DNA from: Alphaproteobacteria bacterium
GTDB taxonomy: Bacteria; Pseudomonadota; Alphaproteobacteria; MPNO01; UBA830
DNA length: 64,000 nucleotides
Assembly: GCA_965243135.1 (NCBI GenBank)
Contig: OZ251539.1
Coordinates: 1 to 64,000, forward strand
Reading direction: 5' to 3'
Below, piece by piece: positions 1-64,000 of this stretch. The notes beneath the pieces were generated by a model. It had not been told where the DNA came from. It saw only the letters and a program-made list of their open reading frames with translations, and made no database searches. Made by a program: the position numbers and the translations under genes. Numbering within the stretch: position 1 is the first letter of the stretch; each line of letters starts with the position of its first letter.

Positions 1-3000
1 TCGGTCACGTCGGCCAGGCTGGTCGCGCCCGACTTGATGGCCTCGAAGACCGCCGCCGCGACCGCGATTTCCTCGTTTCCGAGCGCCGCCCGGAACTGCG
101 CCAGGATCGCCGTCCTTTGCGAATCGGCGTGCGTCGCCGACAGCAGGTTCATCTGCGCCGCATTGTTCGCGATCGCGCCCGGGTCGTCGCCCGTCGCCAC
201 CACCGACGTCACCTCGCGCCAGGCCAGGACGCGCGCCTCGACGCCCGCCGCCGCGCCGTAGTGGACGGCTGCCGCCGCCTCCTGGTCGAAGGAGAGCGCC
301 TCCGCGGCGGTCGCCGCCGAAAAGCGGCCGTTGTCGTTCGGAGCGACCGTGGCCGCCGTCCCGCGCGAGAACGTGCCCGTCCACGCGACGTCGATCAGCG
401 GCTGGGCCGTCCGCGACGGCGCCGTCCCGGCGGTGGTCCCGTGCGCCACCTCGACGTGGACGCCCGCGCGGCCCATGATCGTCCCGCCCTGGGTGACCAC
501 GACCTGGTTTTCGGGCGCGTCGCCGAGGGACGCGAAGATGCCGGCGGCGTGTTTCGAGGTGGCCCCGGCGCCCGAGGCGATGGTGACGGCGAGGTCGCCC
601 GTTCCCCGGTTCTGCGCATGGACGGCGGGCTTGTTCAGGCCCGCGGACCGGACCGTTCCGCCCTGCACGTCGACCGTCACGGTGCTGGCGTCGCCCGCCT
701 TGTTCGCGGCGAAAATGCCGGGATCGGTCATGCCGAACACGGTCCCGCCGGTGGTGGTGACCGAGACGGTGCCCGCGCCGAGCCGGTTGGCGAGGATGCC
801 GTAGCCCTGCGCCGTGACGGCGCCGTCGTTGACGACCGTGACCGTGCCCGTGTGGCCGGCGTTGTCCTCCGCAGAGATGCCGTGCATGGAGGTCGCGGCG
901 ATCGACGAGCCGGCGGTGGTGGTGATGGCGATATCGCCCGATGCCGCCGGATGGACGACCCGGATGCCGTAGGTTCCCGCCGTGATGGCCCCGGCGCTCT
1001 CGACCGTGACGTCGTCGCCCGCGTTCTCGACGTGGATCCCCGCCTCGCCGACGGTGACGCGCGCGGCGACGGTGACGGAAACGGCGCCGTTGTTGCTGTT
1101 GAACGTCGCGTATTCGGCGCGGATGCCGTCGCCGCGCGACGAATCGACGCCGTCCCCGGTCATGGTGACGACGACGTCGCCCGTGCCCCGGTTCAGCGCA
1201 TGGATGGCGGGCTTGCTCTCGCCCGCGGACCGGACCGCTCCGCCCGTCACGTTGACCGTCACGGTGCTGGCGTCGTTCTCCTTGTTCGCCGCGAAGATGC
1301 CGGGCTCGGTCATGCCGAACACGGTCCCGCCGGCGCTGGTGACGGAGACGGTGCCCGCGCCGAGCCGGTTGGCGAGGATGCCCCAGGTTCCCCCCGTGAC
1401 GTCGCCGTTGTTGGAGACCGTGACCGTGCCCGTGTGGCCGGCGTTGTCCTGCGGATGGATGCCGGCGCCGTCGTCCGCGGCGATCGACGAGCCGGCGGTG
1501 GTGGTGATGGCGATGTCGCCCGAGGTTCCCGGCTGGACGACCCGGATGCCGTCGGTGCCCGCCCGGATGGCCGCGCCGCTGGTGACCGTGACGGCGCCGC
1601 CCGCGTTGGCGACGTAGATGCCCGCCTTGCCGCCGGCGATGCTCGTGCCCGCGCCGACGGTGACGGTGATGGTGCCGTTGTTGTTGTTGGGCGTCGCGTA
1701 GTAGGCGCGGATGCCGTCGCCGCGCGAATCGATGCTCCCCCCGGTCATGCGGACGCGGATGTTGCCGACGTTGTAGCGGGTGAGCAGAGCGTTCACCGCG
1801 GTCCGGTAGGCGGCGGAGAAGGCCGCGTCCGCGTCGGCGAGCGCGGCGGCGAGGCCCTCGCCCGTCGCCGCCGCCCGCAGCACCGCCTTCTCCTTGTCCG
1901 AGAGGCCCTGCGCCAGGACGTTCCGCAGCAGGATTCTGCGGTCGCTCGCGCTCAGATACGTCACGATCTCCGCGTCCGTCACTTCGGCCAGGCTGGTCGC
2001 GCCCGGCTTGATGGCCTCGAAGACCGCCGCCGCGACCGCGATTTCCTCGTTTCCGAGCGCCGCCTTGAACTGCGCCAGGATCGCCGTCCTCTCGGAATCG
2101 GCATGCGTCGTCGACAGCAGGTTCGCCTGCGCCGTGGCGTCCGCGATCGCGCCCGGATCGTCGCCCTTCGCCGCCTGCGCCGCGACGTCCCGCCACGACA
2201 GGGCGTGCGCCTCGATGCCCGCCGCCCCGCCGTAGCGGAGCGACCCCTCCATGGCCTTCGCGGCCGCCGCCTCCTGGTCGAACTTCAGCGCGTCCGCGAC
2301 GCTCGCCGCCGCGAAGCGGCCGTTGTCGTTCGGGGCGACAGCGGCCGGCGTCCCGCGCGAGAGCGTGCCCGTCCACGCGACGTCGATCAGCGGCTGGGCC
2401 GACCCAGCCCGCGCCGTCGGCGTCGCGGCGGTGGCTCCGTGCGCCACCCGGACGCGGACCCCCGTGCGCCCCTGGATCGCCCCGCCCTGGGTGACCTCGA
2501 CCTGGTTGTCGGGCGCGTCGCCGAGGTCGGCGAAGACGCCGGCGGCGTGTTTCGAGGTGGCCCCGGCGCCCGAGGCGATGGTGACCTCGACGTCCCCCGT
2601 CCCCCGGTTCCACGCATGGATGGCGGGCTTGTTCCTGCCCGTGGACCGGACCGTTCCGCCCTGCACGTCGACCGTCACCGCGTTGACGACGCCCTCCTTG
2701 TTCGCGGCGAAGATGCCGGACTCGGTCATGCCGAACACGGTCCCGCCGTTGTTGGTGACGGAGACGCCGCCCGCCCCGAGCCGGTTGGCGTAGATGCCCC
2801 AGGTTCCCGCCGTGATGTCGCCGTTGTTGGTGACCGTCACCGTGCCCGCGTAGCCGTCGTTGTCCTGCGGATGGATGCCGGCGCCGGCGTCCGCGGTGAT
2901 CGACGAGCCGGCGGTGGTGGTGATGGTGATGTCGCCCATGGTCCCCGGCTTGATCACCCGGATGCCGTCGGTCCCCGCCCGGATGGTCCCGGCGCTCTCG

Positions 3001-5399
3001 ACCGTGACGGTGCCGCCCGCGTTGGCGACGTAAATCCCCGCCTTGCTGCCCTCGACGGTCGCGCCCGCGGCGATGGCGACGTCGATCTTGCCGTTGCTGT
3101 CGTGCGGCGTCGCGTAGTAGGCGCGGATGCCGTCGCCCCGCGAGGCGGCGATGGAACCGCTGCGCACGTTGACGCGGATGTCGCCGACATTGTAGCGGTC
3201 CAGCAGCGCCTTCACCAGGCTCCAGTAGTCGCCGTCGTCCGAGGTGTCGTCCGTGAAGCCCGCGGCGGTGAGCGCGGCGTCCACGCCGTCGTTCGTCGCC
3301 ACCGCCCGCAGGATCGCCTTCTCCCCGTCCGTGAGGCCCTGCGCCAGAACGTTCCGCAGCAGGGTTCTGCGGCCGGCGTTGTCCACGCGCAGGAAGGCCA
3401 CGATCTGGGCGTCGGTCAGGTCGCTGGCCGCGGTGGTGGCGGTGGTGCCGATGGCGGTGAGGAGCGCTGGCGCGACCGCGATCTCGTCGTTCTCCAGCGC
3501 CGCCCGGAACCGGGCGACGTAGGCGTTGTCGGCGACGGTGGCGCCGGTGGGCACGGCCGTCGTCTGCGCCGCGGCGTTCGCGAACGCGCCCGGGTCGTCG
3601 CCCTTCGCCACCACCTCCACAACGTCGCGCCACGATATGGCGTAGGCCTCGATGCCGGCCGGGCCGCCATAGACGCCGCCGCTGCCCTTGCTGCCCTCCG
3701 CCTCCCGGTCGAAGGTCAGCACCTGCCCGGCGCCCGCATTCCCCGCGCCCACCGTCGCAAAGCGGCCGTCGTCGTTGGCCGCGGTCCCGGTCGTTCCGCG
3801 GGCGGTCGCCCCGGACGAGGCGGTGCTGCCCCAGGCGACGTCGATCAGCGGGGCCGACGACGAGCGCGGCGTCACCGTCGCGGCGGTGTTGCTGGACGCC
3901 ACCTGGACGACGATGCCCGACCGCCCCGCCGAAAGCGCGCCGGCGGAATGGGTGACCGAGACGGCGCCGGTGGTCGCGGGCGGCAGGACCTCGTCGATCC
4001 AGATGGCGTTCACCCCCGCCGTGATGGCGCCGCTGTTGTCGATCGTCATATCGCCGGTGCCGTCGGGCCGCTGGATGCGGATGCCGTCCCCTTCCTCCGA
4101 CGTGATGGCGCCGCTGTTGGTGAGCTCGAAGTCGTCCGCCACGTTCCCCGTCGTCGTCATGGGCCTGTAGGCGTAGAGGGCGTGGTTCTTCGAGCGCAGG
4201 GCGCCTTCGTTGACGACCGTGACGTCGCCGCTGTTGGCGGCGTAGGTTCTTCCGTCGCCGAAGGTGACGCCCTCCGTCAGATAGATGGCGTGCCCCAGGT
4301 GCTGCGCCGCGTCGCCCGTCACCGTGATGGCGCCGCGGTTGGTGAGCTCGACATCGCCGCCAGAGACCTTCTTGAGCCGGATGCCGTATTCGGACGCCGT
4401 GATGGCGCCGGAGTTCGTGAGCGTGACGGCGGCGGCGCTCTGGTTGTCCCAGTATTCGTAGTTGAACTGGATGCCCTGCCTGGCCGTCTGCCCCGCCACC
4501 GCGCCGATGTCGCCGCTGTTGTCGAGGCTCATGGCGCCGACGCCCCAGTTGCGCAGCACGATGCCGGTATAGGGGCCGCCCACCGTGATGGCGCCACTGT
4601 TGGTGACGCTCAGCGTGCCGGTCATCTGGGTTCCCCCATACAGCACGTGGATGCCGTGCGGCCGGTCGAAGTAGGCGCCGGTGGCGGAGGGGTTGTTCAC
4701 GCCCGAGAAGATGGCGCCGCTGTTGGTGAGGGTGGTCTCGTCGTTGGTGCCCCCGTTCTCCCGGACAAAATGGATGCCCTGCCTGGCGGCGTAGATGGTC
4801 GCCGCGCTGGTGAATCTGGCGCTGCCGGCGCCCCGGCCCTGGCTGATCTGATTGGAGCGCCAGTGCAGGAAGATGCCGCGCTGCTTCATCGGCGCGCTCG
4901 AACTGCCGATGGTCACCCCGGCTCTCACGTTGACCGTTGCCCACGACTCGAGGCGATTCTGCATAAAATGGATGCCGTGGTTGTAGGCGTCGCTGGTTCT
5001 CGTGTTCGTTCCCTGGACGATGTTGACGATGTGGGCGGTCCCGCCCGTCGCGCCGCCGACGTTGAGCGTGACGCCTTGCCGTGTGGTGACTTTCAGCTTG
5101 ATGCCGGTCGACTGCGAGGCGCCCGACGTGATGGTGGTGGGCCCGGAGCTGCGGCCCGGGACGTTGACCGTGCTGCCGTTGCCGAAACCTAGGGGGTTGG
5201 TATCGAAGTACTTGATGCCGTCGGGATAGTCCGCGTTCCCGCAGGTGATGACGGCCTGGTTCGCGCTCCCGCATTCCGTCTCCGCCCGCGCCTCCCCCGG
5301 CGCCAGCAACAACACCGCCGCCACCGCCAGCGCCCCGCCGCCCGGAACGCCGGAAACGCGCATGGCCAGCTTGCCGCCCGCCGCTTCCAGGGCCTTCAT
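1..5399 (-). CDS. Giant secreted adhesin / autotransporter-like passenger protein (>=1799 aa, 3' end beyond window)
   Basis: Open minus-strand frame from ATG 5399 (AGGAGG RBS upstream) to the window edge. Signal peptide ...ALAVAAVLLLAPGEARA, many Gly/Thr/Asn/Val beta-helix-like repeats (TNSGAIT, GIRV, VTVTNNGD) and three copies of a helical module. The beta-barrel is not visible here. Confidence 0.85.
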   Translation of the reverse strand, partial: MKALEAAGGKLAMRVSGVPGGGALAVAAVLLLAPGEARAETECGSANQAVITCGNADYPDGIKYFDTNPLGFGNGSTVNVPGRSSGPTTITSGASQSTGIKLKVTTRQGVTLNVGGATGGTAHIVNIVQGTNTRTSDAYNHGIHFMQNRLESWATVNVRAGVTIGSSSAPMKQRGIFLHWRSNQISQGRGAGSARFTSAATIYAARQGIHFVRENGGTNDETTLTNSGAIFSGVNNPSATGAYFDRPHGIHVLYGGTQMTGTLSVTNSGAITVGGPYTGIVLRNWGVGAMSLDNSGDIGAVAGQTARQGIQFNYEYWDNQSAAAVTLTNSGAITASEYGIRLKKVSGGDVELTNRGAITVTGDAAQHLGHAIYLTEGVTFGDGRTYAANSGDVTVVNEGALRSKNHALYAYRPMTTTGNVADDFELTNSGAITSEEGDGIRIQRPDGTGDMTIDNSGAITAGVNAIWIDEVLPPATTGAVSVTHSAGALSAGRSGIVVQVASSNTAATVTPRSSSAPLIDVAWGSTASSGATARGTTGTAANDDGRFATVGAGNAGAGQVLTFDREAEGSKGSGGVYGGPAGIEAYAISWRDVVEVVAKGDDPGAFANAAAQTTAVPTGATVADNAYVARFRAALENDEIAVAPALLTAIGTTATTAASDLTDAQIVAFLRVDNAGRRTLLRNVLAQGLTDGEKAILRAVATNDGVDAALTAAGFTDDTSDDGDYWSLVKALLDRYNVGDIRVNVRSGSIAASRGDGIRAYYATPHDSNGKIDVAIAAGATVEGSKAGIYVANAGGTVTVESAGTIRAGTDGIRVIKPGTMGDITITTTAGSSITADAGAGIHPQDNDGYAGTVTVTNNGDITAGTWGIYANRLGAGGVSVTNNGGTVFGMTESGIFAANKEGVVNAVTVDVQGGTVRSTGRNKPAIHAWNRGTGDVEVTIASGAGATSKHAAGVFADLGDAPDNQVEVTQGGAIQGRTGVRVRVAHGATAATPTARAGSAQPLIDVAWTGTLSRGTPAAVAPNDNGRFAAASVADALKFDQEAAAAKAMEGSLRYGGAAGIEAHALSWRDVAAQAAKGDDPGAIADATAQANLLSTTHADSERTAILAQFKAALGNEEIAVAAAVFEAIKPGATSLAEVTDAEIVTYLSASDRRILLRNVLAQGLSDKEKAVLRAAATGEGLAAALADADAAFSAAYRTAVNALLTRYNVGNIRVRMTGGSIDSRGDGIRAYYATPNNNNGTITVTVGAGTSIAGGKAGIYVANAGGAVTVTSGAAIRAGTDGIRVVQPGTSGDIAITTTAGSSIAADDGAGIHPQDNAGHTGTVTVSNNGDVTGGTWGILANRLGAGTVSVTSAGGTVFGMTEPGIFAANKENDASTVTVNVTGGAVRSAGESKPAIHALNRGTGDVVVTMTGDGVDSSRGDGIRAEYATFNSNNGAVSVTVAARVTVGEAGIHVENAGDDVTVESAGAITAGTYGIRVVHPAASGDIAITTTAGSSIAATSMHGISAEDNAGHTGTVTVVNDGAVTAQGYGILANRLGAGTVSVTTTGGTVFGMTDPGIFAANKAGDASTVTVDVQGGTVRSAGLNKPAVHAQNRGTGDLAVTIASGAGATSKHAAGIFASLGDAPENQVVVTQGGTIMGRAGVHVEVAHGTTAGTAPSRTAQPLIDVAWTGTFSRGTAATVAPNDNGRFSAATAAEALSFDQEAAAAVHYGAAAGVEARVLAWREVTSVVATGDDPGAIANNAAQMNLLSATHADSQRTAILAQFRAALGNEEIAVAAAVFEAIKSGATSLADVT

Positions 5400-5425
5400 G
5401 CCGAACCTCCTATCGTCCATGACGC

Positions 5426-5438
5426 GGGGGGGGGGGGG
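5426..5438. repeat. G13 homopolymer (C13 on adhesin coding strand)
   Basis: gacgc-GGGGGGGGGGGGG-cgatg read directly; lies about 27 nt upstream of ATG 5399 and downstream of an in-frame ATG at 5450. Confidence 0.9.
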
Positions 5439-5573
5439 CGATGCCGCCATCGTTGCTTCCAACCATCTTCGGAACCCTCATCGAAATCGAATCTTCCGAA
5501 CATTAAGATACCATGATTCGCTGCGCCGTGGGAATCGGAAAGTGCTATGATCCGCCGAAGCAGGGAGAAGGGC

Positions 5574-6446
5574 ATGGAACCGAGGCGCTACGGACCGTTC
5601 CGCTACGTCTCCGTCAATCGCCGTCCGAAGATCGCGTGGCCGGACGGCAACCACTTGGCGTTGTGGGTGATTCCCAACGTCGAGACGTTCCCTCTCGACG
5701 AACCGGTTCCCGGCGGAACCGGCGTCGCGCCGGACGTCATCAACTGGGCGCCGCGCGACTACGGCGCGCGCGTCGGCGCGTTCAGGCTGATGGAGGTCCT
5801 GGCGAAGCATGGAATCCGCGGCACCGCGGCGCTCAACAGCGAGGTCTGCGACGATTACCCCGAGATCGTCGAGGACGCCCTCGCGCTCGAATGGGAGTTC
5901 ATGGGGCACAACCAGTCCAACAGCCGCTACCTCCATGCGCTGGACGACGCCGCCGGCCGCCGCGTCGTCGCCGACTCGCTCGACCGGATCGAACGCGCGG
6001 CCGGCGTCAGGCCCAGAGGCTGGCTGAGTTCGGGACTCCAGGAAAACTGGACGACGCTGGACGCGCTCGTCGAGTGCGGCTGCGCCTACGTCGCCGACTG
6101 GGTCAACGACGATCAGCCCTACGTCATGGAACTCGCCGGCGGACGGCTGTGCTCGATTCCCTACTCGATCGAAATCAACGATCTCCCGCAATGCCTGCGC
6201 AACGGCAGGACGGCCCAGGAGTTCGGCGACATGATACGCCGCCAGTTCGACACGCTTTACCGCGAAAGCGTCGAAAGCGGGTCCGGCCGGGTGATGGCGA
6301 TCTGCCTCCACCCGTTCGTCATCGGCGTGCCGCACCGCATCGGCGCCCTGGACGACGCGCTCGGCTACGTCTGCCGCCATGACGGGGTATGGAAGGCCAC
6401 GGGCTCGGAGATCGTCGACCACTACGTGAAGGGAGAGGTCTTCTGA
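5574..6446 (+). CDS. Polysaccharide deacetylase family (PuuE/allantoinase-like)
   Basis: WPDG..LALWVIPNVE, RDYGARVG, WEFMGH, GWLSSG, LHPFVIG motifs; GGGAGAAG RBS. Confidence 0.85.
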   Translation: MEPRRYGPFRYVSVNRRPKIAWPDGNHLALWVIPNVETFPLDEPVPGGTGVAPDVINWAPRDYGARVGAFRLMEVLAKHGIRGTAALNSEVCDDYPEIVEDALALEWEFMGHNQSNSRYLHALDDAAGRRVVADSLDRIERAAGVRPRGWLSSGLQENWTTLDALVECGCAYVADWVNDDQPYVMELAGGRLCSIPYSIEINDLPQCLRNGRTAQEFGDMIRRQFDTLYRESVESGSGRVMAICLHPFVIGVPHRIGALDDALGYVCRHDGVWKATGSEIVDHYVKGEVF

Positions 6447-7507
6447 CGCGCCCGCCCGTCTGGGCCCTGGGATTGATGAGCGGCACGTCGATCGACGGCG
6501 TCGATGCGGCGATCGTCAGGACGGACGGCGAACGCGTCCTCGGTTTCGGACCCGCCTGCACCGTTCCCTACGACGCCCGCCTGCGGGCGGAAATAAGGGC
6601 TTGCCTCGGGAAGCCGAGCGTCGGTCGGGACCTGGTCCGCCGGATCACCGAACGGCACGTCGACGCCGCCCGCCTCGCGTTGTCGCGGCACCGCGAACCG
6701 GTCTCGCTGATCGGGATGCACGGACAGACGATTCTGCACGCGCCCGCCGCGCGCCTGACCCTGCAGGCGGGAGACGGCGCGGCGCTCGCGGCGGCGACCG
6801 GCATCGACGTGGTTTGCGATTTCCGCGGCGCCGACGTCGCGGCCGGCGGGCAGGGAGCGCCGCTGGCGCCGCTCTACCACCGGGCGCTGTGCGCCGGCCT
6901 CGCCCGGCCGGTCGCCGTGCTGAACGTCGGCGGGATCGCGAACGTGACCTGGATCGGCGACGGCGACGATCCCGTCGCTTTCGACGCCGGTCCCGGAAAC
7001 GGGCTGCTCGACGACTGGATTTCCGCGAGGACCGGCGAGGCGTTCGACCGCGACGGAACCTTCAGCGCCGCGGGGACGGTCGACCGGGGCGCGCTGGCCG
7101 CCCTGCTCCGGCATCCTTATTTCCGCGCGGCTCCGCCGAAGTCCCTCGACCGGCTCGATTTCGATATCGGCGCAGTCGACGGGCTTTCGCTTCGGGACGG
7201 AGCGGCGACACTGGCCCGGTTCACTTGCGAAGCGGCGGGCCTCGCCGCGGCGCATTTGCCTTCGCCGCCGCGCCGCTGGCTGGCGACGGGCGGCGGGCGG
7301 AGGAATCCGACCCTCATGAAGGGGCTCGCGGCGGCGCTGGACGCGCCGGTCGCGCCGGTCGAGGACGCCGGATGGGACGGCGACGCGCTCGAGGCGCAGG
7401 CGTTCGCGTTTCTCGCGGTGCGTTCCGTTCGGAAGTTGCCGCTCAGCGTTCCGACGACGACCGGCGCCCCCCGGCCGCTGACCGGCGGGCGTCTGTGCGC
7501 CGCCTGA
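6443..7507 (+). CDS. anmK: Anhydro-N-acetylmuramic acid kinase
   Basis: GLMSGTSIDGVDAA, HGQT, GGQGAPLAP, NVGGIANVT, EAQAFAFLA motifs. The start is uncertain (CTG overlapping the upstream TGA). Confidence 0.93.
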   Translation: MTRPPVWALGLMSGTSIDGVDAAIVRTDGERVLGFGPACTVPYDARLRAEIRACLGKPSVGRDLVRRITERHVDAARLALSRHREPVSLIGMHGQTILHAPAARLTLQAGDGAALAAATGIDVVCDFRGADVAAGGQGAPLAPLYHRALCAGLARPVAVLNVGGIANVTWIGDGDDPVAFDAGPGNGLLDDWISARTGEAFDRDGTFSAAGTVDRGALAALLRHPYFRAAPPKSLDRLDFDIGAVDGLSLRDGAATLARFTCEAAGLAAAHLPSPPRRWLATGGGRRNPTLMKGLAAALDAPVAPVEDAGWDGDALEAQAFAFLAVRSVRKLPLSVPTTTGAPRPLTGGRLCAA

Positions 7508-7522
7508 AGCGGGGGGCGGCGC

Positions 7523-8203
7523 TTACGCGTGGGCGGAGCTCGCGTCGTACAGCATCGGGTTCACGCCGATGACCGCGGAATTCAGGTAGTCGTCGAGCTG
7601 CGCCGTCAGTTCGTCCGTCCGGTCGTCGAAAAAGTGATCCGCTCCTTCCACGATCCGGTAGTCGATCGTGATGTCGCGCTGTTGGGAAAGCCTTTCCGTC
7701 AGTTCGCTGACCTGTTCGACGGGCACGATCTTGTCGTCGGCGCCGTGCACGAAGAGGCCGGACGACGGGCAGGGGGCGAGGAAGGAGAAGTCGTAGAGGC
7801 TGGCCGGCGGCGCGACCGAAACGAAACCGGTGATTTCGGGCCGGCGCATCAGGAGTTGCATCGCGATCCAGGCTCCGAACGAAAAGCCGGCGATCCAGCA
7901 TTGCGGCGAGTCGGGATTCGTCGATTGCAGCCAGTCCAGCGCGGCCGCCGCGTCCGAAAGTTCGCCCTCGCCCTCGTCGTAAGCGCCCTGGGAGCGTCCG
8001 ACGCCCCGGAAATTGAACCGCAGAACCGAAAACCCCCGTCGCGCGTAACAGTGAAACATCTGGTACACGACGCGGTTGTTCATCGACCCGCCGTACAGCG
8101 GGTGCGGATGCAGAATCAGGGCGACGGAAGGATTTTCCTGTTTGCTTCGGTGGTAGCGGCCTTCGAGGCGGCCTTCGGGTCCGTTGAAGATGATCTCCGG
8201 CAT
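7523..8203 (-). CDS. Alpha/beta hydrolase (conserved alphaproteobacterial, next to cysteine desulfurase)
   Basis: MPEIIFNGPEGRLEGRY, HPHPLYGGSMNN, GFSFG nucleophile elbow, ADHFF. Confidence 0.9.
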   Translation of the reverse strand: MPEIIFNGPEGRLEGRYHRSKQENPSVALILHPHPLYGGSMNNRVVYQMFHCYARRGFSVLRFNFRGVGRSQGAYDEGEGELSDAAAALDWLQSTNPDSPQCWIAGFSFGAWIAMQLLMRRPEITGFVSVAPPASLYDFSFLAPCPSSGLFVHGADDKIVPVEQVSELTERLSQQRDITIDYRIVEGADHFFDDRTDELTAQLDDYLNSAVIGVNPMLYDASSAHA

Positions 8204-8335
8204 TCGGCGGTCTCCGTCGGCGCCGCCGGCCGGCGGCGCTGTTGACACTCGTGGAACGGGATATAGGCTGCGCCCGTTTCCACGCAAGCTGACCGAATAT
8301 AGCACGGTCGGCTGCTCGAATCATCGAGAGCGCCC

Positions 8336-9436
8336 ATGGATTCCGCCGTCTACCTGGACAGCAACGCGACGGCGAAGGTGCGCCCGGAAGTGGTGCGGGC
8401 CGTTGCCGAGGCGATGGCGGAAGGGGGCAACGCGTCGTCGGTTCATGCGGCCGGCCGCCGCGCCCGCAGGACGGTCGAGGACGCCCGCGGCGCCGTCGCG
8501 GCGCTGGTCGGCGCGTCGCCCGAACAGGTCGTGTTCACCAGCGGCGGCACCGAGGCGAACAACCAGGTCATGCGGGAATGCCGTCCCCGCCGGACCGTCG
8601 TCAGCGCGATCGAGCATCCGGCGGTTCTCGAGGCGTGTCCGGGCGCGGCGCAGGCGCCCGTGAACGCGGACGGCGTCGTCGATCTCGGGGAACTGGAGGC
8701 GGCGCTCCGAAGCGCCGAAAAACCCGAATGGGTCGCGCTGATGCTGGCGAACAACGAGACCGGCGTGCTGCAGCCGGTGGCCGAAGCCGCGGAGATCGCC
8801 CATGGCTTCGGAGCGAAGCTTCACTGCGACGCGGTGCAGGCCGCGGGAAAGGTTCCCCTCGACTTCGCCGGCCTCGGCGCGGACTCCATGGCGGTTGCGG
8901 CTCACAAGTTCGGGGGACCGCAGGGCGTCGGCGCTCTCGTCGTTCGCGACCCCGGCGCGGTTTCCTGTCTGCTCCGGGGCGGAGGCCAGGAGCGGGGCTT
9001 GCGGGGCGGAACCGAGAGCTGCGCCCTGATCGCGGGGTTCGGCGTCGCGGCCCGCATCGCCGCCGAGCGGATGCGGGAATTCGCCGCGCTCGCCGAGCTG
9101 CGGGACGGGATCGAGGAGAGGCTCGCGTCGACGACGCCGGGATTCAGGGTTTTCGGCGGCCGCGCGCCCCGGCTTCCCAACACCTCCAAGCTGTTGATGC
9201 CCGGCGTGAGGTCGGAGGTCCAGGTGATGTCCTTCGATCTGGCGGGGATCGCCGTCAGCGCCGGTTCGGCGTGTTCGGCCGGCCGGGTCGCGCCGCCCTA
9301 CGTTCTCTCCGCGATGGGCGTCCCCGATGACGAGGCGCTCTGCGCCCTGCGCGTCAGCCTTGGGTGGCACAGCGTCCCCGGCGATATCGACCGTCTGGTC
9401 GACGCCTGGCGCGACGCGTTCGCGCGCCGCTCCTGA
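8336..9436 (+). CDS. Cysteine desulfurase (IscS/NifS-like, PLP)
   Basis: [43 protein letters not shown]. Confidence 0.93.
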
Positions 9437-9442
9437 CCGGCG

Positions 9443-9772
9443 ATGCCGAAGATCGTTTTCGTTTCTCCCGGCGGCGCGCGGGTCGAGGTCGAAGCGGCCG
9501 CCGGCGCCTCGATCCTTCAACTGGCGTGGGACAGCGGCGCCGGCGTCGAAGGCGCCTGCGAAGGCGCGATGGCGTGTTCGACCTGTCACGTGATCGTCGA
9601 TGCGGCGCACTTCGAACGCTTGCCGCCGGCTTCGGAAGAGGAGAAGGATCTGCTGGACCTTGCCTGGGGTCTGCGGCCGACGTCGCGGCTCGGTTGCCAG
9701 ATCGTCGTGACCGACGAGACGGACGGCATGGAACTGACGTTGCCGGCCGGAACCAACAACCAGATGATGTAG
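9443..9772 (+). CDS. fdx: 2Fe-2S ferredoxin (adrenodoxin/ISC type)
   Basis: [15 protein letters not shown] ... SRLGCQ. Confidence 0.92.
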
Positions 9773-9832
9773 ACGGCGCAGTCCGGCGGCGGCGGGCCGT
9801 CCGGCGGGCGCCGTCCGCGGAAGGAGGGGAAA

Positions 9833-10549
9833 TTGACGGCTTTCTTTTCTCGTCTGAAGGACGCCGATCCCGGCGCGTGGACGGCCTATACGCGCCACGA
9901 GTTCGTGCGCCTCGTCGGCGCGGGCGCGCTGCCGGAAGCCTGCTTCCGCCGGTATCTGATCCAGGATTATCTTTTCCTGGTGCATTTTGCGCGGGCATGG
10001 GCGCTGGCGGCGTTCAAATCGGACGATCCGGACGAGATTCGCGCCGCCGCGGCGACGCTCGCCGCGACCGTGGGCGAGGAGATGAAGCTGCATGTCGAGT
10101 TCTGCGCCGGCTGGGGAATCGCGGAAGCGGAAATGGCGGCCGCGACCGAAGCGATGGAAACCGTCGCCTACACGCGCTACGTCATGGAGCGCGGCATGGC
10201 CGGCGACGTTCTCGACCTGCAGGTGGCGCTGGCGCCCTGCGTCGTCGGTTACGCGGAAATCGGGCGCTTTCTCCGCGACGATCCCGCGACGGCGCTCGAC
10301 GGCAATCCCTATCGCGCCTGGATCGAGATGTACGCCGGCGACGAGTATGCGGCGGTGGCGCGCGGCGCGGTCGACCTGCTCGACAGGCTGGCGGCGCGCC
10401 GCGGCGGCGGCGACCGTTTTCGGGACCTTGCGTCGACCTTCGTCCAGGCGACGCGTCTCGAGACGGCCTTCTGGGACATGGGCCTCGGGGAGGCCGGCCG
10501 GAAAGATCGTTCTCCGGCCGGCCGGGGACGTCAGCTTTCGCCGCCGTAA
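9833..10549 (+). CDS. tenA: Thiaminase II / TenA family
   Basis: [40 protein letters not shown]; TTG start after GGAGG. Confidence 0.9.
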
Positions 10550-11565
10550 ATGAGCTTGCGGGCGTGCTGGACGACCTGCGGCGACGCGTTGTCGATCGCC
10601 TTCTTGACGATCTCCTGGATTCTTGCGCCGCTGGAGGGGATCAGGCGCAACCTGCGTTTCTTGAGCTCGGCCGCGAACTCCGGATCGGCGTTCATCTTGT
10701 CGAACGCGGAGCGAAGCGTCTTCACCGTTTCCGGGTCGACGCCCGGCGGCAGGGCGAGGCCGCGGCCCAGCAATCCGAGAACCTTGATGAAATCCACGGC
10801 CTTCCGGTCCATCTCGTCGGTCACGAGGTCGGAGATCATCGGCACCGATTCGGGAAGGTCGGGGTCGCGGAACACGCCGATCTGGACGATCGGGCGGGCG
10901 AACGGCTTGTCGCCCTCGAACCAGTGCGGGACCTTGGAGGCCCAGGCCAGCCAGTTGAAGGCCGCCATCTGGGTCTCGCCGCGCTCGACGGCGAGGATGG
11001 ATTTCGACGATCCCTTGTAGCCGGTGACCATTTTGACCTTGTACCCGAACAGCCCCTTGAGGAGTTGCGGGAAAATGTATCCGGTCGAGGACTTGCCGCT
11101 CGTGCTTCCGATGACGTTCTTGGCCTTCATGTCGTCGAGCTTCGCGATCCCCGTATCCGTTCTGACGACCATGACGATGTTGGTCTGGTTGCTCGAACCC
11201 AGCCAGATGAACCGGCGGGCGTCGAAACGCATCTTCTCGGGTCGCATGAGCTGGTTGATGACGGCGTTGTCGAGCGGCACGATCATGTTGAGACCGTCCT
11301 TCGGCATCACGTTGTAGGCCCAGTTCATGGCCTTGACTCCGCCGGCTCCGGGCATGTGCTGAAGAATGATGTTGGGATTGCCCGGAATGTGCTTGCCGAG
11401 ATAGTTGGAGAAGGTGACTCCGTATTTGTCGTAGGTGCCGCCGGGTCCGTAGGGAATCACGATCTTGATCGTCTTGCCCTCGAAACTCGTGGCCGCCCAT
11501 GCCGGGCCGGCGACCGTCAGCGCCGCGACTGCGGCCAGTCCCGCGGCTATCGTTTTTGCGCGCAT
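10531..11565 (-). CDS. Tripartite tricarboxylate transporter substrate-binding protein (Bug/TctC family)
   Basis: Signal peptide, [34 protein letters not shown]. Confidence 0.88.
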
Positions 11566-11778
11566 ATCTGCCTCCGTGCTGGACCTGCATCCTGCGCAGG
11601 ACGGCCGCATTCAACGAGGAAACGCGCGCGATTGTCAATCTCCGGGCATGGCGCCGCCCGGCGGCGGCCGTCGCAGGAAGTCGAGCGGGCGTCGGGCAGC
11701 GGAGGTCGCTTTCGGCGGGGGACTCGACTTTTCCCGGAACGGGCGCTATATTCGGCGCGCATCGTGACGGAGCCAGTA

Positions 11779-12048
11779 ATGTCGATTACGCAGCAGCGCA
11801 AAGAGGAGCTGATCCGGGAGTACGCCACCGGAGAAAGCGACACCGGTTCGCCGGAGGTGCAGGTTGCCATCCTTTCGGAGCGCATTCGCAACCTCACCGA
11901 GCATCTGAAGGAGCACAAGAAGGATTTTCATTCGCGCCGCGGCCTGCTGACGATGGTGGGCCGCCGCCGCCGCCTGCTGGATTATCTCAAGCGCAGCAAC
12001 GAAGCGCGGTACGGAACCCTTATCGAGCGTCTGGGTCTGCGGCGCTGA
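11779..12048 (+). CDS. rpsO: 30S ribosomal protein S15
   Basis: [41 protein letters not shown] (89 aa). Confidence 0.98.
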
Positions 12049-12211
12049 TGAATGCGCACGCCGGATCCCCGGCGCAGGAACAGCGATGAATGTCAAGCGG
12101 CCATGGGGGCCGCGCAAAGTCCGCCCGGCTGCCGGGAGGCCGCGTCGCAGCGCGACGTGACGCATGGCCTTGGCGCATGGGAGCGCCGGGCCTGAGGAAG
12201 GAAGCGAGAAG

Positions 12212-14338
12212 ATGTTCTCAGTACATCGCAAGGAGATCGAATGGGGCGGGCGCGCGCTCGCGCTCGAAACCGGAAAGGTGGCCCGCCAGGCCGACGGAGC
12301 CGTCATGGTCACCTACGGCGGCACCACGGTTCTCTGTACGGTCGTGGCGGAAAATTCGCCGAGGCCCGGCATAGATTTTTTTCCGCTGACCGTGAATTAC
12401 CAGGAAAAGTCGTTCGCCGCCGGAAAGATTCCCGGCGGTTTTTTCAAGCGCGAAGGCCGCCCCTCGGAAAAGGAGACGCTTACCTCGCGGTTGATCGACC
12501 GGCCGATCCGGCCGCTGTTCGCCAAGGGCTTCCGCAACGAGACGCAGGTCATCTGCACCGTGCTGGCGCATGACCTCGAAAACGATCCCGACATCGTCGC
12601 CCTGGTCGGCGCGTCGGCCGCGCTGACCATTTCGGGGATTCCCTTCATGGGCCCGATCGGCGCCGCGCGGGTCGCTTACGTCGACGGCAGGTACGCGCTG
12701 AATCCGACGCCGGAGCAGCTCGCCGCCTCGGATCTCGACATGGTGGTGGCGGGCACTGCGGACGCGGTGAACATGGTGGAGTCCGAGGCCAACGAGCTGT
12801 CCGAGAACGTGATGCTCGGGGCGGTCATGTTCGCTCATCGCGAGTTCCGGCCGGTCATCGACCTGATCGTCGGCCTTGCGGAGGAGTGCGCGAAGGAGCC
12901 GTGGAACCTTCCGGCCCAGGCGGACGACGACGAGGAACTGCGCGCCCGCCTTCGGCAGTCCGCCGAGGCGTCCTTGCGGGACGCCTACGCCGAGACCGTC
13001 AAGCAGGCCCGCGTCGAGAAGGTGGCCGAGGCCAAGGCCGCCGCGCTTCGCGGCTTCGAGGACGGCGACGAGGCCGAGCGCGCCGCCGCTCTGATAAAGG
13101 ACGTCGAAAAGGACATCGTTCGCCGCGCCATACTCGATTCGAGCAAGCGCATCGACGGCCGCGACCTGACGGGAGTGCGTCCCATCGAGGCCGAGGTCGG
13201 CGTTCTGCCGCGGGCGCACGGTTCGGCGTTGTTCACCCGGGGAGAGACCCAGGCGATCGCGACCGCCACGTTGGGCACCGGCCAGGACGAGCAGATCGTG
13301 GACGCCCTGGAAGGCGAGTATCGCGAGCACTTCATGCTGCACTACAACTTTCCGCCCTATTCGGTGGGCGAGGCCAGCATGCTGCGTTCGCCCGGCCGCC
13401 GCGAAATCGGCCACGGGAAGCTCGCCTGGAGGGCGATCCGGGCGCTGTTGCCCGGCAAGGAGGACTTCCCCTACACCTTGCGGGTGGTTTCCGAGATCAC
13501 CGAGTCGAACGGCTCTTCGTCGATGGCCACGGTATGCGGCGCCTCGCTGTCGCTCATGGACGCCGGCGTCCCGCTGCGCCGTCCGTGCGCGGGCATCGCG
13601 ATGGGCCTGATCAAGGAGGGAGACAGTTTCGCCGTGCTCTCCGACATTCTCGGCGACGAGGACCATCTCGGCGACATGGATTTCAAGGTCGCCGGCACGG
13701 AACGGGGCATCACCGCGCTGCAGATGGACATCAAGATCACCGGGATCACCGAAGAGATCATGAAGGTCGCGCTCGAGCAGGCTCACGACGGGCGGCTTCA
13801 CATTCTCGGCGAGATGGCGCGGGCGCTCGTGCAGTCGCGGGAGGAGGTCAGCCAGTTCGCGCCGCGCATTTCGACGCTCAGCATCCCGACGGACAAGATT
13901 CGCGAGCTGATCGGCCCTGGCGGCAAGGTCATCCGCGAAATCTGCGAGCAGACCGGCGCCAAGATCGACATCGAGGACGACGGCACGGTCAAGGTCGCGT
14001 CCGTGGACAGCGCCGCCAGCGACGCCGCCATAGACTGGATCAAGTCGATCGTCGCGGAGCCGGAGGTCGGCGCGATCTACACCGGCAAGGTGGTGAAGGT
14101 CGTCGATTTCGGCGCGTTCGTGAACTTCATGGGGACGCGGGACGGTCTGGTTCACGTTTCCGAGCTTCAGAACCGCCGGGTTCCGAAGGTCACCGACGTC
14201 GTCAACGAGGGCGACGAGGTGAAGGTGAAGGTCCTCGCGATCGACGATCGCGGCAAGGTCCGCCTTTCCATGAAGGTGGTCGACCAGCGGACCGGGCAGG
14301 ACCTGTCGAAGCGGGACGACCGCGCGGCGGCGTCCTGA
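12212..14338 (+). CDS. pnp: Polyribonucleotide nucleotidyltransferase
   Basis: [40 protein letters not shown] and S1 domains; follows rpsO. Confidence 0.98.
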
Positions 14339-14425
14339 ATCTTCCGGCCGGGACTGGTCGTTTGAGGATCGCTTCATATACTTGACTCGCAGGGTCCGTC
14401 CGACTCGGGCGGATCCTGGATTTCA

Positions 14426-15841
14426 GTGTACGGGAGACCGGTCCTGAGGCCATTGGTTCCGCTCCGCATTTCGGGCATGGAAGCGCTTCCGCTCGTCGAG
14501 GGGGGCAAGGGAATCTCCGTGTCCAACGGGGAAAGCTCCGGCGCCTGGGCGGCGACAGGGGGCGTGGGCACGTTTTCCGGCGTCAATGCGGACGCCTTCG
14601 ACGAGAACGGCAAGTTGATACCCGTCAGGTACAGCGGTCGCAGCCGCCGCGACCGGCACGAGGAATTGCTGGCCTACGCCATACAGGGCGGGATCGCTCA
14701 GGCCCGGATCGCGCACGACGTGTCCGGCGGCGGCGGCCGCATTCACATGAACGTCCTGTGGGAGATGGCCGGCGCGGAACGCGTGCTTCACGGCGTGCTC
14801 GCCGGCGCGCGCGGGCTCATTCACGGCGTGACGTGCGGCGCCGGCATGCCCTACCGGATAAGCGGCATCGCCGCCCGGTACGGGGTCTACTATTACCCCA
14901 TCGTTTCCTCGGCGCGCGCGTTCCGCGCCCTCTGGAAGCGCGCGTACCACAGGTTTCCGGACTGGCTCGGCGGGGTGGTGTACGAAGACCCGTGGCGCGC
15001 CGGCGGACACAACGGGCTGTCCAACAGCGAGAATCCCGAAAATCCCGAGGATCCGCGTCCCCGAGTGGTCGATCTGCGGCGCGTGATGAACGCCACGGGA
15101 TTGCAGGACGTGCCAATCATCATGGCGGGCGGCGTCTGGCATCTGCGCGAATGGGAGGACTGGATCGACGATCCCGACATCGCGCCCGTGGCGTTCCAGT
15201 TCGGCACGCGCCCGCTGCTGACGAAGGAAAGCCCCATCTCGGACGAGTGGAAGCGCAGGCTGCTCGATCTCAAGGAAGGCGACGTTTTCCTCAACCGTTA
15301 CAGTCCGACCGGATTCTATTCGTCGGCCGTGCGCAACGCGTTTCTGAACGAGCTGAAGGAACGATCCGAACGGCAAGTCGCCTATTCCGAAGAGCCAGTG
15401 GGCTCGCTGGACCGGGAATTGCGCATCGGGCCTCGCGGACGAAGGATCTTCGTCGCCGAGGCCGATCGAAAGCAGATCGACGGCTGGAACGCGAAGGGTT
15501 TCTCGGAGGGCATGCGGACTCCCGATTCCACGGTGATCTTCGTCTCGCCCGAAAAAGGCAGGGAAATTCGCGCGGATCAGGTCAATTGCATGGGCTGCCT
15601 TTCGCAATGCCAGTTCTCGAACTGGTCGCAGGGCGAGTCCGGAACCACCGGTCGCCGTCCCGATCCGCGATCCTACTGCATTCAGAAAACGCTTCAGGAC
15701 ATCGCTCACGACGGAGACGTCAACCGGCAGCTCATGTTCGCCGGGCACAACGCCTTCAAGTTCAGGGACGACCCCTTTTACGCCGACGGCTTCATTCCGA
15801 CCGTAAGGCAACTCGTCCAGCAGTTGCACACCGGGAACTGA
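14426..15841 (+). CDS. Nitronate monooxygenase-like NAD(P)H flavin oxidoreductase
   Basis: PLVEGGKG, CGAGMPY, YEDPWRAGGHNG, AGGVW, FQFGTR, C-terminal CMGCLSQC. The true start may be CTG 14444. Confidence 0.85.
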   Translation: MYGRPVLRPLVPLRISGMEALPLVEGGKGISVSNGESSGAWAATGGVGTFSGVNADAFDENGKLIPVRYSGRSRRDRHEELLAYAIQGGIAQARIAHDVSGGGGRIHMNVLWEMAGAERVLHGVLAGARGLIHGVTCGAGMPYRISGIAARYGVYYYPIVSSARAFRALWKRAYHRFPDWLGGVVYEDPWRAGGHNGLSNSENPENPEDPRPRVVDLRRVMNATGLQDVPIIMAGGVWHLREWEDWIDDPDIAPVAFQFGTRPLLTKESPISDEWKRRLLDLKEGDVFLNRYSPTGFYSSAVRNAFLNELKERSERQVAYSEEPVGSLDRELRIGPRGRRIFVAEADRKQIDGWNAKGFSEGMRTPDSTVIFVSPEKGREIRADQVNCMGCLSQCQFSNWSQGESGTTGRRPDPRSYCIQKTLQDIAHDGDVNRQLMFAGHNAFKFRDDPFYADGFIPTVRQLVQQLHTGN

Positions 15842-15894
15842 AAACCGAAACTCCTGCGCCGCCCATAGCTTCTCGAAACGCAGGCGGCTTTCAA

Positions 15895-16010
15895 GGGGCC
15901 GGAATTTCTTTCGCCCCGGTTCGGGCGCGGAAAACTGCGGGTTTTCCAGCCCGAGACCGTTTCCGCAGATTCCGCTCCAGGCTGGCTCCGGGCGTCGCTC
16001 CCGCGGCATG
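15895..16010. repeat. Dispersed ~115-bp non-coding repeat, copy A
   Basis: ggggccggaatttctttcgccccggttcgggcgcggaaaactgcg..ccgaga..cgcagattcc aligns by eye to 42452-42570. Confidence 0.55.
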
Positions 16011-16324
16011 AAGCAGCTGCGCCTTGGCCTCGCGACGGTCGCGGTGCCGGTCACCTGCGGGCCGAACGCGAGAACGGCCAGCTGACAAGCGCAGCGCGAA
16101 CGTCTCTTGCTGCGGCGGCATCGACGGGCGCGTCGGCACGCGATGTTCGGTGGCCGGGCGGACAAGGCTGCCGTTCCAGCACGGCATTTGCGCTCTTTGC
16201 CGAGGGCGCTCCGTAACATCGATCATGGCGCACCCTCAAGTCTCGGACGCCACGCCGCCCATGGGGTTTCCCTCCACGCAACGCACAGGCAGGGCAAGCT
16301 TCTGCGCCTAATCCGGTGCCGGGG

Positions 16325-16353
16325 TTGACGCAAAGATCCGCTGCGCCTACGCT
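16325..16353 (+). promoter_or_regulatory. sigma70-type promoter for PD-(D/E)XK gene
   Basis: TTGACG-17 nt-TACGCT. Confidence 0.55.
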
Positions 16354-16394
16354 CGAAACGACTGTCGCTTCGACGTGAGGGTGCGAGAAGGAAG

Positions 16395-17609
16395 ATGAAC
16401 GACGAGCGGGCGCAGCTGGGGTCGGCAGCACTGCTGTTGAAAGACGCAGCCATTTTGTACGCGAGCTATGGAGCGGGTCGTCCAGAGCCTTTCAACGTGT
16501 TTACCGTCCTGCGCAGCGAGAGCGACGAAGTCAAACTTCATTCCCGGTTTCTGGCCGCTCTGCTGGGCCATCGGAGCGAGGAAGGGGCGGCGAATCTGCA
16601 TGACTTCATGGGATGCGTGGAAAAAGTCGCTTCCGGACCGCTGCTCGACTTCGCGCTCAAGGGCGTGAAAGTCGAGCGCGAACGCGACTACATCGATATT
16701 CTGATCACGAACGATTGCGGACAGGCTCTGGCGATCGAGAATAAAATCCACGCTGAAGATCGAGATCAACAGCTGAAAGGATACGATGATAAATTAGAGA
16801 AGCAGGGATATAAAAAAGAGGACGTACACATACTGTACTTGGCGATCGACGGTCGCAAGCCTTCCGAGAACAGCGTGAAATGTCTCAGTGAAGAAGCATA
16901 TACCTCGCTCTCTTACGAGGCTATTCTCCCTTGGCTTGAGCGTTGCCGGAAACGGGGCTATGGCGAACCCGAACTGCGGGAGTCCATTGCACAGTATTCA
17001 CGCCTGATAAAGAGGATGACAGGCAATGATAGAAGGAGTGAACTCATGAAAGAGTTGAAGGAACTTTGCATGCGGGACGACAACTTCCTTGTCGCTCATC
17101 ATTTGGCAGAAGCCCTGATTCATGCCAAGGCTTCTCTGATGCACGAAATGTGGGAGAAGATAGGGGTTGACCTAAAAGGTAAGCTGAATGGGAATATAGA
17201 TCTGATAGAGAAGTCATCGGATATTTCCGAGGACGCGATTAAAGATGTCGTACGAAGAGGAGGCGGAAGCATTCAACTGTGTTATTCATTTGGTCGTGAA
17301 CCTGCCTATTTGTGCGTTGAGGCGAATCGTGAACTGGGTTTTATCGTTGGCGTCGGGTATGAGGAAGATACAGAAAAATTCTACGAAATCAGGCGCAGAC
17401 TTCAGAATAAATTCGGTCCGCAAAGAGATCATCGTGCTTGGTGGCCATGGTGTCGCGTCCTGCAGCGTGATGGAACAGGCCTGAACTTGAATGGCATTGA
17501 AAAATTGTCGAACGATGAGACCAGAAACGAGCTAGCGAAAGATATTGCGAAATCCGCTGGCGAAGAATTGAATGCCATTTACGATGAACTCAGTTCTGCG
17601 AATTCTTGA
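16395..17609 (+). CDS. PD-(D/E)XK nuclease superfamily protein (PDDEXK_4-like)
   Basis: FNVFTVL..EVKLHSRFLAALL, IDILI, AIENKI.AEDRDQQL.GY; visibly AT-richer than its neighbours. Confidence 0.82.
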   Translation: MNDERAQLGSAALLLKDAAILYASYGAGRPEPFNVFTVLRSESDEVKLHSRFLAALLGHRSEEGAANLHDFMGCVEKVASGPLLDFALKGVKVERERDYIDILITNDCGQALAIENKIHAEDRDQQLKGYDDKLEKQGYKKEDVHILYLAIDGRKPSENSVKCLSEEAYTSLSYEAILPWLERCRKRGYGEPELRESIAQYSRLIKRMTGNDRRSELMKELKELCMRDDNFLVAHHLAEALIHAKASLMHEMWEKIGVDLKGKLNGNIDLIEKSSDISEDAIKDVVRRGGGSIQLCYSFGREPAYLCVEANRELGFIVGVGYEEDTEKFYEIRRRLQNKFGPQRDHRAWWPWCRVLQRDGTGLNLNGIEKLSNDETRNELAKDIAKSAGEELNAIYDELSSANS

Positions 17610-18039
17610 GAACTATCATCGGAAAGAACGTTCGCAGACCACAGTGGGACGAACGCGATCGGCTGCATGACATCAAGAGTATGACGCACGGCTTATCGGC
17701 AGGTTTTCCCGGATAAGCAGGAACCGTATCGCGAAAAGCTGTCCCAGCGGCGTTCCGCAGGAGAGGGACTTCGAGGCGTGCGCTTCGCGGGGCCGCGCTG
17801 CCGACGGCGGAAGCTTCTCGGCGGCCAGAGAGGTCCTACTTTGCGTTGCATTTCCGGGTTTCCGGTTTCGCTTTCGCGAGCCGCTTCGGTTGATGGCTTC
17901 GAACGAGCCTTCGACATGGTTTTTGGCGGCGGAAGTCCGCTTGCTCGACCGGACGAGGGGGCGCTCTTGTTCGACGGAACCGTTGCCTGACGTTCAGGCG
18001 TTTCGCCGCTTGCGGCGCATTTCGTCGCACGCGGCTCTC

Positions 18040-18296
18040 CGGCGGCGAACCAACATAGGGGCGGCGAGGCCTGCCGCGACAATCGTCCTGGTTTCGAGGC
18101 GCGAGGCTTTCCCTGGCGAGGGCGCTTGCCGTCGCGTTGCGTCGGCCCTGGTTTCCGCGGCGAGGGCGTCGATCTTGCCGTCGAGGCTCGCGAAGCCGGC
18201 GTCGACATCGTTGTCGACGCGCATCGCCTTTGGCGGCGGCGCCTTCCGCCCGCGGCCTCCAGGCCGCGCGTCGAGCGTGTCGAACGCGCTCGCCTC
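18040..18296 (-). pseudogene. Decayed DUF1640/CCDC90-like coiled-coil gene (copy 1)
   Basis: Frameshifted fragments SAFDTLDA / LEAAG / DAGFASLDGKIDALAAETRAD / LETRTIVAAGLAA. Confidence 0.6.
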
Positions 18297-18427
18297 AGCG
18301 GGGCTTCCGCGGAGCGACAGGTTCGCTCGCCCCCGCGCTTTTCCCCGCTGGCCGCTCGTGCCGCCGCGGAAACTGCCGACTGCTTGCCGCGCCAGGGGAC
18401 GCAGACAGGCCTGCCGCCGCCGACTTC

Positions 18428-18456
18428 TTGACGGTTCCGGCGCGGCGGTCTACTCT
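18428..18456 (+). promoter_or_regulatory. Predicted leaderless sigma70 promoter of AAA gene (repeated before all six paralogs)
   Basis: TTGACG-17-TACTCT-6 nt-ATG (TACCCT in the other copies); no Shine-Dalgarno. Confidence 0.7.
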
Positions 18457-18462
18457 CGCCGA

Positions 18463-19989
18463 ATGGCGAAACGCATGCTTCCGATCGGCATGACCTCCCT
18501 CTGGAAAATCCGGGGAGAGATGGACTGCTACTACGTCGACAAGACGGACCATGTGCGCCGCCTCGTCGAAGGAGGCGATTACTACTTCCTGTCGCGTCCG
18601 CGACGGTTCGGCAAGACCCTGCTGGTGGACACGCTGCAGGAGCTGTTCGAAGGAAGCGAGGAGTTGTTCCGGGGCCTCGCCGTGCACGACAAGTGGGACT
18701 GGTCGATACGTCATCCTGTCGTGCGGATCAGCTTCGGCGGGGGCAATTTCGACTCCCCGGATCTCATTCAGGGAAACGTGGAAGACCAGTTGGAGGAAAC
18801 GGAGCGGCTGGCCGGCCTCGAACCGGGCCCCGCCGGGGCGGCGGTCCGTTTCCGGCGCCTGATAAGGACGCTGCACGAACGCACCGGGCAGCGAACGGTC
18901 GTTCTGGTGGACGAGTACGACAAGCCGATTCTGGACGTGCTCGGCGACCGGGAGCTGGCGCTGGCCAACCGCGACTTCCTGCGCGGCTTCTACGCGATGA
19001 TCAAGGAGTGCGACAGGCATCTCCGTTTCGTTTTCCTGACGGGAGTGAGCAAGTTGTCGGGCCTGTTCTCGGGCCTGAACAACCTGCGCGACATCACGTT
19101 GGCGCCGGAGTTCTCGGACATTTGCGGCTGCACGGACGCGGAACTGGACGCGGTCTTCGCCCCGGAACTCGAGGGCCTGGACCGGGACGAGATCCGGCGC
19201 TGGTACAACGGCTACAACTGGCGCGGGCCGGAGAGGGTCTACAACCCGTTCGGCCTCCTGCTGCTGCTCGCCGAGCGCAGGTTCGGCAACTACTGGTTCG
19301 AGAGCGGCACGCCGACCTTCCTGGTCGAGACGCTGGCGCGCCGTAACCTGCCCACTCCTCGCCTGGACGGCATGATCGGCAGCGAGAGCCTGCTCTCGGC
19401 CTTCGACGTGGACAGGATGTCGGTCCAGGCCCTTCTGTTCCAGACCGGCTACCTCACCATCGCCGGCGAGGAGGACGGGCGCTACCGGCTGGGCTACCCG
19501 AACCTCGAGGTGCGCCAGAGCCTGGGCGAGGCCCTGCTGGAAGAACTGCTCCCGGACGAGGCCCGCGAGGAGACGGAGAACCTGCGGCTGGGCGAACTGC
19601 TGGAGGCGAACGACTTCAAGCGTCTCGAAACCCTGTTCCGCGGCGTTTTCGCCGCCATCCCGCACCAGTGGTACATGAACAGCCCGGTGTACGAGGCCCA
19701 CTATGCGAGCGTCATCCACAGCTGCTTCCTGATGGAGGGCCTCGAGCCGGTGGCCGAGGACAGCGGCAGCCGGGGGCGCGCCGACATGGCGATACGCGCC
19801 GGCGGGCGGGTCTACCTGTTCGAGTTCAAGGTGGTGGAGCGCGGACGGGAGGGGGTCGCGCTCGCGCAGCTGCGGGAGAAGGGCTATGCGGACAAGTACC
19901 GCCGTCTCGGACGTTCGGTCCACCTGATCGGGGTGGAGTTCAGCCGCGAGGAGCGCAACGTCGTCGGGTTCGATTGCGAGACTGCCTGA
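18463..19989 (+). CDS. AAA-ATPase-like + PD-(D/E)XK nuclease (PDDEXK_9/DUF1703-type), paralog 1
   Basis: YYVDKT, SRPRRFGKT Walker A, LVDEYDKP Walker B, WYNGYNW, YNPF, LLFQTGYLTI, RADM..FEFK..AQLREKGY. Confidence 0.92.
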   Translation: MAKRMLPIGMTSLWKIRGEMDCYYVDKTDHVRRLVEGGDYYFLSRPRRFGKTLLVDTLQELFEGSEELFRGLAVHDKWDWSIRHPVVRISFGGGNFDSPDLIQGNVEDQLEETERLAGLEPGPAGAAVRFRRLIRTLHERTGQRTVVLVDEYDKPILDVLGDRELALANRDFLRGFYAMIKECDRHLRFVFLTGVSKLSGLFSGLNNLRDITLAPEFSDICGCTDAELDAVFAPELEGLDRDEIRRWYNGYNWRGPERVYNPFGLLLLLAERRFGNYWFESGTPTFLVETLARRNLPTPRLDGMIGSESLLSAFDVDRMSVQALLFQTGYLTIAGEEDGRYRLGYPNLEVRQSLGEALLEELLPDEAREETENLRLGELLEANDFKRLETLFRGVFAAIPHQWYMNSPVYEAHYASVIHSCFLMEGLEPVAEDSGSRGRADMAIRAGGRVYLFEFKVVERGREGVALAQLREKGYADKYRRLGRSVHLIGVEFSREERNVVGFDCETA

Positions 19990-20247
19990 ACGGCTTCCCG
20001 TCACGGCCGCCTCCGCGAAAGAACGCCGCCCGCGGCCTCTAGGCTGCGCGTTGCGCGTGTCGCACGCGCTCGCCTCAGCGAGGCTTCCGCGGAGCGACAG
20101 GTTCGCTCGCCCCGCGCTTTTCCCCGCCGCCCGCCCGTGCCGCTGCGGAAACTGCCGGCTGCTTGTCGCACGACGCAGCGCGGGACGGGCCTGCCTCGCG
20201 GCTGCCGACTTCTTGACGGCTCCGGCGCGGCGGCCTACCCTCTTCAA

Positions 20248-21783
20248 ATGGCGAAACGCATGCTTCCGATCGGCTTTTCCTCCCTCAGGGAGATCCGGAG
20301 GATGGACTGCTACTACGTCGACAAGACGGATCACGCGCGCCGTCTCGTCGAGAGGGGCAAGTACTATTTCCTGTCGCGTCCGCGCCGGTTCGGCAAGACC
20401 CTGCTGGTGGACACGCTGCAGGAGCTGTTCGAAGGAAGCGAGGAGCTGTTCCGGGGCCTCGCCGTGCACGGCAGGTGGGACTGGTCGATACGTCATCCTG
20501 TCGTGCGGATCAGCTTCGGCGGGGGCAATTTCGACTCCCCGGACCTCGTTCGGAGCAACGTGGAAGACCAGTTGGAGGAAACGGAGCGGCTGGCCGGCCT
20601 CGAACCGGGTCCTGCCGGGGCGGCGGTCCGTTTCCGGCGCCTGATAAAGACGCTGCACGAGCGCACCGGGCAGCGGGCGGTCGTTCTGGTGGACGAATAC
20701 GACAAGCCGATCCTGGACGCGCTCGGCGACCGGGAACTGGCGGCGGCCAACCGCGACTTCCTGCGCGGCTTCTACGCGATGATCAAGGACTGCGACAGAC
20801 AGCTCCGTTTCGTTTTCCTGACGGGGGTGAGCAAGTTCTCGAAGGCCAGCCTGTTCTCTGGCCTGAACAACCTGATCGACGTCACGCTGGAGCCGGAATT
20901 CTCGGACATCTGCGGCTGCACGGACGCGGAACTGGACGCGGTCTTCGCCCCGGAACTCGAGGGCCTGGACCGGGACGAGGTCCGCCGCTGGTACAACGGC
21001 TACAACTGGCGCGGGCCGGAGAGGGTCTACAACCCGTTCGGCCTGCTGCTGCTGTTTCGGCGGCGCGAGTTCCGCCCGTACTGGTTCGAGAGCGGCACGC
21101 CGACCTTCCTGATCGAGACGCTGGCGCGCCGCAACCAGCCCACTCCCCGCCTGGACGGCATGATCGGCAGCGAGAGCCTGCTCTCGGCCTTCGACGTGGA
21201 CAGGGTCTCGGTCGAGGCGCTTCTGTTCCAGACCGGCTACCTCACCATCGTCGGCGAAGAGGGCAGGCGCTACAGGCTGGGCTACCCGAACCTCGAGGTG
21301 CGCCAGAGCCTGGGCGAGGCCCTGCTGGAAGAACTGCTCCCGGACGAGGCCCGCGAGGAGACGGAGAACCTGCGGCTGGGCGAACTGCTGGAGGCGAACG
21401 ACTTCAAGCGTCTCGAAACCCTGTTCCGCGGCGTTTTCGCCGCCATCCCGCACCAGTGGTACATGAACAGCCCGGTCGCGAAGTACGAGGCCCACTATGC
21501 GAGCGTCATCCACAGCTGCTTCCTGATGGAGGGCCTCGAGCCGGTGGCCGAGGACAGCGGCAGCCGGGGGCGCGCCGACATGGCGATCCGCGCCGGCGAG
21601 CGGGTCTACCTGTTCGAGTTCAAGGTGGTGGAGCGCGGACGGGAGGGGGTCGCGCTCGCGCAGCTGCGGGAGAAGGGCTATGCGGACAAGTACCGCCGTC
21701 TCGGACGTTCGGTCCACCTGATCGGGGTGGAGTTCAGCCGCGAGGAGCGCAACGTCGTCGGGTTCGATTGCGAGACTGCCTGA
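20248..21783 (+). CDS. AAA-ATPase-like + PD-(D/E)XK nuclease, paralog 2
   Basis: Same motifs as paralog 1. Confidence 0.92.
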   Translation: MAKRMLPIGFSSLREIRRMDCYYVDKTDHARRLVERGKYYFLSRPRRFGKTLLVDTLQELFEGSEELFRGLAVHGRWDWSIRHPVVRISFGGGNFDSPDLVRSNVEDQLEETERLAGLEPGPAGAAVRFRRLIKTLHERTGQRAVVLVDEYDKPILDALGDRELAAANRDFLRGFYAMIKDCDRQLRFVFLTGVSKFSKASLFSGLNNLIDVTLEPEFSDICGCTDAELDAVFAPELEGLDRDEVRRWYNGYNWRGPERVYNPFGLLLLFRRREFRPYWFESGTPTFLIETLARRNQPTPRLDGMIGSESLLSAFDVDRVSVEALLFQTGYLTIVGEEGRRYRLGYPNLEVRQSLGEALLEELLPDEAREETENLRLGELLEANDFKRLETLFRGVFAAIPHQWYMNSPVAKYEAHYASVIHSCFLMEGLEPVAEDSGSRGRADMAIRAGERVYLFEFKVVERGREGVALAQLREKGYADKYRRLGRSVHLIGVEFSREERNVVGFDCETA

Positions 21784-21939
21784 ACGGCTTCTCGTCACGG
21801 CCGCCTCCGCGAAAGAACGCCGCCCGCGGTTCGTCGCACGGCTTGACGGGCCGCCCGGCCGAAAAGGCCGCCTCGGGGCCGGCGGCGTTTCTCTGCAGGC
21901 TTCGCGGGCCGGCGCCCGTTCGACGATGCCGGGAGGCAA

Positions 21940-22071
21940 GGTGCCCCTTCAAGTTTGAAGCGCAACGCGCGCGGTGGCTGACCGGCCGTTTGCATGTTGC
22001 GGAGAGGTCAGACGGGCGAGTTCAAAAACGGAGGTCAACGCCTGCCATCACTTGACCCGCGACGAACGTTG
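21940..22071 (+). mobile_element. IS30-family-like left-end remnant (copy a)
   Basis: IR-like GGTGCCCCTTCAAGTTTGAAGCGCAAC, then GGAGG and a degenerate transposase start ACHHLTRDER (IS30 N-terminal HLT.EER). Confidence 0.6.
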
Positions 22072-22074
22072 GCG

Positions 22075-22301
22075 GAAGGAAAGCGGCGAGGCCTGCCGCG
22101 ATGATCGTCGGCGCGCGGCTTTCCCTGGCGAGGGCGCTTGCCGTCGCGTTGCGTCGGCCCTGGTTTCCGCGGCGAGGGGGTCGACCTTGCCGTCGAGGCT
22201 CGCGAAGCCGGCGTCGTTGTCGACGCGCATCGCCTTTGGCGGCGGCGCCTTCCGTCGGCGGCCTCCAGGCTGCGCGTTGAGCGTGTCGAACGCGCTCGCC
22301 T
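22075..22301 (-). pseudogene. Decayed DUF1640-like gene (copy before paralog 3)
   Basis: SAFDTLNA / NDAGFASLDGKVDPLAAETRAD / TIIAAGLAAFL fragments. Confidence 0.6.
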
Positions 22302-22468
22302 CGGCGGGGCTTCCGCGGAGCGACAGGTTCGCTCGCCCCCGCGCTTTTCCCCGCCGCCCGCCCGTGCCGCCGCGGAAGCTGCCGGCTGCTTGTCGCGCGA
22401 CGCGGACGGGCCTGCCTCGCGGCTGCCGACTTCTTGACGGCTCCGGCGCGGCGGCCTACCCTCTTCAA

Positions 22469-24004
22469 ATGACGAAACGCATGCTTCCGATCGGCTTTTC
22501 CTCCCTCCGGGAGATCCGGGGGATGGACTGCTACTACGTCGACAAAACGGACCATGTGCGCCGCCTCGTCGAAAGGGGCAAGTACTATTTCCTGTCGCGT
22601 CCGCGCCGGTTCGGCAAGAGCCTCCTGGTGGACACGCTCCAGAAGCTGTTCGAGGGAAGCGAGGAGCTGTTCCGGGGCCTCGCCGTGCACGACGGATGGG
22701 ACTGGTCGGCGCGCAATCCGGTCGTGCGGCTGGATTTCGCCGGGGGCGATTTCGGCGACCCGGACGGGGTTCGGGAAGAAACGGAATCGCAACTGAAAGC
22801 GGCGGAGAGGTTGGCCGGCATCAAGCCGGGCAGCGCCAGAGTTTCGATCCGCTTCCGGGAACTGATCGCGGCCTTGCACGAGCGCACCGGACAGCGGACG
22901 GTCGTTCTGGTGGACGAATACGACAAGCCGATCCTCGACGCGCTCGGCGACCGGGATCTGGCGCGGGCCAACCGCGACTTCCTGCGCAGCCTGTACGGGG
23001 TGATCAAGGCCTGCGACGAGCAGCTCCGTTTCGTTTTCCTGACGGGGGTGAGCAAGTTCTCGAAAGCTGGCCTGTTCTCTGGCCTGAACAACCTGCGCGA
23101 CATCACGCTGGCGCCGGAGTTCTCGGACATCTGCGGCTACACGGACGCGGAGCTGGACGCGGTCTTCGCCCCGGAACTCGAGGGCCTGGACCGGGACGAG
23201 ATCCGCCGCTGGTACAACGGCTACAACTGGTGCGGGCCGGAGAAGATCTACAACCCGTTCGGCATCCTGCTGCTGCTCGCCGAGCGCAGGTTCGGCAACT
23301 ACTGGTTCGAGAGCGGCACGCCGACCTTCCTGATCGAGACGCTGACTCGCCGCGACCTGCCCACTCCCCGCCTGGACGGCATAACCGGCAGCGAGAGCCT
23401 GCTCTCGACCTTCGACGTGGACAATATCTCGGTCGAGGCGCTTCTGTTCCAGACCGGCTACCTCACCATCGCCGGCGAGGAGGACGGGCGCTACAGGCTG
23501 GACTACCCGAACCTCGAGGTGCGCCAGAGCCTGGGCGAGGCCCTGCTGGGAGAACTGCTCCCGGCCGAGGCCCGCGAGGAGACGGAGAACCTGCGGCTGG
23601 GCGAACTGCTGGAGGCGAACGACTTCAAGCGTCTCGAAACCCTGTTCCGCGGCATTTTCGCCGCCATCCCGCACCAGTGGTACATGAACAGCCCGGTCGC
23701 GAAGTACGAGGCCCACTACGCGAGCGTCATCCACAGCTGCTTCCTGATGGAGGGCCTCGAGCCGGTGGCCGAGGACAGCGGCAGCCGGGGGCGTGCCGAC
23801 ATGGCGATCCGCGCCGGCGGGCGCGTCTACCTGTTCGAGTTCAAGGTGGTGGAGCGCGGACGGGAGGGGATCGCGCTCGCGCAACTGCGGGAGAAGGGCT
23901 ATGCGGACAAGTACCGCCGTCTCGGGCGTTCGGTCCACCTGGTCGGGGTGGAGTTCAGCCGCGAGGAGCGCAACGTCGTCGGCTTCGATTGCGAGCCCGC
24001 CTGA
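22469..24004 (+). CDS. AAA-ATPase-like + PD-(D/E)XK nuclease, paralog 3
   Basis: Same motifs; Walker A RRFGKS. Confidence 0.92.
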   Translation: MTKRMLPIGFSSLREIRGMDCYYVDKTDHVRRLVERGKYYFLSRPRRFGKSLLVDTLQKLFEGSEELFRGLAVHDGWDWSARNPVVRLDFAGGDFGDPDGVREETESQLKAAERLAGIKPGSARVSIRFRELIAALHERTGQRTVVLVDEYDKPILDALGDRDLARANRDFLRSLYGVIKACDEQLRFVFLTGVSKFSKAGLFSGLNNLRDITLAPEFSDICGYTDAELDAVFAPELEGLDRDEIRRWYNGYNWCGPEKIYNPFGILLLLAERRFGNYWFESGTPTFLIETLTRRDLPTPRLDGITGSESLLSTFDVDNISVEALLFQTGYLTIAGEEDGRYRLDYPNLEVRQSLGEALLGELLPAEAREETENLRLGELLEANDFKRLETLFRGIFAAIPHQWYMNSPVAKYEAHYASVIHSCFLMEGLEPVAEDSGSRGRADMAIRAGGRVYLFEFKVVERGREGIALAQLREKGYADKYRRLGRSVHLVGVEFSREERNVVGFDCEPA

Positions 24005-24189
24005 ACGGCTTCCCGTCACGGCCGCCTCCGCGAAAGAACGCCGCGCGGTTCGGCCTGCGGCGGCAGCCGGTTCCGCCGGTTCGTTGCGCGGCTTGACGGG
24101 CCGCCCGGCCGAAAAGGCCGCCTCGGGGCCGGCGGCGTTTCCCTGCAGGCTTCGCGGGCCGGCGCCCGTTTGACGATGCCGGGAGGCAA

Positions 24190-24321
24190 GGCGCCCCTTC
24201 AAGTTTGAAGCGCAACGCGCGCGGTGGCTGACCGGCCGTTTGCATGTTGCGGAGAGGTCAGGCGGGCGAGTTCAAAAACGGAGGCCAACGCCTGCCGTCA
24301 CCTGACCCGCGACGAACGTTG
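24190..24321 (+). mobile_element. IS30-family-like left-end remnant (copy b)
   Basis: Near-identical to 21940-22071; ACRHLTRDER. Confidence 0.6.
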
Positions 24322-24324
24322 GCG

Positions 24325-24528
24325 GAAGGAAAGCGGCGAGGGCTGCCGCGATGATCGTCGGCGCGCGGCTTTCCTTGGCGAGGGCGTCGACCTTGCCGTC
24401 GAGGCTCGCGAAGCCGGTGTCGTTGTCGCCGCGCGTCGCCTTTGGCGGCGGTGCCGGCCGTCGGCGTTCGCTTCCGCCTGACGGCCTCCTGGCCGTGCGT
24501 TGAGCGTGTCGAACGTGCTTGCAACCAT
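24325..24528 (-). pseudogene. Decayed DUF1640-like gene (copy before paralog 4, retains ATG)
   Basis: MVASTFDTLNA..RQAEANADG then frameshifts; GFASLDGKVDAL. Confidence 0.6.
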
Positions 24529-24707
24529 GGTCGCCTACTGCGGGCGGGCTTCCCCGGAGCGACAGGTTCGCTCGCCCCCGCGCTTTTCCCCGCCGCCCGC
24601 CCGTGCCGCCGCGGAAGCTGCCGGCTGCTTGTCGCGCGACGCGGACGGGCCTGCCTCGCGGCTGCCGACTTCTTGACGGCTCCGGCGCGGCGGCCTACCC
24701 TCTTCAA

Positions 24708-26249
24708 ATGACGAAACGCATGCTTCCGATCGGCTTTTCCTCCCTCCGGGAGATCCGGGGGATGGACTGCTACTACGTCGACAAGACGGACCATGTGCGC
24801 CGCCTCGTCGAAAGGGGCAAGTACTATTTCCTGTCGCGTCCGCGCCGGTTCGGCAAGAGCCTCCTGGTGGACACGCTCCAGAAGCTGTTCGAGGGAAGCG
24901 AGGAGCTGTTCCGGGGCCTCGCCGTGCACGGCGGATGGGACTGGTCGGCGCGCAATCCGGTCGTGCGGCTGGATTTCGCCGGGGGCGATTTCGGCGACCC
25001 GGACGGGGTTCGGGAGACCGTGGAAGCGCAGCTGGAAGAGACGGAGATGCAGGCCGGCCTCGAACCGGGCCCCGCCGGGGCGGCGATCCGTTTCCGGCGC
25101 CTGATAAGGACGCTGCACGAGCGCACCGGGCAGCGGGCGGTCGTTCTGGTGGACGAATACGACAAGCCGATCCTGGACGCGCTCGGCGACCGGGAACTGG
25201 CGCTGGCCAACCGCGACTTCCTGCGCAGCCTGTACGGGGTGCTCAAGGCCTGCGACGAGCAGCTCCGTTTCGTTTTCCTGACGGGGGTGAGCAAATTTTC
25301 GCAGGCGGGCCTGTTCTCGGGCCTGAACAACCTGCGCGACATCACCCTCGATCCGCGGTTCGGCGCCATCTGCGGCTACACGGACGCGGAGCTGGACGCG
25401 GTCTTCGCCCCGGAACTCGAGGGCCTGGACCGGGACGAGATCCGCCGCTGGTACAACGGCTACAACTGGCGCGGCGCGGACAAGCTCTACAACCCGTTCG
25501 ACATCCTCCTTCTCTTCGAAACGCGCGAGTTCGGCAACCACTGGTTCCTGAGCGGCACGCCGACCTTCCTGGTCGAGACGCTGACGCGCCGCAACCTGCC
25601 AACTCCCCGCCTGGACGGCATGATCGGCAGCGAGAACCTGCTCTCGACCTTCGACGTGGACAGGATCTCGGTCGAGGCGCTGCTGTTCCAGACCGGCTAC
25701 CTCACCATCGCCGGCGAGGAGGACGGCGGGAGACGTTACAGGCTGGACTACCCGAACCTCGAGGTGCGTCAAAGCCTGGGCGAAGCCCTGCTGGGAGAAT
25801 TGCTCCCGAACGAGGCCCGCGAGGAAACGGAGAACCTGCGGCTGGGCGAATTGTTGGAAGCGAACGACTTCGAGCGCATCGGGACCCTGTTCCGCGGCGT
25901 CTTCGCCGCCATTCCGCACCAGTGGTACATGAACAGCCCGGTCGCGAAATACGAGGCCCACTACGCGAGCGTCATCCACAGCTGCTTCCTGATGGAGGGC
26001 CTCGAGCCGGTGGCCGAGGACAGCGGCAGCCGGGGGCGCGCCGACATGGCGATCCGCGCCGGCGGGCGCGTCTACCTGTTCGAGTTCAAGGTGGTGGAGC
26101 GCGGGCGGGAGGGGACCGCGCTCGCGCAGCTGCGGGAGAAGGGCTACGCGGACAAGTACCGCCGTCTCGGACGTTCGGTCCACCTGATCGGGGTGGAGTT
26201 CAGTCGCGAAGAGCGCAACGTCGTCGGGTTCGATTGCGAGACCGCCTGA
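24708..26249 (+). CDS. AAA-ATPase-like + PD-(D/E)XK nuclease, paralog 4
   Basis: Same motifs. Confidence 0.92.
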   Translation: MTKRMLPIGFSSLREIRGMDCYYVDKTDHVRRLVERGKYYFLSRPRRFGKSLLVDTLQKLFEGSEELFRGLAVHGGWDWSARNPVVRLDFAGGDFGDPDGVRETVEAQLEETEMQAGLEPGPAGAAIRFRRLIRTLHERTGQRAVVLVDEYDKPILDALGDRELALANRDFLRSLYGVLKACDEQLRFVFLTGVSKFSQAGLFSGLNNLRDITLDPRFGAICGYTDAELDAVFAPELEGLDRDEIRRWYNGYNWRGADKLYNPFDILLLFETREFGNHWFLSGTPTFLVETLTRRNLPTPRLDGMIGSENLLSTFDVDRISVEALLFQTGYLTIAGEEDGGRRYRLDYPNLEVRQSLGEALLGELLPNEAREETENLRLGELLEANDFERIGTLFRGVFAAIPHQWYMNSPVAKYEAHYASVIHSCFLMEGLEPVAEDSGSRGRADMAIRAGGRVYLFEFKVVERGREGTALAQLREKGYADKYRRLGRSVHLIGVEFSREERNVVGFDCETA

Positions 26250-26445
26250 ACGGCTTCCCGTCACGGCCGCCTCCGCGAAAGAACGCCGCCCGCGGTTCGG
26301 CCTGCGGCGGCCGGTTCCGCCGGTTCGTCGCGCGGCTTGACGGGCCGCCCGGCCGAGGAGGCCGCCTCGGGGTCGGCGGCGTCTCCCTGCAGGCTTCGCG
26401 GGCCGGGAATGACACCTGTTCGACGATGCCGGGGCCGGGAAGCAA

Positions 26446-26578
26446 GGTGCCTCTTCAAGTTTGAAGCGCAACGCGCGCGGTGGCTGACCGACCGTTTGCA
26501 TGTTGCGGAGAGGTCAGGCGGGCGAGTTCAAAAACGGAGGCCAACGCCTGCCGTCACCTGACCCGCGATGAACGTTGG
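26446..26578 (+). mobile_element. IS30-family-like left-end remnant (copy c)
   Basis: GGTGCCTCTTCAAGTTTGAAGCGCAAC ... ACRHLTRDER. Confidence 0.6.
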
Positions 26579-26579
26579 C

Positions 26580-26807
26580 AGAAGGAAAGCGGCGAGGCCT
26601 GCCGCGACGATCGTCGGCGCGCGGCTTTCCCTGGCGAGGGCGCTTGCCGTCGAGTTGCGTCGGCCCTGGTTTCCGCGGCGAGGGGGCCGACCTTGCCGTC
26701 GAGGCTCGCGAAGCCGGCGCCGTTGTCGACGCGCATCGCCTTTGGCGGCGTCGCCTTCCGTCGGCGGCCTCCAGGCCGCGCGTTGAACGTGTCGAACGCG
26801 CTCGCCT
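26580..26807 (-). pseudogene. Decayed DUF1640-like gene (copy before irr)
   Basis: SAFDTFNA / AGFASLDGKVGPLAAETRAD fragments. Confidence 0.55.
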
Positions 26808-26990
26808 CAACGGGGCAGGATTTCCGCGGAGCGACAGGTTCGCTCGCCCCCGCGCTTTTCCCCGCCCGCCGCCCGTGCCGCCGCGGAAACTGCCGGCTGC
26901 TTGCCGCGCCAGGGGACGCAGTGTGGGACAGGCCTGTCTCGACGGCCCGGCGGTCTTTACAATCCTGCCGTGACGGTCTAGGCTCCAATC

Positions 26991-27413
26991 ATGAACGCGC
27001 TCGGCAACGGAAAGCCCGATCCTGCCGCCGCGAGGCTCAGGGACGCGGGACTGCGTCAGACGCGGCAGCGGCGGGCGCTTGCGAATCTCCTGTTCGCGGG
27101 CGGAAACCGTCACGTCACGGCGGAAGAACTGCACGCGGAGGTCACGGGCGCCGGAATCGGCGTTTCGTTGGCGACCGTCTACAACGTTCTCAGGCAGTTC
27201 ACCGAGGCGGGCCTGCTGCGACAGGTCGTGGTGGAGGCGGGCCGCACGTATTTCGACACCAACGTCGCCGAACATCATCACTTTTTTCACGAGGATTCCG
27301 GGCGACTGGAAGACATCCCGGACGGCGGGGTCGAGCTGAGTTCGATGCCGCCGGTTCCCTCGGGCAAGCTCGTCCGCCGGGTGGATATCGTGATCCGGGT
27401 GAATGAAAACTGA
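26991..27413 (+). CDS. irr: Fur-family iron response regulator Irr
   Basis: GLRQTRQR, HVTAEELH, SLATVYN.L.QF, YFDTN..EHHHFF. Confidence 0.88.
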   Translation: MNALGNGKPDPAAARLRDAGLRQTRQRRALANLLFAGGNRHVTAEELHAEVTGAGIGVSLATVYNVLRQFTEAGLLRQVVVEAGRTYFDTNVAEHHHFFHEDSGRLEDIPDGGVELSSMPPVPSGKLVRRVDIVIRVNEN

Positions 27414-27462
27414 TTTAGAACCCTTCTAATCTATTGACGGCGTCGCCGTTCGTGACTATATT
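27414..27462 (+). promoter_or_regulatory. Irr ICE-box-like palindrome plus sigma70 promoter of rubrerythrin operon
   Basis: TTTAGAA-ccc-TTCTAAT (27414-27430) directly upstream of TTGACG-17-TATATT. Confidence 0.72.
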
Positions 27463-27509
27463 GTCGTTCAGTCGCCGTCGAATGGCGCAACCCGAACGAG
27501 GAGAACGAC

Positions 27510-27929
27510 ATGCCGTCACTTGCCGGAACCAAGACCGAGCAAAACCTGAAAGACGCTTTCGCCGGGGAATCCCAGGCGAATCGTCGCTATCTCTACTTCG
27601 CGCAGAAGGCCGACATCGAGGGCTACAACGACGTGGCCGCGGTCTTCCGGTCGACCGCCGAAGGCGAAACCGGGCACGCGCACGGCCATCTCGAGTACCT
27701 CGAGGAAGTCGGCGATCCCGCGACGGGCGAACCGATCGGCACGACTTCGAACAACCTGAAGGCCGCCGTCGCCGGCGAAACGCACGAATACACCGACATG
27801 TATCCGGGCATGGCGCGCGACGCCCGGGAAGAAGGTTTCGAAGAGGTCGCGGACTGGTTCGAGACGCTGGCCAAGGCCGAACGCTCCCACGCGGGCCGGT
27901 TCCAGAAGGCTCTCGGCGAACTCGCCTGA
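27510..27929 (+). CDS. rbr: Rubrerythrin (short, aerobic type)
   Basis: [38 protein letters not shown]. Confidence 0.93.
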
Positions 27930-27999
27930 CCCGAAGACGGGACGGCGGCCGGACGAAGCGGCGGCCGTTCCGACCCCAACCCCGAACCGAGAAGCGCAA

Positions 28000-29313
28000 A
28001 TGTCCGAAGGCGGCCTGGGCGCCCCCGAGCGTCACCCCGTTCCCTGGCGGGATCCCGAATTCTACGATCCGGAGAAACTCGACGCGGAAATGCGACGGCA
28101 GTTCGACGTCTGTCACGGCTGTCGGCGCTGCCACAATCTGTGCGATTCGTTCCCGCGCCTGTTCGACCTCGTCGACGAGGCCGAGAGCATGGAGCTCGAT
28201 ACCGTCGATTCCGCGGACTTCAAGCAGGTGGTCGATGCCTGCACGCTCTGCGACATGTGCTTCATGACGAAATGTCCCTACGTTCCGCCGCATGAGTTCA
28301 ATCTGGACCTGCCGCACCTGATGCTGCGCTACCGGGCGGTCGAATTCGCCTCGGGCGAGGTCGGGTTCGTTGACAGGCAACTGGCGAAGACCGACCGGAA
28401 CGCCAAGCTTGCCGGACCGGTTGCGCCGCTCGCGAACTGGGCGACGCGCAAGGGAAATTCGCTCACCCGTCCCGCGCTGCAGGCGGTCGCCGGCATTCAC
28501 GTCGAAGCCGCGATCCCGAAATATCACGGCCGAACCCTGACGGCCCGCTCGCCCGGCCGCGCCGCGCCGGCCGGCGGGCGCAAGGCCGTCGTCTACGCGA
28601 CCTGTTTCGTCAATTACAACGATCCCGCTCTTGGCGAAGACGCGCTGGAGGTGCTGGCCAGAAACGGCGTCGAGACGAAGGTCCTGCATCCTTCCTGTTG
28701 CGCCATGCCCAAGCTGGAACAGGGCGACATCGAAGGCGTCGTTCGAAACGCCGAGCGGGTCGCAGGCGAATTCCGTCCATGGATCGAGGAGGGTTACGAA
28801 GTCGTCGCCCTGACCCCTAGTTGCGCGCTGATGCTCAAATCCGAATGGCCCCTTCTGCTGCCGGAGAACGAGGACGTTCGCCGGCTCTCGGAAGCCTGCC
28901 GCGACGTCAGCGAGTATATCGTCGACCTTGCGCGGGACCCCGGACTGGCGGAGGGGCTGAAGCCGCTGGACGGCGCCGTGACGGTTCATCTGTCCTGTCA
29001 CGCCCGCGCCCAGAACATGGGTCGCAAGGCGGTCGATCTGCTGAACCTGATCCCGGATATCGAGATCGAGGTCGTCGAGCGGTGTTCCGGCCACGGCGGG
29101 CTTTGGGGAATGAAGAAGGACAATCACGCGACGGCGGCGAAGGTCGGCAAGCCGGCCGCGCGGCGCGCCCTCGAAACCGGCGCGCGGTACGTCGTGTCCG
29201 AATGCCCTCTGGCGGGCGCGCATCTGCATCAGGGCATGGAACGCATCGGAAAGCCGGCGGCGGAGCACGTTCCGCACCCTGTCCGGCTGCTCGCCCGAGC
29301 CTATCGGAGTTGA
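28000..29313 (+). CDS. Fe-S oxidoreductase (GlpC/Hdr-like, CCG domains), rubrerythrin-associated
   Basis: [41 protein letters not shown]. Confidence 0.88.
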
Positions 29314-29317
29314 GCCG

Positions 29318-29899
29318 ATGCCGAGGGAAATTACGCGCGCCGACATTCTGCCGATGGAGCGGTACGAGGCGGAGCGGAAGGCGCGGCGCCGGACGGCGAT
29401 GGAGCTGAAGCGGAACAGGCGTATGGAGGTCGGTCCGTACGCCACGTTCTATTTCGAGAACTACGATACGATGCTGTATCAGGTTCACGAAATGCTCTAC
29501 ATCGAAAAAGGCGGAGAGAGCCAGATCGGGGACGAACTCGCGGCGTACAATCCGCTGATTCCCGACGGGCGCGAATTGGTCGCCACGGTCATGTTCGAGA
29601 TCGGCGACGCGGCGCGGAGGGCGCGCTTGCTGGCGCAGCTGGGCGGCGTCGAGGAAGCGATGTCGATGATCGTGGACGGCGTCGATATCGCCGGCGCGGC
29701 CGAGGGCGACCGCACGGACGCTTCAGGGAAAGCCTCGTCCGTTCAGTTCCTGCGTTTTCCTTTCTCCGACCGGGACGTACGGCGTTTGCGGGACGGCGTC
29801 GGAGAGATCGTGGTTGCGATAGATCACCCGAACTACGGTCACCGAGCGGTCATGCCGGACGAGGTCCGCAGGGCGCTGGCCGGCGATTTCGACGCCTGA
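29318..29899 (+). CDS. DUF3501 family protein
   Basis: FYFEN.DT..YQVHEMLYIEKGG..ELAAYNPLIP, KASSVQFLRF, DHPNY; typical third gene of this cluster. Confidence 0.85.
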   Translation: MPREITRADILPMERYEAERKARRRTAMELKRNRRMEVGPYATFYFENYDTMLYQVHEMLYIEKGGESQIGDELAAYNPLIPDGRELVATVMFEIGDAARRARLLAQLGGVEEAMSMIVDGVDIAGAAEGDRTDASGKASSVQFLRFPFSDRDVRRLRDGVGEIVVAIDHPNYGHRAVMPDEVRRALAGDFDA

Positions 29900-29911
29900 G
29901 GCCGGCCCGGC

Positions 29912-30397
29912 TCAGTTCAGGACTTCTTCCGCCCGGATACCCCAGACATGGACGCGGCGAATCCAGCCGCGGCGTTCGGCGATCTCCAGTCGGCACCACT
30001 CGTCGGGGCATTTGAGAACGCGCCCGATAACGCTTTCCTCGACGCGGGCGATCGCGAGCGCCGACGGATCGGGGTCGCTTCGCAGAATCGGCAGGCCGCG
30101 CTTCACGATGACCGTGCGCTGACCCGACAGCATGGCGCGGTGAATCCAGCCCTCCGTGCCCCGCCAGTCCCGTATCCGGCGCCAGTGTTCGAATTCCGAA
30201 ACGATCTCCACCGGCAATCCGCGGCGCAGGAATATCCAATCGACGGGATAGCGTTGCCCCGGTCCCGTTCGCAGATAGACCTTTTCCGCCTTGAGCGAAG
30301 CGAAACGCGGCAAGGGAAGCCCCGTTTCGGCCAAGAGCGGCTGGGTTGCGGCCAGTAGAAGCAAGCAACCGGCAGCCTTTGTCATAAACGCCCGCAT
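29912..30397 (-). CDS. Bacterial SH3 domain protein (two SH3_4-like domains)
   Basis: TGLPLPRFASL, RTGPGQRYP, WRRIRD..GTEGWIH; TATAAT-6 nt-ATG. Confidence 0.85.
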   Translation of the reverse strand: MRAFMTKAAGCLLLLAATQPLLAETGLPLPRFASLKAEKVYLRTGPGQRYPVDWIFLRRGLPVEIVSEFEHWRRIRDWRGTEGWIHRAMLSGQRTVIVKRGLPILRSDPDPSALAIARVEESVIGRVLKCPDEWCRLEIAERRGWIRRVHVWGIRAEEVLN

Positions 30398-30478
30398 GAT
30401 GTCATTATACATCGTCTAACGTGCGGTCTCTACGGTCCCGACCGCGCCGCGCGCCGGTTTGTGGCAAGGAGGCATCAC

Positions 30479-31456
30479 ATGCGCAACAGGCCCGTCGTCG
30501 TCGTCACGCGCGCTCTGCCCCGGGATATCGAAACCCGGATGATGGAGCTGTTCGACGCTCGCCTCAACGCGGACGACAGGCCCATGACCGCCGACGAGAT
30601 CGCCGCCGCCGCCGAGGAAGCCGACGTTCTCGTTCCGACCGTGACCGACCGACTCGACGCCGATCTCGTGTCCCGGCTGTCCGGCACCGTGAAGTTGATC
30701 GCCAATTTCGGCGTCGGCGTGAATCACATCGATCTGGACGCCGCCGCCGCGCGCAGGATCGTCGTCACCAATACGCCGGGGGTGCTCACGGACGATACCG
30801 CGGACATGACGGTGGCCCTTCTTCTGGCCGCGCCGCGCCGGCTTGTGGAAGGGGATCGGCTCGTGCGGTCCGCCCGATGGGCGGGATGGTCTCCGACCTT
30901 CATGATCGGGCACCGGATTTCCGGCAAGCGGCTGGGGATCATCGGGATGGGCCGAATCGGCCAGGCGGTCGCCCGGCGGGTCCGGGGGTTCGGCATGACC
31001 GTGCATTACCACAACCGGCGGCGTCTGCATGCCGACATCGAAAGGGAACTCGAGGCGAACTACTGGGAAAGCCTCGACCAGATGCTGTCGCACATGGACT
31101 TCATCTCGATAAACTGTCCGCATACGAAGGAAACGCACCGGCTGCTGAACGAACAGCGCCTGAATTTGCTGAAGCCTCACGCCTTCGTCGTCAATACCGC
31201 GCGCGGGGAGATCGTCGACGAGGGGGCGCTGGCGCGGCTGCTCGGAGAAAGCCGGCTCGCGGGAGCCGGGCTGGACGTCTACGAGCGCGAGCCCGAGATC
31301 GAAGCCCGGCTGCTGACGCTCGACAACGTGGTGCTGGCGCCGCATCTGGGGTCGGCGACGCATGAAGGACGCGTCGCCATGGGCGAGAAGGTCATCGTCA
31401 ACATCAAGAGCTTCGTGGACAGGCACAGTCCGCCGGATCGCGTTTACGAGGTTTGA
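30479..31456 (+). CDS. D-2-hydroxyacid (D-glycerate/glyoxylate) dehydrogenase
   Basis: NTPGVLT, GIIGMGRIG, VNTARG, GLDVYE.EP, PHLGSAT. Confidence 0.92.
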   Translation: MRNRPVVVVTRALPRDIETRMMELFDARLNADDRPMTADEIAAAAEEADVLVPTVTDRLDADLVSRLSGTVKLIANFGVGVNHIDLDAAAARRIVVTNTPGVLTDDTADMTVALLLAAPRRLVEGDRLVRSARWAGWSPTFMIGHRISGKRLGIIGMGRIGQAVARRVRGFGMTVHYHNRRRLHADIERELEANYWESLDQMLSHMDFISINCPHTKETHRLLNEQRLNLLKPHAFVVNTARGEIVDEGALARLLGESRLAGAGLDVYEREPEIEARLLTLDNVVLAPHLGSATHEGRVAMGEKVIVNIKSFVDRHSPPDRVYEV

Positions 31457-31581
31457 CCGCGTCGGCGTTCCGCTTGACGGAATCGGTCCGCGAGGCCCGC
31501 GACGTGCCGCGTTCGCGGATCCTTTCGTTCCGGGAGCGGCGGCGCGCTGCGCCGAACGAACGACCCGCCGCCCCCGGTCGA

Positions 31582-31974
31582 TCAAACGTAGAGCATCGCC
31601 CCGTTCCGGGAGGCGTCCGCGAGGAAGCTGACGGCGCTGCCCTCCGCGATCGGCACGTCGTCGCGCAGCATGCCGGGCGCTAGCCCGGCTGCCCGCAGGC
31701 CCATCTCGCAGACCATGAATCTGCCGTCGAGCTCGACGCAGGCGCTCAGAAGCTCCTCGAACGTCGCCAGTTTGGCCGCCGCGAGCTCGGCTTCCCGATC
31801 TCGGTCGGCCCACCCCGGAGTCAGGGCCTTCGTCCCCTCCATCGTGAAGAACAGCGTTACCGGCTTGCCGATCGCAAGAGCCGCGCTGGCGAGCGCGAGG
31901 GCGTAATGCACGCGTCCGTGATCTCCAGACTGGATGATCAGGGACAGTTTATCGGGAGACGTCGTCTCGGTCAT
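31582..31974 (-). CDS. DsrE/DsrF-like (peroxiredoxin-related) protein
   Basis: LSLIIQSGD..RVHYAL..ASAA.A.GKPVTLFFT, FMVCEMGL. Confidence 0.8.
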   Translation of the reverse strand: MTETTSPDKLSLIIQSGDHGRVHYALALASAALAIGKPVTLFFTMEGTKALTPGWADRDREAELAAAKLATFEELLSACVELDGRFMVCEMGLRAAGLAPGMLRDDVPIAEGSAVSFLADASRNGAMLYV

Positions 31975-32765
31975 GGCGCATGCGCCGAAAGGTCGGTGAT
32001 CGACGGCGCGTCGCCGCAGAGCGGGCACGCCGGGTCGCGCGGCAGCCTCATCTTGCGGATCGAGGTCGCGAGGGCGTCGTAGACGAGCAGCGATCCGGCC
32101 AGGCTGTCGCCGATATCCATGATTTCCTTGAGCACCTCCACCGCCTGCAGCGTTCCCGCGGCGCCCGCGACGGCGCCCAGAACTCCGCCCTCCGCGCAGC
32201 TCGGCACCAGTCCTTCCCGCGGCGCCTCGCGATAGAGGCAGCGATAGCACGGTTCGCCTTTTCCGCGCCCCGACCTGAAGGTCGCCACCTGTCCCTCGAA
32301 GCGCAGCACGGCCGCCGACACCAATGTTCTTCCGGCAAGGTGGCAGGCGTCGTTGACGAGAAATCTCGTCTCGAAGTTGTCGCTGCCGTCCGCGACGACG
32401 TCGTAGTCGCGAACGAGGGCGGCGGCATTGGCCGCGGTCAGGCGTTCCCGGTGCGCGACGAGATCGATTTCGGGGTTCACGCCGCGCACGGATTCGCGCG
32501 CGCTTTCCACCTTCGGCCGGCCGACGCGATCCGTCGTGTGGATCACTTGCCGCTGCAGATTCGAAAGGTCGATCTCGTCGTCGTCCACCACCCCGATCGT
32601 GCCGACTCCCGCGGCGGCGAGGTAGAGCAGCAGCGGCGCTCCCAGCCCGCCGGCGCCGACGACCAGAACGCGCGCCCGCAGAAGCCTTGCCTGACCCGCG
32701 CCGCCCACCTCCGGAAGAACGATATGCCGCGCGTATCGATGCAGCTGGTCTTCGGAAAACTCCAT
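31971..32765 (-). CDS. moeB: Molybdopterin-synthase adenylyltransferase (ThiF/MoeB)
   Basis: RYARHIVLPEVG..GQ, GAGGLG, SNLQRQ, PCYRCLY, SCAEGGVLG, DPACPLC. Confidence 0.9.
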   Translation of the reverse strand: MEFSEDQLHRYARHIVLPEVGGAGQARLLRARVLVVGAGGLGAPLLLYLAAAGVGTIGVVDDDEIDLSNLQRQVIHTTDRVGRPKVESARESVRGVNPEIDLVAHRERLTAANAAALVRDYDVVADGSDNFETRFLVNDACHLAGRTLVSAAVLRFEGQVATFRSGRGKGEPCYRCLYREAPREGLVPSCAEGGVLGAVAGAAGTLQAVEVLKEIMDIGDSLAGSLLVYDALATSIRKMRLPRDPACPLCGDAPSITDLSAHAP

Positions 32766-32809
32766 CCTGGCACCCCTAACGCAGGGCCGGCCCGGCCGGC
32801 TTCCCGCCG

Positions 32810-33259
32810 TCAGATCCCGGTCGAGCCGAACCCGCCGGCGCCGCGCGCGGTCTCCGGCAACTCGTCGACTTCCGCGAGGGTGGCGCGCGCGACCGGCGCG
32901 ATCACCATCTGCGCGATGCGCATTCCGCGTTCGACTTCGAACGCGGCCTTTCCAAGGTTGATCAGGGGGACCTTCACTTCCCCCCTGTAGTCGGCGTCCA
33001 CGGTGCCCGGCGCGTTGAGGACGGTCACGCCGTGCCGGGCGGCGAGCCCGGATCGCGGCCGCACCTGCGCCTCGTAGCCGTCGGGCAGGGCGAAAGCGAG
33101 GCCGGTCGGCAACACGGCGCATTCGCCCGGCGAAAGGATGACGGGTTCTTCGACCGCGGCGGAGAGATCCATGCCCGCGGCGAGCGCGGTTCGATATTCC
33201 GGCAAAGGCATATCCAGGCCGTGCGGCAACCGGACGACGGCGATTCGCACGCCGTTCAA
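32810..33259 (-). CDS. dut: dUTP diphosphatase
   Basis: [41 protein letters not shown]. Confidence 0.96.
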
Positions 33260-34458
33260 CCTGCCGCTTCCAGGCGGCGCGAAATCCGTTCCGCCAGGCG
33301 GGCGGCCACCTCGGTCTTGCTCATTCGCGGCCAGTGTTCGACGCCCTGCGCCGACACGAGATGAATCCTGTTCGAATCGCCGCCGAACGTTCCGGCGCCG
33401 GGCGAAACGTCGTTGGCCAGGATCCAGTCGCATCGCTTGCGCGAGAGCTTGTCGGCGGCGTGTTCGACGACGTCGTTCGTTTCCGCCGCAAATCCGATCA
33501 CCAGCTCCGGCCTTCGATCGCCGGCGCCGGAGAGGGCGGCGAGGATGTCGGGATTTTCCGTCAGTTCCAGCCGGGGCGGCTTTCCGCCCGGTTCCTTCTT
33601 GATCTTCTCGACGCCGGAGTCGGTCGGGCGCCAGTCGGAGACCGCGGCGGCGCAGACGGCGATGTCCGCGGGAAGCGCCGCGACGCAGGCGTCCAGCATC
33701 TGACGCGCGGTTTCGACGCGAATCACGTCGACGCCGGCGGGCGGGGGTTCCGGCGAGGGTCCCGCGACGAGCACCGTCTCCGCGCCCATGCCGGAGAGCG
33801 CCGCCGCGATCGCGTGCCCCTGCTTGCCGGACGAGCGGTTGCCGATGTAGCGAACCGGATCGATCGCCTCGTGGGTCGGGCCGCTCGTGACGATCGCGCG
33901 GCGGCCCGACAGCGGCGCAGCGAAATACCGTTCGATTTTCGCGACGATTTCCCCGGGTTCGGCCATGCGGCCCATGCCGCGCTCGCCGCAGGCCATCGGT
34001 CCTTCCTCCGGTCCGGCGAACATGACGCCGCGGGACTGCAGAAGCGCGACGTTGGCGCGGGTTGCCGGGTGCTCCCACATCCGGACGTTCATCGCCGGCG
34101 CGGCGATCACGTCCTTGTCTGTGGCGAGCAGCACGGTCGTCGCGAGGTCGTCGGCGATGCCGCCCGCCATCTTCGCGAGCGCGTTCGCCGTCGCCGGCGC
34201 TACGACAAGGACGTCCGCTTCGCGCGACAGCCGGATATGGCCCATTTCGGCTTCGTCGGTGAGGGAAAAGAGGTCGCAATAGACCTTTTCCTCGCTGAGG
34301 GCGGACGCCGACAACGGAGTCACGAACCGGGTTGCGGCCTCGGTGAGCACGCAGCGCACGGAGGCGCCGCATTCGCGCAGGCGGCGTATCAGCTCGAGAC
34401 TCCTGTACGCGGCGATGCCGCCGGAGACGATCAGGAGAATGCGTTTGCCGTGCAGCAT
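33256..34458 (-). CDS. coaBC: Phosphopantothenoylcysteine decarboxylase/ligase
   Basis: [46 protein letters not shown]. Confidence 0.96.
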
Positions 34459-34683
34459 GCGTCAGCGCCGGAGCGGTTCGCGGCGGCGATTGTCCGCCGG
34501 ATTTCGAGAAAATCGCGCGGGACGGCGGCGCGAAGCCCGCGCTCCGTTTTCCCGGCCCGTCAGCCGCGCCGCCTTCCGGCCGGGCCGAGCGGCGCGGACG
34601 GCGGCGAGGCGGACCGGACGAGATCTTCCGGGCGGCCGCGTCACGACGACGTTTCCGCTTTTCCGTCGCGGGCGGCTCCGGCG

Positions 34684-35742
34684 CTATTCCGCCGCAATTC
34701 GTTTCTCCCCGGCGCGCATCCGGCGCAGGGCGCGGCGCGCCAGAGCGACCGCCTCGTCGTGCCGCCGGAATTCCAGCCGGCGGCCCGGTTCCTGCGACAC
34801 CGCCGCCTGCTGCGCCTCGATCATGGCCTTGTCTTCGGTGAAGGCGTGGGCGATGTCGGCGTAGAACCGCTCTCCGGCGGGCGTGTCGTCGCGGCAGCGC
34901 CGGTTCGCGACCGACCAGAAATAGTGGCAACTGGTCCGGGTTTCCGGGGTCGCGTGATGAAACAGCCGCAGCGAGACGCCGCCGTCCTGGAGGCGGTTCT
35001 CCGTGGCGCCGCGCCCGGTTTCGAGCGCGCCGCCCCATTGAAGCACGGAACTCGGCGCCACGTACTCGAACTCGGACCAGCGGTCCACCTTGCCTTCGAA
35101 TCCGGCGACCTCGACGAAGGAAGGCGGCGGCGGGGAGGCCAGCATCCATCTGAGGTACTTCACGCCGTTGTCGGTCGGCGTGGTGTCGAGCGTCGCGTCG
35201 ACGTGGGACTGGGGAAATCCGCCGATGGTGGAGCCGTGGACGTAGCCGAGATGCGTCAGGTCCATCAGGTTGTCCATCACGAACATGTAGTTCGCTTCGA
35301 AACGGTAGCGGCCGTACTGAAACGGCCATTCCTCGTCCAGATCGTGAAACGGATAGTCGATGACCGCATCCCGGTCGGCGAGGGCGGGATCGCCCGTCCA
35401 GATCCACACGAAACGCTGGCGCTCGACGACCGGATAGGCGCGAACCCGATAGAGCGCGCGGTCCTCCTCTTCGCCGGGATTCCCGGCGCAGGCGCCCTCG
35501 CGGTCGAAGACCATCCCGTGATAGCCGCATTGAAGGCCGGTTTCGATCACGCTTCCGAGCCTCAGGGGCGCTCCGCGATGGCAGCACCTGTCCTCCAGTG
35601 CGCCGACCTGGCCCGAAGCGTCGCGGAAAAGAACGACGTCCCGGTCCATGATCCTGCGGGCGAGCGGCTCCGTTCCCACCTCGTGAGACCATGCCGCGAC
35701 GTACCAGGCGTTGTAAACGAGAGGTTCGATCGCATCCGTCAT
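34684..35742 (-). CDS. Rieske non-heme iron oxygenase alpha subunit (VanA-like)
   Basis: [15 protein letters not shown] Rieske site; [13 protein letters not shown] mononuclear Fe site. Confidence 0.9.
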
Positions 35743-35862
35743 GACTGTTCCTTTCCCGCGAACGTCTGGATCCTGCCAACGACCGGCGCCGGATTCAAGG
35801 CTCGGAGCGGCCGGCTCATGCGGTCGCGCATTCGGACCGGCGCCGCGCTCGGGTCCGCGCGT

Positions 35863-37359
35863 TCAGAGCGCGGTCAGTCCGGCGAACGCGACGGCCGCCG
35901 CCGCCGCGACCCACAGCGGCCATGCGGGCTTGCGCCGCGGCGCGGCGGGAGCCGTCCCGGCTTTTTTTTCGAGTTCGTCCATCAGGCGCGGCAGCCGTTC
36001 CAGCCGGTCCAGAAAGGCGCCGGCGGTTTCGCGGACCCGCGCTTCCGGTCCCGCGTTGCGGCTCATCCAGTCCTCGATCAGCGGCCGCGCCAGTTCCCAC
36101 ATGTTCGCGTCGGGACAGAGTTCGCGGCCGACGCCCTCGGCGACGAGCATGGTCTTCTGCAGCAGAAGCAGTTGCGGTTGCGTCGGCATGTCGAATCGCT
36201 CCGTCACGGCGAACAGTTGGGCAAGCAGCCGCGCGAGCGAAATGCGGTTCAGCGGCAGGCCGAGAACGGGCTCCGCGATGGCGCGCGCCGCCTGCGCGAA
36301 CTCTTCGGCGGAATGGTGCGCGGGAACGTATCCGGCGCGAATATGGACGTTCGCCACGTGCGCGTAGTCTCTCGTCAGGAAGCCGTACAGCATTTCCGCG
36401 AGATAACGGCGAGTCGGGCGGTCGAGGCGGCCCATGATTCCGAAGTCGACCGCATGGACCACGCCGTCCGGATCGACGAACAGGTTTCCCGGATGGAGGT
36501 CGGCATGAAAGAATCCGTCCCGGAATACCTGCAGGAAGAACACCCTGGAGAAGTTGGCGACGACCGCGCGGGGATCGGGCGCGCCGGGCGTCGTCGGCAG
36601 GTCGTGGATCGGCGCCGCCTCGACCCAGCGCGTCGTAAGCACGCGGCGTCCGCTGCGCGACCAGTCGACTTCCGGCACGCTGAAGCCGGGTTCGTCCGCC
36701 AGGTTCTCGCGCAATTCGTCGGCGGCGGCGGCTTCCAGCCGGAGATCCATTTCGATTTCCACCGTCCGGACGATCGTGTCCGCCACGTCCAGCGGCCGCA
36801 GCCTGCGGAGGCCCGGAAAGAATTTCTCCGTCGTCCCGGCGGCCCAGCGAGCGAGTTCCAGGTCGCGCGCGAAGGCGGCCTCTACGCCCGGCCGGAGCAC
36901 CTTGACCGCGACCTCGACGCCCTCCGTCGTCACGGCCCGGTGAACCTGAGCGATCGAAGCCGCAGCGACCGCCTCGTCGTCGAAGGACGAGAATCGTTCG
37001 GACAGCCTTTCGCCAAGCTCCGCCTCCACGGCGGACCGCGCCTCCGCGCCGTCGAACGCGGGCATGCGGTCCTGCAGCGAGGAGAGGTCGTCCGCGATCT
37101 CGTTTCCGATCAGGTCGGGCCGAACCGACAACGCCTGGCCGATCTTGACGAAGGCCGGCCCGAGTTCGGTCAGCGCCGCCTTCAGCCGCTCTCCGGGGCG
37201 GGAAGCCGTTCCCGAGCGGCGAACCAGCAAGAACGCCGCCGCGCAGCGCAGCAACGGCCGGGGCGCGCCGAGGCGTTCGAGCGGAAAGAGCGCGTCGTGC
37301 CGCGCCAGCGCGCGCGCGATGACGATGGCGCGCCGAAACTGTCTCAGCCCGCCGGACAC
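35863..37359 (-). CDS. ubiB: Ubiquinone biosynthesis kinase-like protein
   Basis: LGPAFVKIGQ, AAASIAQVH, VAVKVLRP, FFHADLHPGN, VDFGIMG; downstream of ubiE; start approximate (GTG). Confidence 0.93.
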   Translation of the reverse strand: MSGGLRQFRRAIVIARALARHDALFPLERLGAPRPLLRCAAAFLLVRRSGTASRPGERLKAALTELGPAFVKIGQALSVRPDLIGNEIADDLSSLQDRMPAFDGAEARSAVEAELGERLSERFSSFDDEAVAAASIAQVHRAVTTEGVEVAVKVLRPGVEAAFARDLELARWAAGTTEKFFPGLRRLRPLDVADTIVRTVEIEMDLRLEAAAADELRENLADEPGFSVPEVDWSRSGRRVLTTRWVEAAPIHDLPTTPGAPDPRAVVANFSRVFFLQVFRDGFFHADLHPGNLFVDPDGVVHAVDFGIMGRLDRPTRRYLAEMLYGFLTRDYAHVANVHIRAGYVPAHHSAEEFAQAARAIAEPVLGLPLNRISLARLLAQLFAVTERFDMPTQPQLLLLQKTMLVAEGVGRELCPDANMWELARPLIEDWMSRNAGPEARVRETAGAFLDRLERLPRLMDELEKKAGTAPAAPRRKPAWPLWVAAAAAVAFAGLTAL

Positions 37360-37436
37360 GCTTCGCCGCCGGAGGTTGCGACCCCGCCCGGCGGCGCGGA
37401 GGGGCTTGGCCGTCGGAACGCCGCCCGGATCATGCC

Positions 37437-38171
37437 TCAGACGCGCCAGCCGGAGTGAATCCAGACGATGCCGCCGGTCAACGAAGTCTGGGTGACGTTG
37501 CCGAAGCCTGCCGCCCGCAGTTCCGCCGTCAGCGCGTCGGGATCCGGGAAGCGGCGGATGCTTTCGGCGAGATAGCGGTAGGCGTCGGCGTCGCCCGCGA
37601 CGCGGGCGCCCAGCCACGGGAGCGCTCGGAAGGAGTAGGCGTCGTAGAGCGGCTTGAGGGCCGGCAGCACGGCCGGGCTGAATTCGAGGCAGAGAAAGTG
37701 TCCGCCGAACGCGAGAACGCGCCGCATTTCCGCCAGCGCCGCCCGCCGCCGGGTCACGTTGCGCAGACCGAACGCGATCGTGCAGATATCGGCGCACCCG
37801 TCGCCGAACGGCAGGTCGGAGGCGTCGCCGCAGACCCGCGCCGGTCCTTCCGTTATCCCGCGGTCGAGCGCCCGGTCGAGGCCGGCTTGCAGCATGCGTT
37901 CGCTGATGTCGCAAATGGTGGCGTCGATGCCGCCGCGTTCGATGAAGCCTGCCGCGACGTCGCCCGTGCCTCCCGCGACGTCGACGAGCCGTCCGCGCGC
38001 GCCCGCTCGGTCGAGCAGCGCAGATTTCCAGAGGCGGTGAAGGCCGCCCGACATGAGATCGTTCATCAGGTCGTAGCGCCGGGCGACGCTGTCGAAGACG
38101 CCCCGGACGAGGTTCGAGTGCTCGGACCCGCCGACGCGCCGGAATCCGAACCGGTAGTCTTCCGCATCCAT
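37437..38171 (-). CDS. ubiE: Ubiquinone/menaquinone C-methyltransferase
   Basis: VFDSVARRYDLMNDLMSGGLHRLWK, DVAGGTGD, AFGLRNVT, YLAESIR. Confidence 0.95.
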   Translation of the reverse strand: MDAEDYRFGFRRVGGSEHSNLVRGVFDSVARRYDLMNDLMSGGLHRLWKSALLDRAGARGRLVDVAGGTGDVAAGFIERGGIDATICDISERMLQAGLDRALDRGITEGPARVCGDASDLPFGDGCADICTIAFGLRNVTRRRAALAEMRRVLAFGGHFLCLEFSPAVLPALKPLYDAYSFRALPWLGARVAGDADAYRYLAESIRRFPDPDALTAELRAAGFGNVTQTSLTGGIVWIHSGWRV

Positions 38172-38216
38172 GCCGGAAAGATAGCGCGGGCGCCGGTTTG
38201 TTGCTACCGTCTCGGC

Positions 38217-39059
38217 ATGCCGGAATTGCCCGAAGTCGAAACGGTTCGCCGCGGACTGGCGGCGGTCATGGAAGGGCGGCGCATCGAGCGCGTCCTCGTG
38301 CGCCGCGCGGATCTCCGGCGGCCGGTGCCGGCGGATTTCGCCGACCGCTTGCAGGGACGCACGCTGATCCGTCTGGGACGGAGGGCGAAGTATCTCGTCG
38401 GCGAGTTCGACGACGATACCGTGCTGCTCGCCCATCTCGGAATGTCGGGACGGATCGTCGTCGATTCCCCCGGCGGGCCCGCGCCGCCCGCCCGGCACGC
38501 GGCGCACGAGCACATCGTGTTCGAGGTCGGCAACGGCACGGTCGTCCGATTTTCGGATCCGCGCCGCTTCGGCCTCATGGTGCTGACCGACAGGGAGCGG
38601 TTGCCATGCCATCCGCTGATCCGGCATCTGGGGCCGGAACCCGTCGCCGAAGCGTTTACGGGGCCGGTTCTCGCCGACCGCCTGAAGCGCCGCGACGCGC
38701 CGGTGAAGTCGGCCCTGCTCGATCAGAAGGTGGTCGCCGGCATCGGCAACATCTACGCTTGCGAAGCGCTGTACGTCGCCGGCCTGTCTCCGCGGCGCAG
38801 GGCGGCGACGGTGCAGGGCGCGCGGGCGGCGAGACTGGCGGAAGCCGTCCGGCGGGTGCTTGTCGAGGCGATCGAGGCCGGCGGCTCGTCCCTGCGCGAT
38901 CATGTCGCTCCGACCGGCGAGGTCGGGTATTTCCAGCACAGCTTCAAGGTGTACGGACGCGAGGGGCAGCCTTGTCCCGGGTGCGACTGCGGGAGCGCGA
39001 TCAGGCGGACGGTCCAGGCGGGCCGGTCCACCTTTTACTGCGCGGCGCGTCAGAAATAG
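38217..39059 (+). CDS. mutM: Formamidopyrimidine-DNA glycosylase
   Basis: MPELPEVETV, RRAKYL, HLGMSG, DPRRFG, GIGNIYACE, C-terminal Zn finger. Confidence 0.97.
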   Translation: MPELPEVETVRRGLAAVMEGRRIERVLVRRADLRRPVPADFADRLQGRTLIRLGRRAKYLVGEFDDDTVLLAHLGMSGRIVVDSPGGPAPPARHAAHEHIVFEVGNGTVVRFSDPRRFGLMVLTDRERLPCHPLIRHLGPEPVAEAFTGPVLADRLKRRDAPVKSALLDQKVVAGIGNIYACEALYVAGLSPRRRAATVQGARAARLAEAVRRVLVEAIEAGGSSLRDHVAPTGEVGYFQHSFKVYGREGQPCPGCDCGSAIRRTVQAGRSTFYCAARQK

Positions 39060-40352
39060 GGCAGGCGGCCGCCGTCAAGGCGGAAGACCCGGAGCGGGTT
39101 TCGGCGCGAGAACGGCGTCCGGAATGCCGCTTTCGCCGCGCTGCGGCCCGCTCGATTCCCTGCTTCCGGTTGTCGCGATCGTCGAACCAGGGGTCCGCGT
39201 TGCGGCGTCCGTTTGCGGCAGGGAACGGCGCGGCGAGACCGTCGCCCCGCCAAACGCGACGATTCCTTCCGTTCGCTGCGGAGAACGCCGACCGGAACGT
39301 CCGAACGCAGAGCTGGACGAGCTGCCGACAGCGTTTCGCTCTCCCGGGCCGCCGGCCGTCGGCGCCGGGACGCGACTTGAGGGACTACTCGCCGCCATGC
39401 CCTCTCCGGGAGAAGCGAGAGGCCGAAGGCCGCCCCCCTGTCTTCGCTGGCCAAACCGCCCTCGCGATGGAGAGTGCCGACCCCTGCGCCGCGCTTCGGA
39501 AGAGGGGTTCTGTGTAGCCTGCAGTTCGTGGCTAATTACGCAACAAACGCTCATGGCCTGCTCACCCCGTAGCATGTAACTCTGGATATGGTTCTCTCGG
39601 CCTCGCGCCGTTGCGCCGACATAACCGTTCCGCGTTCGGGCGTCGCGGCGCGGAGACAGGGCTATACGGGGCAGCCCTCAGCGTCACGCTCCTCTCGAAC
39701 GGCAAGCGCCGCCGCGAAAAAATCTCGCGGAACGGTTTTGTGCGGCCATCGGGGTTAGTTACGCAACAACAAACGGCAGACCGCCGTAGCCAAGCCGCAG
39801 GCATGTCCGGTTCACCGGTTGGGATCAGCGCGACGCACAAAAAATAGCGTAGGATAGGCCGCACAGCGGGTCGAGTGGTGCGTTGCGTCTTGAAGGCGCT
39901 GCGGCGAGACGGACGAAGGCGCTCTTGCCCGGCATGACCGGCGCGACGCCGTACAGGCAGCGCCGGGCGTCTCCGCTGCACAGCCCCCGCAAGCGGCACG
40001 ACGAAGACATCGCCCGGGAAGCGGGGACAGGACGTCACGTCACCCTTCCTGAGCGTGTTCTCTCATGTCGGCGGCCGACCGAAGACGCGCTCCGACGGCC
40101 GCGACAGTTCCCGCGGCGGCGTTCCGGGGCTGCCGACAGGCGAGAGGCAGCCGCAGGAATCTTCCCCGCCGAAATGAATTTTCTCGCCCTCTCAAGCCTC
40201 GCTTCCCGGCGCGCGAGCGCCTGCAGGGAGACGCCGCCGGACGCGGCTTCCTCGGCCGGGCGGCTCGTCAAGCCATGCGACGAACCGGCTACCGCCGCAG
40301 GCCGGACCCGCGGCGGCGTTCTTTCGCGGAGGCGGCCGTGACGGGAAGCCGC

Positions 40353-41882
40353 TCAGGCGGCCTCGCAGTCGAAGCCGACGACGTTGCGCTCTTCGCGACT
40401 GAACTCCACCCCGATCAGGTGGACCGAACGCCCGAGACGGCGGTACTTGTCCGCGTAGCCCTTCTCCCGCAACTGCGCGAGCGCGGTCCCCTCCCGCCCG
40501 CGCTCCACCACCTTGAACTCGAACAGGTAGACGCGCCCGCCGGCGCGGATCGCCATGTCGGCGCGCCCCCGGCTGCCGCTGTCCTCGGCGACCGGCTCGA
40601 CGCCCTCCATCAGGAAGCAGCTGTGGATGACGCTTGCGTAGTGGGCCTCGTACTTCGCGACCGGGCTGCTCGCGTACCACTGGTGCGGAATGGCGGCGAA
40701 GACGCCGCGGAACAGGGTCTCGATGCGCCCGAAGTCGCTCGCTTCCAGCAGTTCGCCCAGCCGCAGGCGCGCCGTCTCCTTGCGGGCCTCGACCGGGAGC
40801 AGTTCTCCCAGCAGGGCCTCGCCCAGGCTCTGGCGCACCTCGAGGTTCGGGTAGTCCAGCCGGTAGCGCCCGTCCTCCTCGCCGGCGATGGTCAGGTAGC
40901 CGGTCTGGAACAGAAGCGCCTCGACCGAGATATTGTCCACGTCGAAGGCAGAGAGCAGGCTCTCGCTGCCGGCCATGCCGTCCAGGTCGGGAGTGGGCAG
41001 GTCGCGGCGCGTCAGCGTCTCGATCAGGAAGGTCGGCGTGCCGCTATGGAACCAGTAGTTGCCGAACTTGCGTTTGTCGAACAGCAGCAGGAGGCCGAAC
41101 GGGTTGTAGACCCTCTCCGGTCCGAGCCAGTTGTAGCCGTTGTACCAGCGGCGGATCTCGTCCCGGTCCAGGCCCTCGAGTTCCGGGGCGAAGACCGCGT
41201 CCAGTTCCGCGTCCGTGCAGCCGCAGATGGCGCCGTAGCGCTCGTCCAGCGTGATGTCGTTCAGGTTGTTCAGGCCCGAGAACAGACCCGATAACTTGCT
41301 CACCCCCGTCAGGAAAACGAAACGAAGCTGCTCGTCGCACTCCTTGATCATCGCGTAGAAGCCGCGCAGGAAGTCGCGATTGGCCAGCGCCAGTTCCCGG
41401 TTGCCGAGCGCATCCAGAATCGGCTTGTCGTATTCGTCGACCAGAACGACCGTCCGCTGCCCGGTGCGTTCGTGCAGCGTCCTTATCAGGCGCCGGAAAC
41501 GGACCGCCGCCCCGGCGGGACCCGGTTCGAGGCCGGCCAGCCGCTCCGTTTCCTCCAACTGGTCTTCCACGTTTCCCCGAACGAGGTCCGGGGAGTCGAA
41601 ATTGCCCCCGCCGAAGCTGATCCGCACGACCGGATGGCGCGTCGACCAGTCCCACTTGCCGTGCACGGCGAGGCCCCGGAACAATTCCTCGCTTCCCTCG
41701 AACAGCTTCTGCAGCGTGTCCACCAGGAGGGTCTTGCCGAACCGGCGCGGACGCGACAGGAAATAGTACTTGCCCCTCTCGACGAGGCGGCGCGCATGGT
41801 CCGTCTTGTCGACGTAGTAGCAGTCCATCCCCCGGATCTCCCGGAGGGAGGAAAAGCCGATCGGAAGCATGCGTTGCGTCAT
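40353..41882 (-). CDS. AAA-ATPase-like + PD-(D/E)XK nuclease, paralog 5
   Basis: Same motifs, with the same promoter and downstream flank as paralogs 1-4. Confidence 0.92.
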   Translation of the reverse strand: MTQRMLPIGFSSLREIRGMDCYYVDKTDHARRLVERGKYYFLSRPRRFGKTLLVDTLQKLFEGSEELFRGLAVHGKWDWSTRHPVVRISFGGGNFDSPDLVRGNVEDQLEETERLAGLEPGPAGAAVRFRRLIRTLHERTGQRTVVLVDEYDKPILDALGNRELALANRDFLRGFYAMIKECDEQLRFVFLTGVSKLSGLFSGLNNLNDITLDERYGAICGCTDAELDAVFAPELEGLDRDEIRRWYNGYNWLGPERVYNPFGLLLLFDKRKFGNYWFHSGTPTFLIETLTRRDLPTPDLDGMAGSESLLSAFDVDNISVEALLFQTGYLTIAGEEDGRYRLDYPNLEVRQSLGEALLGELLPVEARKETARLRLGELLEASDFGRIETLFRGVFAAIPHQWYASSPVAKYEAHYASVIHSCFLMEGVEPVAEDSGSRGRADMAIRAGGRVYLFEFKVVERGREGTALAQLREKGYADKYRRLGRSVHLIGVEFSREERNVVGFDCEAA

Positions 41883-42047
41883 TCGAAGAGGGTAGGCCGC
41901 CGCGCCGGAGCCGTCAAGAAGTCGGCGGCGGCAGGCGCGTCCCCTGGCGCGGCAAGCAGCCGGCAGTTTTCGCAGCGGTACGGCGGGGAAAAGCGCGGGG
42001 GCGAGCGAACCTGTCGCTCCGCGGAAGCCCGCCCGCAGTAGGCGACC

Positions 42048-42235
42048 ATGGTTGCAAGCACGTTCGACGCGCTCAACGCGCGGCCAGGAGGCCGCGGGCG
42101 GAAGCGAACGCCGACGGCCGGCGCCGCCAGCAAAGGCGACGCGAGTCGACAACGACGCCGGCTTCGCGAGCCTCGACGGCAAGGTCGACGTCCTCGCCGC
42201 GGAAACCAGGGCCGGCGCAACGCGACGGCAAGCGC
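42048..42235 (+). pseudogene. Decayed DUF1640-like gene divergent from paralog 5
   Basis: MVASTFDALNA, then NDAGFASLDGKVDVLAAETRA in another frame. Confidence 0.6.
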
Positions 42236-42451
42236 TCTCCACCGCTTCGCCATGGCTCAACACCACGGTGCGACACCTCCTTCCTCAGTTCCTGTCGCTG
42301 TTCCGTCCGCCGCCACCTCCTTGGTCTGGAAGCGTTCCAAGAGATCATTTGGTACATGGACCGGACATATCATCTGTTACTGACACGGACTCCGCCTTCT
42401 CCTTGAGCCGCGTGCGCTGTTCGTAACGTCTTGAATTGCGGACAGATTTCC

Positions 42452-42570
42452 GGGGTGCGGAAATTTTTTACCCCGATTGGGGTACGGAAAACTGCGAATT
42501 CTCCGCGCCGAGGTCGTGATTGTCGCAGATTCCACCCCACGGCCGGCCGGGTGCCGCCCCTGGCCGCCTG
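42452..42570. repeat. Dispersed ~115-bp non-coding repeat, copy B
   Basis: ggggtgcggaaattttttaccccgattggggtacggaaaactgcg..ccgagg..cgcagattcc; similar to 15895-16010. Confidence 0.55.
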
Positions 42571-42783
42571 CGTTCAGGCTACGGCCCGGCTTGCACCGGG
42601 TTTGCGGCGCGGCAACACTCGCCTTTTGTTCTGAAGACTGAGCACCCGCGAGGCCCTTGCGGGCCGCTGGCGAGCGGGCGGAGCGGTTCGCGGGGTGCCG
42701 GCCGGGCGGCAGGCCGACAAAAAAATGGCACAGCGCAAACGGCTTTCCTTGACGGCTCCGGCATGGCGGCCTACCCTCTTCGA

Positions 42784-44316
42784 ATGACGAGACGCATGCT
42801 TCCGACCGGCATGTCCTCCCTCCGGGAGATCCGGGGGATGGACTGCTACTACGTCGACAAGACGGACCATGTGCGCCGCCTCGTCGAGAGGGGCAAGTAC
42901 TATTTCCTGTCGCGTCCGCGCCGGTTCGGCAAGACCCTGCTGGTGGACACGCTGCAGGAGTTGTTCGAGGGAAGCGAGGAGTTGTTCCGGGGCCTCGCCG
43001 TGCACGGCAAGTGGGACTGGTCGGCGCGCCATCCGGTGGTGCGGATCAGCTTCGGTTCCGGCAATCTCGGCGACCCCGACCGGCTGCACAGGAACGCGAT
43101 GATGCAGCTCGACGCCGCCGAAAAGCGCGCCGGCGTCCGATGCGGCTATCCGGACGCTTCCGATCGCCTTCACCATTTGATCTCCGAACTGCACGGGCGG
43201 GCCGGGCGGCGCGTGGTCGTTCTGGTGGACGAGTACGACAAGCCGATCCTGGACGCGCTCGGCGACCGGGAACTGGCGCTGGCCAATCGCGACTTCCTGC
43301 GCGGCTTCTACAGCGTCGTCAAGGACTGCGACGCGCATATCCGGTTCGCCTTCCTTACCGGCGTGAGCAAGTTCTCGCAGGCGGGCCTGTTCTCGGGCCT
43401 GAACAACCTGCGCGACATCACCCTCGATCCGCGTTTCGGCGCCATCTGCGGCTACACGGACGACGAGTTGGACGCCGTCTTCGCCCCGGAGCTCGAGGGC
43501 CTGGACCGGGAGAACGTCCGGCGCTGGTACAACGGCTACAACTGGCGCGGGCCGGAGAGGGTCTACAACCCGTTCGACATTCTCCTTCTCTTCGAAACGC
43601 GAGAGTTCGAGGAGCACTGGTTCCAGACCGGCACGCCGACCTTCCTCGCCGACCTTCTGGCGCGCCGCCGGGTCGCGGCGCCGGCCCTGGAGGGCGCGGT
43701 CGCGAACGCCGCGCTGCTGTCGGCCCTCGACGTCGACCGCATTCCCGTCGAGACGCTTTTGTTCCAGACCGGCTACCTGACCATCGTCGATGAGAAGCGG
43801 GACGACGACGCGCTCCTCTACCGGCTGGACTACCCGAACCAGGAGGTGAGGCGGAGCCTGAACGAGCTCCTGCTGCAGACGATGGTGCCGGACGTCGCGG
43901 TCGCGGCGGAGAGCCAGGAGTTGCGCCGCCTGATGCGCGTGAACGACTTTGCGGGCCTCGAGCGGCAGTTCCGGGCGTTGCTGGCGAGCATCCCGAACGA
44001 GTGGTACGCGAACACGGGCCTGGCGGGTTACGAGGCGCACTACGCGAGCGTGCTCTACTCGCACTTCGTGGCGGCGGGGATGGACGTCCGCGCGGAGGAG
44101 AGCACGGCGCGCGGCCGCCTGGCGGTTCTGTACGGCGGCGGCGTCTACCTGTTCGAGTTCAAGGTCGTGGACGGGAAGCCGGAAGGGCGGGCGTTGGCTC
44201 GGGAACGCGGCTATGCGGACAAGCACCGGCGTCCGGGCGTGCCGGTCCACCTGATCGGCATCGAGTTCGGCCGGGAAGAGCGCAACATCGTCGGGTTCGA
44301 GTTCGAGACCGTCTGA
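42784..44316 (+). CDS. AAA-ATPase-like + PD-(D/E)XK protein, paralog 6 (divergent C-terminus, nuclease motif damaged)
   Basis: ATPase motifs intact; RGRLAV in place of RGRADMAI and ALARERGY in place of ALAQLREKGY. Confidence 0.88.
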   Translation: MTRRMLPTGMSSLREIRGMDCYYVDKTDHVRRLVERGKYYFLSRPRRFGKTLLVDTLQELFEGSEELFRGLAVHGKWDWSARHPVVRISFGSGNLGDPDRLHRNAMMQLDAAEKRAGVRCGYPDASDRLHHLISELHGRAGRRVVVLVDEYDKPILDALGDRELALANRDFLRGFYSVVKDCDAHIRFAFLTGVSKFSQAGLFSGLNNLRDITLDPRFGAICGYTDDELDAVFAPELEGLDRENVRRWYNGYNWRGPERVYNPFDILLLFETREFEEHWFQTGTPTFLADLLARRRVAAPALEGAVANAALLSALDVDRIPVETLLFQTGYLTIVDEKRDDDALLYRLDYPNQEVRRSLNELLLQTMVPDVAVAAESQELRRLMRVNDFAGLERQFRALLASIPNEWYANTGLAGYEAHYASVLYSHFVAAGMDVRAEESTARGRLAVLYGGGVYLFEFKVVDGKPEGRALARERGYADKHRRPGVPVHLIGIEFGREERNIVGFEFETV

Positions 44317-44351
44317 AGCCGGGAGCCGTCCCGTCCGTACCTTTCGGACGG

Positions 44352-44374
44352 CGGCGCCTCCGCAAAAGGCGCCG
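44352..44374 (+). terminator. GC hairpin after paralog 6
   Basis: CGGCGCCT-ccgcaaa-AGGCGCCG; no U-tract. Confidence 0.35.
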
Positions 44375-44492
44375 GTAGACCGCGTCGCCGAGAGGAGGCG
44401 CATGAACCTCGGCCCGGCGTTCGGCCGGCGGACTTCGCGCCTTGACGGGCGATAATTTTCCGCTTAAACAGGCGCCGTTCGAGAGGAATCCG

Positions 44493-44753
44493 ATGGCCAA
44501 CACGACATCCGCGAAGAAACGGGCGCGCCGCGACGCCCGCAAGGTTCGAGTGAACGGCGCCCGCAGGGCGCGAGTCCGTACCTTCGTCAAGAAGGTCGAG
44601 GCGGCGATAGCGGCTGGCGACCGCGAGGCGGCCGGCGAGGCTCTCAGAAAGGCGCAACCCGAGCTGATGCGCGGCGTGACGCGCGGCGTGGTCAAGAAAA
44701 ACATGGCCGCCAGGAAAATCTCCAGGCTGTCCCGGCGCATCAAGGCGCTGTAG
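44493..44753 (+). CDS. rpsT: 30S ribosomal protein S20
   Basis: [33 protein letters not shown]. Confidence 0.97.
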
Positions 44754-44902
44754 CCGGCCTTTCCGACCCGCAGGCGGAATGACGCCTGCGCGACGCTCCC
44801 AACCCGATTTTGTCCTGCGGACGCGCTGCGCGGTTCCGGCGGCGGGCCGTTCGCGCTTTCGCCGCGGGTTCTCGCCGAGCCTCTCTTCGTCGAGTCCGAT
44901 AG

Positions 44903-44911
44903 TTTTCCACA
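44903..44911 (+). promoter_or_regulatory. DnaA-box-like site in AT-rich rpsT-dnaA region
   Basis: TTTTCCACA (1 mismatch to TTATCCACA). Confidence 0.4.
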
Positions 44912-45206
44912 AAACGAATCGAATAGTGGCTTGTCAAGTAAATAAGTTTATCCGCCGCTAAAAATTTTTCGTCATTTGGCCCTCGAAACCCGTTGTACCG
45001 GGTTGCCGGTATGGTTACGCTTCAGGCTTCGAAGGCAGGGCGTTCAAGTATTGACGGCCCGGTTTCCAACTAATTCGCAGGTGTTCCATGTAAAAACGGG
45101 CAAACTTCAGTTTTTCTTGTTAATGTTCCGTTGCATTCGGGAAAAAATGAAGCAATGTCTAGGCATATATGACACTTTACCTTCAACCGAGTTACGGGAA
45201 TTACTT

Positions 45207-45668
45207 ATGGAACAGTCATCTTTACTTGGAAATGGAGCGCAACGACGGGCGGACGGTTACGCTGGCGACATAAGCGCCGCTCATGCTTGGGAAAGGCTTC
45301 GCTCCGATCCGGGCGCAGTTCTCGTGGACGTGCGAACCCGTGCCGAGTGGACTTTCGTCGGCGTTCCGGACCTGTCCGAGCTTGGCAAGAAGGTCGTTTT
45401 CGCGGAATGGCAATCGTATCCGTCGATGGACGCCAATCCGGCGTTCGTCGAAGAGGTGAGCGCGGCGGCGCCCGACCGGCAGGCGCCGCTTTATTTGCTC
45501 TGCCGGTCGGGCGCCCGCTCCAGAGCGGCGGCGGTCGCGTTGACCAGGGCCGGCCATGCGGAGTGCTACAACGTCAGCGGCGGTTTCGAGGGGCCGCATG
45601 ATGAGCGGAAACGCCGGGGCGTCACGGACGGGTGGAAGGCTTGCCGCCTCCCCTGGGTTCAGGGGTGA
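45207..45668 (+). CDS. Rhodanese-like domain protein
   Basis: YAGDIS, LVDVRTRAEWTFVGVPDL, LCRSGARS, GFEG, GWK..LPW.QG. Confidence 0.9.
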   Translation: MEQSSLLGNGAQRRADGYAGDISAAHAWERLRSDPGAVLVDVRTRAEWTFVGVPDLSELGKKVVFAEWQSYPSMDANPAFVEEVSAAAPDRQAPLYLLCRSGARSRAAAVALTRAGHAECYNVSGGFEGPHDERKRRGVTDGWKACRLPWVQG

Positions 45669-45674
45669 TCGGCG

Positions 45675-47000
45675 ATGGATAAGGACGTTCAGGCGGGATG
45701 GGCGCGCGTTCGGGGATTGCTGCGCGCGAGCGTCGGGGAATCGACCTACAGGAACTGGCTGAAGCCCCTGACGCTGGTGGAATGCGTCAACGGCACGGTC
45801 AGGCTGTCGTTGCCGACGAGGTTCATGCGGGACTGGGTCAACAATCACTTCGGCGAACGGTTGAACGATCTGTGGATCGACGACGCCGCGCCGGTGTCGG
45901 CGGTCGAGATATTCGTTCTCGCCGGCAACGAGAAGGCGAGGGTCGCCGAGCCGCGCGTCCCGGAGGCCGCCGACGCCGGCCTGAGACTCGACCGGAAGTA
46001 CAAGTTCGAGAATTTCGTGGTCGGCAAGCCGAACGAGTTCGCCTACGCGGCCGCCCGCCGCGTCTCGGATTCGCCTGCCGCCAACTACAATCCGCTTTTC
46101 CTTTATGGCGCGTCCGGGCTCGGCAAGACGCATTTGATGCACGCCATCGCATGGCAAATCCACACGCAGCGTCCCGGCGATTCCGTCGTCATCCTTTCCG
46201 CCGAACGGTTCATGGAGCAGTTCGTCCGCGCCCTGAAGGCGAAGGAGATCATGGCGTTCAAGGAACGCTTCCGATCGGTCGACGTGCTGATGATCGACGA
46301 CGTGCATTTCATCGGAGGCAAGGAAGCCACCCAGGAGGAATTTTTCCATACCTTCAACGATCTGATGAGCAACGGGCGGCAGGTCGTGGTCTCGGCCGGC
46401 AAGCCGCCTTCCTCTCTGGAAGGAGTCGAGGAGCGGCTGCGCTCGAGGTTCGGATGCGGCCTCGTCGCGGACATCGCCGCCACGACGTACGATCTGCGCC
46501 TCAGAATCCTCCAGGCCAAGGCGGAAGCGGCGAAGCTCGACGTGTCCGGGAAGGTGCTGGAATTTCTCGCCCACGAGATCACCGCCAGCGTGCGGGAGCT
46601 CGAGGGAGCCCTGAACCGCGTCGCGGCGCAAAAGGAACTGGTCGGTCGCGACATCACCCTCGACAACTGCCGGGAGCTCCTGCGCGATCTGTTGCGGCCG
46701 AGCGAGCGGCGGGTCACCATCGAGGAGATCCAGAAACGGGTGGCCGCGCATTTCAACATCAGGATTGCGGACATGCATTCGGCGCGCCGGTCCCGGGCGA
46801 TCGCCCGCCCGAGGCAGGTCGCCATGTACCTTTCGAAACAGCTTACGACCCGTTCGCTGCCGGATATCGGCCGCAAGTTCGGCGGCCGCGACCACACCAC
46901 GGTCATTCACGCCGTGAGGAAAATCGAGGAACTGCGCGCCGGCGACGAAACTTTCGCCGAGGACGTCGATTTTCTGCGAAGAATGCTGGAGGGGGATTGA
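45675..47000 (+). CDS. dnaA: Chromosomal replication initiator
   Basis: FENFVVG..N, YNPLFLYG.SGLGKTHL, LMIDDVHF, VRELEGAL, RPRQVAMYL, GGRDHTTV. Confidence 0.98.
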   Translation: MDKDVQAGWARVRGLLRASVGESTYRNWLKPLTLVECVNGTVRLSLPTRFMRDWVNNHFGERLNDLWIDDAAPVSAVEIFVLAGNEKARVAEPRVPEAADAGLRLDRKYKFENFVVGKPNEFAYAAARRVSDSPAANYNPLFLYGASGLGKTHLMHAIAWQIHTQRPGDSVVILSAERFMEQFVRALKAKEIMAFKERFRSVDVLMIDDVHFIGGKEATQEEFFHTFNDLMSNGRQVVVSAGKPPSSLEGVEERLRSRFGCGLVADIAATTYDLRLRILQAKAEAAKLDVSGKVLEFLAHEITASVRELEGALNRVAAQKELVGRDITLDNCRELLRDLLRPSERRVTIEEIQKRVAAHFNIRIADMHSARRSRAIARPRQVAMYLSKQLTTRSLPDIGRKFGGRDHTTVIHAVRKIEELRAGDETFAEDVDFLRRMLEGD

Positions 47001-47091
47001 CGGCGAAGGCGCGGCCGCTTGCGCCGCGTTCCGCGAGCCCTCTGCGCCGCAAGGCGCACCCGGATGATTCGGCGATTCCGCTCCTTACTCG

Positions 47092-47173
47092 TAACTCGCT
47101 GATAACGCTTGCTTTTCGGTGACGCGACATGCGTTGCGGCGGAGACTGCTTTTCTTGAAAATTCAATCACTTG
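47092..47173. promoter_or_regulatory. Two IHF-like sites in dnaA-dnaN intergenic region
   Basis: TAACTCGCTGATA (reverse WATCARNNNNTTR) and ATTCAATCACTTG; two GANTC sites just upstream. Confidence 0.3.
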
Positions 47174-47270
47174 TGATATAATCTCCCGCCTTGCGGGCAA
47201 CGTCGCGGCCGTGCCGTTCGGCTCGTTCGCGCGCCGCAGGGTCCGCAACCAACCGAGCTGGCCGGAAATC

Positions 47271-48389
47271 ATGCAACTTACAATCGAGCGCAACACCCTT
47301 CTGAGCTCCCTGACGCACATCCAGAGCCTCGTCGAACGCCGCACGACCATACCGGTCTTGTCCAACGTTCTCCTGAAGGTGGAGGAAGGCAGGCTTCGCC
47401 TCAACGCCACGGACATGGACCTGTCGCTCGTGCAGGGAGTCGGCGCGGATATCGTACAGGAGGGCGCGACCACGGTTCCCGCCCATACCCTTTACGACAT
47501 CGTCCGCAAGCTGGCCGAGGGGGCGCAAGTGGAGATCGACACCGGCGGCGAGGAGGGCAAGCTCGATATCAAGTCGGGCCGGTCGAAGCTGAGCCTCAAG
47601 ACGCTGCCGAGCGAGGACTTCCCGGTCGTGGCGGAAGGGGATTTTCCGCATGCGTTCAGCCTGTCCGCCCAGACGCTTCGCCGTCTGATCGACCGGACGC
47701 GCTTCGCCATGTCCGTCGAGGAGACCCGCTATTACCTCAACGGACTTTATTTCCACGCCGTCGAAGCGGAGGGGAAGCCGGTTTTCCGCGTCGTCGCGAC
47801 CGACGGGCACCGTCTCGCCCGGGTCGAGATACCCATGCCCGACCGGGCGGCGGAAATTCCGGGCGTGATCGTGCCCCGCAAGACGGTGAACGAGGTCAGG
47901 AAGCTGATCGAGGACGCGGAGGACGAAATCGAGATCGCCCTGTCCGATTCGAGGATCCGCTTCGCTTTCGGCGACGTCTCGCTGACCTCCAAGTTGATCG
48001 ACGGAACTTTCCCCGACTACAACCGGGTCATTCCCTTCGGCAACGACAAGACGCTCGAGGTGGAGCGCGCCGAGTTCGTCATGGCGGTGGACCTCGTTTC
48101 GACGATTTCGACCGACAAGTCCCGGGGCGTGAAACTGGCCCTCGATTCGGGAAACCTCGTGCTTTCCGCCACCAGTCCGGAGTCCGGCAGCGCGCAGGAA
48201 GAACTCGACGTCGAATACCAGCACGGAAAGCTCGAAATCGGCTTCAACTCCCGCTATCTCCTCGACATAGCGCAGCAGATCGAAGGCGACCGCGCCAGTT
48301 TCCATCTCGCCGACGGAAATTCGCCGACGCTTATCCGGGAAGTGGGCGACGAGGGCGCATTGTACGTGCTGATGCCCATGCGCGTCTGA
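47271..48389 (+). CDS. dnaN: DNA polymerase III beta clamp
   Basis: VERRTTIPVLSNVLL, ATDMD, ETRYYLNG, VATDGHRL, KLIDGTFPDY, VLMPMRV. Confidence 0.98.
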   Translation: MQLTIERNTLLSSLTHIQSLVERRTTIPVLSNVLLKVEEGRLRLNATDMDLSLVQGVGADIVQEGATTVPAHTLYDIVRKLAEGAQVEIDTGGEEGKLDIKSGRSKLSLKTLPSEDFPVVAEGDFPHAFSLSAQTLRRLIDRTRFAMSVEETRYYLNGLYFHAVEAEGKPVFRVVATDGHRLARVEIPMPDRAAEIPGVIVPRKTVNEVRKLIEDAEDEIEIALSDSRIRFAFGDVSLTSKLIDGTFPDYNRVIPFGNDKTLEVERAEFVMAVDLVSTISTDKSRGVKLALDSGNLVLSATSPESGSAQEELDVEYQHGKLEIGFNSRYLLDIAQQIEGDRASFHLADGNSPTLIREVGDEGALYVLMPMRV

Positions 48390-48391
48390 CC

Positions 48392-52004
<3,613 letters not shown>

Positions 52005-52022
52005 TTCGACGCGGCCCTCGCG

Positions 52023-52505
52023 TCAGGCGGCGAGCTCCGCGATTCGGTCGAATTCCGGACCGAAGGCCGCGCACACGATCACGTTTCGGAGTTCCGGAAC
52101 GAACTTGCGATAGAAGCGCCGCGCCGCTCGGTTGCGCCTGACGACGGACCAGAACATCCAGCGGGCGCCCTCGGCGCGGGTTTTGCGCGCGAGGCCCGAA
52201 ACGAGGGCGCGTCCTCCTCCGCGGCGGCGGTAGTTCGCGTCGACGAAGAGGTCGGAGAGATAGACGCCGCGAGTCGCGCTGTCGGTGTCGTAGCCCCAGT
52301 AATAGAGGGCGTAGCCGCGCGGCGCGCCCTCGATCTCGGCGATCAGCGCGCGAAAGGCGGGATCTTCGCCGAAGCCGTCTTCCAGATAGGACCGCGCCGT
52401 GAACTTCGACGGGGGCGCGTCGGTTTGGAGGGATTTCGCCATTTCGGCGACCGCGGCGGCGTCTTCCCGGACTGCGGGACGAACGAGGATTCCGGGACCG
52501 ATCAT
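52023..52505 (-). CDS. GNAT N-acetyltransferase
   Basis: VYLSDLFVDANYRRRGGGRAL, N.AARRFY. Confidence 0.82.
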   Translation of the reverse strand: MIGPGILVRPAVREDAAAVAEMAKSLQTDAPPSKFTARSYLEDGFGEDPAFRALIAEIEGAPRGYALYYWGYDTDSATRGVYLSDLFVDANYRRRGGGRALVSGLARKTRAEGARWMFWSVVRRNRAARRFYRKFVPELRNVIVCAAFGPEFDRIAELAA

Positions 52506-52570
52506 TTCGAGACGCTCCTGAGCGTGAATGCAGGGTTGATTTTCTGGGGGACAATACTGCATATAGCGGC

Positions 52571-54505
52571 ATGGTGGAAAAAAAGCACAAATCGGGAAAG
52601 AAATCCGGGAACGCGAAAGGGACTCGCCGAGCCGCTCCGAGGAAGGCCGCCGCCGGGGCGAAGGGGCCTGCGCGAACCGCGGCGAAAAAGAGCCCCCGCG
52701 GCGCAACCGTCCGCAAGGCGAGGAAGCGCCGCGCGAGAAACTGGTCGCGAGGCGCTCGCGTCGCGGGGTTGACGCTCCGCTGGTTTCTGATCTTCATGGT
52801 CTGGATCGGAGTCGCGGTTTCAGCGGTCGTGGCCTGGTACGCGTACGATCTTCCCGACATAGACAATCTCAAGGTTCCCGAGCGCCGGGCGAGCCTCACC
52901 CTGACCGATGCGGGGGGGCGGTCGATCGCGGTCTACGGCGACCTCTACGCCGGGTCGCTTCAACTGAAGAACATGCCCGCTCATCTGAAGCAGGCGATTC
53001 TCGCCACCGAGGACCGGCGCTTCTTCGAACACGGCGGCTTCGACCCGTTCGCCCTCGCCCGCGCCCTCGCCGTCAACCTGTACGCGGGCCGCATTCGTCA
53101 GGGCGGCAGCACCCTGACCCAGCAACTGGCGAAGAACATCTTTCTGAAGCCCGATCGCACGGTGCGCCGAAAGGTGCAGGAGCTGCTCCTGACCTTCTGG
53201 CTCGAGGCGAACTTCACGAAGGAGCAGATATTCACCCTGTACGTCAACCGCGTCTATCTCGGCTCGGGAGCCTACGGTTTCGAGGCGGCGTCCCGGCGCT
53301 ATTTCGGCAAGTCGGCGCGCCGCGCGACCCTGCTTCAGGCCGCCGTTCTGGCGGGGCTTCTAAAGGCGCCGTCCCGCTATTCGCCGCTGCGCGATCCGGA
53401 AGCCGCCCGGAAACGCGCCGGCACGGTGCTGAAAGCCATGGTCGACGCCGGCTTCATCGACGGCGCGGCGAGGAAGCGCGCCCTGCGCCAAAAGCTGAAC
53501 GTGGTCGCCATCGCCGGCGTCGGCAGGCATTTTTCCGACTGGGTTCTGGAAAGGGTCGCCGGGTTCGTCCGCCGCGACGGCCAGGACCTGATCGTGCGGA
53601 CGACGCTCGACCTGAGATTGCAACGTCTCGCGGAGGCCCGGCTGCGGGCGACGATCGCGAAAAACGGGAAGGCGGGGAACGTCCGTCAGGGCGCGCTGGT
53701 CGCGCTGTCCCACGACGGCGCCGTGCGGGCGATGGTCGGCGGCAGGGACTATTCGGCGAGCCAGTTCAACCGCGCCAGTCAGGCGCTCCGGCAGCCTGGC
53801 TCCGCCTTCAAGCTGTTTGTCTATCTGGCGGCCCTCGAAAGCGGGCTGGCGCCCGACGACATATTCGCCGACCGACCGTTCCGCATCGGAAAATGGCAGC
53901 CGCGCAATCACGAAAAAACGTATCGCGGCGACATCGACATGCGCGAGGCGATGGCGCACTCGATCAACACCGTCGCCGTGAGGATATCGGAGAGGGTGGG
54001 GCGGCGGAAGGTCATCGAAGCCGCGCGGCGGCTCGGCGTTACGTCGCCGATCAGAGCGCATCCCAGTCTCGCGCTGGGCGCGAGCGAGGTGACGCTGCTC
54101 GAACTGACGGGAGCTTATTGCGTGATCGCCAATGGCGGGATCGCCGCGTGGCCTCACGGAATCGCGGAAATCCGCCGCAGCGACGGCACCGTGCTCTACC
54201 GGAGGAAGCGCGGCGAAGGGAGCCGGGTGGTGTCGCGCGGCGTCGCCCGGGATATGCGCGAGCTTTTGCGCGGGGTCGTCGCGGACGGAACCGGCAAGGC
54301 CGCGAATCCCGGCTGGACGGCGGCCGGCAAGACCGGGACCAGCCAGGGCTTCCGGGACGCCTGGTTCGTCGGCTACGCCGGCGATCTCGTCACCGGCGTA
54401 TGGATGGGGAACGACAAAGGCGCCCGCATGAAGGGCGTAACCGGCGGCCAATTGCCGGCGCGTCTGTGGCGGGATTTCATGACGGCGGCTCTCGGAGGAT
54501 CGTAG
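52571..54505 (+). CDS. Class A penicillin-binding protein (PBP1A family)
   Basis: TM anchor, EDRRFF.H.G.D, GGSTLTQQLAKN, RK..E, SAFK, SIN, KTG. Confidence 0.93.
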   Translation: MVEKKHKSGKKSGNAKGTRRAAPRKAAAGAKGPARTAAKKSPRGATVRKARKRRARNWSRGARVAGLTLRWFLIFMVWIGVAVSAVVAWYAYDLPDIDNLKVPERRASLTLTDAGGRSIAVYGDLYAGSLQLKNMPAHLKQAILATEDRRFFEHGGFDPFALARALAVNLYAGRIRQGGSTLTQQLAKNIFLKPDRTVRRKVQELLLTFWLEANFTKEQIFTLYVNRVYLGSGAYGFEAASRRYFGKSARRATLLQAAVLAGLLKAPSRYSPLRDPEAARKRAGTVLKAMVDAGFIDGAARKRALRQKLNVVAIAGVGRHFSDWVLERVAGFVRRDGQDLIVRTTLDLRLQRLAEARLRATIAKNGKAGNVRQGALVALSHDGAVRAMVGGRDYSASQFNRASQALRQPGSAFKLFVYLAALESGLAPDDIFADRPFRIGKWQPRNHEKTYRGDIDMREAMAHSINTVAVRISERVGRRKVIEAARRLGVTSPIRAHPSLALGASEVTLLELTGAYCVIANGGIAAWPHGIAEIRRSDGTVLYRRKRGEGSRVVSRGVARDMRELLRGVVADGTGKAANPGWTAAGKTGTSQGFRDAWFVGYAGDLVTGVWMGNDKGARMKGVTGGQLPARLWRDFMTAALGGS

Positions 54506-54636
54506 CCGGGCGGGAGGGACGGTTGCCGAATCGCCGCCCCCGCAGAGTCCCGGCGGCCGTCCGGACGCCGGTTCGGCGGCCCGGAGGCGGCTTCGGTTCG
54601 CGCGAAAACCTTCGCGCGCGGATTGCCCACGACGGC

Positions 54637-54665
54637 TTGACTTCGATTCGCCGCGACAATATCTT
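54637..54665 (+). promoter_or_regulatory. sigma70-type promoter of Ubl operon
   Basis: TTGACT-17-TATCTT. Confidence 0.55.
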
Positions 54666-54736
54666 TGTTCACGGAAAGTTCGTCCGTCGAGCGGCAAGCG
54701 GCCGCTAATCCCGTCGCCACAGAAGGAAGACGCGGA

Positions 54737-55456
54737 ATGCAGGTTACGGTAGACCGCCAGGAAAGGGAAATCCGGCGCGGGTTGGTCAGTGCAAGCGAAC
54801 TTTACGATCTTGCCGATTGCGGCGAGGAGAGGCTTTTCTTGCATATTGGCGATGACGAGAAGATACCGCTTCTTCCCATGGATCACATGGTCATTCGGGG
54901 CGGCGAAGCCTTCGTTACCGGCGGAGTCGAAATCCAGGACGATGCGCCGTTGAAAAATGCGATTTGCCCGCGTTTCAATGGCGAGCCCGGTCCGGCTCTG
55001 CAGACGGCGAAAATAACGGGAGCGGCTCTGAAGGCGTTGGACAACGAGTTCCCGCGCGGACGCCTGTTCGTCGATGTCCAAGGCGACGTCGACGCGGAGA
55101 TTGTCGACGACATGATGATCGTCGTCCAAAGCGCGGATTCGTTTTTCGTGATTCCCGATGGCGACGACGGCGCGATCGATATCGAAAGCTGCGGCAAGCA
55201 TGATCGTCAGCCTCCGAAAGGGTACCGCTATCGAATCCGGATCGACGGGGAAAAGTACGTCGTGCAATCCGGCAGGATATCGGGCGCGGAAATACTGGAC
55301 ATGGCCGGCAAGAATCCTGACGAATGGTCGCTGAACCAGAAACTTCATGGAGGGAAAAGGGTCAGAATCGAAATCCGCGACGCAGTCGACCTTACCTTGA
55401 AGGGAATAGAGAGATTCGAAACGGTACGCCGGCAGGCGCAGCAGGGCCATGAATGA
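54737..55456 (+). CDS. Multi-ubiquitin domain protein (about 3 beta-grasp domains)
   Basis: IDIE..KHDRQPPKGYRYRIRIDGEKY..ISGAEIL..AGK.P..W.L.QKL.GG..VDL...GIERF; C-terminal QQG-HE. Confidence 0.82.
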   Translation: MQVTVDRQEREIRRGLVSASELYDLADCGEERLFLHIGDDEKIPLLPMDHMVIRGGEAFVTGGVEIQDDAPLKNAICPRFNGEPGPALQTAKITGAALKALDNEFPRGRLFVDVQGDVDAEIVDDMMIVVQSADSFFVIPDGDDGAIDIESCGKHDRQPPKGYRYRIRIDGEKYVVQSGRISGAEILDMAGKNPDEWSLNQKLHGGKRVRIEIRDAVDLTLKGIERFETVRRQAQQGHE

Positions 55457-55838
55457 TCCTTTCGAACTGCTTCCGGAAGATGCAGAGTATCTGGACGCGA
55501 ATCATCCCGGAAAATGGCGGAAGGTGAGCGAGGGAAACGGAAAATTCGGTTTGCTTATCGAAGAATTTGCCGTTCCGAAGGGATATCGTCCAGAGAATTC
55601 CTGCCTGATGATTCTGGTTCCGGCAGGCTATCCGGCATCGCCTCTCGACATGTTCTATTTCGACCCCCCGCTCGGGAATGCCGACGGCGCCGCACTCGCC
55701 GCGATCGCTTTCGAGGAGCATTTCCGGAGACGATGGCAAAGATGGTCGCGCCATTATCAATGGAACCCGGGAGAGGACAATCTGGCAAGCCATGTCGAGT
55801 ACGTCCTTAACGAGCTTCGGACGCGAGCGCTGCAATGA
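55449..55838 (+). CDS. Prokaryotic E2/UBC-like protein (family E type)
   Basis: LLPEDAEYL, F.VPKGY, ILVPAGYP.SPLDMFYF.PPL, WQRWSRH..W.PG.DNL.SH. Confidence 0.85.
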   Translation: MNDPFELLPEDAEYLDANHPGKWRKVSEGNGKFGLLIEEFAVPKGYRPENSCLMILVPAGYPASPLDMFYFDPPLGNADGAALAAIAFEEHFRRRWQRWSRHYQWNPGEDNLASHVEYVLNELRTRALQ

Positions 55839-57226
55839 GACGCCCGATCCTGGCAATGACGAAAACCATGCATAAGACGGTTTTCGATTATCTGTTTCCG
55901 GGAGACGGGCTTGAGGCGGCTGGCGTTCTGCTTTGCAATCAAGGAACGGGTAAGCGTTGCCAGCGGCTTCTTGCTGCGGAATTTCTGCATTTGCCTCATA
56001 ATCTGTCGGAAAGAAGACCGGATTTCGTTTCCTGGCCTTTCAGCGAGCACATGACGCCGGATCGGATCGGAGAGGCGGACCGAAAGGGTCAAACGATCAT
56101 CGCCATTCATTCGCACCCGAAGGGCGGCGGTCATTTTTCGGAGATTGACGACAAGAACGATCTGGAGCTGCTCAAATCGATAAATGGATGGTTTGACGAT
56201 GAGCGGACGAACGGAGTCGCGGTCATGACGCCGGACGGGGCGATTGCCGCCAGAACGATGGGTGAAGATCGAGGTTTCAGGAATGTCGAGGCAGTCTCGG
56301 CAGTAGGAAGCAGCATTCGAATATGGAAGTCCCGTCGGGAAGATCAGCATACTGCGTATGAAGCGAAGATGTCGCAGACCTTCGGGCAGGGAACCCTCGA
56401 ACTTCTGAAGTCGATGAGAATCGGAGTCGTTGGATGTTCGGGAACCGGCAGCATCGTGATCGAATTGCTGGCGCGAAACTGCGTGGGGGAACTTGTCATT
56501 GTCGACGACGACGTTCTGGAAGAAAAGAATCTCAATCGCGTTGTTGGCGGCACGATGAAGGATGCGCGCGCAGGGCGTCCGAAGGCGGCCGCGATACGGG
56601 ACGCTATCGGCGAGACGGGACTCGAAACTCGAGTCGAAGCGTATCGCGGCGTTACCGATTCGCCGGAGGTGATTTCGGCGTTGATCGATTGCGACGCGAT
56701 TTTCGGATGCGTCGATTCCGCGTTCGGCAGGTATCACCTGGACTGTCTGGCCAGCGCCTATCTGATTCCGTATTTCGACGTCGGCGTCCACATCGAGGCT
56801 GACGGAACCGGCGGGATCCGGGCGGCCGACGCCGTTGCGCACTATGTGCATCCGGACGGGCTCAGCCTGATCTCGAGAGGCGCCTATACGATGGAACAGG
56901 TCGCGGCCGAAGACTGGAGAAGGACCGATCCGGCGCACTATCGGAGACAGCGCATGGCGGGGTATCTGGCCGAAGTGGGCGAAGAACAGCCTGCGGTCAT
57001 GTCGGTCAACATGCAGGCGGCGTGCATGGCGTTCAACGACTTCATGGCGCGCATTCACGCCTTCCGGCTGGACGGCAATCACGAGTTCGGAACGCAAAGG
57101 TTCAGACTGGTGCACGGTTGCTATGAAAACGAGGCCGACGCCGGAGCTCCGCATCCGCTTCTCGGACGTTATGCAGGGACCGGGGACGGCAGCCTTCTGG
57201 TTCGGAACAATACCCGTCGTGATTAG
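55835..57226 (+). CDS. JAB peptidase - E1/ThiF fusion protein
   Basis: N-terminal E..HSHP..FSEIDD JAMM motif; C-terminal VVGCSGTGS, VDDD.LE.KNLNRV, FGCVDS, PAVMSVN. Confidence 0.85.
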   Translation: MRRPILAMTKTMHKTVFDYLFPGDGLEAAGVLLCNQGTGKRCQRLLAAEFLHLPHNLSERRPDFVSWPFSEHMTPDRIGEADRKGQTIIAIHSHPKGGGHFSEIDDKNDLELLKSINGWFDDERTNGVAVMTPDGAIAARTMGEDRGFRNVEAVSAVGSSIRIWKSRREDQHTAYEAKMSQTFGQGTLELLKSMRIGVVGCSGTGSIVIELLARNCVGELVIVDDDVLEEKNLNRVVGGTMKDARAGRPKAAAIRDAIGETGLETRVEAYRGVTDSPEVISALIDCDAIFGCVDSAFGRYHLDCLASAYLIPYFDVGVHIEADGTGGIRAADAVAHYVHPDGLSLISRGAYTMEQVAAEDWRRTDPAHYRRQRMAGYLAEVGEEQPAVMSVNMQAACMAFNDFMARIHAFRLDGNHEFGTQRFRLVHGCYENEADAGAPHPLLGRYAGTGDGSLLVRNNTRRD

Positions 57227-57584
57227 GTGGCTGTTCAACGCGATGGCGTTCCTGCATCCCTACGGAACCGAATGGGTGGAAAATCCGCCCGAGGAAATCC
57301 GGCGAAATACGGTGTATGTCGTCGGCGGCCGCGAACATCCATTCCAAGCCGGGGTCGCGTGCCCGCGAAAGAGGTGCAAGCACGTCATTTACCTGGATAT
57401 CGCGCCGGAGATAACCCGACGTTGGTCTCTGACGGAACACGATGACGGGCGCGTTTCGCTGTCTCCGTCGGTGCATGTGACAAGATTGCCTTGCAGATGC
57501 CACTACTGGATAAAACGAGGACGCATATGTTGGAGCGAAACGCCGCGTTTGCGCGTGCCGAAGGAGAATACAAGTGATCCGTAG
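57219..57584 (+). CDS. DUF6527-like Cys/His (putative Zn-binding) protein
   Basis: ACP..C...I.L....W.L......SLSPSV....CRCHYWI..G.I.W; GTG start overlaps the E1 gene (alternative ATG 57243). Confidence 0.75.
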   Translation: MIRWLFNAMAFLHPYGTEWVENPPEEIRRNTVYVVGGREHPFQAGVACPRKRCKHVIYLDIAPEITRRWSLTEHDDGRVSLSPSVHVTRLPCRCHYWIKRGRICWSETPRLRVPKENTSDP

Positions 57585-57923
57585 GATAATCATTGAGAAT
57601 TTCAAGAAGTTCGGTCGGCTGGAGTGCGACGACATTCCGGATAATTGCATCATTGTTGGCCCCAACAATTCCGTAAGCGTTCGGTCGTGGGGTGGCGACG
57701 TTGAGGCCTGCCTCCAGGCAGGGGCTTCAACCAGACGTCCTTGACCGGGAGGGCGCGTTCGTTTCGGGTACTGCCGCGGCCTACGCCGCCCCTCTGGTTG
57801 GCACCCGGCAACAGGTTTCTCGCGAAGTCCCGGAGAGTAAGCGTTCGGTTGCGAAGCGGGCTGTCGAGCCAGGCGAATCGCCCAGGCCTGGACACTCTTC
57901 TTTTGTTCTTGTATACGGCTGCC

Positions 57924-59570
57924 ATGGCGGTCGAATCTGCACGCACGCTTTCCGGGACCGAGCTGTCGGGCGACGGCCAAGCTCTGGCTGCGGCATGCCG
58001 AGCGAATGCGGCTCTCTGCCAGGCGCTGGAAAGCGCACTCGATAAAGCGGAGAAGTTTCGCCGCGACGCCGAGAGGTGGCAGGGAGCTTTCCACCGGGCG
58101 ATGGCGCTGATTAGAATCCTGAAAAAGAGACGCGAGGCGCCGCCCCGAGAGACGGCAGAGAACGAGAGTCTGAAGTCCCGCAGCCGCAGGTTTGCCCGGG
58201 AGTTGTTCGGGCGCCGCAGCGAGCGGCAGCCTACGGCAACCGGTCGACGCCGGGGGCGCAGTCAGGGAACGCCGTCGCACGGCCGCACGCCGCACCCCGA
58301 GCTGCCCGTTCGCGAGGAGGAGTCGCTTCCGGACGAGCGCACGTGTCCGGACTGCGGCAAGGCCTGGGTCTCGAACGGTTGGAAGGACACGGATCTCATC
58401 GAGACCAGGACCGTCACCTATGTCCGGAGGATTCGACGGAAGCGGCTGCGCCCGACCTGTACCTGCCGACCGGAAAAGGAGGCCGTCGGCCCGGCTCCGG
58501 CGCGGCTGTTTCCGAACACTCGGTACGGAGTTTCCGTCTGGGCGTACGTCCTGGCGGAGAGGTACGGCCTGCACCGTCCGTTGCGCTCGGTCTGCCGCGC
58601 GCTGGGTCAGCACGGGCTTGCCATTGCGCCCGGCACGTTGGCGGACGCTCAGCGGGGATTCCTGCGACTGTTCGAGCCGCTCGACGATGAGATCTCCCGG
58701 CGCCTGTCGGAGGCGCCGGTCGTTCACGGCGACGAAACAGGGTGGTGGATACGGGAGTTGGGCGAAGAAGACGGCGGCAACGCTCGCGCCTGGGCATGGA
58801 TCGCCCGGTCGGCGGACGCGGTTCGCATCGTTATTCTGCCGTCGCGCAGCGCGGAAGCCGCCCTTGAACTGTTCAGGGGGCTCGGCTCGCCCGAACAGGC
58901 GGCTCACCTGGTCTGCGACCGCTACTCCGCCTACCGGAAGCTGGCGCGCGTCATGGAAGGGTGCATCGTCCTTTCATATTGTTGGGTCCATGCCAGACGG
59001 GACTTCATCAACCTTGAGACCGGCTACCCGAACCTCGCGAAGTTCGCCCAAAAATGGCTTCGTCACATTGCGGCATTGTACCGACTCAACGCCAGGCGTC
59101 TGGCGTGTCCGGGCAACGCCGCCGCCCAGCGGCGGCTCGCGAGATTCGCCGGAGCGTTCTTCGCGGCGGCGAAAAAGGCACGGGACGCGCTTCCGGAGAG
59201 CGCGGCGCAACGCGGCCCTCTGGACTCCCTGCTACGCCACCGCGACGGCCTGACAGTGTTCGTCGACAACGCAGACGTTCCCATGGACAACAACCCCGCC
59301 GAACGCGGCCTGCGCGGCCTCGCGATCGGCCGGAAGCTCTCGTTCGGGTCGCATAGCGTGGACGGAGCGCAGTTGGCGGGCATGCTCTATTCCATCTTCG
59401 GCACGCTCGAGATGGCCGGCGTCTCGCCGTACCGCTGGCTACTCGGTTATCTCGATGCCTGCGCCCGGCATCGCGGTCCGCCGCCCGAAGGCCCTGCTGC
59501 CTGGCTGCCGTGGGGCGCAGGCGAGGAGCGTCTCCGCTCCTGGCGTCCCGCTCTCCCCCAAGGACCGTGA
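57924..59570 (+). CDS. IS66-family transposase (TnpC-like)
   Basis: LFGRRSE, CPDCG Zn finger, HGDETGW, CDRYSAY, CWVHARR.F, DNNPAERGLR..AIGRK. Confidence 0.93.
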   Translation: MAVESARTLSGTELSGDGQALAAACRANAALCQALESALDKAEKFRRDAERWQGAFHRAMALIRILKKRREAPPRETAENESLKSRSRRFARELFGRRSERQPTATGRRRGRSQGTPSHGRTPHPELPVREEESLPDERTCPDCGKAWVSNGWKDTDLIETRTVTYVRRIRRKRLRPTCTCRPEKEAVGPAPARLFPNTRYGVSVWAYVLAERYGLHRPLRSVCRALGQHGLAIAPGTLADAQRGFLRLFEPLDDEISRRLSEAPVVHGDETGWWIRELGEEDGGNARAWAWIARSADAVRIVILPSRSAEAALELFRGLGSPEQAAHLVCDRYSAYRKLARVMEGCIVLSYCWVHARRDFINLETGYPNLAKFAQKWLRHIAALYRLNARRLACPGNAAAQRRLARFAGAFFAAAKKARDALPESAAQRGPLDSLLRHRDGLTVFVDNADVPMDNNPAERGLRGLAIGRKLSFGSHSVDGAQLAGMLYSIFGTLEMAGVSPYRWLLGYLDACARHRGPPPEGPAAWLPWGAGEERLRSWRPALPQGP

Positions 59571-60439
59571 GCGGCAGCCCCCGCCGCTACTGCGGGCGCG
59601 ACTTCTCCGAGGACGAGGTCGACATGATCCGCGGCCTGATCGCGAGGGGCGGCCTCCACCGCCGGGCGCTGTCGCGGGAGGTCTGCCGCCGCCTCGACTG
59701 GCGCAAGCCCGACGGCGGCCTAAAGGATATGAGCGCGCGCGTCGCCATGTTGCGCATGCATCGCGACGGCGTGATCGTCTTGCCGCCGCCAAGGCGCGCG
59801 CCGGTCGTCCGCCGTCCGCTCGTGCCCGGTCCCGCGACCGACAGGCCCCCGTTCCCGACCCCCGAGCGTCTCGCCGATATCCAACCCGTCGCCGTTGAGC
59901 CCGTCCGGAACGCGGGCGAAGGCCGCCTCTGGAACGAGTTCGTCGCTCGCTACCACTATCTCGGCTATTCGACGCTGCCCGGCGCGCAGATGCGATACTT
60001 CGTTCGGGCCGCCGGAGGCGAACCCCTCGCCGTCCTCGGCTTCGGCGCCGCGGCCTGGAAGATCGCGCCGCGGGACAAGCTTGTCGGGTGGGATCCCGAG
60101 ACCCGCCGCCGCAACCTGCCTCTCGTGGTCAACAATGCAAGGTTCCTGATCTTGCCGTGGGTCCGGATCAAAAACCTCGCGTCCTGCATCCTTGCCATGG
60201 TTGAATGTCGCCTGCCCGACGATTGGGAAGGCCGCTACGCGTTGCGCCCGGCCCTGATGGAGACCTTCTGCGAGAGCACGCGCTTCGAAGGAACCTGCTA
60301 CCGGGCCGCCAACTGGACCAAGGTCGGCAAAACGCAGGGCCGCGGCAAGCTCGATACCCGGAAAGAACGCGCTCTCCCGGTCAAGGACATCTGGCTGAAA
60401 CCCCTGCGCCGGGACTGGAGGCGGCTCCTCAATGAATAG
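59567..60439 (+). CDS. DUF4338 (Druantia DruA-like) domain protein, IS passenger
   Basis: RYCGR.F, LSREVC..LDWR..G.LKDM, WNEFV.RYHYLGY, RD..VGW, VVNNARFLILPW, ETF, GTCYRAANW..VG.T.GRG; GTGA overlap with transposase. Confidence 0.82.
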   Translation: MSGSPRRYCGRDFSEDEVDMIRGLIARGGLHRRALSREVCRRLDWRKPDGGLKDMSARVAMLRMHRDGVIVLPPPRRAPVVRRPLVPGPATDRPPFPTPERLADIQPVAVEPVRNAGEGRLWNEFVARYHYLGYSTLPGAQMRYFVRAAGGEPLAVLGFGAAAWKIAPRDKLVGWDPETRRRNLPLVVNNARFLILPWVRIKNLASCILAMVECRLPDDWEGRYALRPALMETFCESTRFEGTCYRAANWTKVGKTQGRGKLDTRKERALPVKDIWLKPLRRDWRRLLNE

Positions 60440-62294
60440 GCCATCACCCCACGACCGAACGCTTACACAATTCCGGAAAGACCACCCTGCTGCAGGCGAT
60501 CGCCGCATGGTCGGAAATCGGATATTTGTGGCGCAACTCCTCTCCCGATTTGACGCGAGACGATTCTGGAAAGTATCACTTTTTGAAACTTGATCTGGCG
60601 AATTTTGGAACCATCTCGTCGCCAAATTTTTCCGAAATTTGGAAAGATAAAGAAGTTTCAAATCCGGCTTCCGTGTCCATTGAAACGGAAAGCTGGACCG
60701 TGGGATTCGAATTCGTCTATGAAGAACTCGGGACCGCTTCCATAAGGCCGAATTCGGACGTCAAAGAAGACGATCTGGAAAAATATCTGCATGAACCTTT
60801 CTCGGTCGGGTATATCTCCGCGCTGTCGAGTATGGACGCAAAAGAATCGATATATGGTCGCGAGGTTGTTTCGTCCCGTCTCGCACGCGGCCGAGGCGGC
60901 GAGGTAATCAGAAACATGTTGCGTACAGTCTACGAACACGACAATAAATGGAACAGTTTGCAGGCGACGATCAGAGATCTGTTCGGCTATGAAATTCAGC
61001 CGCCAAGCGGCGCGGATCCAATCTTCGCCGGTTATCGGCACTCGAAAGGCGGTGTATGGCACGATCTTTCGAGCGCAGCTAGCGGGTTTCTCCAGATCCT
61101 GATGGCTCATGCGGCGCTTTTGTACGAGGAATCTGATATTTTGTTGTTCGACGAACCCGATACCCACCTGCATAATTTATTGGAAGAAAGAATATACCAC
61201 AGTCTTAAGGATCATGCCAAGGGACGTCAGCTAATCATAGCGACGCATTCAAGACAGTTGATCGACGCAGCAGTTCGGGAGAATTCCGACCGCTTATTGA
61301 TCGTCACTTCCGAGGGATTGAAGAAGATCAAGAAGCAGGATGCGAATGAAATTAACAGAAGAGAAACGATCGAAATAGTAAACGCAGAAACGGAACGCGC
61401 CGTTCTGTATCTTGAAGGGCAAACGGATCTCAATATTTTGAAGGGATGGGCCAACGTTCTAGATCATTCATCGCGGCAACTTCTTGAAGCTCCTTTTTTT
61501 GTAGCAACGGCAGGGAAAGCGAACAAGCAGGCATTTTCCAAAAAGCACTTTGGTTCTCTGAAAGCTATAGTTCCAAATCTTCGCGGATTGGAGATACGTG
61601 ACGGAGACGGCAAGGAGCATAGTACGCCTAAGACGCCTCAAGGTTTTGCAATTATGTATTGGAAATGGTACGAGATCGAGAATTATTTGATTCACCCTGA
61701 ATCGCTCCTTCGCTATATTAGGGATGAAATTGGAATAGCAGAGAAAAGAGCTGCGGAAGAATATATGACAAAGAATCTTCCTCAAAGTAAATTTGAAAAA
61801 CCGTTTGATGACAGTTTTGTAGACAAGACAAAGGGAAAAGATATAATCAAAGATATTTTTGATAAGGCAAATTGCAATTTGCCTGCAACTGAATATTACC
61901 AGATCGCGAAACGGATGAGAGGCGATGAGATTCACCCGGAGGTTAAAGATAAATTAGACAAAATCGCCGATCTGAAGTCAGCCGATCTGAAGTCATAGGA
62001 CGAGAGCTACAGTATCGGCCATGCTAGGTCGGTCCTAACTGGACGGTATCTTCAACGCCTGCGCCGTCTGAGAACCCATGGAGCGTGCGTCGGCAGCCCC
62101 GGCTCCCTTCGCTCTGCGTAATTCAGGAGGCGCAGCCGAGGCGCGGCGCGCTTGCGGAGAAAGTTCGTTTCGTCGCCGGACGTTCGGCGGGGAGTGCGCG
62201 CCGCTGCGGTTTCGCCGGTCATGCGGGAAGCGATCCGCCAGATCCGGCGGTGCCAAGCGAAGTTGCGAGCGGATTTTTCGGCGGAACCTCCCGT

Positions 62295-62729
62295 CTATTC
62301 CGGCCAGGAAACGATCCTGTCTTCGGGATCGATTCTTCGAGACTCTCGAACCACCTTGCCCCGAACCGAGATCCCGGCGCGATGGACCGTTTCGGGGTCG
62401 CCGGAAACCAGCGGGTGCCACCAGAACAACTCCTTTCCTTCGGCGACCAGCCGATAGGCGCAGGTCGAAGGCAGCCATCCGCCGCTTCGCGCGAGTTCCG
62501 GAGTTATCCGGACGCAATCGGGCACGCGGTCGTTGCGGTTGCGGTAGTCGCCGCATCTGCAACTGTCCCGGTCGAGCAACCTGCAGGCGACGTCGGTGTA
62601 CGCGACCTCGCCCGTATGGACGTCTTCCAGCTTGAGCAGGCAGCACCGTGCGCACCCGTCGCACAGCGATTCCCATTCGTCGCCGCTCATCTCCTCGAGC
62701 CGTTTCCTGGTCCAGAAGGGATCGGTCAA
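62295..62729 (-). CDS. YcgN family cysteine cluster protein
   Basis: [35 protein letters not shown]. Confidence 0.92.
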
Positions 62730-63304
62730 CCGCGGACGTGCTCCCTGAGCTTCTCGGCGAGGCGTTCGGGCGCGGTCGCGTGCGTGAAATGCGTGACGTA
62801 GCCGCCCTTCGGATCCATGAGGAAAATGATCGACGAATGATCCACAAGGTAGTCGTCGCCGCTTCCTTCGCCTTTGCCGTAATAGACCCGGTAGGCCCGC
62901 GCCGCGGACGCGATCTGCTTGTCCGAACCCGTCAGGGCCACCATGCGCGGGTGGAAGTTCTCGACATAGGTCGCGAGATGCTCCGGCGTGTCGCGTTCCG
63001 GATCGACGGTGATGAAGATCGGCGTGACCCTGTCCTGACGCGGCTTTTCGAGCTGGTTCATCGCCGCGGTTATGACCTGGAGCGCGGTCGGGCAGATGTC
63101 GGGACAGTACGTGTATCCGAAATACACCAGCATGTAGCTGCCGCGATAGTCCGCGTCGGTGCGCGGCCGGCTTTCGTGATCGACCAGCGCGAACGGCCCG
63201 CCGACCAGCGCCGACCCTTTGCCGCCGCCGTAGAGGCCGTAGGCCGCGAGCGCGGCGAGGACGATGCCCGTCGCGGCGATCAAGACGACCTGATACTTGC
63301 GCAT
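62726..63304 (-). CDS. SCO1/SenC family copper chaperone
   Basis: [35 protein letters not shown]. Confidence 0.93.
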
Positions 63305-63401
63305 CGCTTCTCCTGCGTCCGTTGCCCGCAGATTACGGGACGCCGCCGCGATTGGCCAGAGGACGCTTGACGCGAACCCCGAAGCCCACCAAATTTCCTG
63401 C

Positions 63402-63965
63402 ATGTTCGCACGCTTTTCAACGCGCGTTCTTCTCGCGGCCCTGCTGGCGGCAACCGCGTCGTCGGCGCCGTCCCGGGCGGAGATAAACCTCCTGTCGGGC
63501 GGTCCGCTCGTCGTGGCGGCCGAGGGCAACAGCGTTTCCGACGCGGAGGCGCTGCTGGCGCGGGGCGCCAACCCGAACGCGCTCGGCGCCGAAGGCAGGA
63601 CGGCGCTGATTATCGCCGCCGCCAAGGGGTACGAGGACATGGTGGAACTGCTCGTGCGCCGCCGCGCCGCGCTCGATCGCAGCGACAAGTTCGGGAATAC
63701 CGCTCTCTTCTATGCCGCCGCGGGAGACCATTCCGGAGTCGTGGAAATCCTGATCGAAGCCGGCGCCAGGAAAGACAAGGCCAATCGCCGGGGCGTCACG
63801 CCGCTCATGGTGGCGGCTTCCGAAGGGGGGCTGGCGACGATCCGGGCGCTGCTCGACGCGGGGGCGGACCCCGCGGTCACGGATTTCACCGGCCGCACGG
63901 CGTATCACTGGGCGGAGCGCGGCCGGCGCGGCGACGCGATGCGGCTTCTGGCGGTCCGCCCGTAA
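63402..63965 (+). CDS. Secreted ankyrin repeat protein
   Basis: Signal peptide; GRTALIIAA, GNTALFYAA, GVTPLMVAA, GRTAYHWA repeats. Confidence 0.88.
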   Translation: MFARFSTRVLLAALLAATASSAPSRAEINLLSGGPLVVAAEGNSVSDAEALLARGANPNALGAEGRTALIIAAAKGYEDMVELLVRRRAALDRSDKFGNTALFYAAAGDHSGVVEILIEAGARKDKANRRGVTPLMVAASEGGLATIRALLDAGADPAVTDFTGRTAYHWAERGRRGDAMRLLAVRP

Positions 63966-64000
63966 GGCGGCGCAGGACTATTCGCCCATATGCAGCAGTT

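Follow-up and report, generated by a model that had tools for sequence, protein, structure and literature searches.

Four overlapping genes, bubA, bubB, bubCD, and bubE, lie on the (+) strand at positions 54737-57584 of the window, the 64,000-nucleotide stretch of contig OZ251539.1 (assembly GCA_965243135.1, Alphaproteobacteria bacterium) that was analyzed here. The 6E/DUF6527 operons, which the initial annotation had treated as a class separate from Bub, have been renamed "Bub" (Ye et al., bioRxiv 10.1101/2024.11.21.623953). A fifth gene, split by an insertion element, follows bubE, and the features of the region are listed below.

52571-54505, PBP gene, one flank of the island
54637..54665, plus strand, promoter-like site TTGACT-17-TATCTT, agreeing with the consensus at 9 of 12 positions and lying 72 nt before bubA; weak evidence
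54737..55456, plus strand, bubA, 239-aa ubiquitin-like protein (Ubl) with three beta-grasp domains (Pfam Multi_ubiq, 4.9e-15)
55449..55838, plus strand, bubB, 129-aa E2 of the Prok-E2_E type (Pfam, 1.4e-26)
55835..57226, plus strand, bubCD, 463-aa JAB/JAMM peptidase plus ThiF-type E1 (Pfam ThiF, 7e-23; Prok-JAB, 1.9e-07)
57219..57584, plus strand, bubE, 121-aa DUF6527 protein from GTG 57219 (Pfam DUF6527, 1e-14)
57574..57672, plus strand, opening 33 codons of the fifth gene (OLD/PARIS-like ABC ATPase), which begins with GTG and has GGAG 7 nt upstream
57673..60466, plus strand, IS66-family insertion element of 2794 bp (transposase and DruA/DUF4338-like ORF)
57741-59570, IS66 transposase (Pfam DDE_Tnp_IS66, 2.4e-50; NCBIfam transpos_IS66, 7.6e-79)
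59510-60439, DruA/DUF4338-like ORF within the element (Pfam DruA, 4.7e-43)
60475..61998, plus strand, last 507 codons of the fifth gene, with the end of Walker A, then Walker B, the H-loop, and a predicted C-terminal Toprim-like domain
62295-62729, minus strand, ycgN, the other flank of the island (NCBIfam, 9.2e-69)

The four overlapping genes and their domains had been called correctly in the initial annotation, which described a complete operon at 54637..57584, inserted between the PBP gene and ycgN. Those two genes do flank the insertion; the island between them measures 7.8 kb, not 3 kb. Position 54637 belongs to a -35-like hexamer and is not a coding start, and the promoter-like match is not above chance, with 2 sites of this quality in 54400-57800 compared to 1.2 ± 1.1 in shuffled sequences. 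The operon ends later than 57584, since the fifth gene begins at GTG 57574, 11 nt inside bubE.

The start of bubA at ATG 54737 agrees with its four closest homologs (P0001-P0004, all 239 aa), which begin at the aligned position. The bubA/bubB overlap spans 8 nt (ATGAATGA) and places the bubB ATG inside the codons of the bubA C-terminal cap, in the +1 frame, while bubB and bubCD overlap by 4 nt. Homologs of bubE begin M-I-R-W-L-F-N at the position aligned to GTG 57219, and the start was placed there for this reason; the bubCD/bubE overlap is then 8 nt (GTGATTAG), and the ATG 57123 start in the list of open reading frames is probably an over-extension. G+C content is 0.55-0.62 over the bub genes and 0.65-0.70 in the flanks. 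A CapH/CapP-type regulator, found in 11 related loci, is absent upstream at the window locus, and neither CapW nor CapK/CapS adjoins the operon. The PADLOC and NCBIfam libraries contained no match to BubA, BubB, or BubE.

Catalytic residues of the Bub proteins

BubA ends in ...RRQAQQG-HE-stop, as initially annotated, with the reactive Gly237 followed by a two-residue His-Glu cap. Such a cap is present in 74 of 84 stand-alone Ubl homologs, and Q235, Q236, and G237 are invariant in 77 sequences. The reading of three Ubl domains was upheld by an AlphaFold2 model (pLDDT 91.9, pTM 0.87), for which the best Foldseek match was the full-length Citrobacter three-domain Ubl 9d5a (E 3.2e-12, 241 columns), with a further match to 9cd2 (4.9e-10); the last domain matches 9ea8_B (TM 0.80, rmsd 1.4 Å). 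BubA has in this respect the form of a Type I Bub Ubl, with beta-grasp domains ending in a conserved Gly.

BubB aligns with the solved Citrobacter BubB (PDB 9eae_C, 6.5e-18), its QRWSRH and LDMFY motifs falling on S333/H335/D299, such that D67, S100, and H102 correspond to D299, S333, and H335. Ser100/His102/Asp67 stand in for a catalytic Cys, and the sole Cys of BubB, C52, is away from this site. BubCD matches the solved Citrobacter BubCD (PDB 9ea4_A) at 1e-68 over residues 6-438, with an identity of roughly 40-45% as estimated by eye on the printed alignment. The fusion of a JAB domain carrying HSHP..S..D to a ThiF-type E1 was confirmed: HSHP occupies residues 92-95, followed by S102..D105, and the JAB domain is N-terminal to the E1 in one 463-aa protein. 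JAB residues E27, H92, H94, and D105 correspond to E28, H91, H93, and D104 of Citrobacter BubCD, and in the E1 R235 corresponds to R227 and Y377 to Y370. The E1 crossover loop contains Tyr377 and no Cys, the nearest Cys residues (304 and 397) lying outside the loop. All published catalytic residues are kept in the window's bub proteins according to sequence alignment. The matches to Pfam and to the Citrobacter proteins support the earlier proposal that this is likely a protein-conjugation operon of the Ubl/E2/JAB-E1 type, though not the cysteine chemistry that went with it, given the Ser/His E2 site and the Cys-free E1 loop.

A mechanism can be carried over from the Citrobacter system on the basis of these kept residues. 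The JAB domain of BubCD would trim the His-Glu cap to expose Gly237 of BubA, which the E1 domain would adenylate. The Ubl would then form an oxyester with Tyr377 in the E1 crossover loop, move on to Ser100 of BubB, and end up on lysines of target proteins. BubE would grip the Ubl tail in its Ser84/His95 site and cleave conjugates, acting as a brake. ATP-dependent Ubl conjugation via oxyester intermediates has been shown only for Citrobacter and E. coli proteins (10.1101/2024.11.21.623953). In that work, BubE of Citrobacter was found to be a Ser-His peptidase with a C4 zinc site that, when co-expressed, strips Ubl conjugates in cells; its peptidase activity was lost in the S92A and H102A mutants (10.1101/2024.11.21.623953).

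The window's BubE has an N-terminal hydrophobic stretch and a Ser84/His95 dyad, with the Ser conserved in 136 and the His in 135 of 137 aligned family members. An Arg replaces the second Cys of the published CxCxC zinc site. Of the four Cys positions of the family, three are thereby retained, and a Cys two residues before the His takes the place of the fourth; a Cys at this Cys94 position occurs in 23 of 32 members without the published second Cys, compared to 6 of 105 members that have it. We infer that Cys94 takes over from the missing Cys and that Cys48, Cys53, Cys92, and Cys94 likely form a zinc site, in which case BubE would combine the Ser-His dyad and predicted four-Cys zinc site of a Type I DUF6527 protein. 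The AlphaFold2 model of BubE (pLDDT 91.3, 8 strands) had no Foldseek match in the PDB at E ≤ 0.001, RING-like folds included (best 0.47), and a search of the PDB with the sequence returned one chance match (E 0.56) and no BubE chain. A model of BubE in complex with BubA residues 158-239 scored 0.64, the best of three controls scoring 0.00; 58 of 80 solved complexes reach the mark used, as do 2 of 110 mismatched pairs, counts that are rough because our own alignments were used here. Runs agreed in at least 92% of contacts, partner pLDDT was at least 78, and the absence of a BubE chain from the PDB means that the result is not a memory of a solved complex. In the modeled interface, BubA residues 230-239 lie on BubE residues 74-82 and 87, covering Ser76 and His87 (113-aa numbering), and the C-terminal tail of the Ubl is thus predicted to sit on the Ser-His dyad.

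A fifth gene interrupted by an IS66-family element

The N-terminus encoded from GTG 57574 matches the MIRKVVVxNFKK starts of 44 relatives. After codon 33, inside the Walker A motif, the gene is cut by the IS66-family element. The transposase match to NCBIfam transpos_IS66 exceeds the model's cut-off of 180 bits. The ends of the element are inverted, with arms of 28 nt (93%) and 53 nt (89%), and a perfect 8-bp target duplication, ACAATTCC, is found at 57665-57672 and 60467-60474. An 8-bp duplication is typical of IS66, and together with the DDE transposase and the terminal inverted repeats it identifies the family. Because the duplication is perfect and the 26 of 26 conserved ATPase columns checked in the window carry the commonest residue of their column, the insertion is judged recent.

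The 507-codon part matches Pfam AAA_21 (4.6e-14) and PADLOC AriAB (9e-17), and is 47% identical to its ortholog at related locus L020. The PADLOC models AriAB, AriA, Old, and ATPase-Toprim_I-B match 31 of 31 aligned members of the family, and the best PDB profile match is the OLD-family nuclease 6p74 (2e-14), followed by PtuA, GajA, and AriA. An ABC ATPase is indicated by matches to AAA_15/AAA_21 and by G33 K34, D262-D265, and T295-S297, which are invariant in 31 sequences and all kept in the window. The C-terminal part carries E..D, D.D, and E.E motifs, and the invariant family columns E352/D356, D414, and E438/E440 fit a Toprim-like site. Pfam identified no DUF4435 or Toprim domain in this part of the protein; the PADLOC AriAB model spans the region in 31 of 31 members, and atlas leads pointed to DUF4435 (0.95) and OLD-like_TOPRIM (0.91). 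The protein encoded by the fifth gene is predicted to combine an OLD/PARIS-like ABC ATPase and a Toprim-like nuclease domain. In relatives it is a single ORF of about 535-570 aa, not a two-gene ariA/ariB pair.

Related loci and known systems

The gene order A-B-CD-E is found in 66 of 79 related loci. In 49 of the 79, bubE is directly followed, in the same orientation, by an ortholog of the window's ATPase that is 33-47% identical along almost all of the 507-aa part; downstream sequence of at least 1700 nt is available for 72 of the 79 loci. Its start codon overlaps bubE by 4-26 nt in all 44 evaluable loci. Pairwise distances of BubCD and the ATPase are correlated over 41 loci (Mantel r 0.88, with 0 of 2000 permutations as high), and a single clade of the BubCD tree, with 51 rows and support 99, contains the ATPase-linked loci, the gene being present in 48 of these rows. 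By this tree the ATPase became linked to the bub genes essentially once, and it has since spread with them through at least seven phyla. In a second Bub subclade, 8 of 10 scanned loci have a different ABC ATPase upstream in the same orientation, along with a weakly PIN-like protein; Bub has in this subclade been paired with an ATPase-nuclease module a second time, independently. Cassette G+C is below that of the flanks in 44 of 48 loci, fitting a mobile island, and BubCD homologs occur on 178 plasmid records; no match to BubCD was found in the phage collection. Restriction-modification, GmrSD, AbiEii, and Cas2 genes are among the defense genes around Bub operons in relatives.

All Type I operons have been described as BubAB fusions (Ye et al., 10.1101/2024.11.21.623953), whereas bubA and bubB of the window are separate and in different frames. 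Among the related loci, the two genes are split in 50, fused in 22, and not scorable in 7; on the BubCD tree the two arrangements are interleaved, which requires at least five changes. It is for these two reasons, the 50 split loci of 79 and the interleaving, that the locus is filed as a split variant. We consider it probable that the four genes at 54737-57584 are a Type I Bub (6E.1/DUF6527) operon of the split variant, with translationally coupled Ubl and E2 genes, at the front of a five-gene mobile cassette.

The closest system described is that of Citrobacter sp. RHBSTW-00271, reported in the preprint of Ye, Gong, Chambers, and Corbett, which later appeared in Nat Struct Mol Biol (2026). 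The two share gene order, a three-beta-grasp Ubl ending in Gly, a JAB-E1 fusion, a Ser/His/Asp E2, a Cys-free E1 loop with Tyr, and a DUF6527 protein that has a hydrophobic stretch at its N-terminus and a Ser-His dyad. However, the Ubl and E2 of the window come from separate overlapping genes, with a two-residue cap, where Citrobacter makes one pre-protein; the window's BubE has one zinc ligand moved; and the window operon has a predicted ATPase-Toprim gene coupled to bubE and no CapH/CapP, CapW, or CapK/CapS neighbor. The text of the Ye et al. preprint contains none of the words "ATPase," "nuclease," "Toprim," "effector," or "OLD." Type II Bub (BubA, BubBD, BubE) similarly has a stand-alone Ubl gene, a DUF6527 peptidase, and the Tyr/Ser oxyester chemistry predicted for the window, but its E2 is fused to the E1 and JAB is usually missing, while the window has a free-standing E2 and a JAB-E1 fusion. 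A Bil operon, as described by Ye et al., likewise encodes a Ubl, an E2, a JAB peptidase, and an E1, with a Ubl C-terminal extension that must be removed and a multi-ubiquitin fold (BilA 8u38 matches BubA at 2.2e-06). In contrast to the window, which has one ThiF domain, fused to JAB, and no catalytic Cys at the E1 loop or E2 site, Bil has a separate JAB, uses cysteine thioesters, and has an E1 with two adenylation domains and a mobile Cys domain; antiviral activity is proven for Bil but not for Bub. The fifth gene shares an ABC-type Walker A, Walker B, and H-loop and Toprim-like acidic motifs with PARIS and OLD. PARIS consists of two proteins, the AriA ABC ATPase and the AriB Toprim nuclease (Nature 2024;634:424), whereas the fifth gene encodes one polypeptide of about 540 aa and, unlike PARIS and OLD, is the last, overlapping gene of a ubiquitination-like operon, with no Pfam DUF4435 or Toprim match.

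Alternative readings of the cassette

The four bub genes could be the whole system, and the ATPase-Toprim gene an independent PARIS/OLD-type single-gene defense that joined once and has been hitch-hiking since. This is possible, if somewhat doubtful: a single origin on the BubCD tree and tight linkage in a mobile cassette could explain co-inheritance, PARIS- and OLD-type proteins are reported to act on their own, characterized Bub operons have been described without such a gene, and other defense genes surround Bub operons in relatives. The G+C of the window's ATPase gene (0.459, compared to 0.573 for its bub genes) differs strongly, the mean difference in relatives being 0.029, and could reflect a separate history for the window copy. 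However, mere hitch-hiking sits less well with a start codon that overlaps bubE in 44/44 loci, with retention in 48/51 clade rows and seven phyla, with the strongly correlated distances, and with the other ATPase-nuclease module of the second subclade. The initial annotation had cast the DUF6527 protein as an E3-like adaptor, choosing targets for a cysteine-based E1-E2 cascade. The four-Cys cluster of BubE does resemble a zinc finger, BubE is predicted to bind Ubl, and before testing Ye et al. noted that its Ser-His pair could in principle serve Ubl transfer (10.1101/2024.11.21.623953). Such a role is nonetheless highly improbable, being contradicted for the Citrobacter homolog by the published peptidase assays and inactive mutants; the dyad is kept in the window, BubE has no fold match to RING or any solved structure at E ≤ 0.001, the window's E2 and E1 loop are without a catalytic Cys, and in the model the Ser/His site is occupied by the C-terminal tail of the Ubl itself rather than by a target.

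The initial annotation had called the system probably defensive; Bub might instead serve stress-response tagging, e.g., with Ca2+-dependent Ubl filaments storing or releasing the tag. According to the Discussion of Ye et al. (10.1101/2024.11.21.623953) and a 2026 EMBO J paper, phage protection in E. coli has not been obtained with any Bub operon; Gong et al. report in a preprint that Ubls with three domains assemble into Ca2+-dependent filaments; and BubCD was without a match in the phage collection. This reading seems rather unlikely in light of the defense-like neighbors (the OLD/PARIS-like ATPase, CapH/CapP-like regulators in 11 loci, and restriction genes), the low G+C of the cassette in 44/48 loci, and the plasmid-borne homologs. 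That the whole cassette is a decaying, non-functional remnant here is likewise unlikely. The fifth gene is split by the IS and is also broken in 4 of 49 relatives (L005, L035, L044, and L045), which suggests a costly gene, and a dedicated regulator is lacking at the window locus; on the other hand, the four bub frames are open with every catalytic residue kept, and the intact ATPase columns and perfect target duplication mark the IS event as recent. The cassette is therefore probably disabled in its ATPase arm by the insertion, with conjugation genes that look intact.

In the preferred reading of a split Type I Bub operon heading a five-gene cassette, the locus differs from the published description of Type I Bub in its split bubA/bubB and its coupled fifth ATPase gene, and we infer that the ATPase protein is the effector or sensor arm. 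Type II CBASS, as summarized by Ye et al., offers a parallel in Cap2/Cap3, where a bacterial E1/E2 and a peptidase turn an immune effector pathway on and off by conjugation and de-conjugation, although CBASS conjugates the signaling enzyme itself, without a separate Ubl and by cysteine chemistry. As a working analogy, Cap2/Cap3 suggests that the bub genes may control the ATPase-nuclease.

A Type I Bub operon on a low-G+C island

In the window, a 7.8-kb island of reduced G+C is bounded by a class A PBP gene and ycgN; G+C is 0.55-0.62 in the bub genes and 0.41-0.50 in the last gene, compared with 0.65-0.70 outside the island. The main features are:

52571-54505, plus strand, class A PBP gene (Pfam Transgly 1.2e-60, Transpeptidase 4.6e-36)
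54737-55456, bubA, Multi_ubiq protein, the Ubl (Pfam 4.9e-15)
55449-55838, bubB, Prok-E2_E protein, the E2 (Pfam 1.4e-26)
55835-57226, bubCD, Prok-JAB + ThiF fusion, the JAB-E1 protein (Pfam 1.9e-07 and 7e-23)
ending at 57584, bubE, DUF6527 protein (Pfam 1e-14)
57673-60466, IS66-family element of 2794 bp with inverted ends (transposase, NCBIfam 7.6e-79)
59510-60439, DruA/DUF4338-like ORF of 309 aa within the IS66 element (Pfam 4.7e-43)
62295-62729, minus strand, ycgN (NCBIfam 9.2e-69)

Pfam thus matched the whole domain content that the initial annotation had given the four bub genes. Its start at 54637 proved to be the first hexamer of a promoter-like TTGACT-17-TATCTT rather than a gene start, and such sites are not above chance (2 sites vs 1.2 ± 1.1 in shuffles); the bubA ATG lies at 54737, the aligned position where the four closest homologues begin. 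The start of bubE is most likely GTG 57219, rather than ATG 57123 of the ORF list, because homologues begin M-I-R-W-L-F-N there. This GTG overlaps the bubCD stop by 8 nt, giving overlaps of 8, 4, and 8 nt at the bubA/bubB, bubB/bubCD, and bubCD/bubE junctions. At the island ends, no direct repeats appeared when the 20 largest repeat families (of 51) were inspected. The 5′ end of the PBP ORF as listed runs ~135 nt into a GNAT acetyltransferase ORF on the minus strand (52023-52706); in one of these two ORFs, the annotated start probably lies too far upstream.

According to the available text of two preprints (bioRxiv 10.1101/2024.11.21.623953; 10.1101/2024.11.21.623966), "Bub" is the new name of the 6E/DUF6527 operons. 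In the literature searched, DUF6527 was treated only in the preprints of Ye, Gong, Chambers, and Corbett and of Gong et al., both from the same laboratory. In Citrobacter, the JAB domain cleaves after a conserved Gly, the E1 lacks a catalytic Cys and uses the crossover-loop Tyr370 instead, and the E2 works through Ser333, with His335 and Asp299 (bioRxiv 10.1101/2024.11.21.623953). The window proteins match the solved Citrobacter chains (BubCD at 1e-68 over residues 6-438, BubB at 6.5e-18) and keep the published catalytic residues: E27, H92, H94, and D105 in the JAB domain, R235 and Y377 in the E1 domain, whose loop is without Cys, and D67, S100, and H102 in BubB, where the single Cys is located elsewhere. 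The Ubl ends RRQAQQG-HE. Its AlphaFold2 model has three beta-grasp units (pLDDT 91.9, pTM 0.87), with the full-length three-domain Citrobacter Ubl 9d5a as best PDB match (E 3.2e-12) and the E. coli ZDHYS365 Ubl 9cd2 as second (4.9e-10). Superposition of the last domain on Citrobacter BubA 155-229 gave a TM of 0.80 and an rmsd of 1.4 Å. Given the kept catalytic residues and the matches to solved chains, it is close to certain that the four genes form a Type I Bub module for conjugation and de-conjugation. PADLOC left the Ubl, E2, and DUF6527 proteins unmatched and gave generic E1-E2 matches on the ThiF part only, and BubA, BubB, and BubE are without an NCBIfam model.

The protein-conjugation system proposed in the initial annotation is borne out by these matches and residues, and that part of its interpretation stands. 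It lagged behind the literature in treating DUF6527 operons as a class apart from Bub, which was wrong, the two being the same operons under successive names. If residue conservation is a guide to the chemistry of the window's module, the cap would be removed from the Ubl, Gly237 adenylated, and an oxyester formed with Tyr377 and moved to Ser100, from which the Ubl would be placed on a target lysine; BubE would act as a de-conjugating brake.

BubE and the separate Ubl and E2 genes

BubE had also been proposed as an E3-like adaptor, and this part of the interpretation fell. In Citrobacter, BubE acts as a weak peptidase through Ser92/His102, carries a four-Cys zinc site, and strips conjugates in cells (bioRxiv 10.1101/2024.11.21.623953). 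A family search returned 468 matches at E ≤ 0.001 among 1.84 billion representatives. In an alignment of 137 members, for which 136 of 150 listed representatives (95-170 aa) were taken in, the dyad Ser is present in 136, the dyad His in 135, and the first Cys in all. The BubE model (pLDDT 91.3) has eight strands, agreeing with the published scheme; it matched no PDB fold, RING-like or other, at E ≤ 0.001, and the PDB holds no BubE-like chain. The modeled complex between BubE and the last Ubl domain scored 0.64, with a best of 0.00 among 3 controls; this score was reached by 58/80 solved complexes and 2/110 mismatched pairs, counts that are only rough because the alignments were home-made. Runs agreed in at least 92% of contacts, with partner pLDDT of at least 78, and laid Ubl tail residues 230-239 along BubE 74-82 and 87 (113-aa numbering), the segment with the Ser and His. 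Such a placement is as expected of a Ubl-specific peptidase, as a prediction of binding rather than proof. On the published peptidase data, the absent fold match, and the complex model, the reading of BubE as an E3 or RING-like adaptor was rejected.

The zinc site of the window protein has a swapped ligand. Within BubE residues 48-95 (57360-57503), the second Cys of CxCxC is Arg, and a new Cys lies two positions ahead of the catalytic His. Among the 137 aligned members, the new Cys occurs in 23/32 of those without the old Cys vs 6/105 of those with it.

Type I Bub operons have been described as always encoding a BubAB pre-protein (bioRxiv 10.1101/2024.11.21.623953), whereas most relatives found here have separate Ubl and E2 genes. 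In the window, bubA and bubB lie in different frames, with the E2 ATG inside the two cap codons. The best 120 Ubl homologues comprise 84 stand-alone and 36 fused forms (77 of the 120 entered the alignment), and exactly two residues follow QQG in 74 of the 84. In 79 related genomic loci, the two genes are split in 50 and fused in 22, with 7 unscored, four of these having another C-terminal motif and three no A or B match. Among the split loci, 22 of 50 have an 8-nt [A/G]TGnnTRA overlap identical to the window's; in six, the overlap is 4 nt and the cap a single residue, and in eight (L053, L054, L057, L066, L067, L068, L070, and L071; BubA/BubB junctions near 8700), the Ubl stops directly after the reactive Gly. 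A FastTree tree of BubCD with 71 rows requires at least 5 changes between the split and fused states, and a Neotabrizicola RefSeq plasmid has multiubiquitin, E2, ThiF, and DUF6527 annotated as separate genes. Because the same arrangement recurs across homologues and loci, the split is not a sequencing slip. Nor does anything favor a programmed +1 frameshift yielding a BubAB fusion: bubB has its own ATG or GTG at all 22 window-type junctions, and other relatives have 4-nt overlaps or a capless Ubl. The split majority corrects the view that Type I operons always yield a pre-protein.

The JAB HSHP motif is found in 74/75 loci and its Glu in 48/75, the latter an undercount by the strict GDGxE pattern. 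Since the eight Gly-ending Ubls need no trimming and their loci all keep both the motif and the Glu, the JAB domain may have a role beyond trimming of the pre-protein.

A fifth gene downstream of bubE

In the window, a fifth gene begins at GTG 57574, 11 nt inside bubE and 7 nt downstream of GGAG. It opens like an ABC-type ATPase, is broken within Walker A after 33 codons by the IS66-family element, and picks up its frame at 60475 for 507 codons, to 61998. A perfect target duplication of 8 bp, ACAATTCC, flanks the element (57665-57672 and 60467-60474). As the window ATPase keeps the commonest residue at 26/26 conserved columns checked, the IS hit is recent. The locus is a horizontally acquired island whose fifth gene was freshly knocked out by a transposon; with that gene disabled in this genome, the ATPase takes no part in whatever the bub genes still do here. 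Within the element, the DruA/DUF4338-like ORF sits beside a 609-aa transposase, and its last codons are repeated, inverted, near the left IS end (arms 57718-57770 and 60355-60407). The ATPase gene ends in a perfect tandem duplication of 15 nt (61966-61995), which repeats a five-residue tail.

The fifth protein matches Pfam AAA_15/AAA_21, and the PADLOC AriAB, AriA, Old, and ATPase-Toprim_I-B models match 31/31 aligned members (best AriAB, 1.9e-24). A PDB profile search placed the OLD-family nuclease 6p74 first (2e-14), followed by PtuA, GajA, and AriA. Pfam found no Toprim domain; the C-terminal 230 residues hold invariant acidic columns (E352, D356, D414, E438, and E440, in the numbering of the nearest relative, L020) and resemble the ESM Atlas clusters DUF4435 (0.95) and OLD-like Toprim (0.91), which are leads only.

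In 49 of the 79 loci, of which 72 have at least 1700 nt of downstream sequence, an orthologue follows bubE directly on the same strand, with 33-47% identity over nearly the full length. Its start overlaps bubE by 4-26 nt in each of the 44 loci that allowed both ends to be located, and the N-terminus reads MIRKVVVxNFKK in relatives, the window being alike. Distances of BubCD and ATPase are correlated (Mantel r 0.88, 41 loci; 0/2000 permutations as high), and on the BubCD tree the ATPase-linked loci fall in one clade (51 rows, support 99) with the gene in 48/51. Members of this clade come from Pseudomonadota, Latescibacterota, Rhodothermota, Nitrospirota, Thermodesulfobacteriota, Gemmatimonadota, and Chloroflexota. 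The window's sister on the tree is the alphaproteobacterial L020 (BubCD identity 71%), whose cassette adjoins exbD/tonB, not a PBP gene; cassette G+C is below that of the flanks in 44/48 loci. Orthologue recurrence, start overlap, correlated distances, and a single supported clade argue that the fifth gene is no chance neighbor, and the cassette is inherited as five genes.

The relatives are almost all metagenome-assembled genomes, many with names (Poriferihabitans, Porisulfidus, Tethybacter) that suggest a sponge association; going by these names only, the seven-phylum spread would imply frequent horizontal transfer within one habitat. A CapH/CapP-type regulator pair has been reported for 31% of Bub operons (bioRxiv 10.1101/2024.11.21.623953). 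Scans covered 110 of 141 upstream and 74 of 125 downstream ORFs with Pfam; a divergent HTH_3 + Peptidase_M78 pair, of this CapH/CapP type, lies upstream in eleven main-clade loci, and there is none in the window. The phage collection gave no BubCD match. Plasmids gave 178 matching records, all below 60% identity, and an ATPase was absent 3′ of the two plasmid operons inspected.

A distant subclade is a second, independent Bub-ATPase pairing. Ten of its loci were scanned (L048, L050, L051, L052, L055, L057, L060, L065, L066, and L072), and in eight of them (all except L055 and L066; about 5650-8000) bubA is directly preceded, on its own strand, by a distinct AAA_15 ATPase (about 420-450 aa). 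Between this ATPase and bubA, seven of the eight (not L065) encode a ~177-aa protein that is weakly PIN-like (PF01850 in 4/10 aligned members, best 0.0013). A ~950-aa ResIII-type protein lies downstream in seven subclade loci (about 10770-13750), including six of the eight AAA_15 loci (not L051 or L052).

A candidate output for the Bub pathway

No Bub operon protected E. coli from phage (bioRxiv 10.1101/2024.11.21.623953), a statement repeated by the same group in 2026 (EMBO J, PMC13373217). In the literature consulted, we found no Bub target, effector, or phage phenotype. The accessible text of the Bub preprints does not mention an ATPase, nuclease, Toprim, or effector, although supplementary tables listing operons could record neighbors or split forms; OLD is likewise not mentioned in the text of the Ye et al. 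preprint (bioRxiv 10.1101/2024.11.21.623953). A wider literature search returned no further work on these operons, the journal version of Ye et al. aside.

OLD/PARIS-like ATPase-nucleases are of a known abortive-infection type. One possible, still tentative reading is that in this clade Bub, instead of standing alone as a tagging system, serves as control arm within a five-gene immune cassette, with the putative ATPase-Toprim nuclease as its killing arm; conjugation and removal by BubE would toggle the nuclease. Targets of the three-domain Ubl would be the nuclease itself or a phage protein sensed by it, and reversal by BubE would make this an on/off switch. A parallel is proposed with CBASS, which is primed and restrained by Cap2 and Cap3. 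The fifth gene is also broken in 4/49 relatives (L005, L035, L044, and L045; about 10900-13960), which fits a costly, toxic effector; these copies suffered frameshifts, an insertion of ~1.5 kb (L035), and loss of the N-terminus (L045). Conversely, because the pairing has one main origin, linkage alone could explain the association. On operon structure, the chances that the ATPase-nuclease is functionally tied to conjugation seem close to balanced.

The window operon is a new member of a recently characterized family, and what it adds is the split Ubl/E2 and the conserved, putative ATPase-nuclease partner. Bub systems are the most divergent ubiquitination-like systems known, since no catalytic cysteine is used, and their biochemistry is solved. 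If true, a control-arm function would supply the missing effector of Bub and suggest why four-gene Bub operons have shown no phage protection yet. A putative ATPase-nuclease whose gene start overlaps bubE in about fifty species and seven phyla is a concrete, testable candidate for the pathway's missing output.
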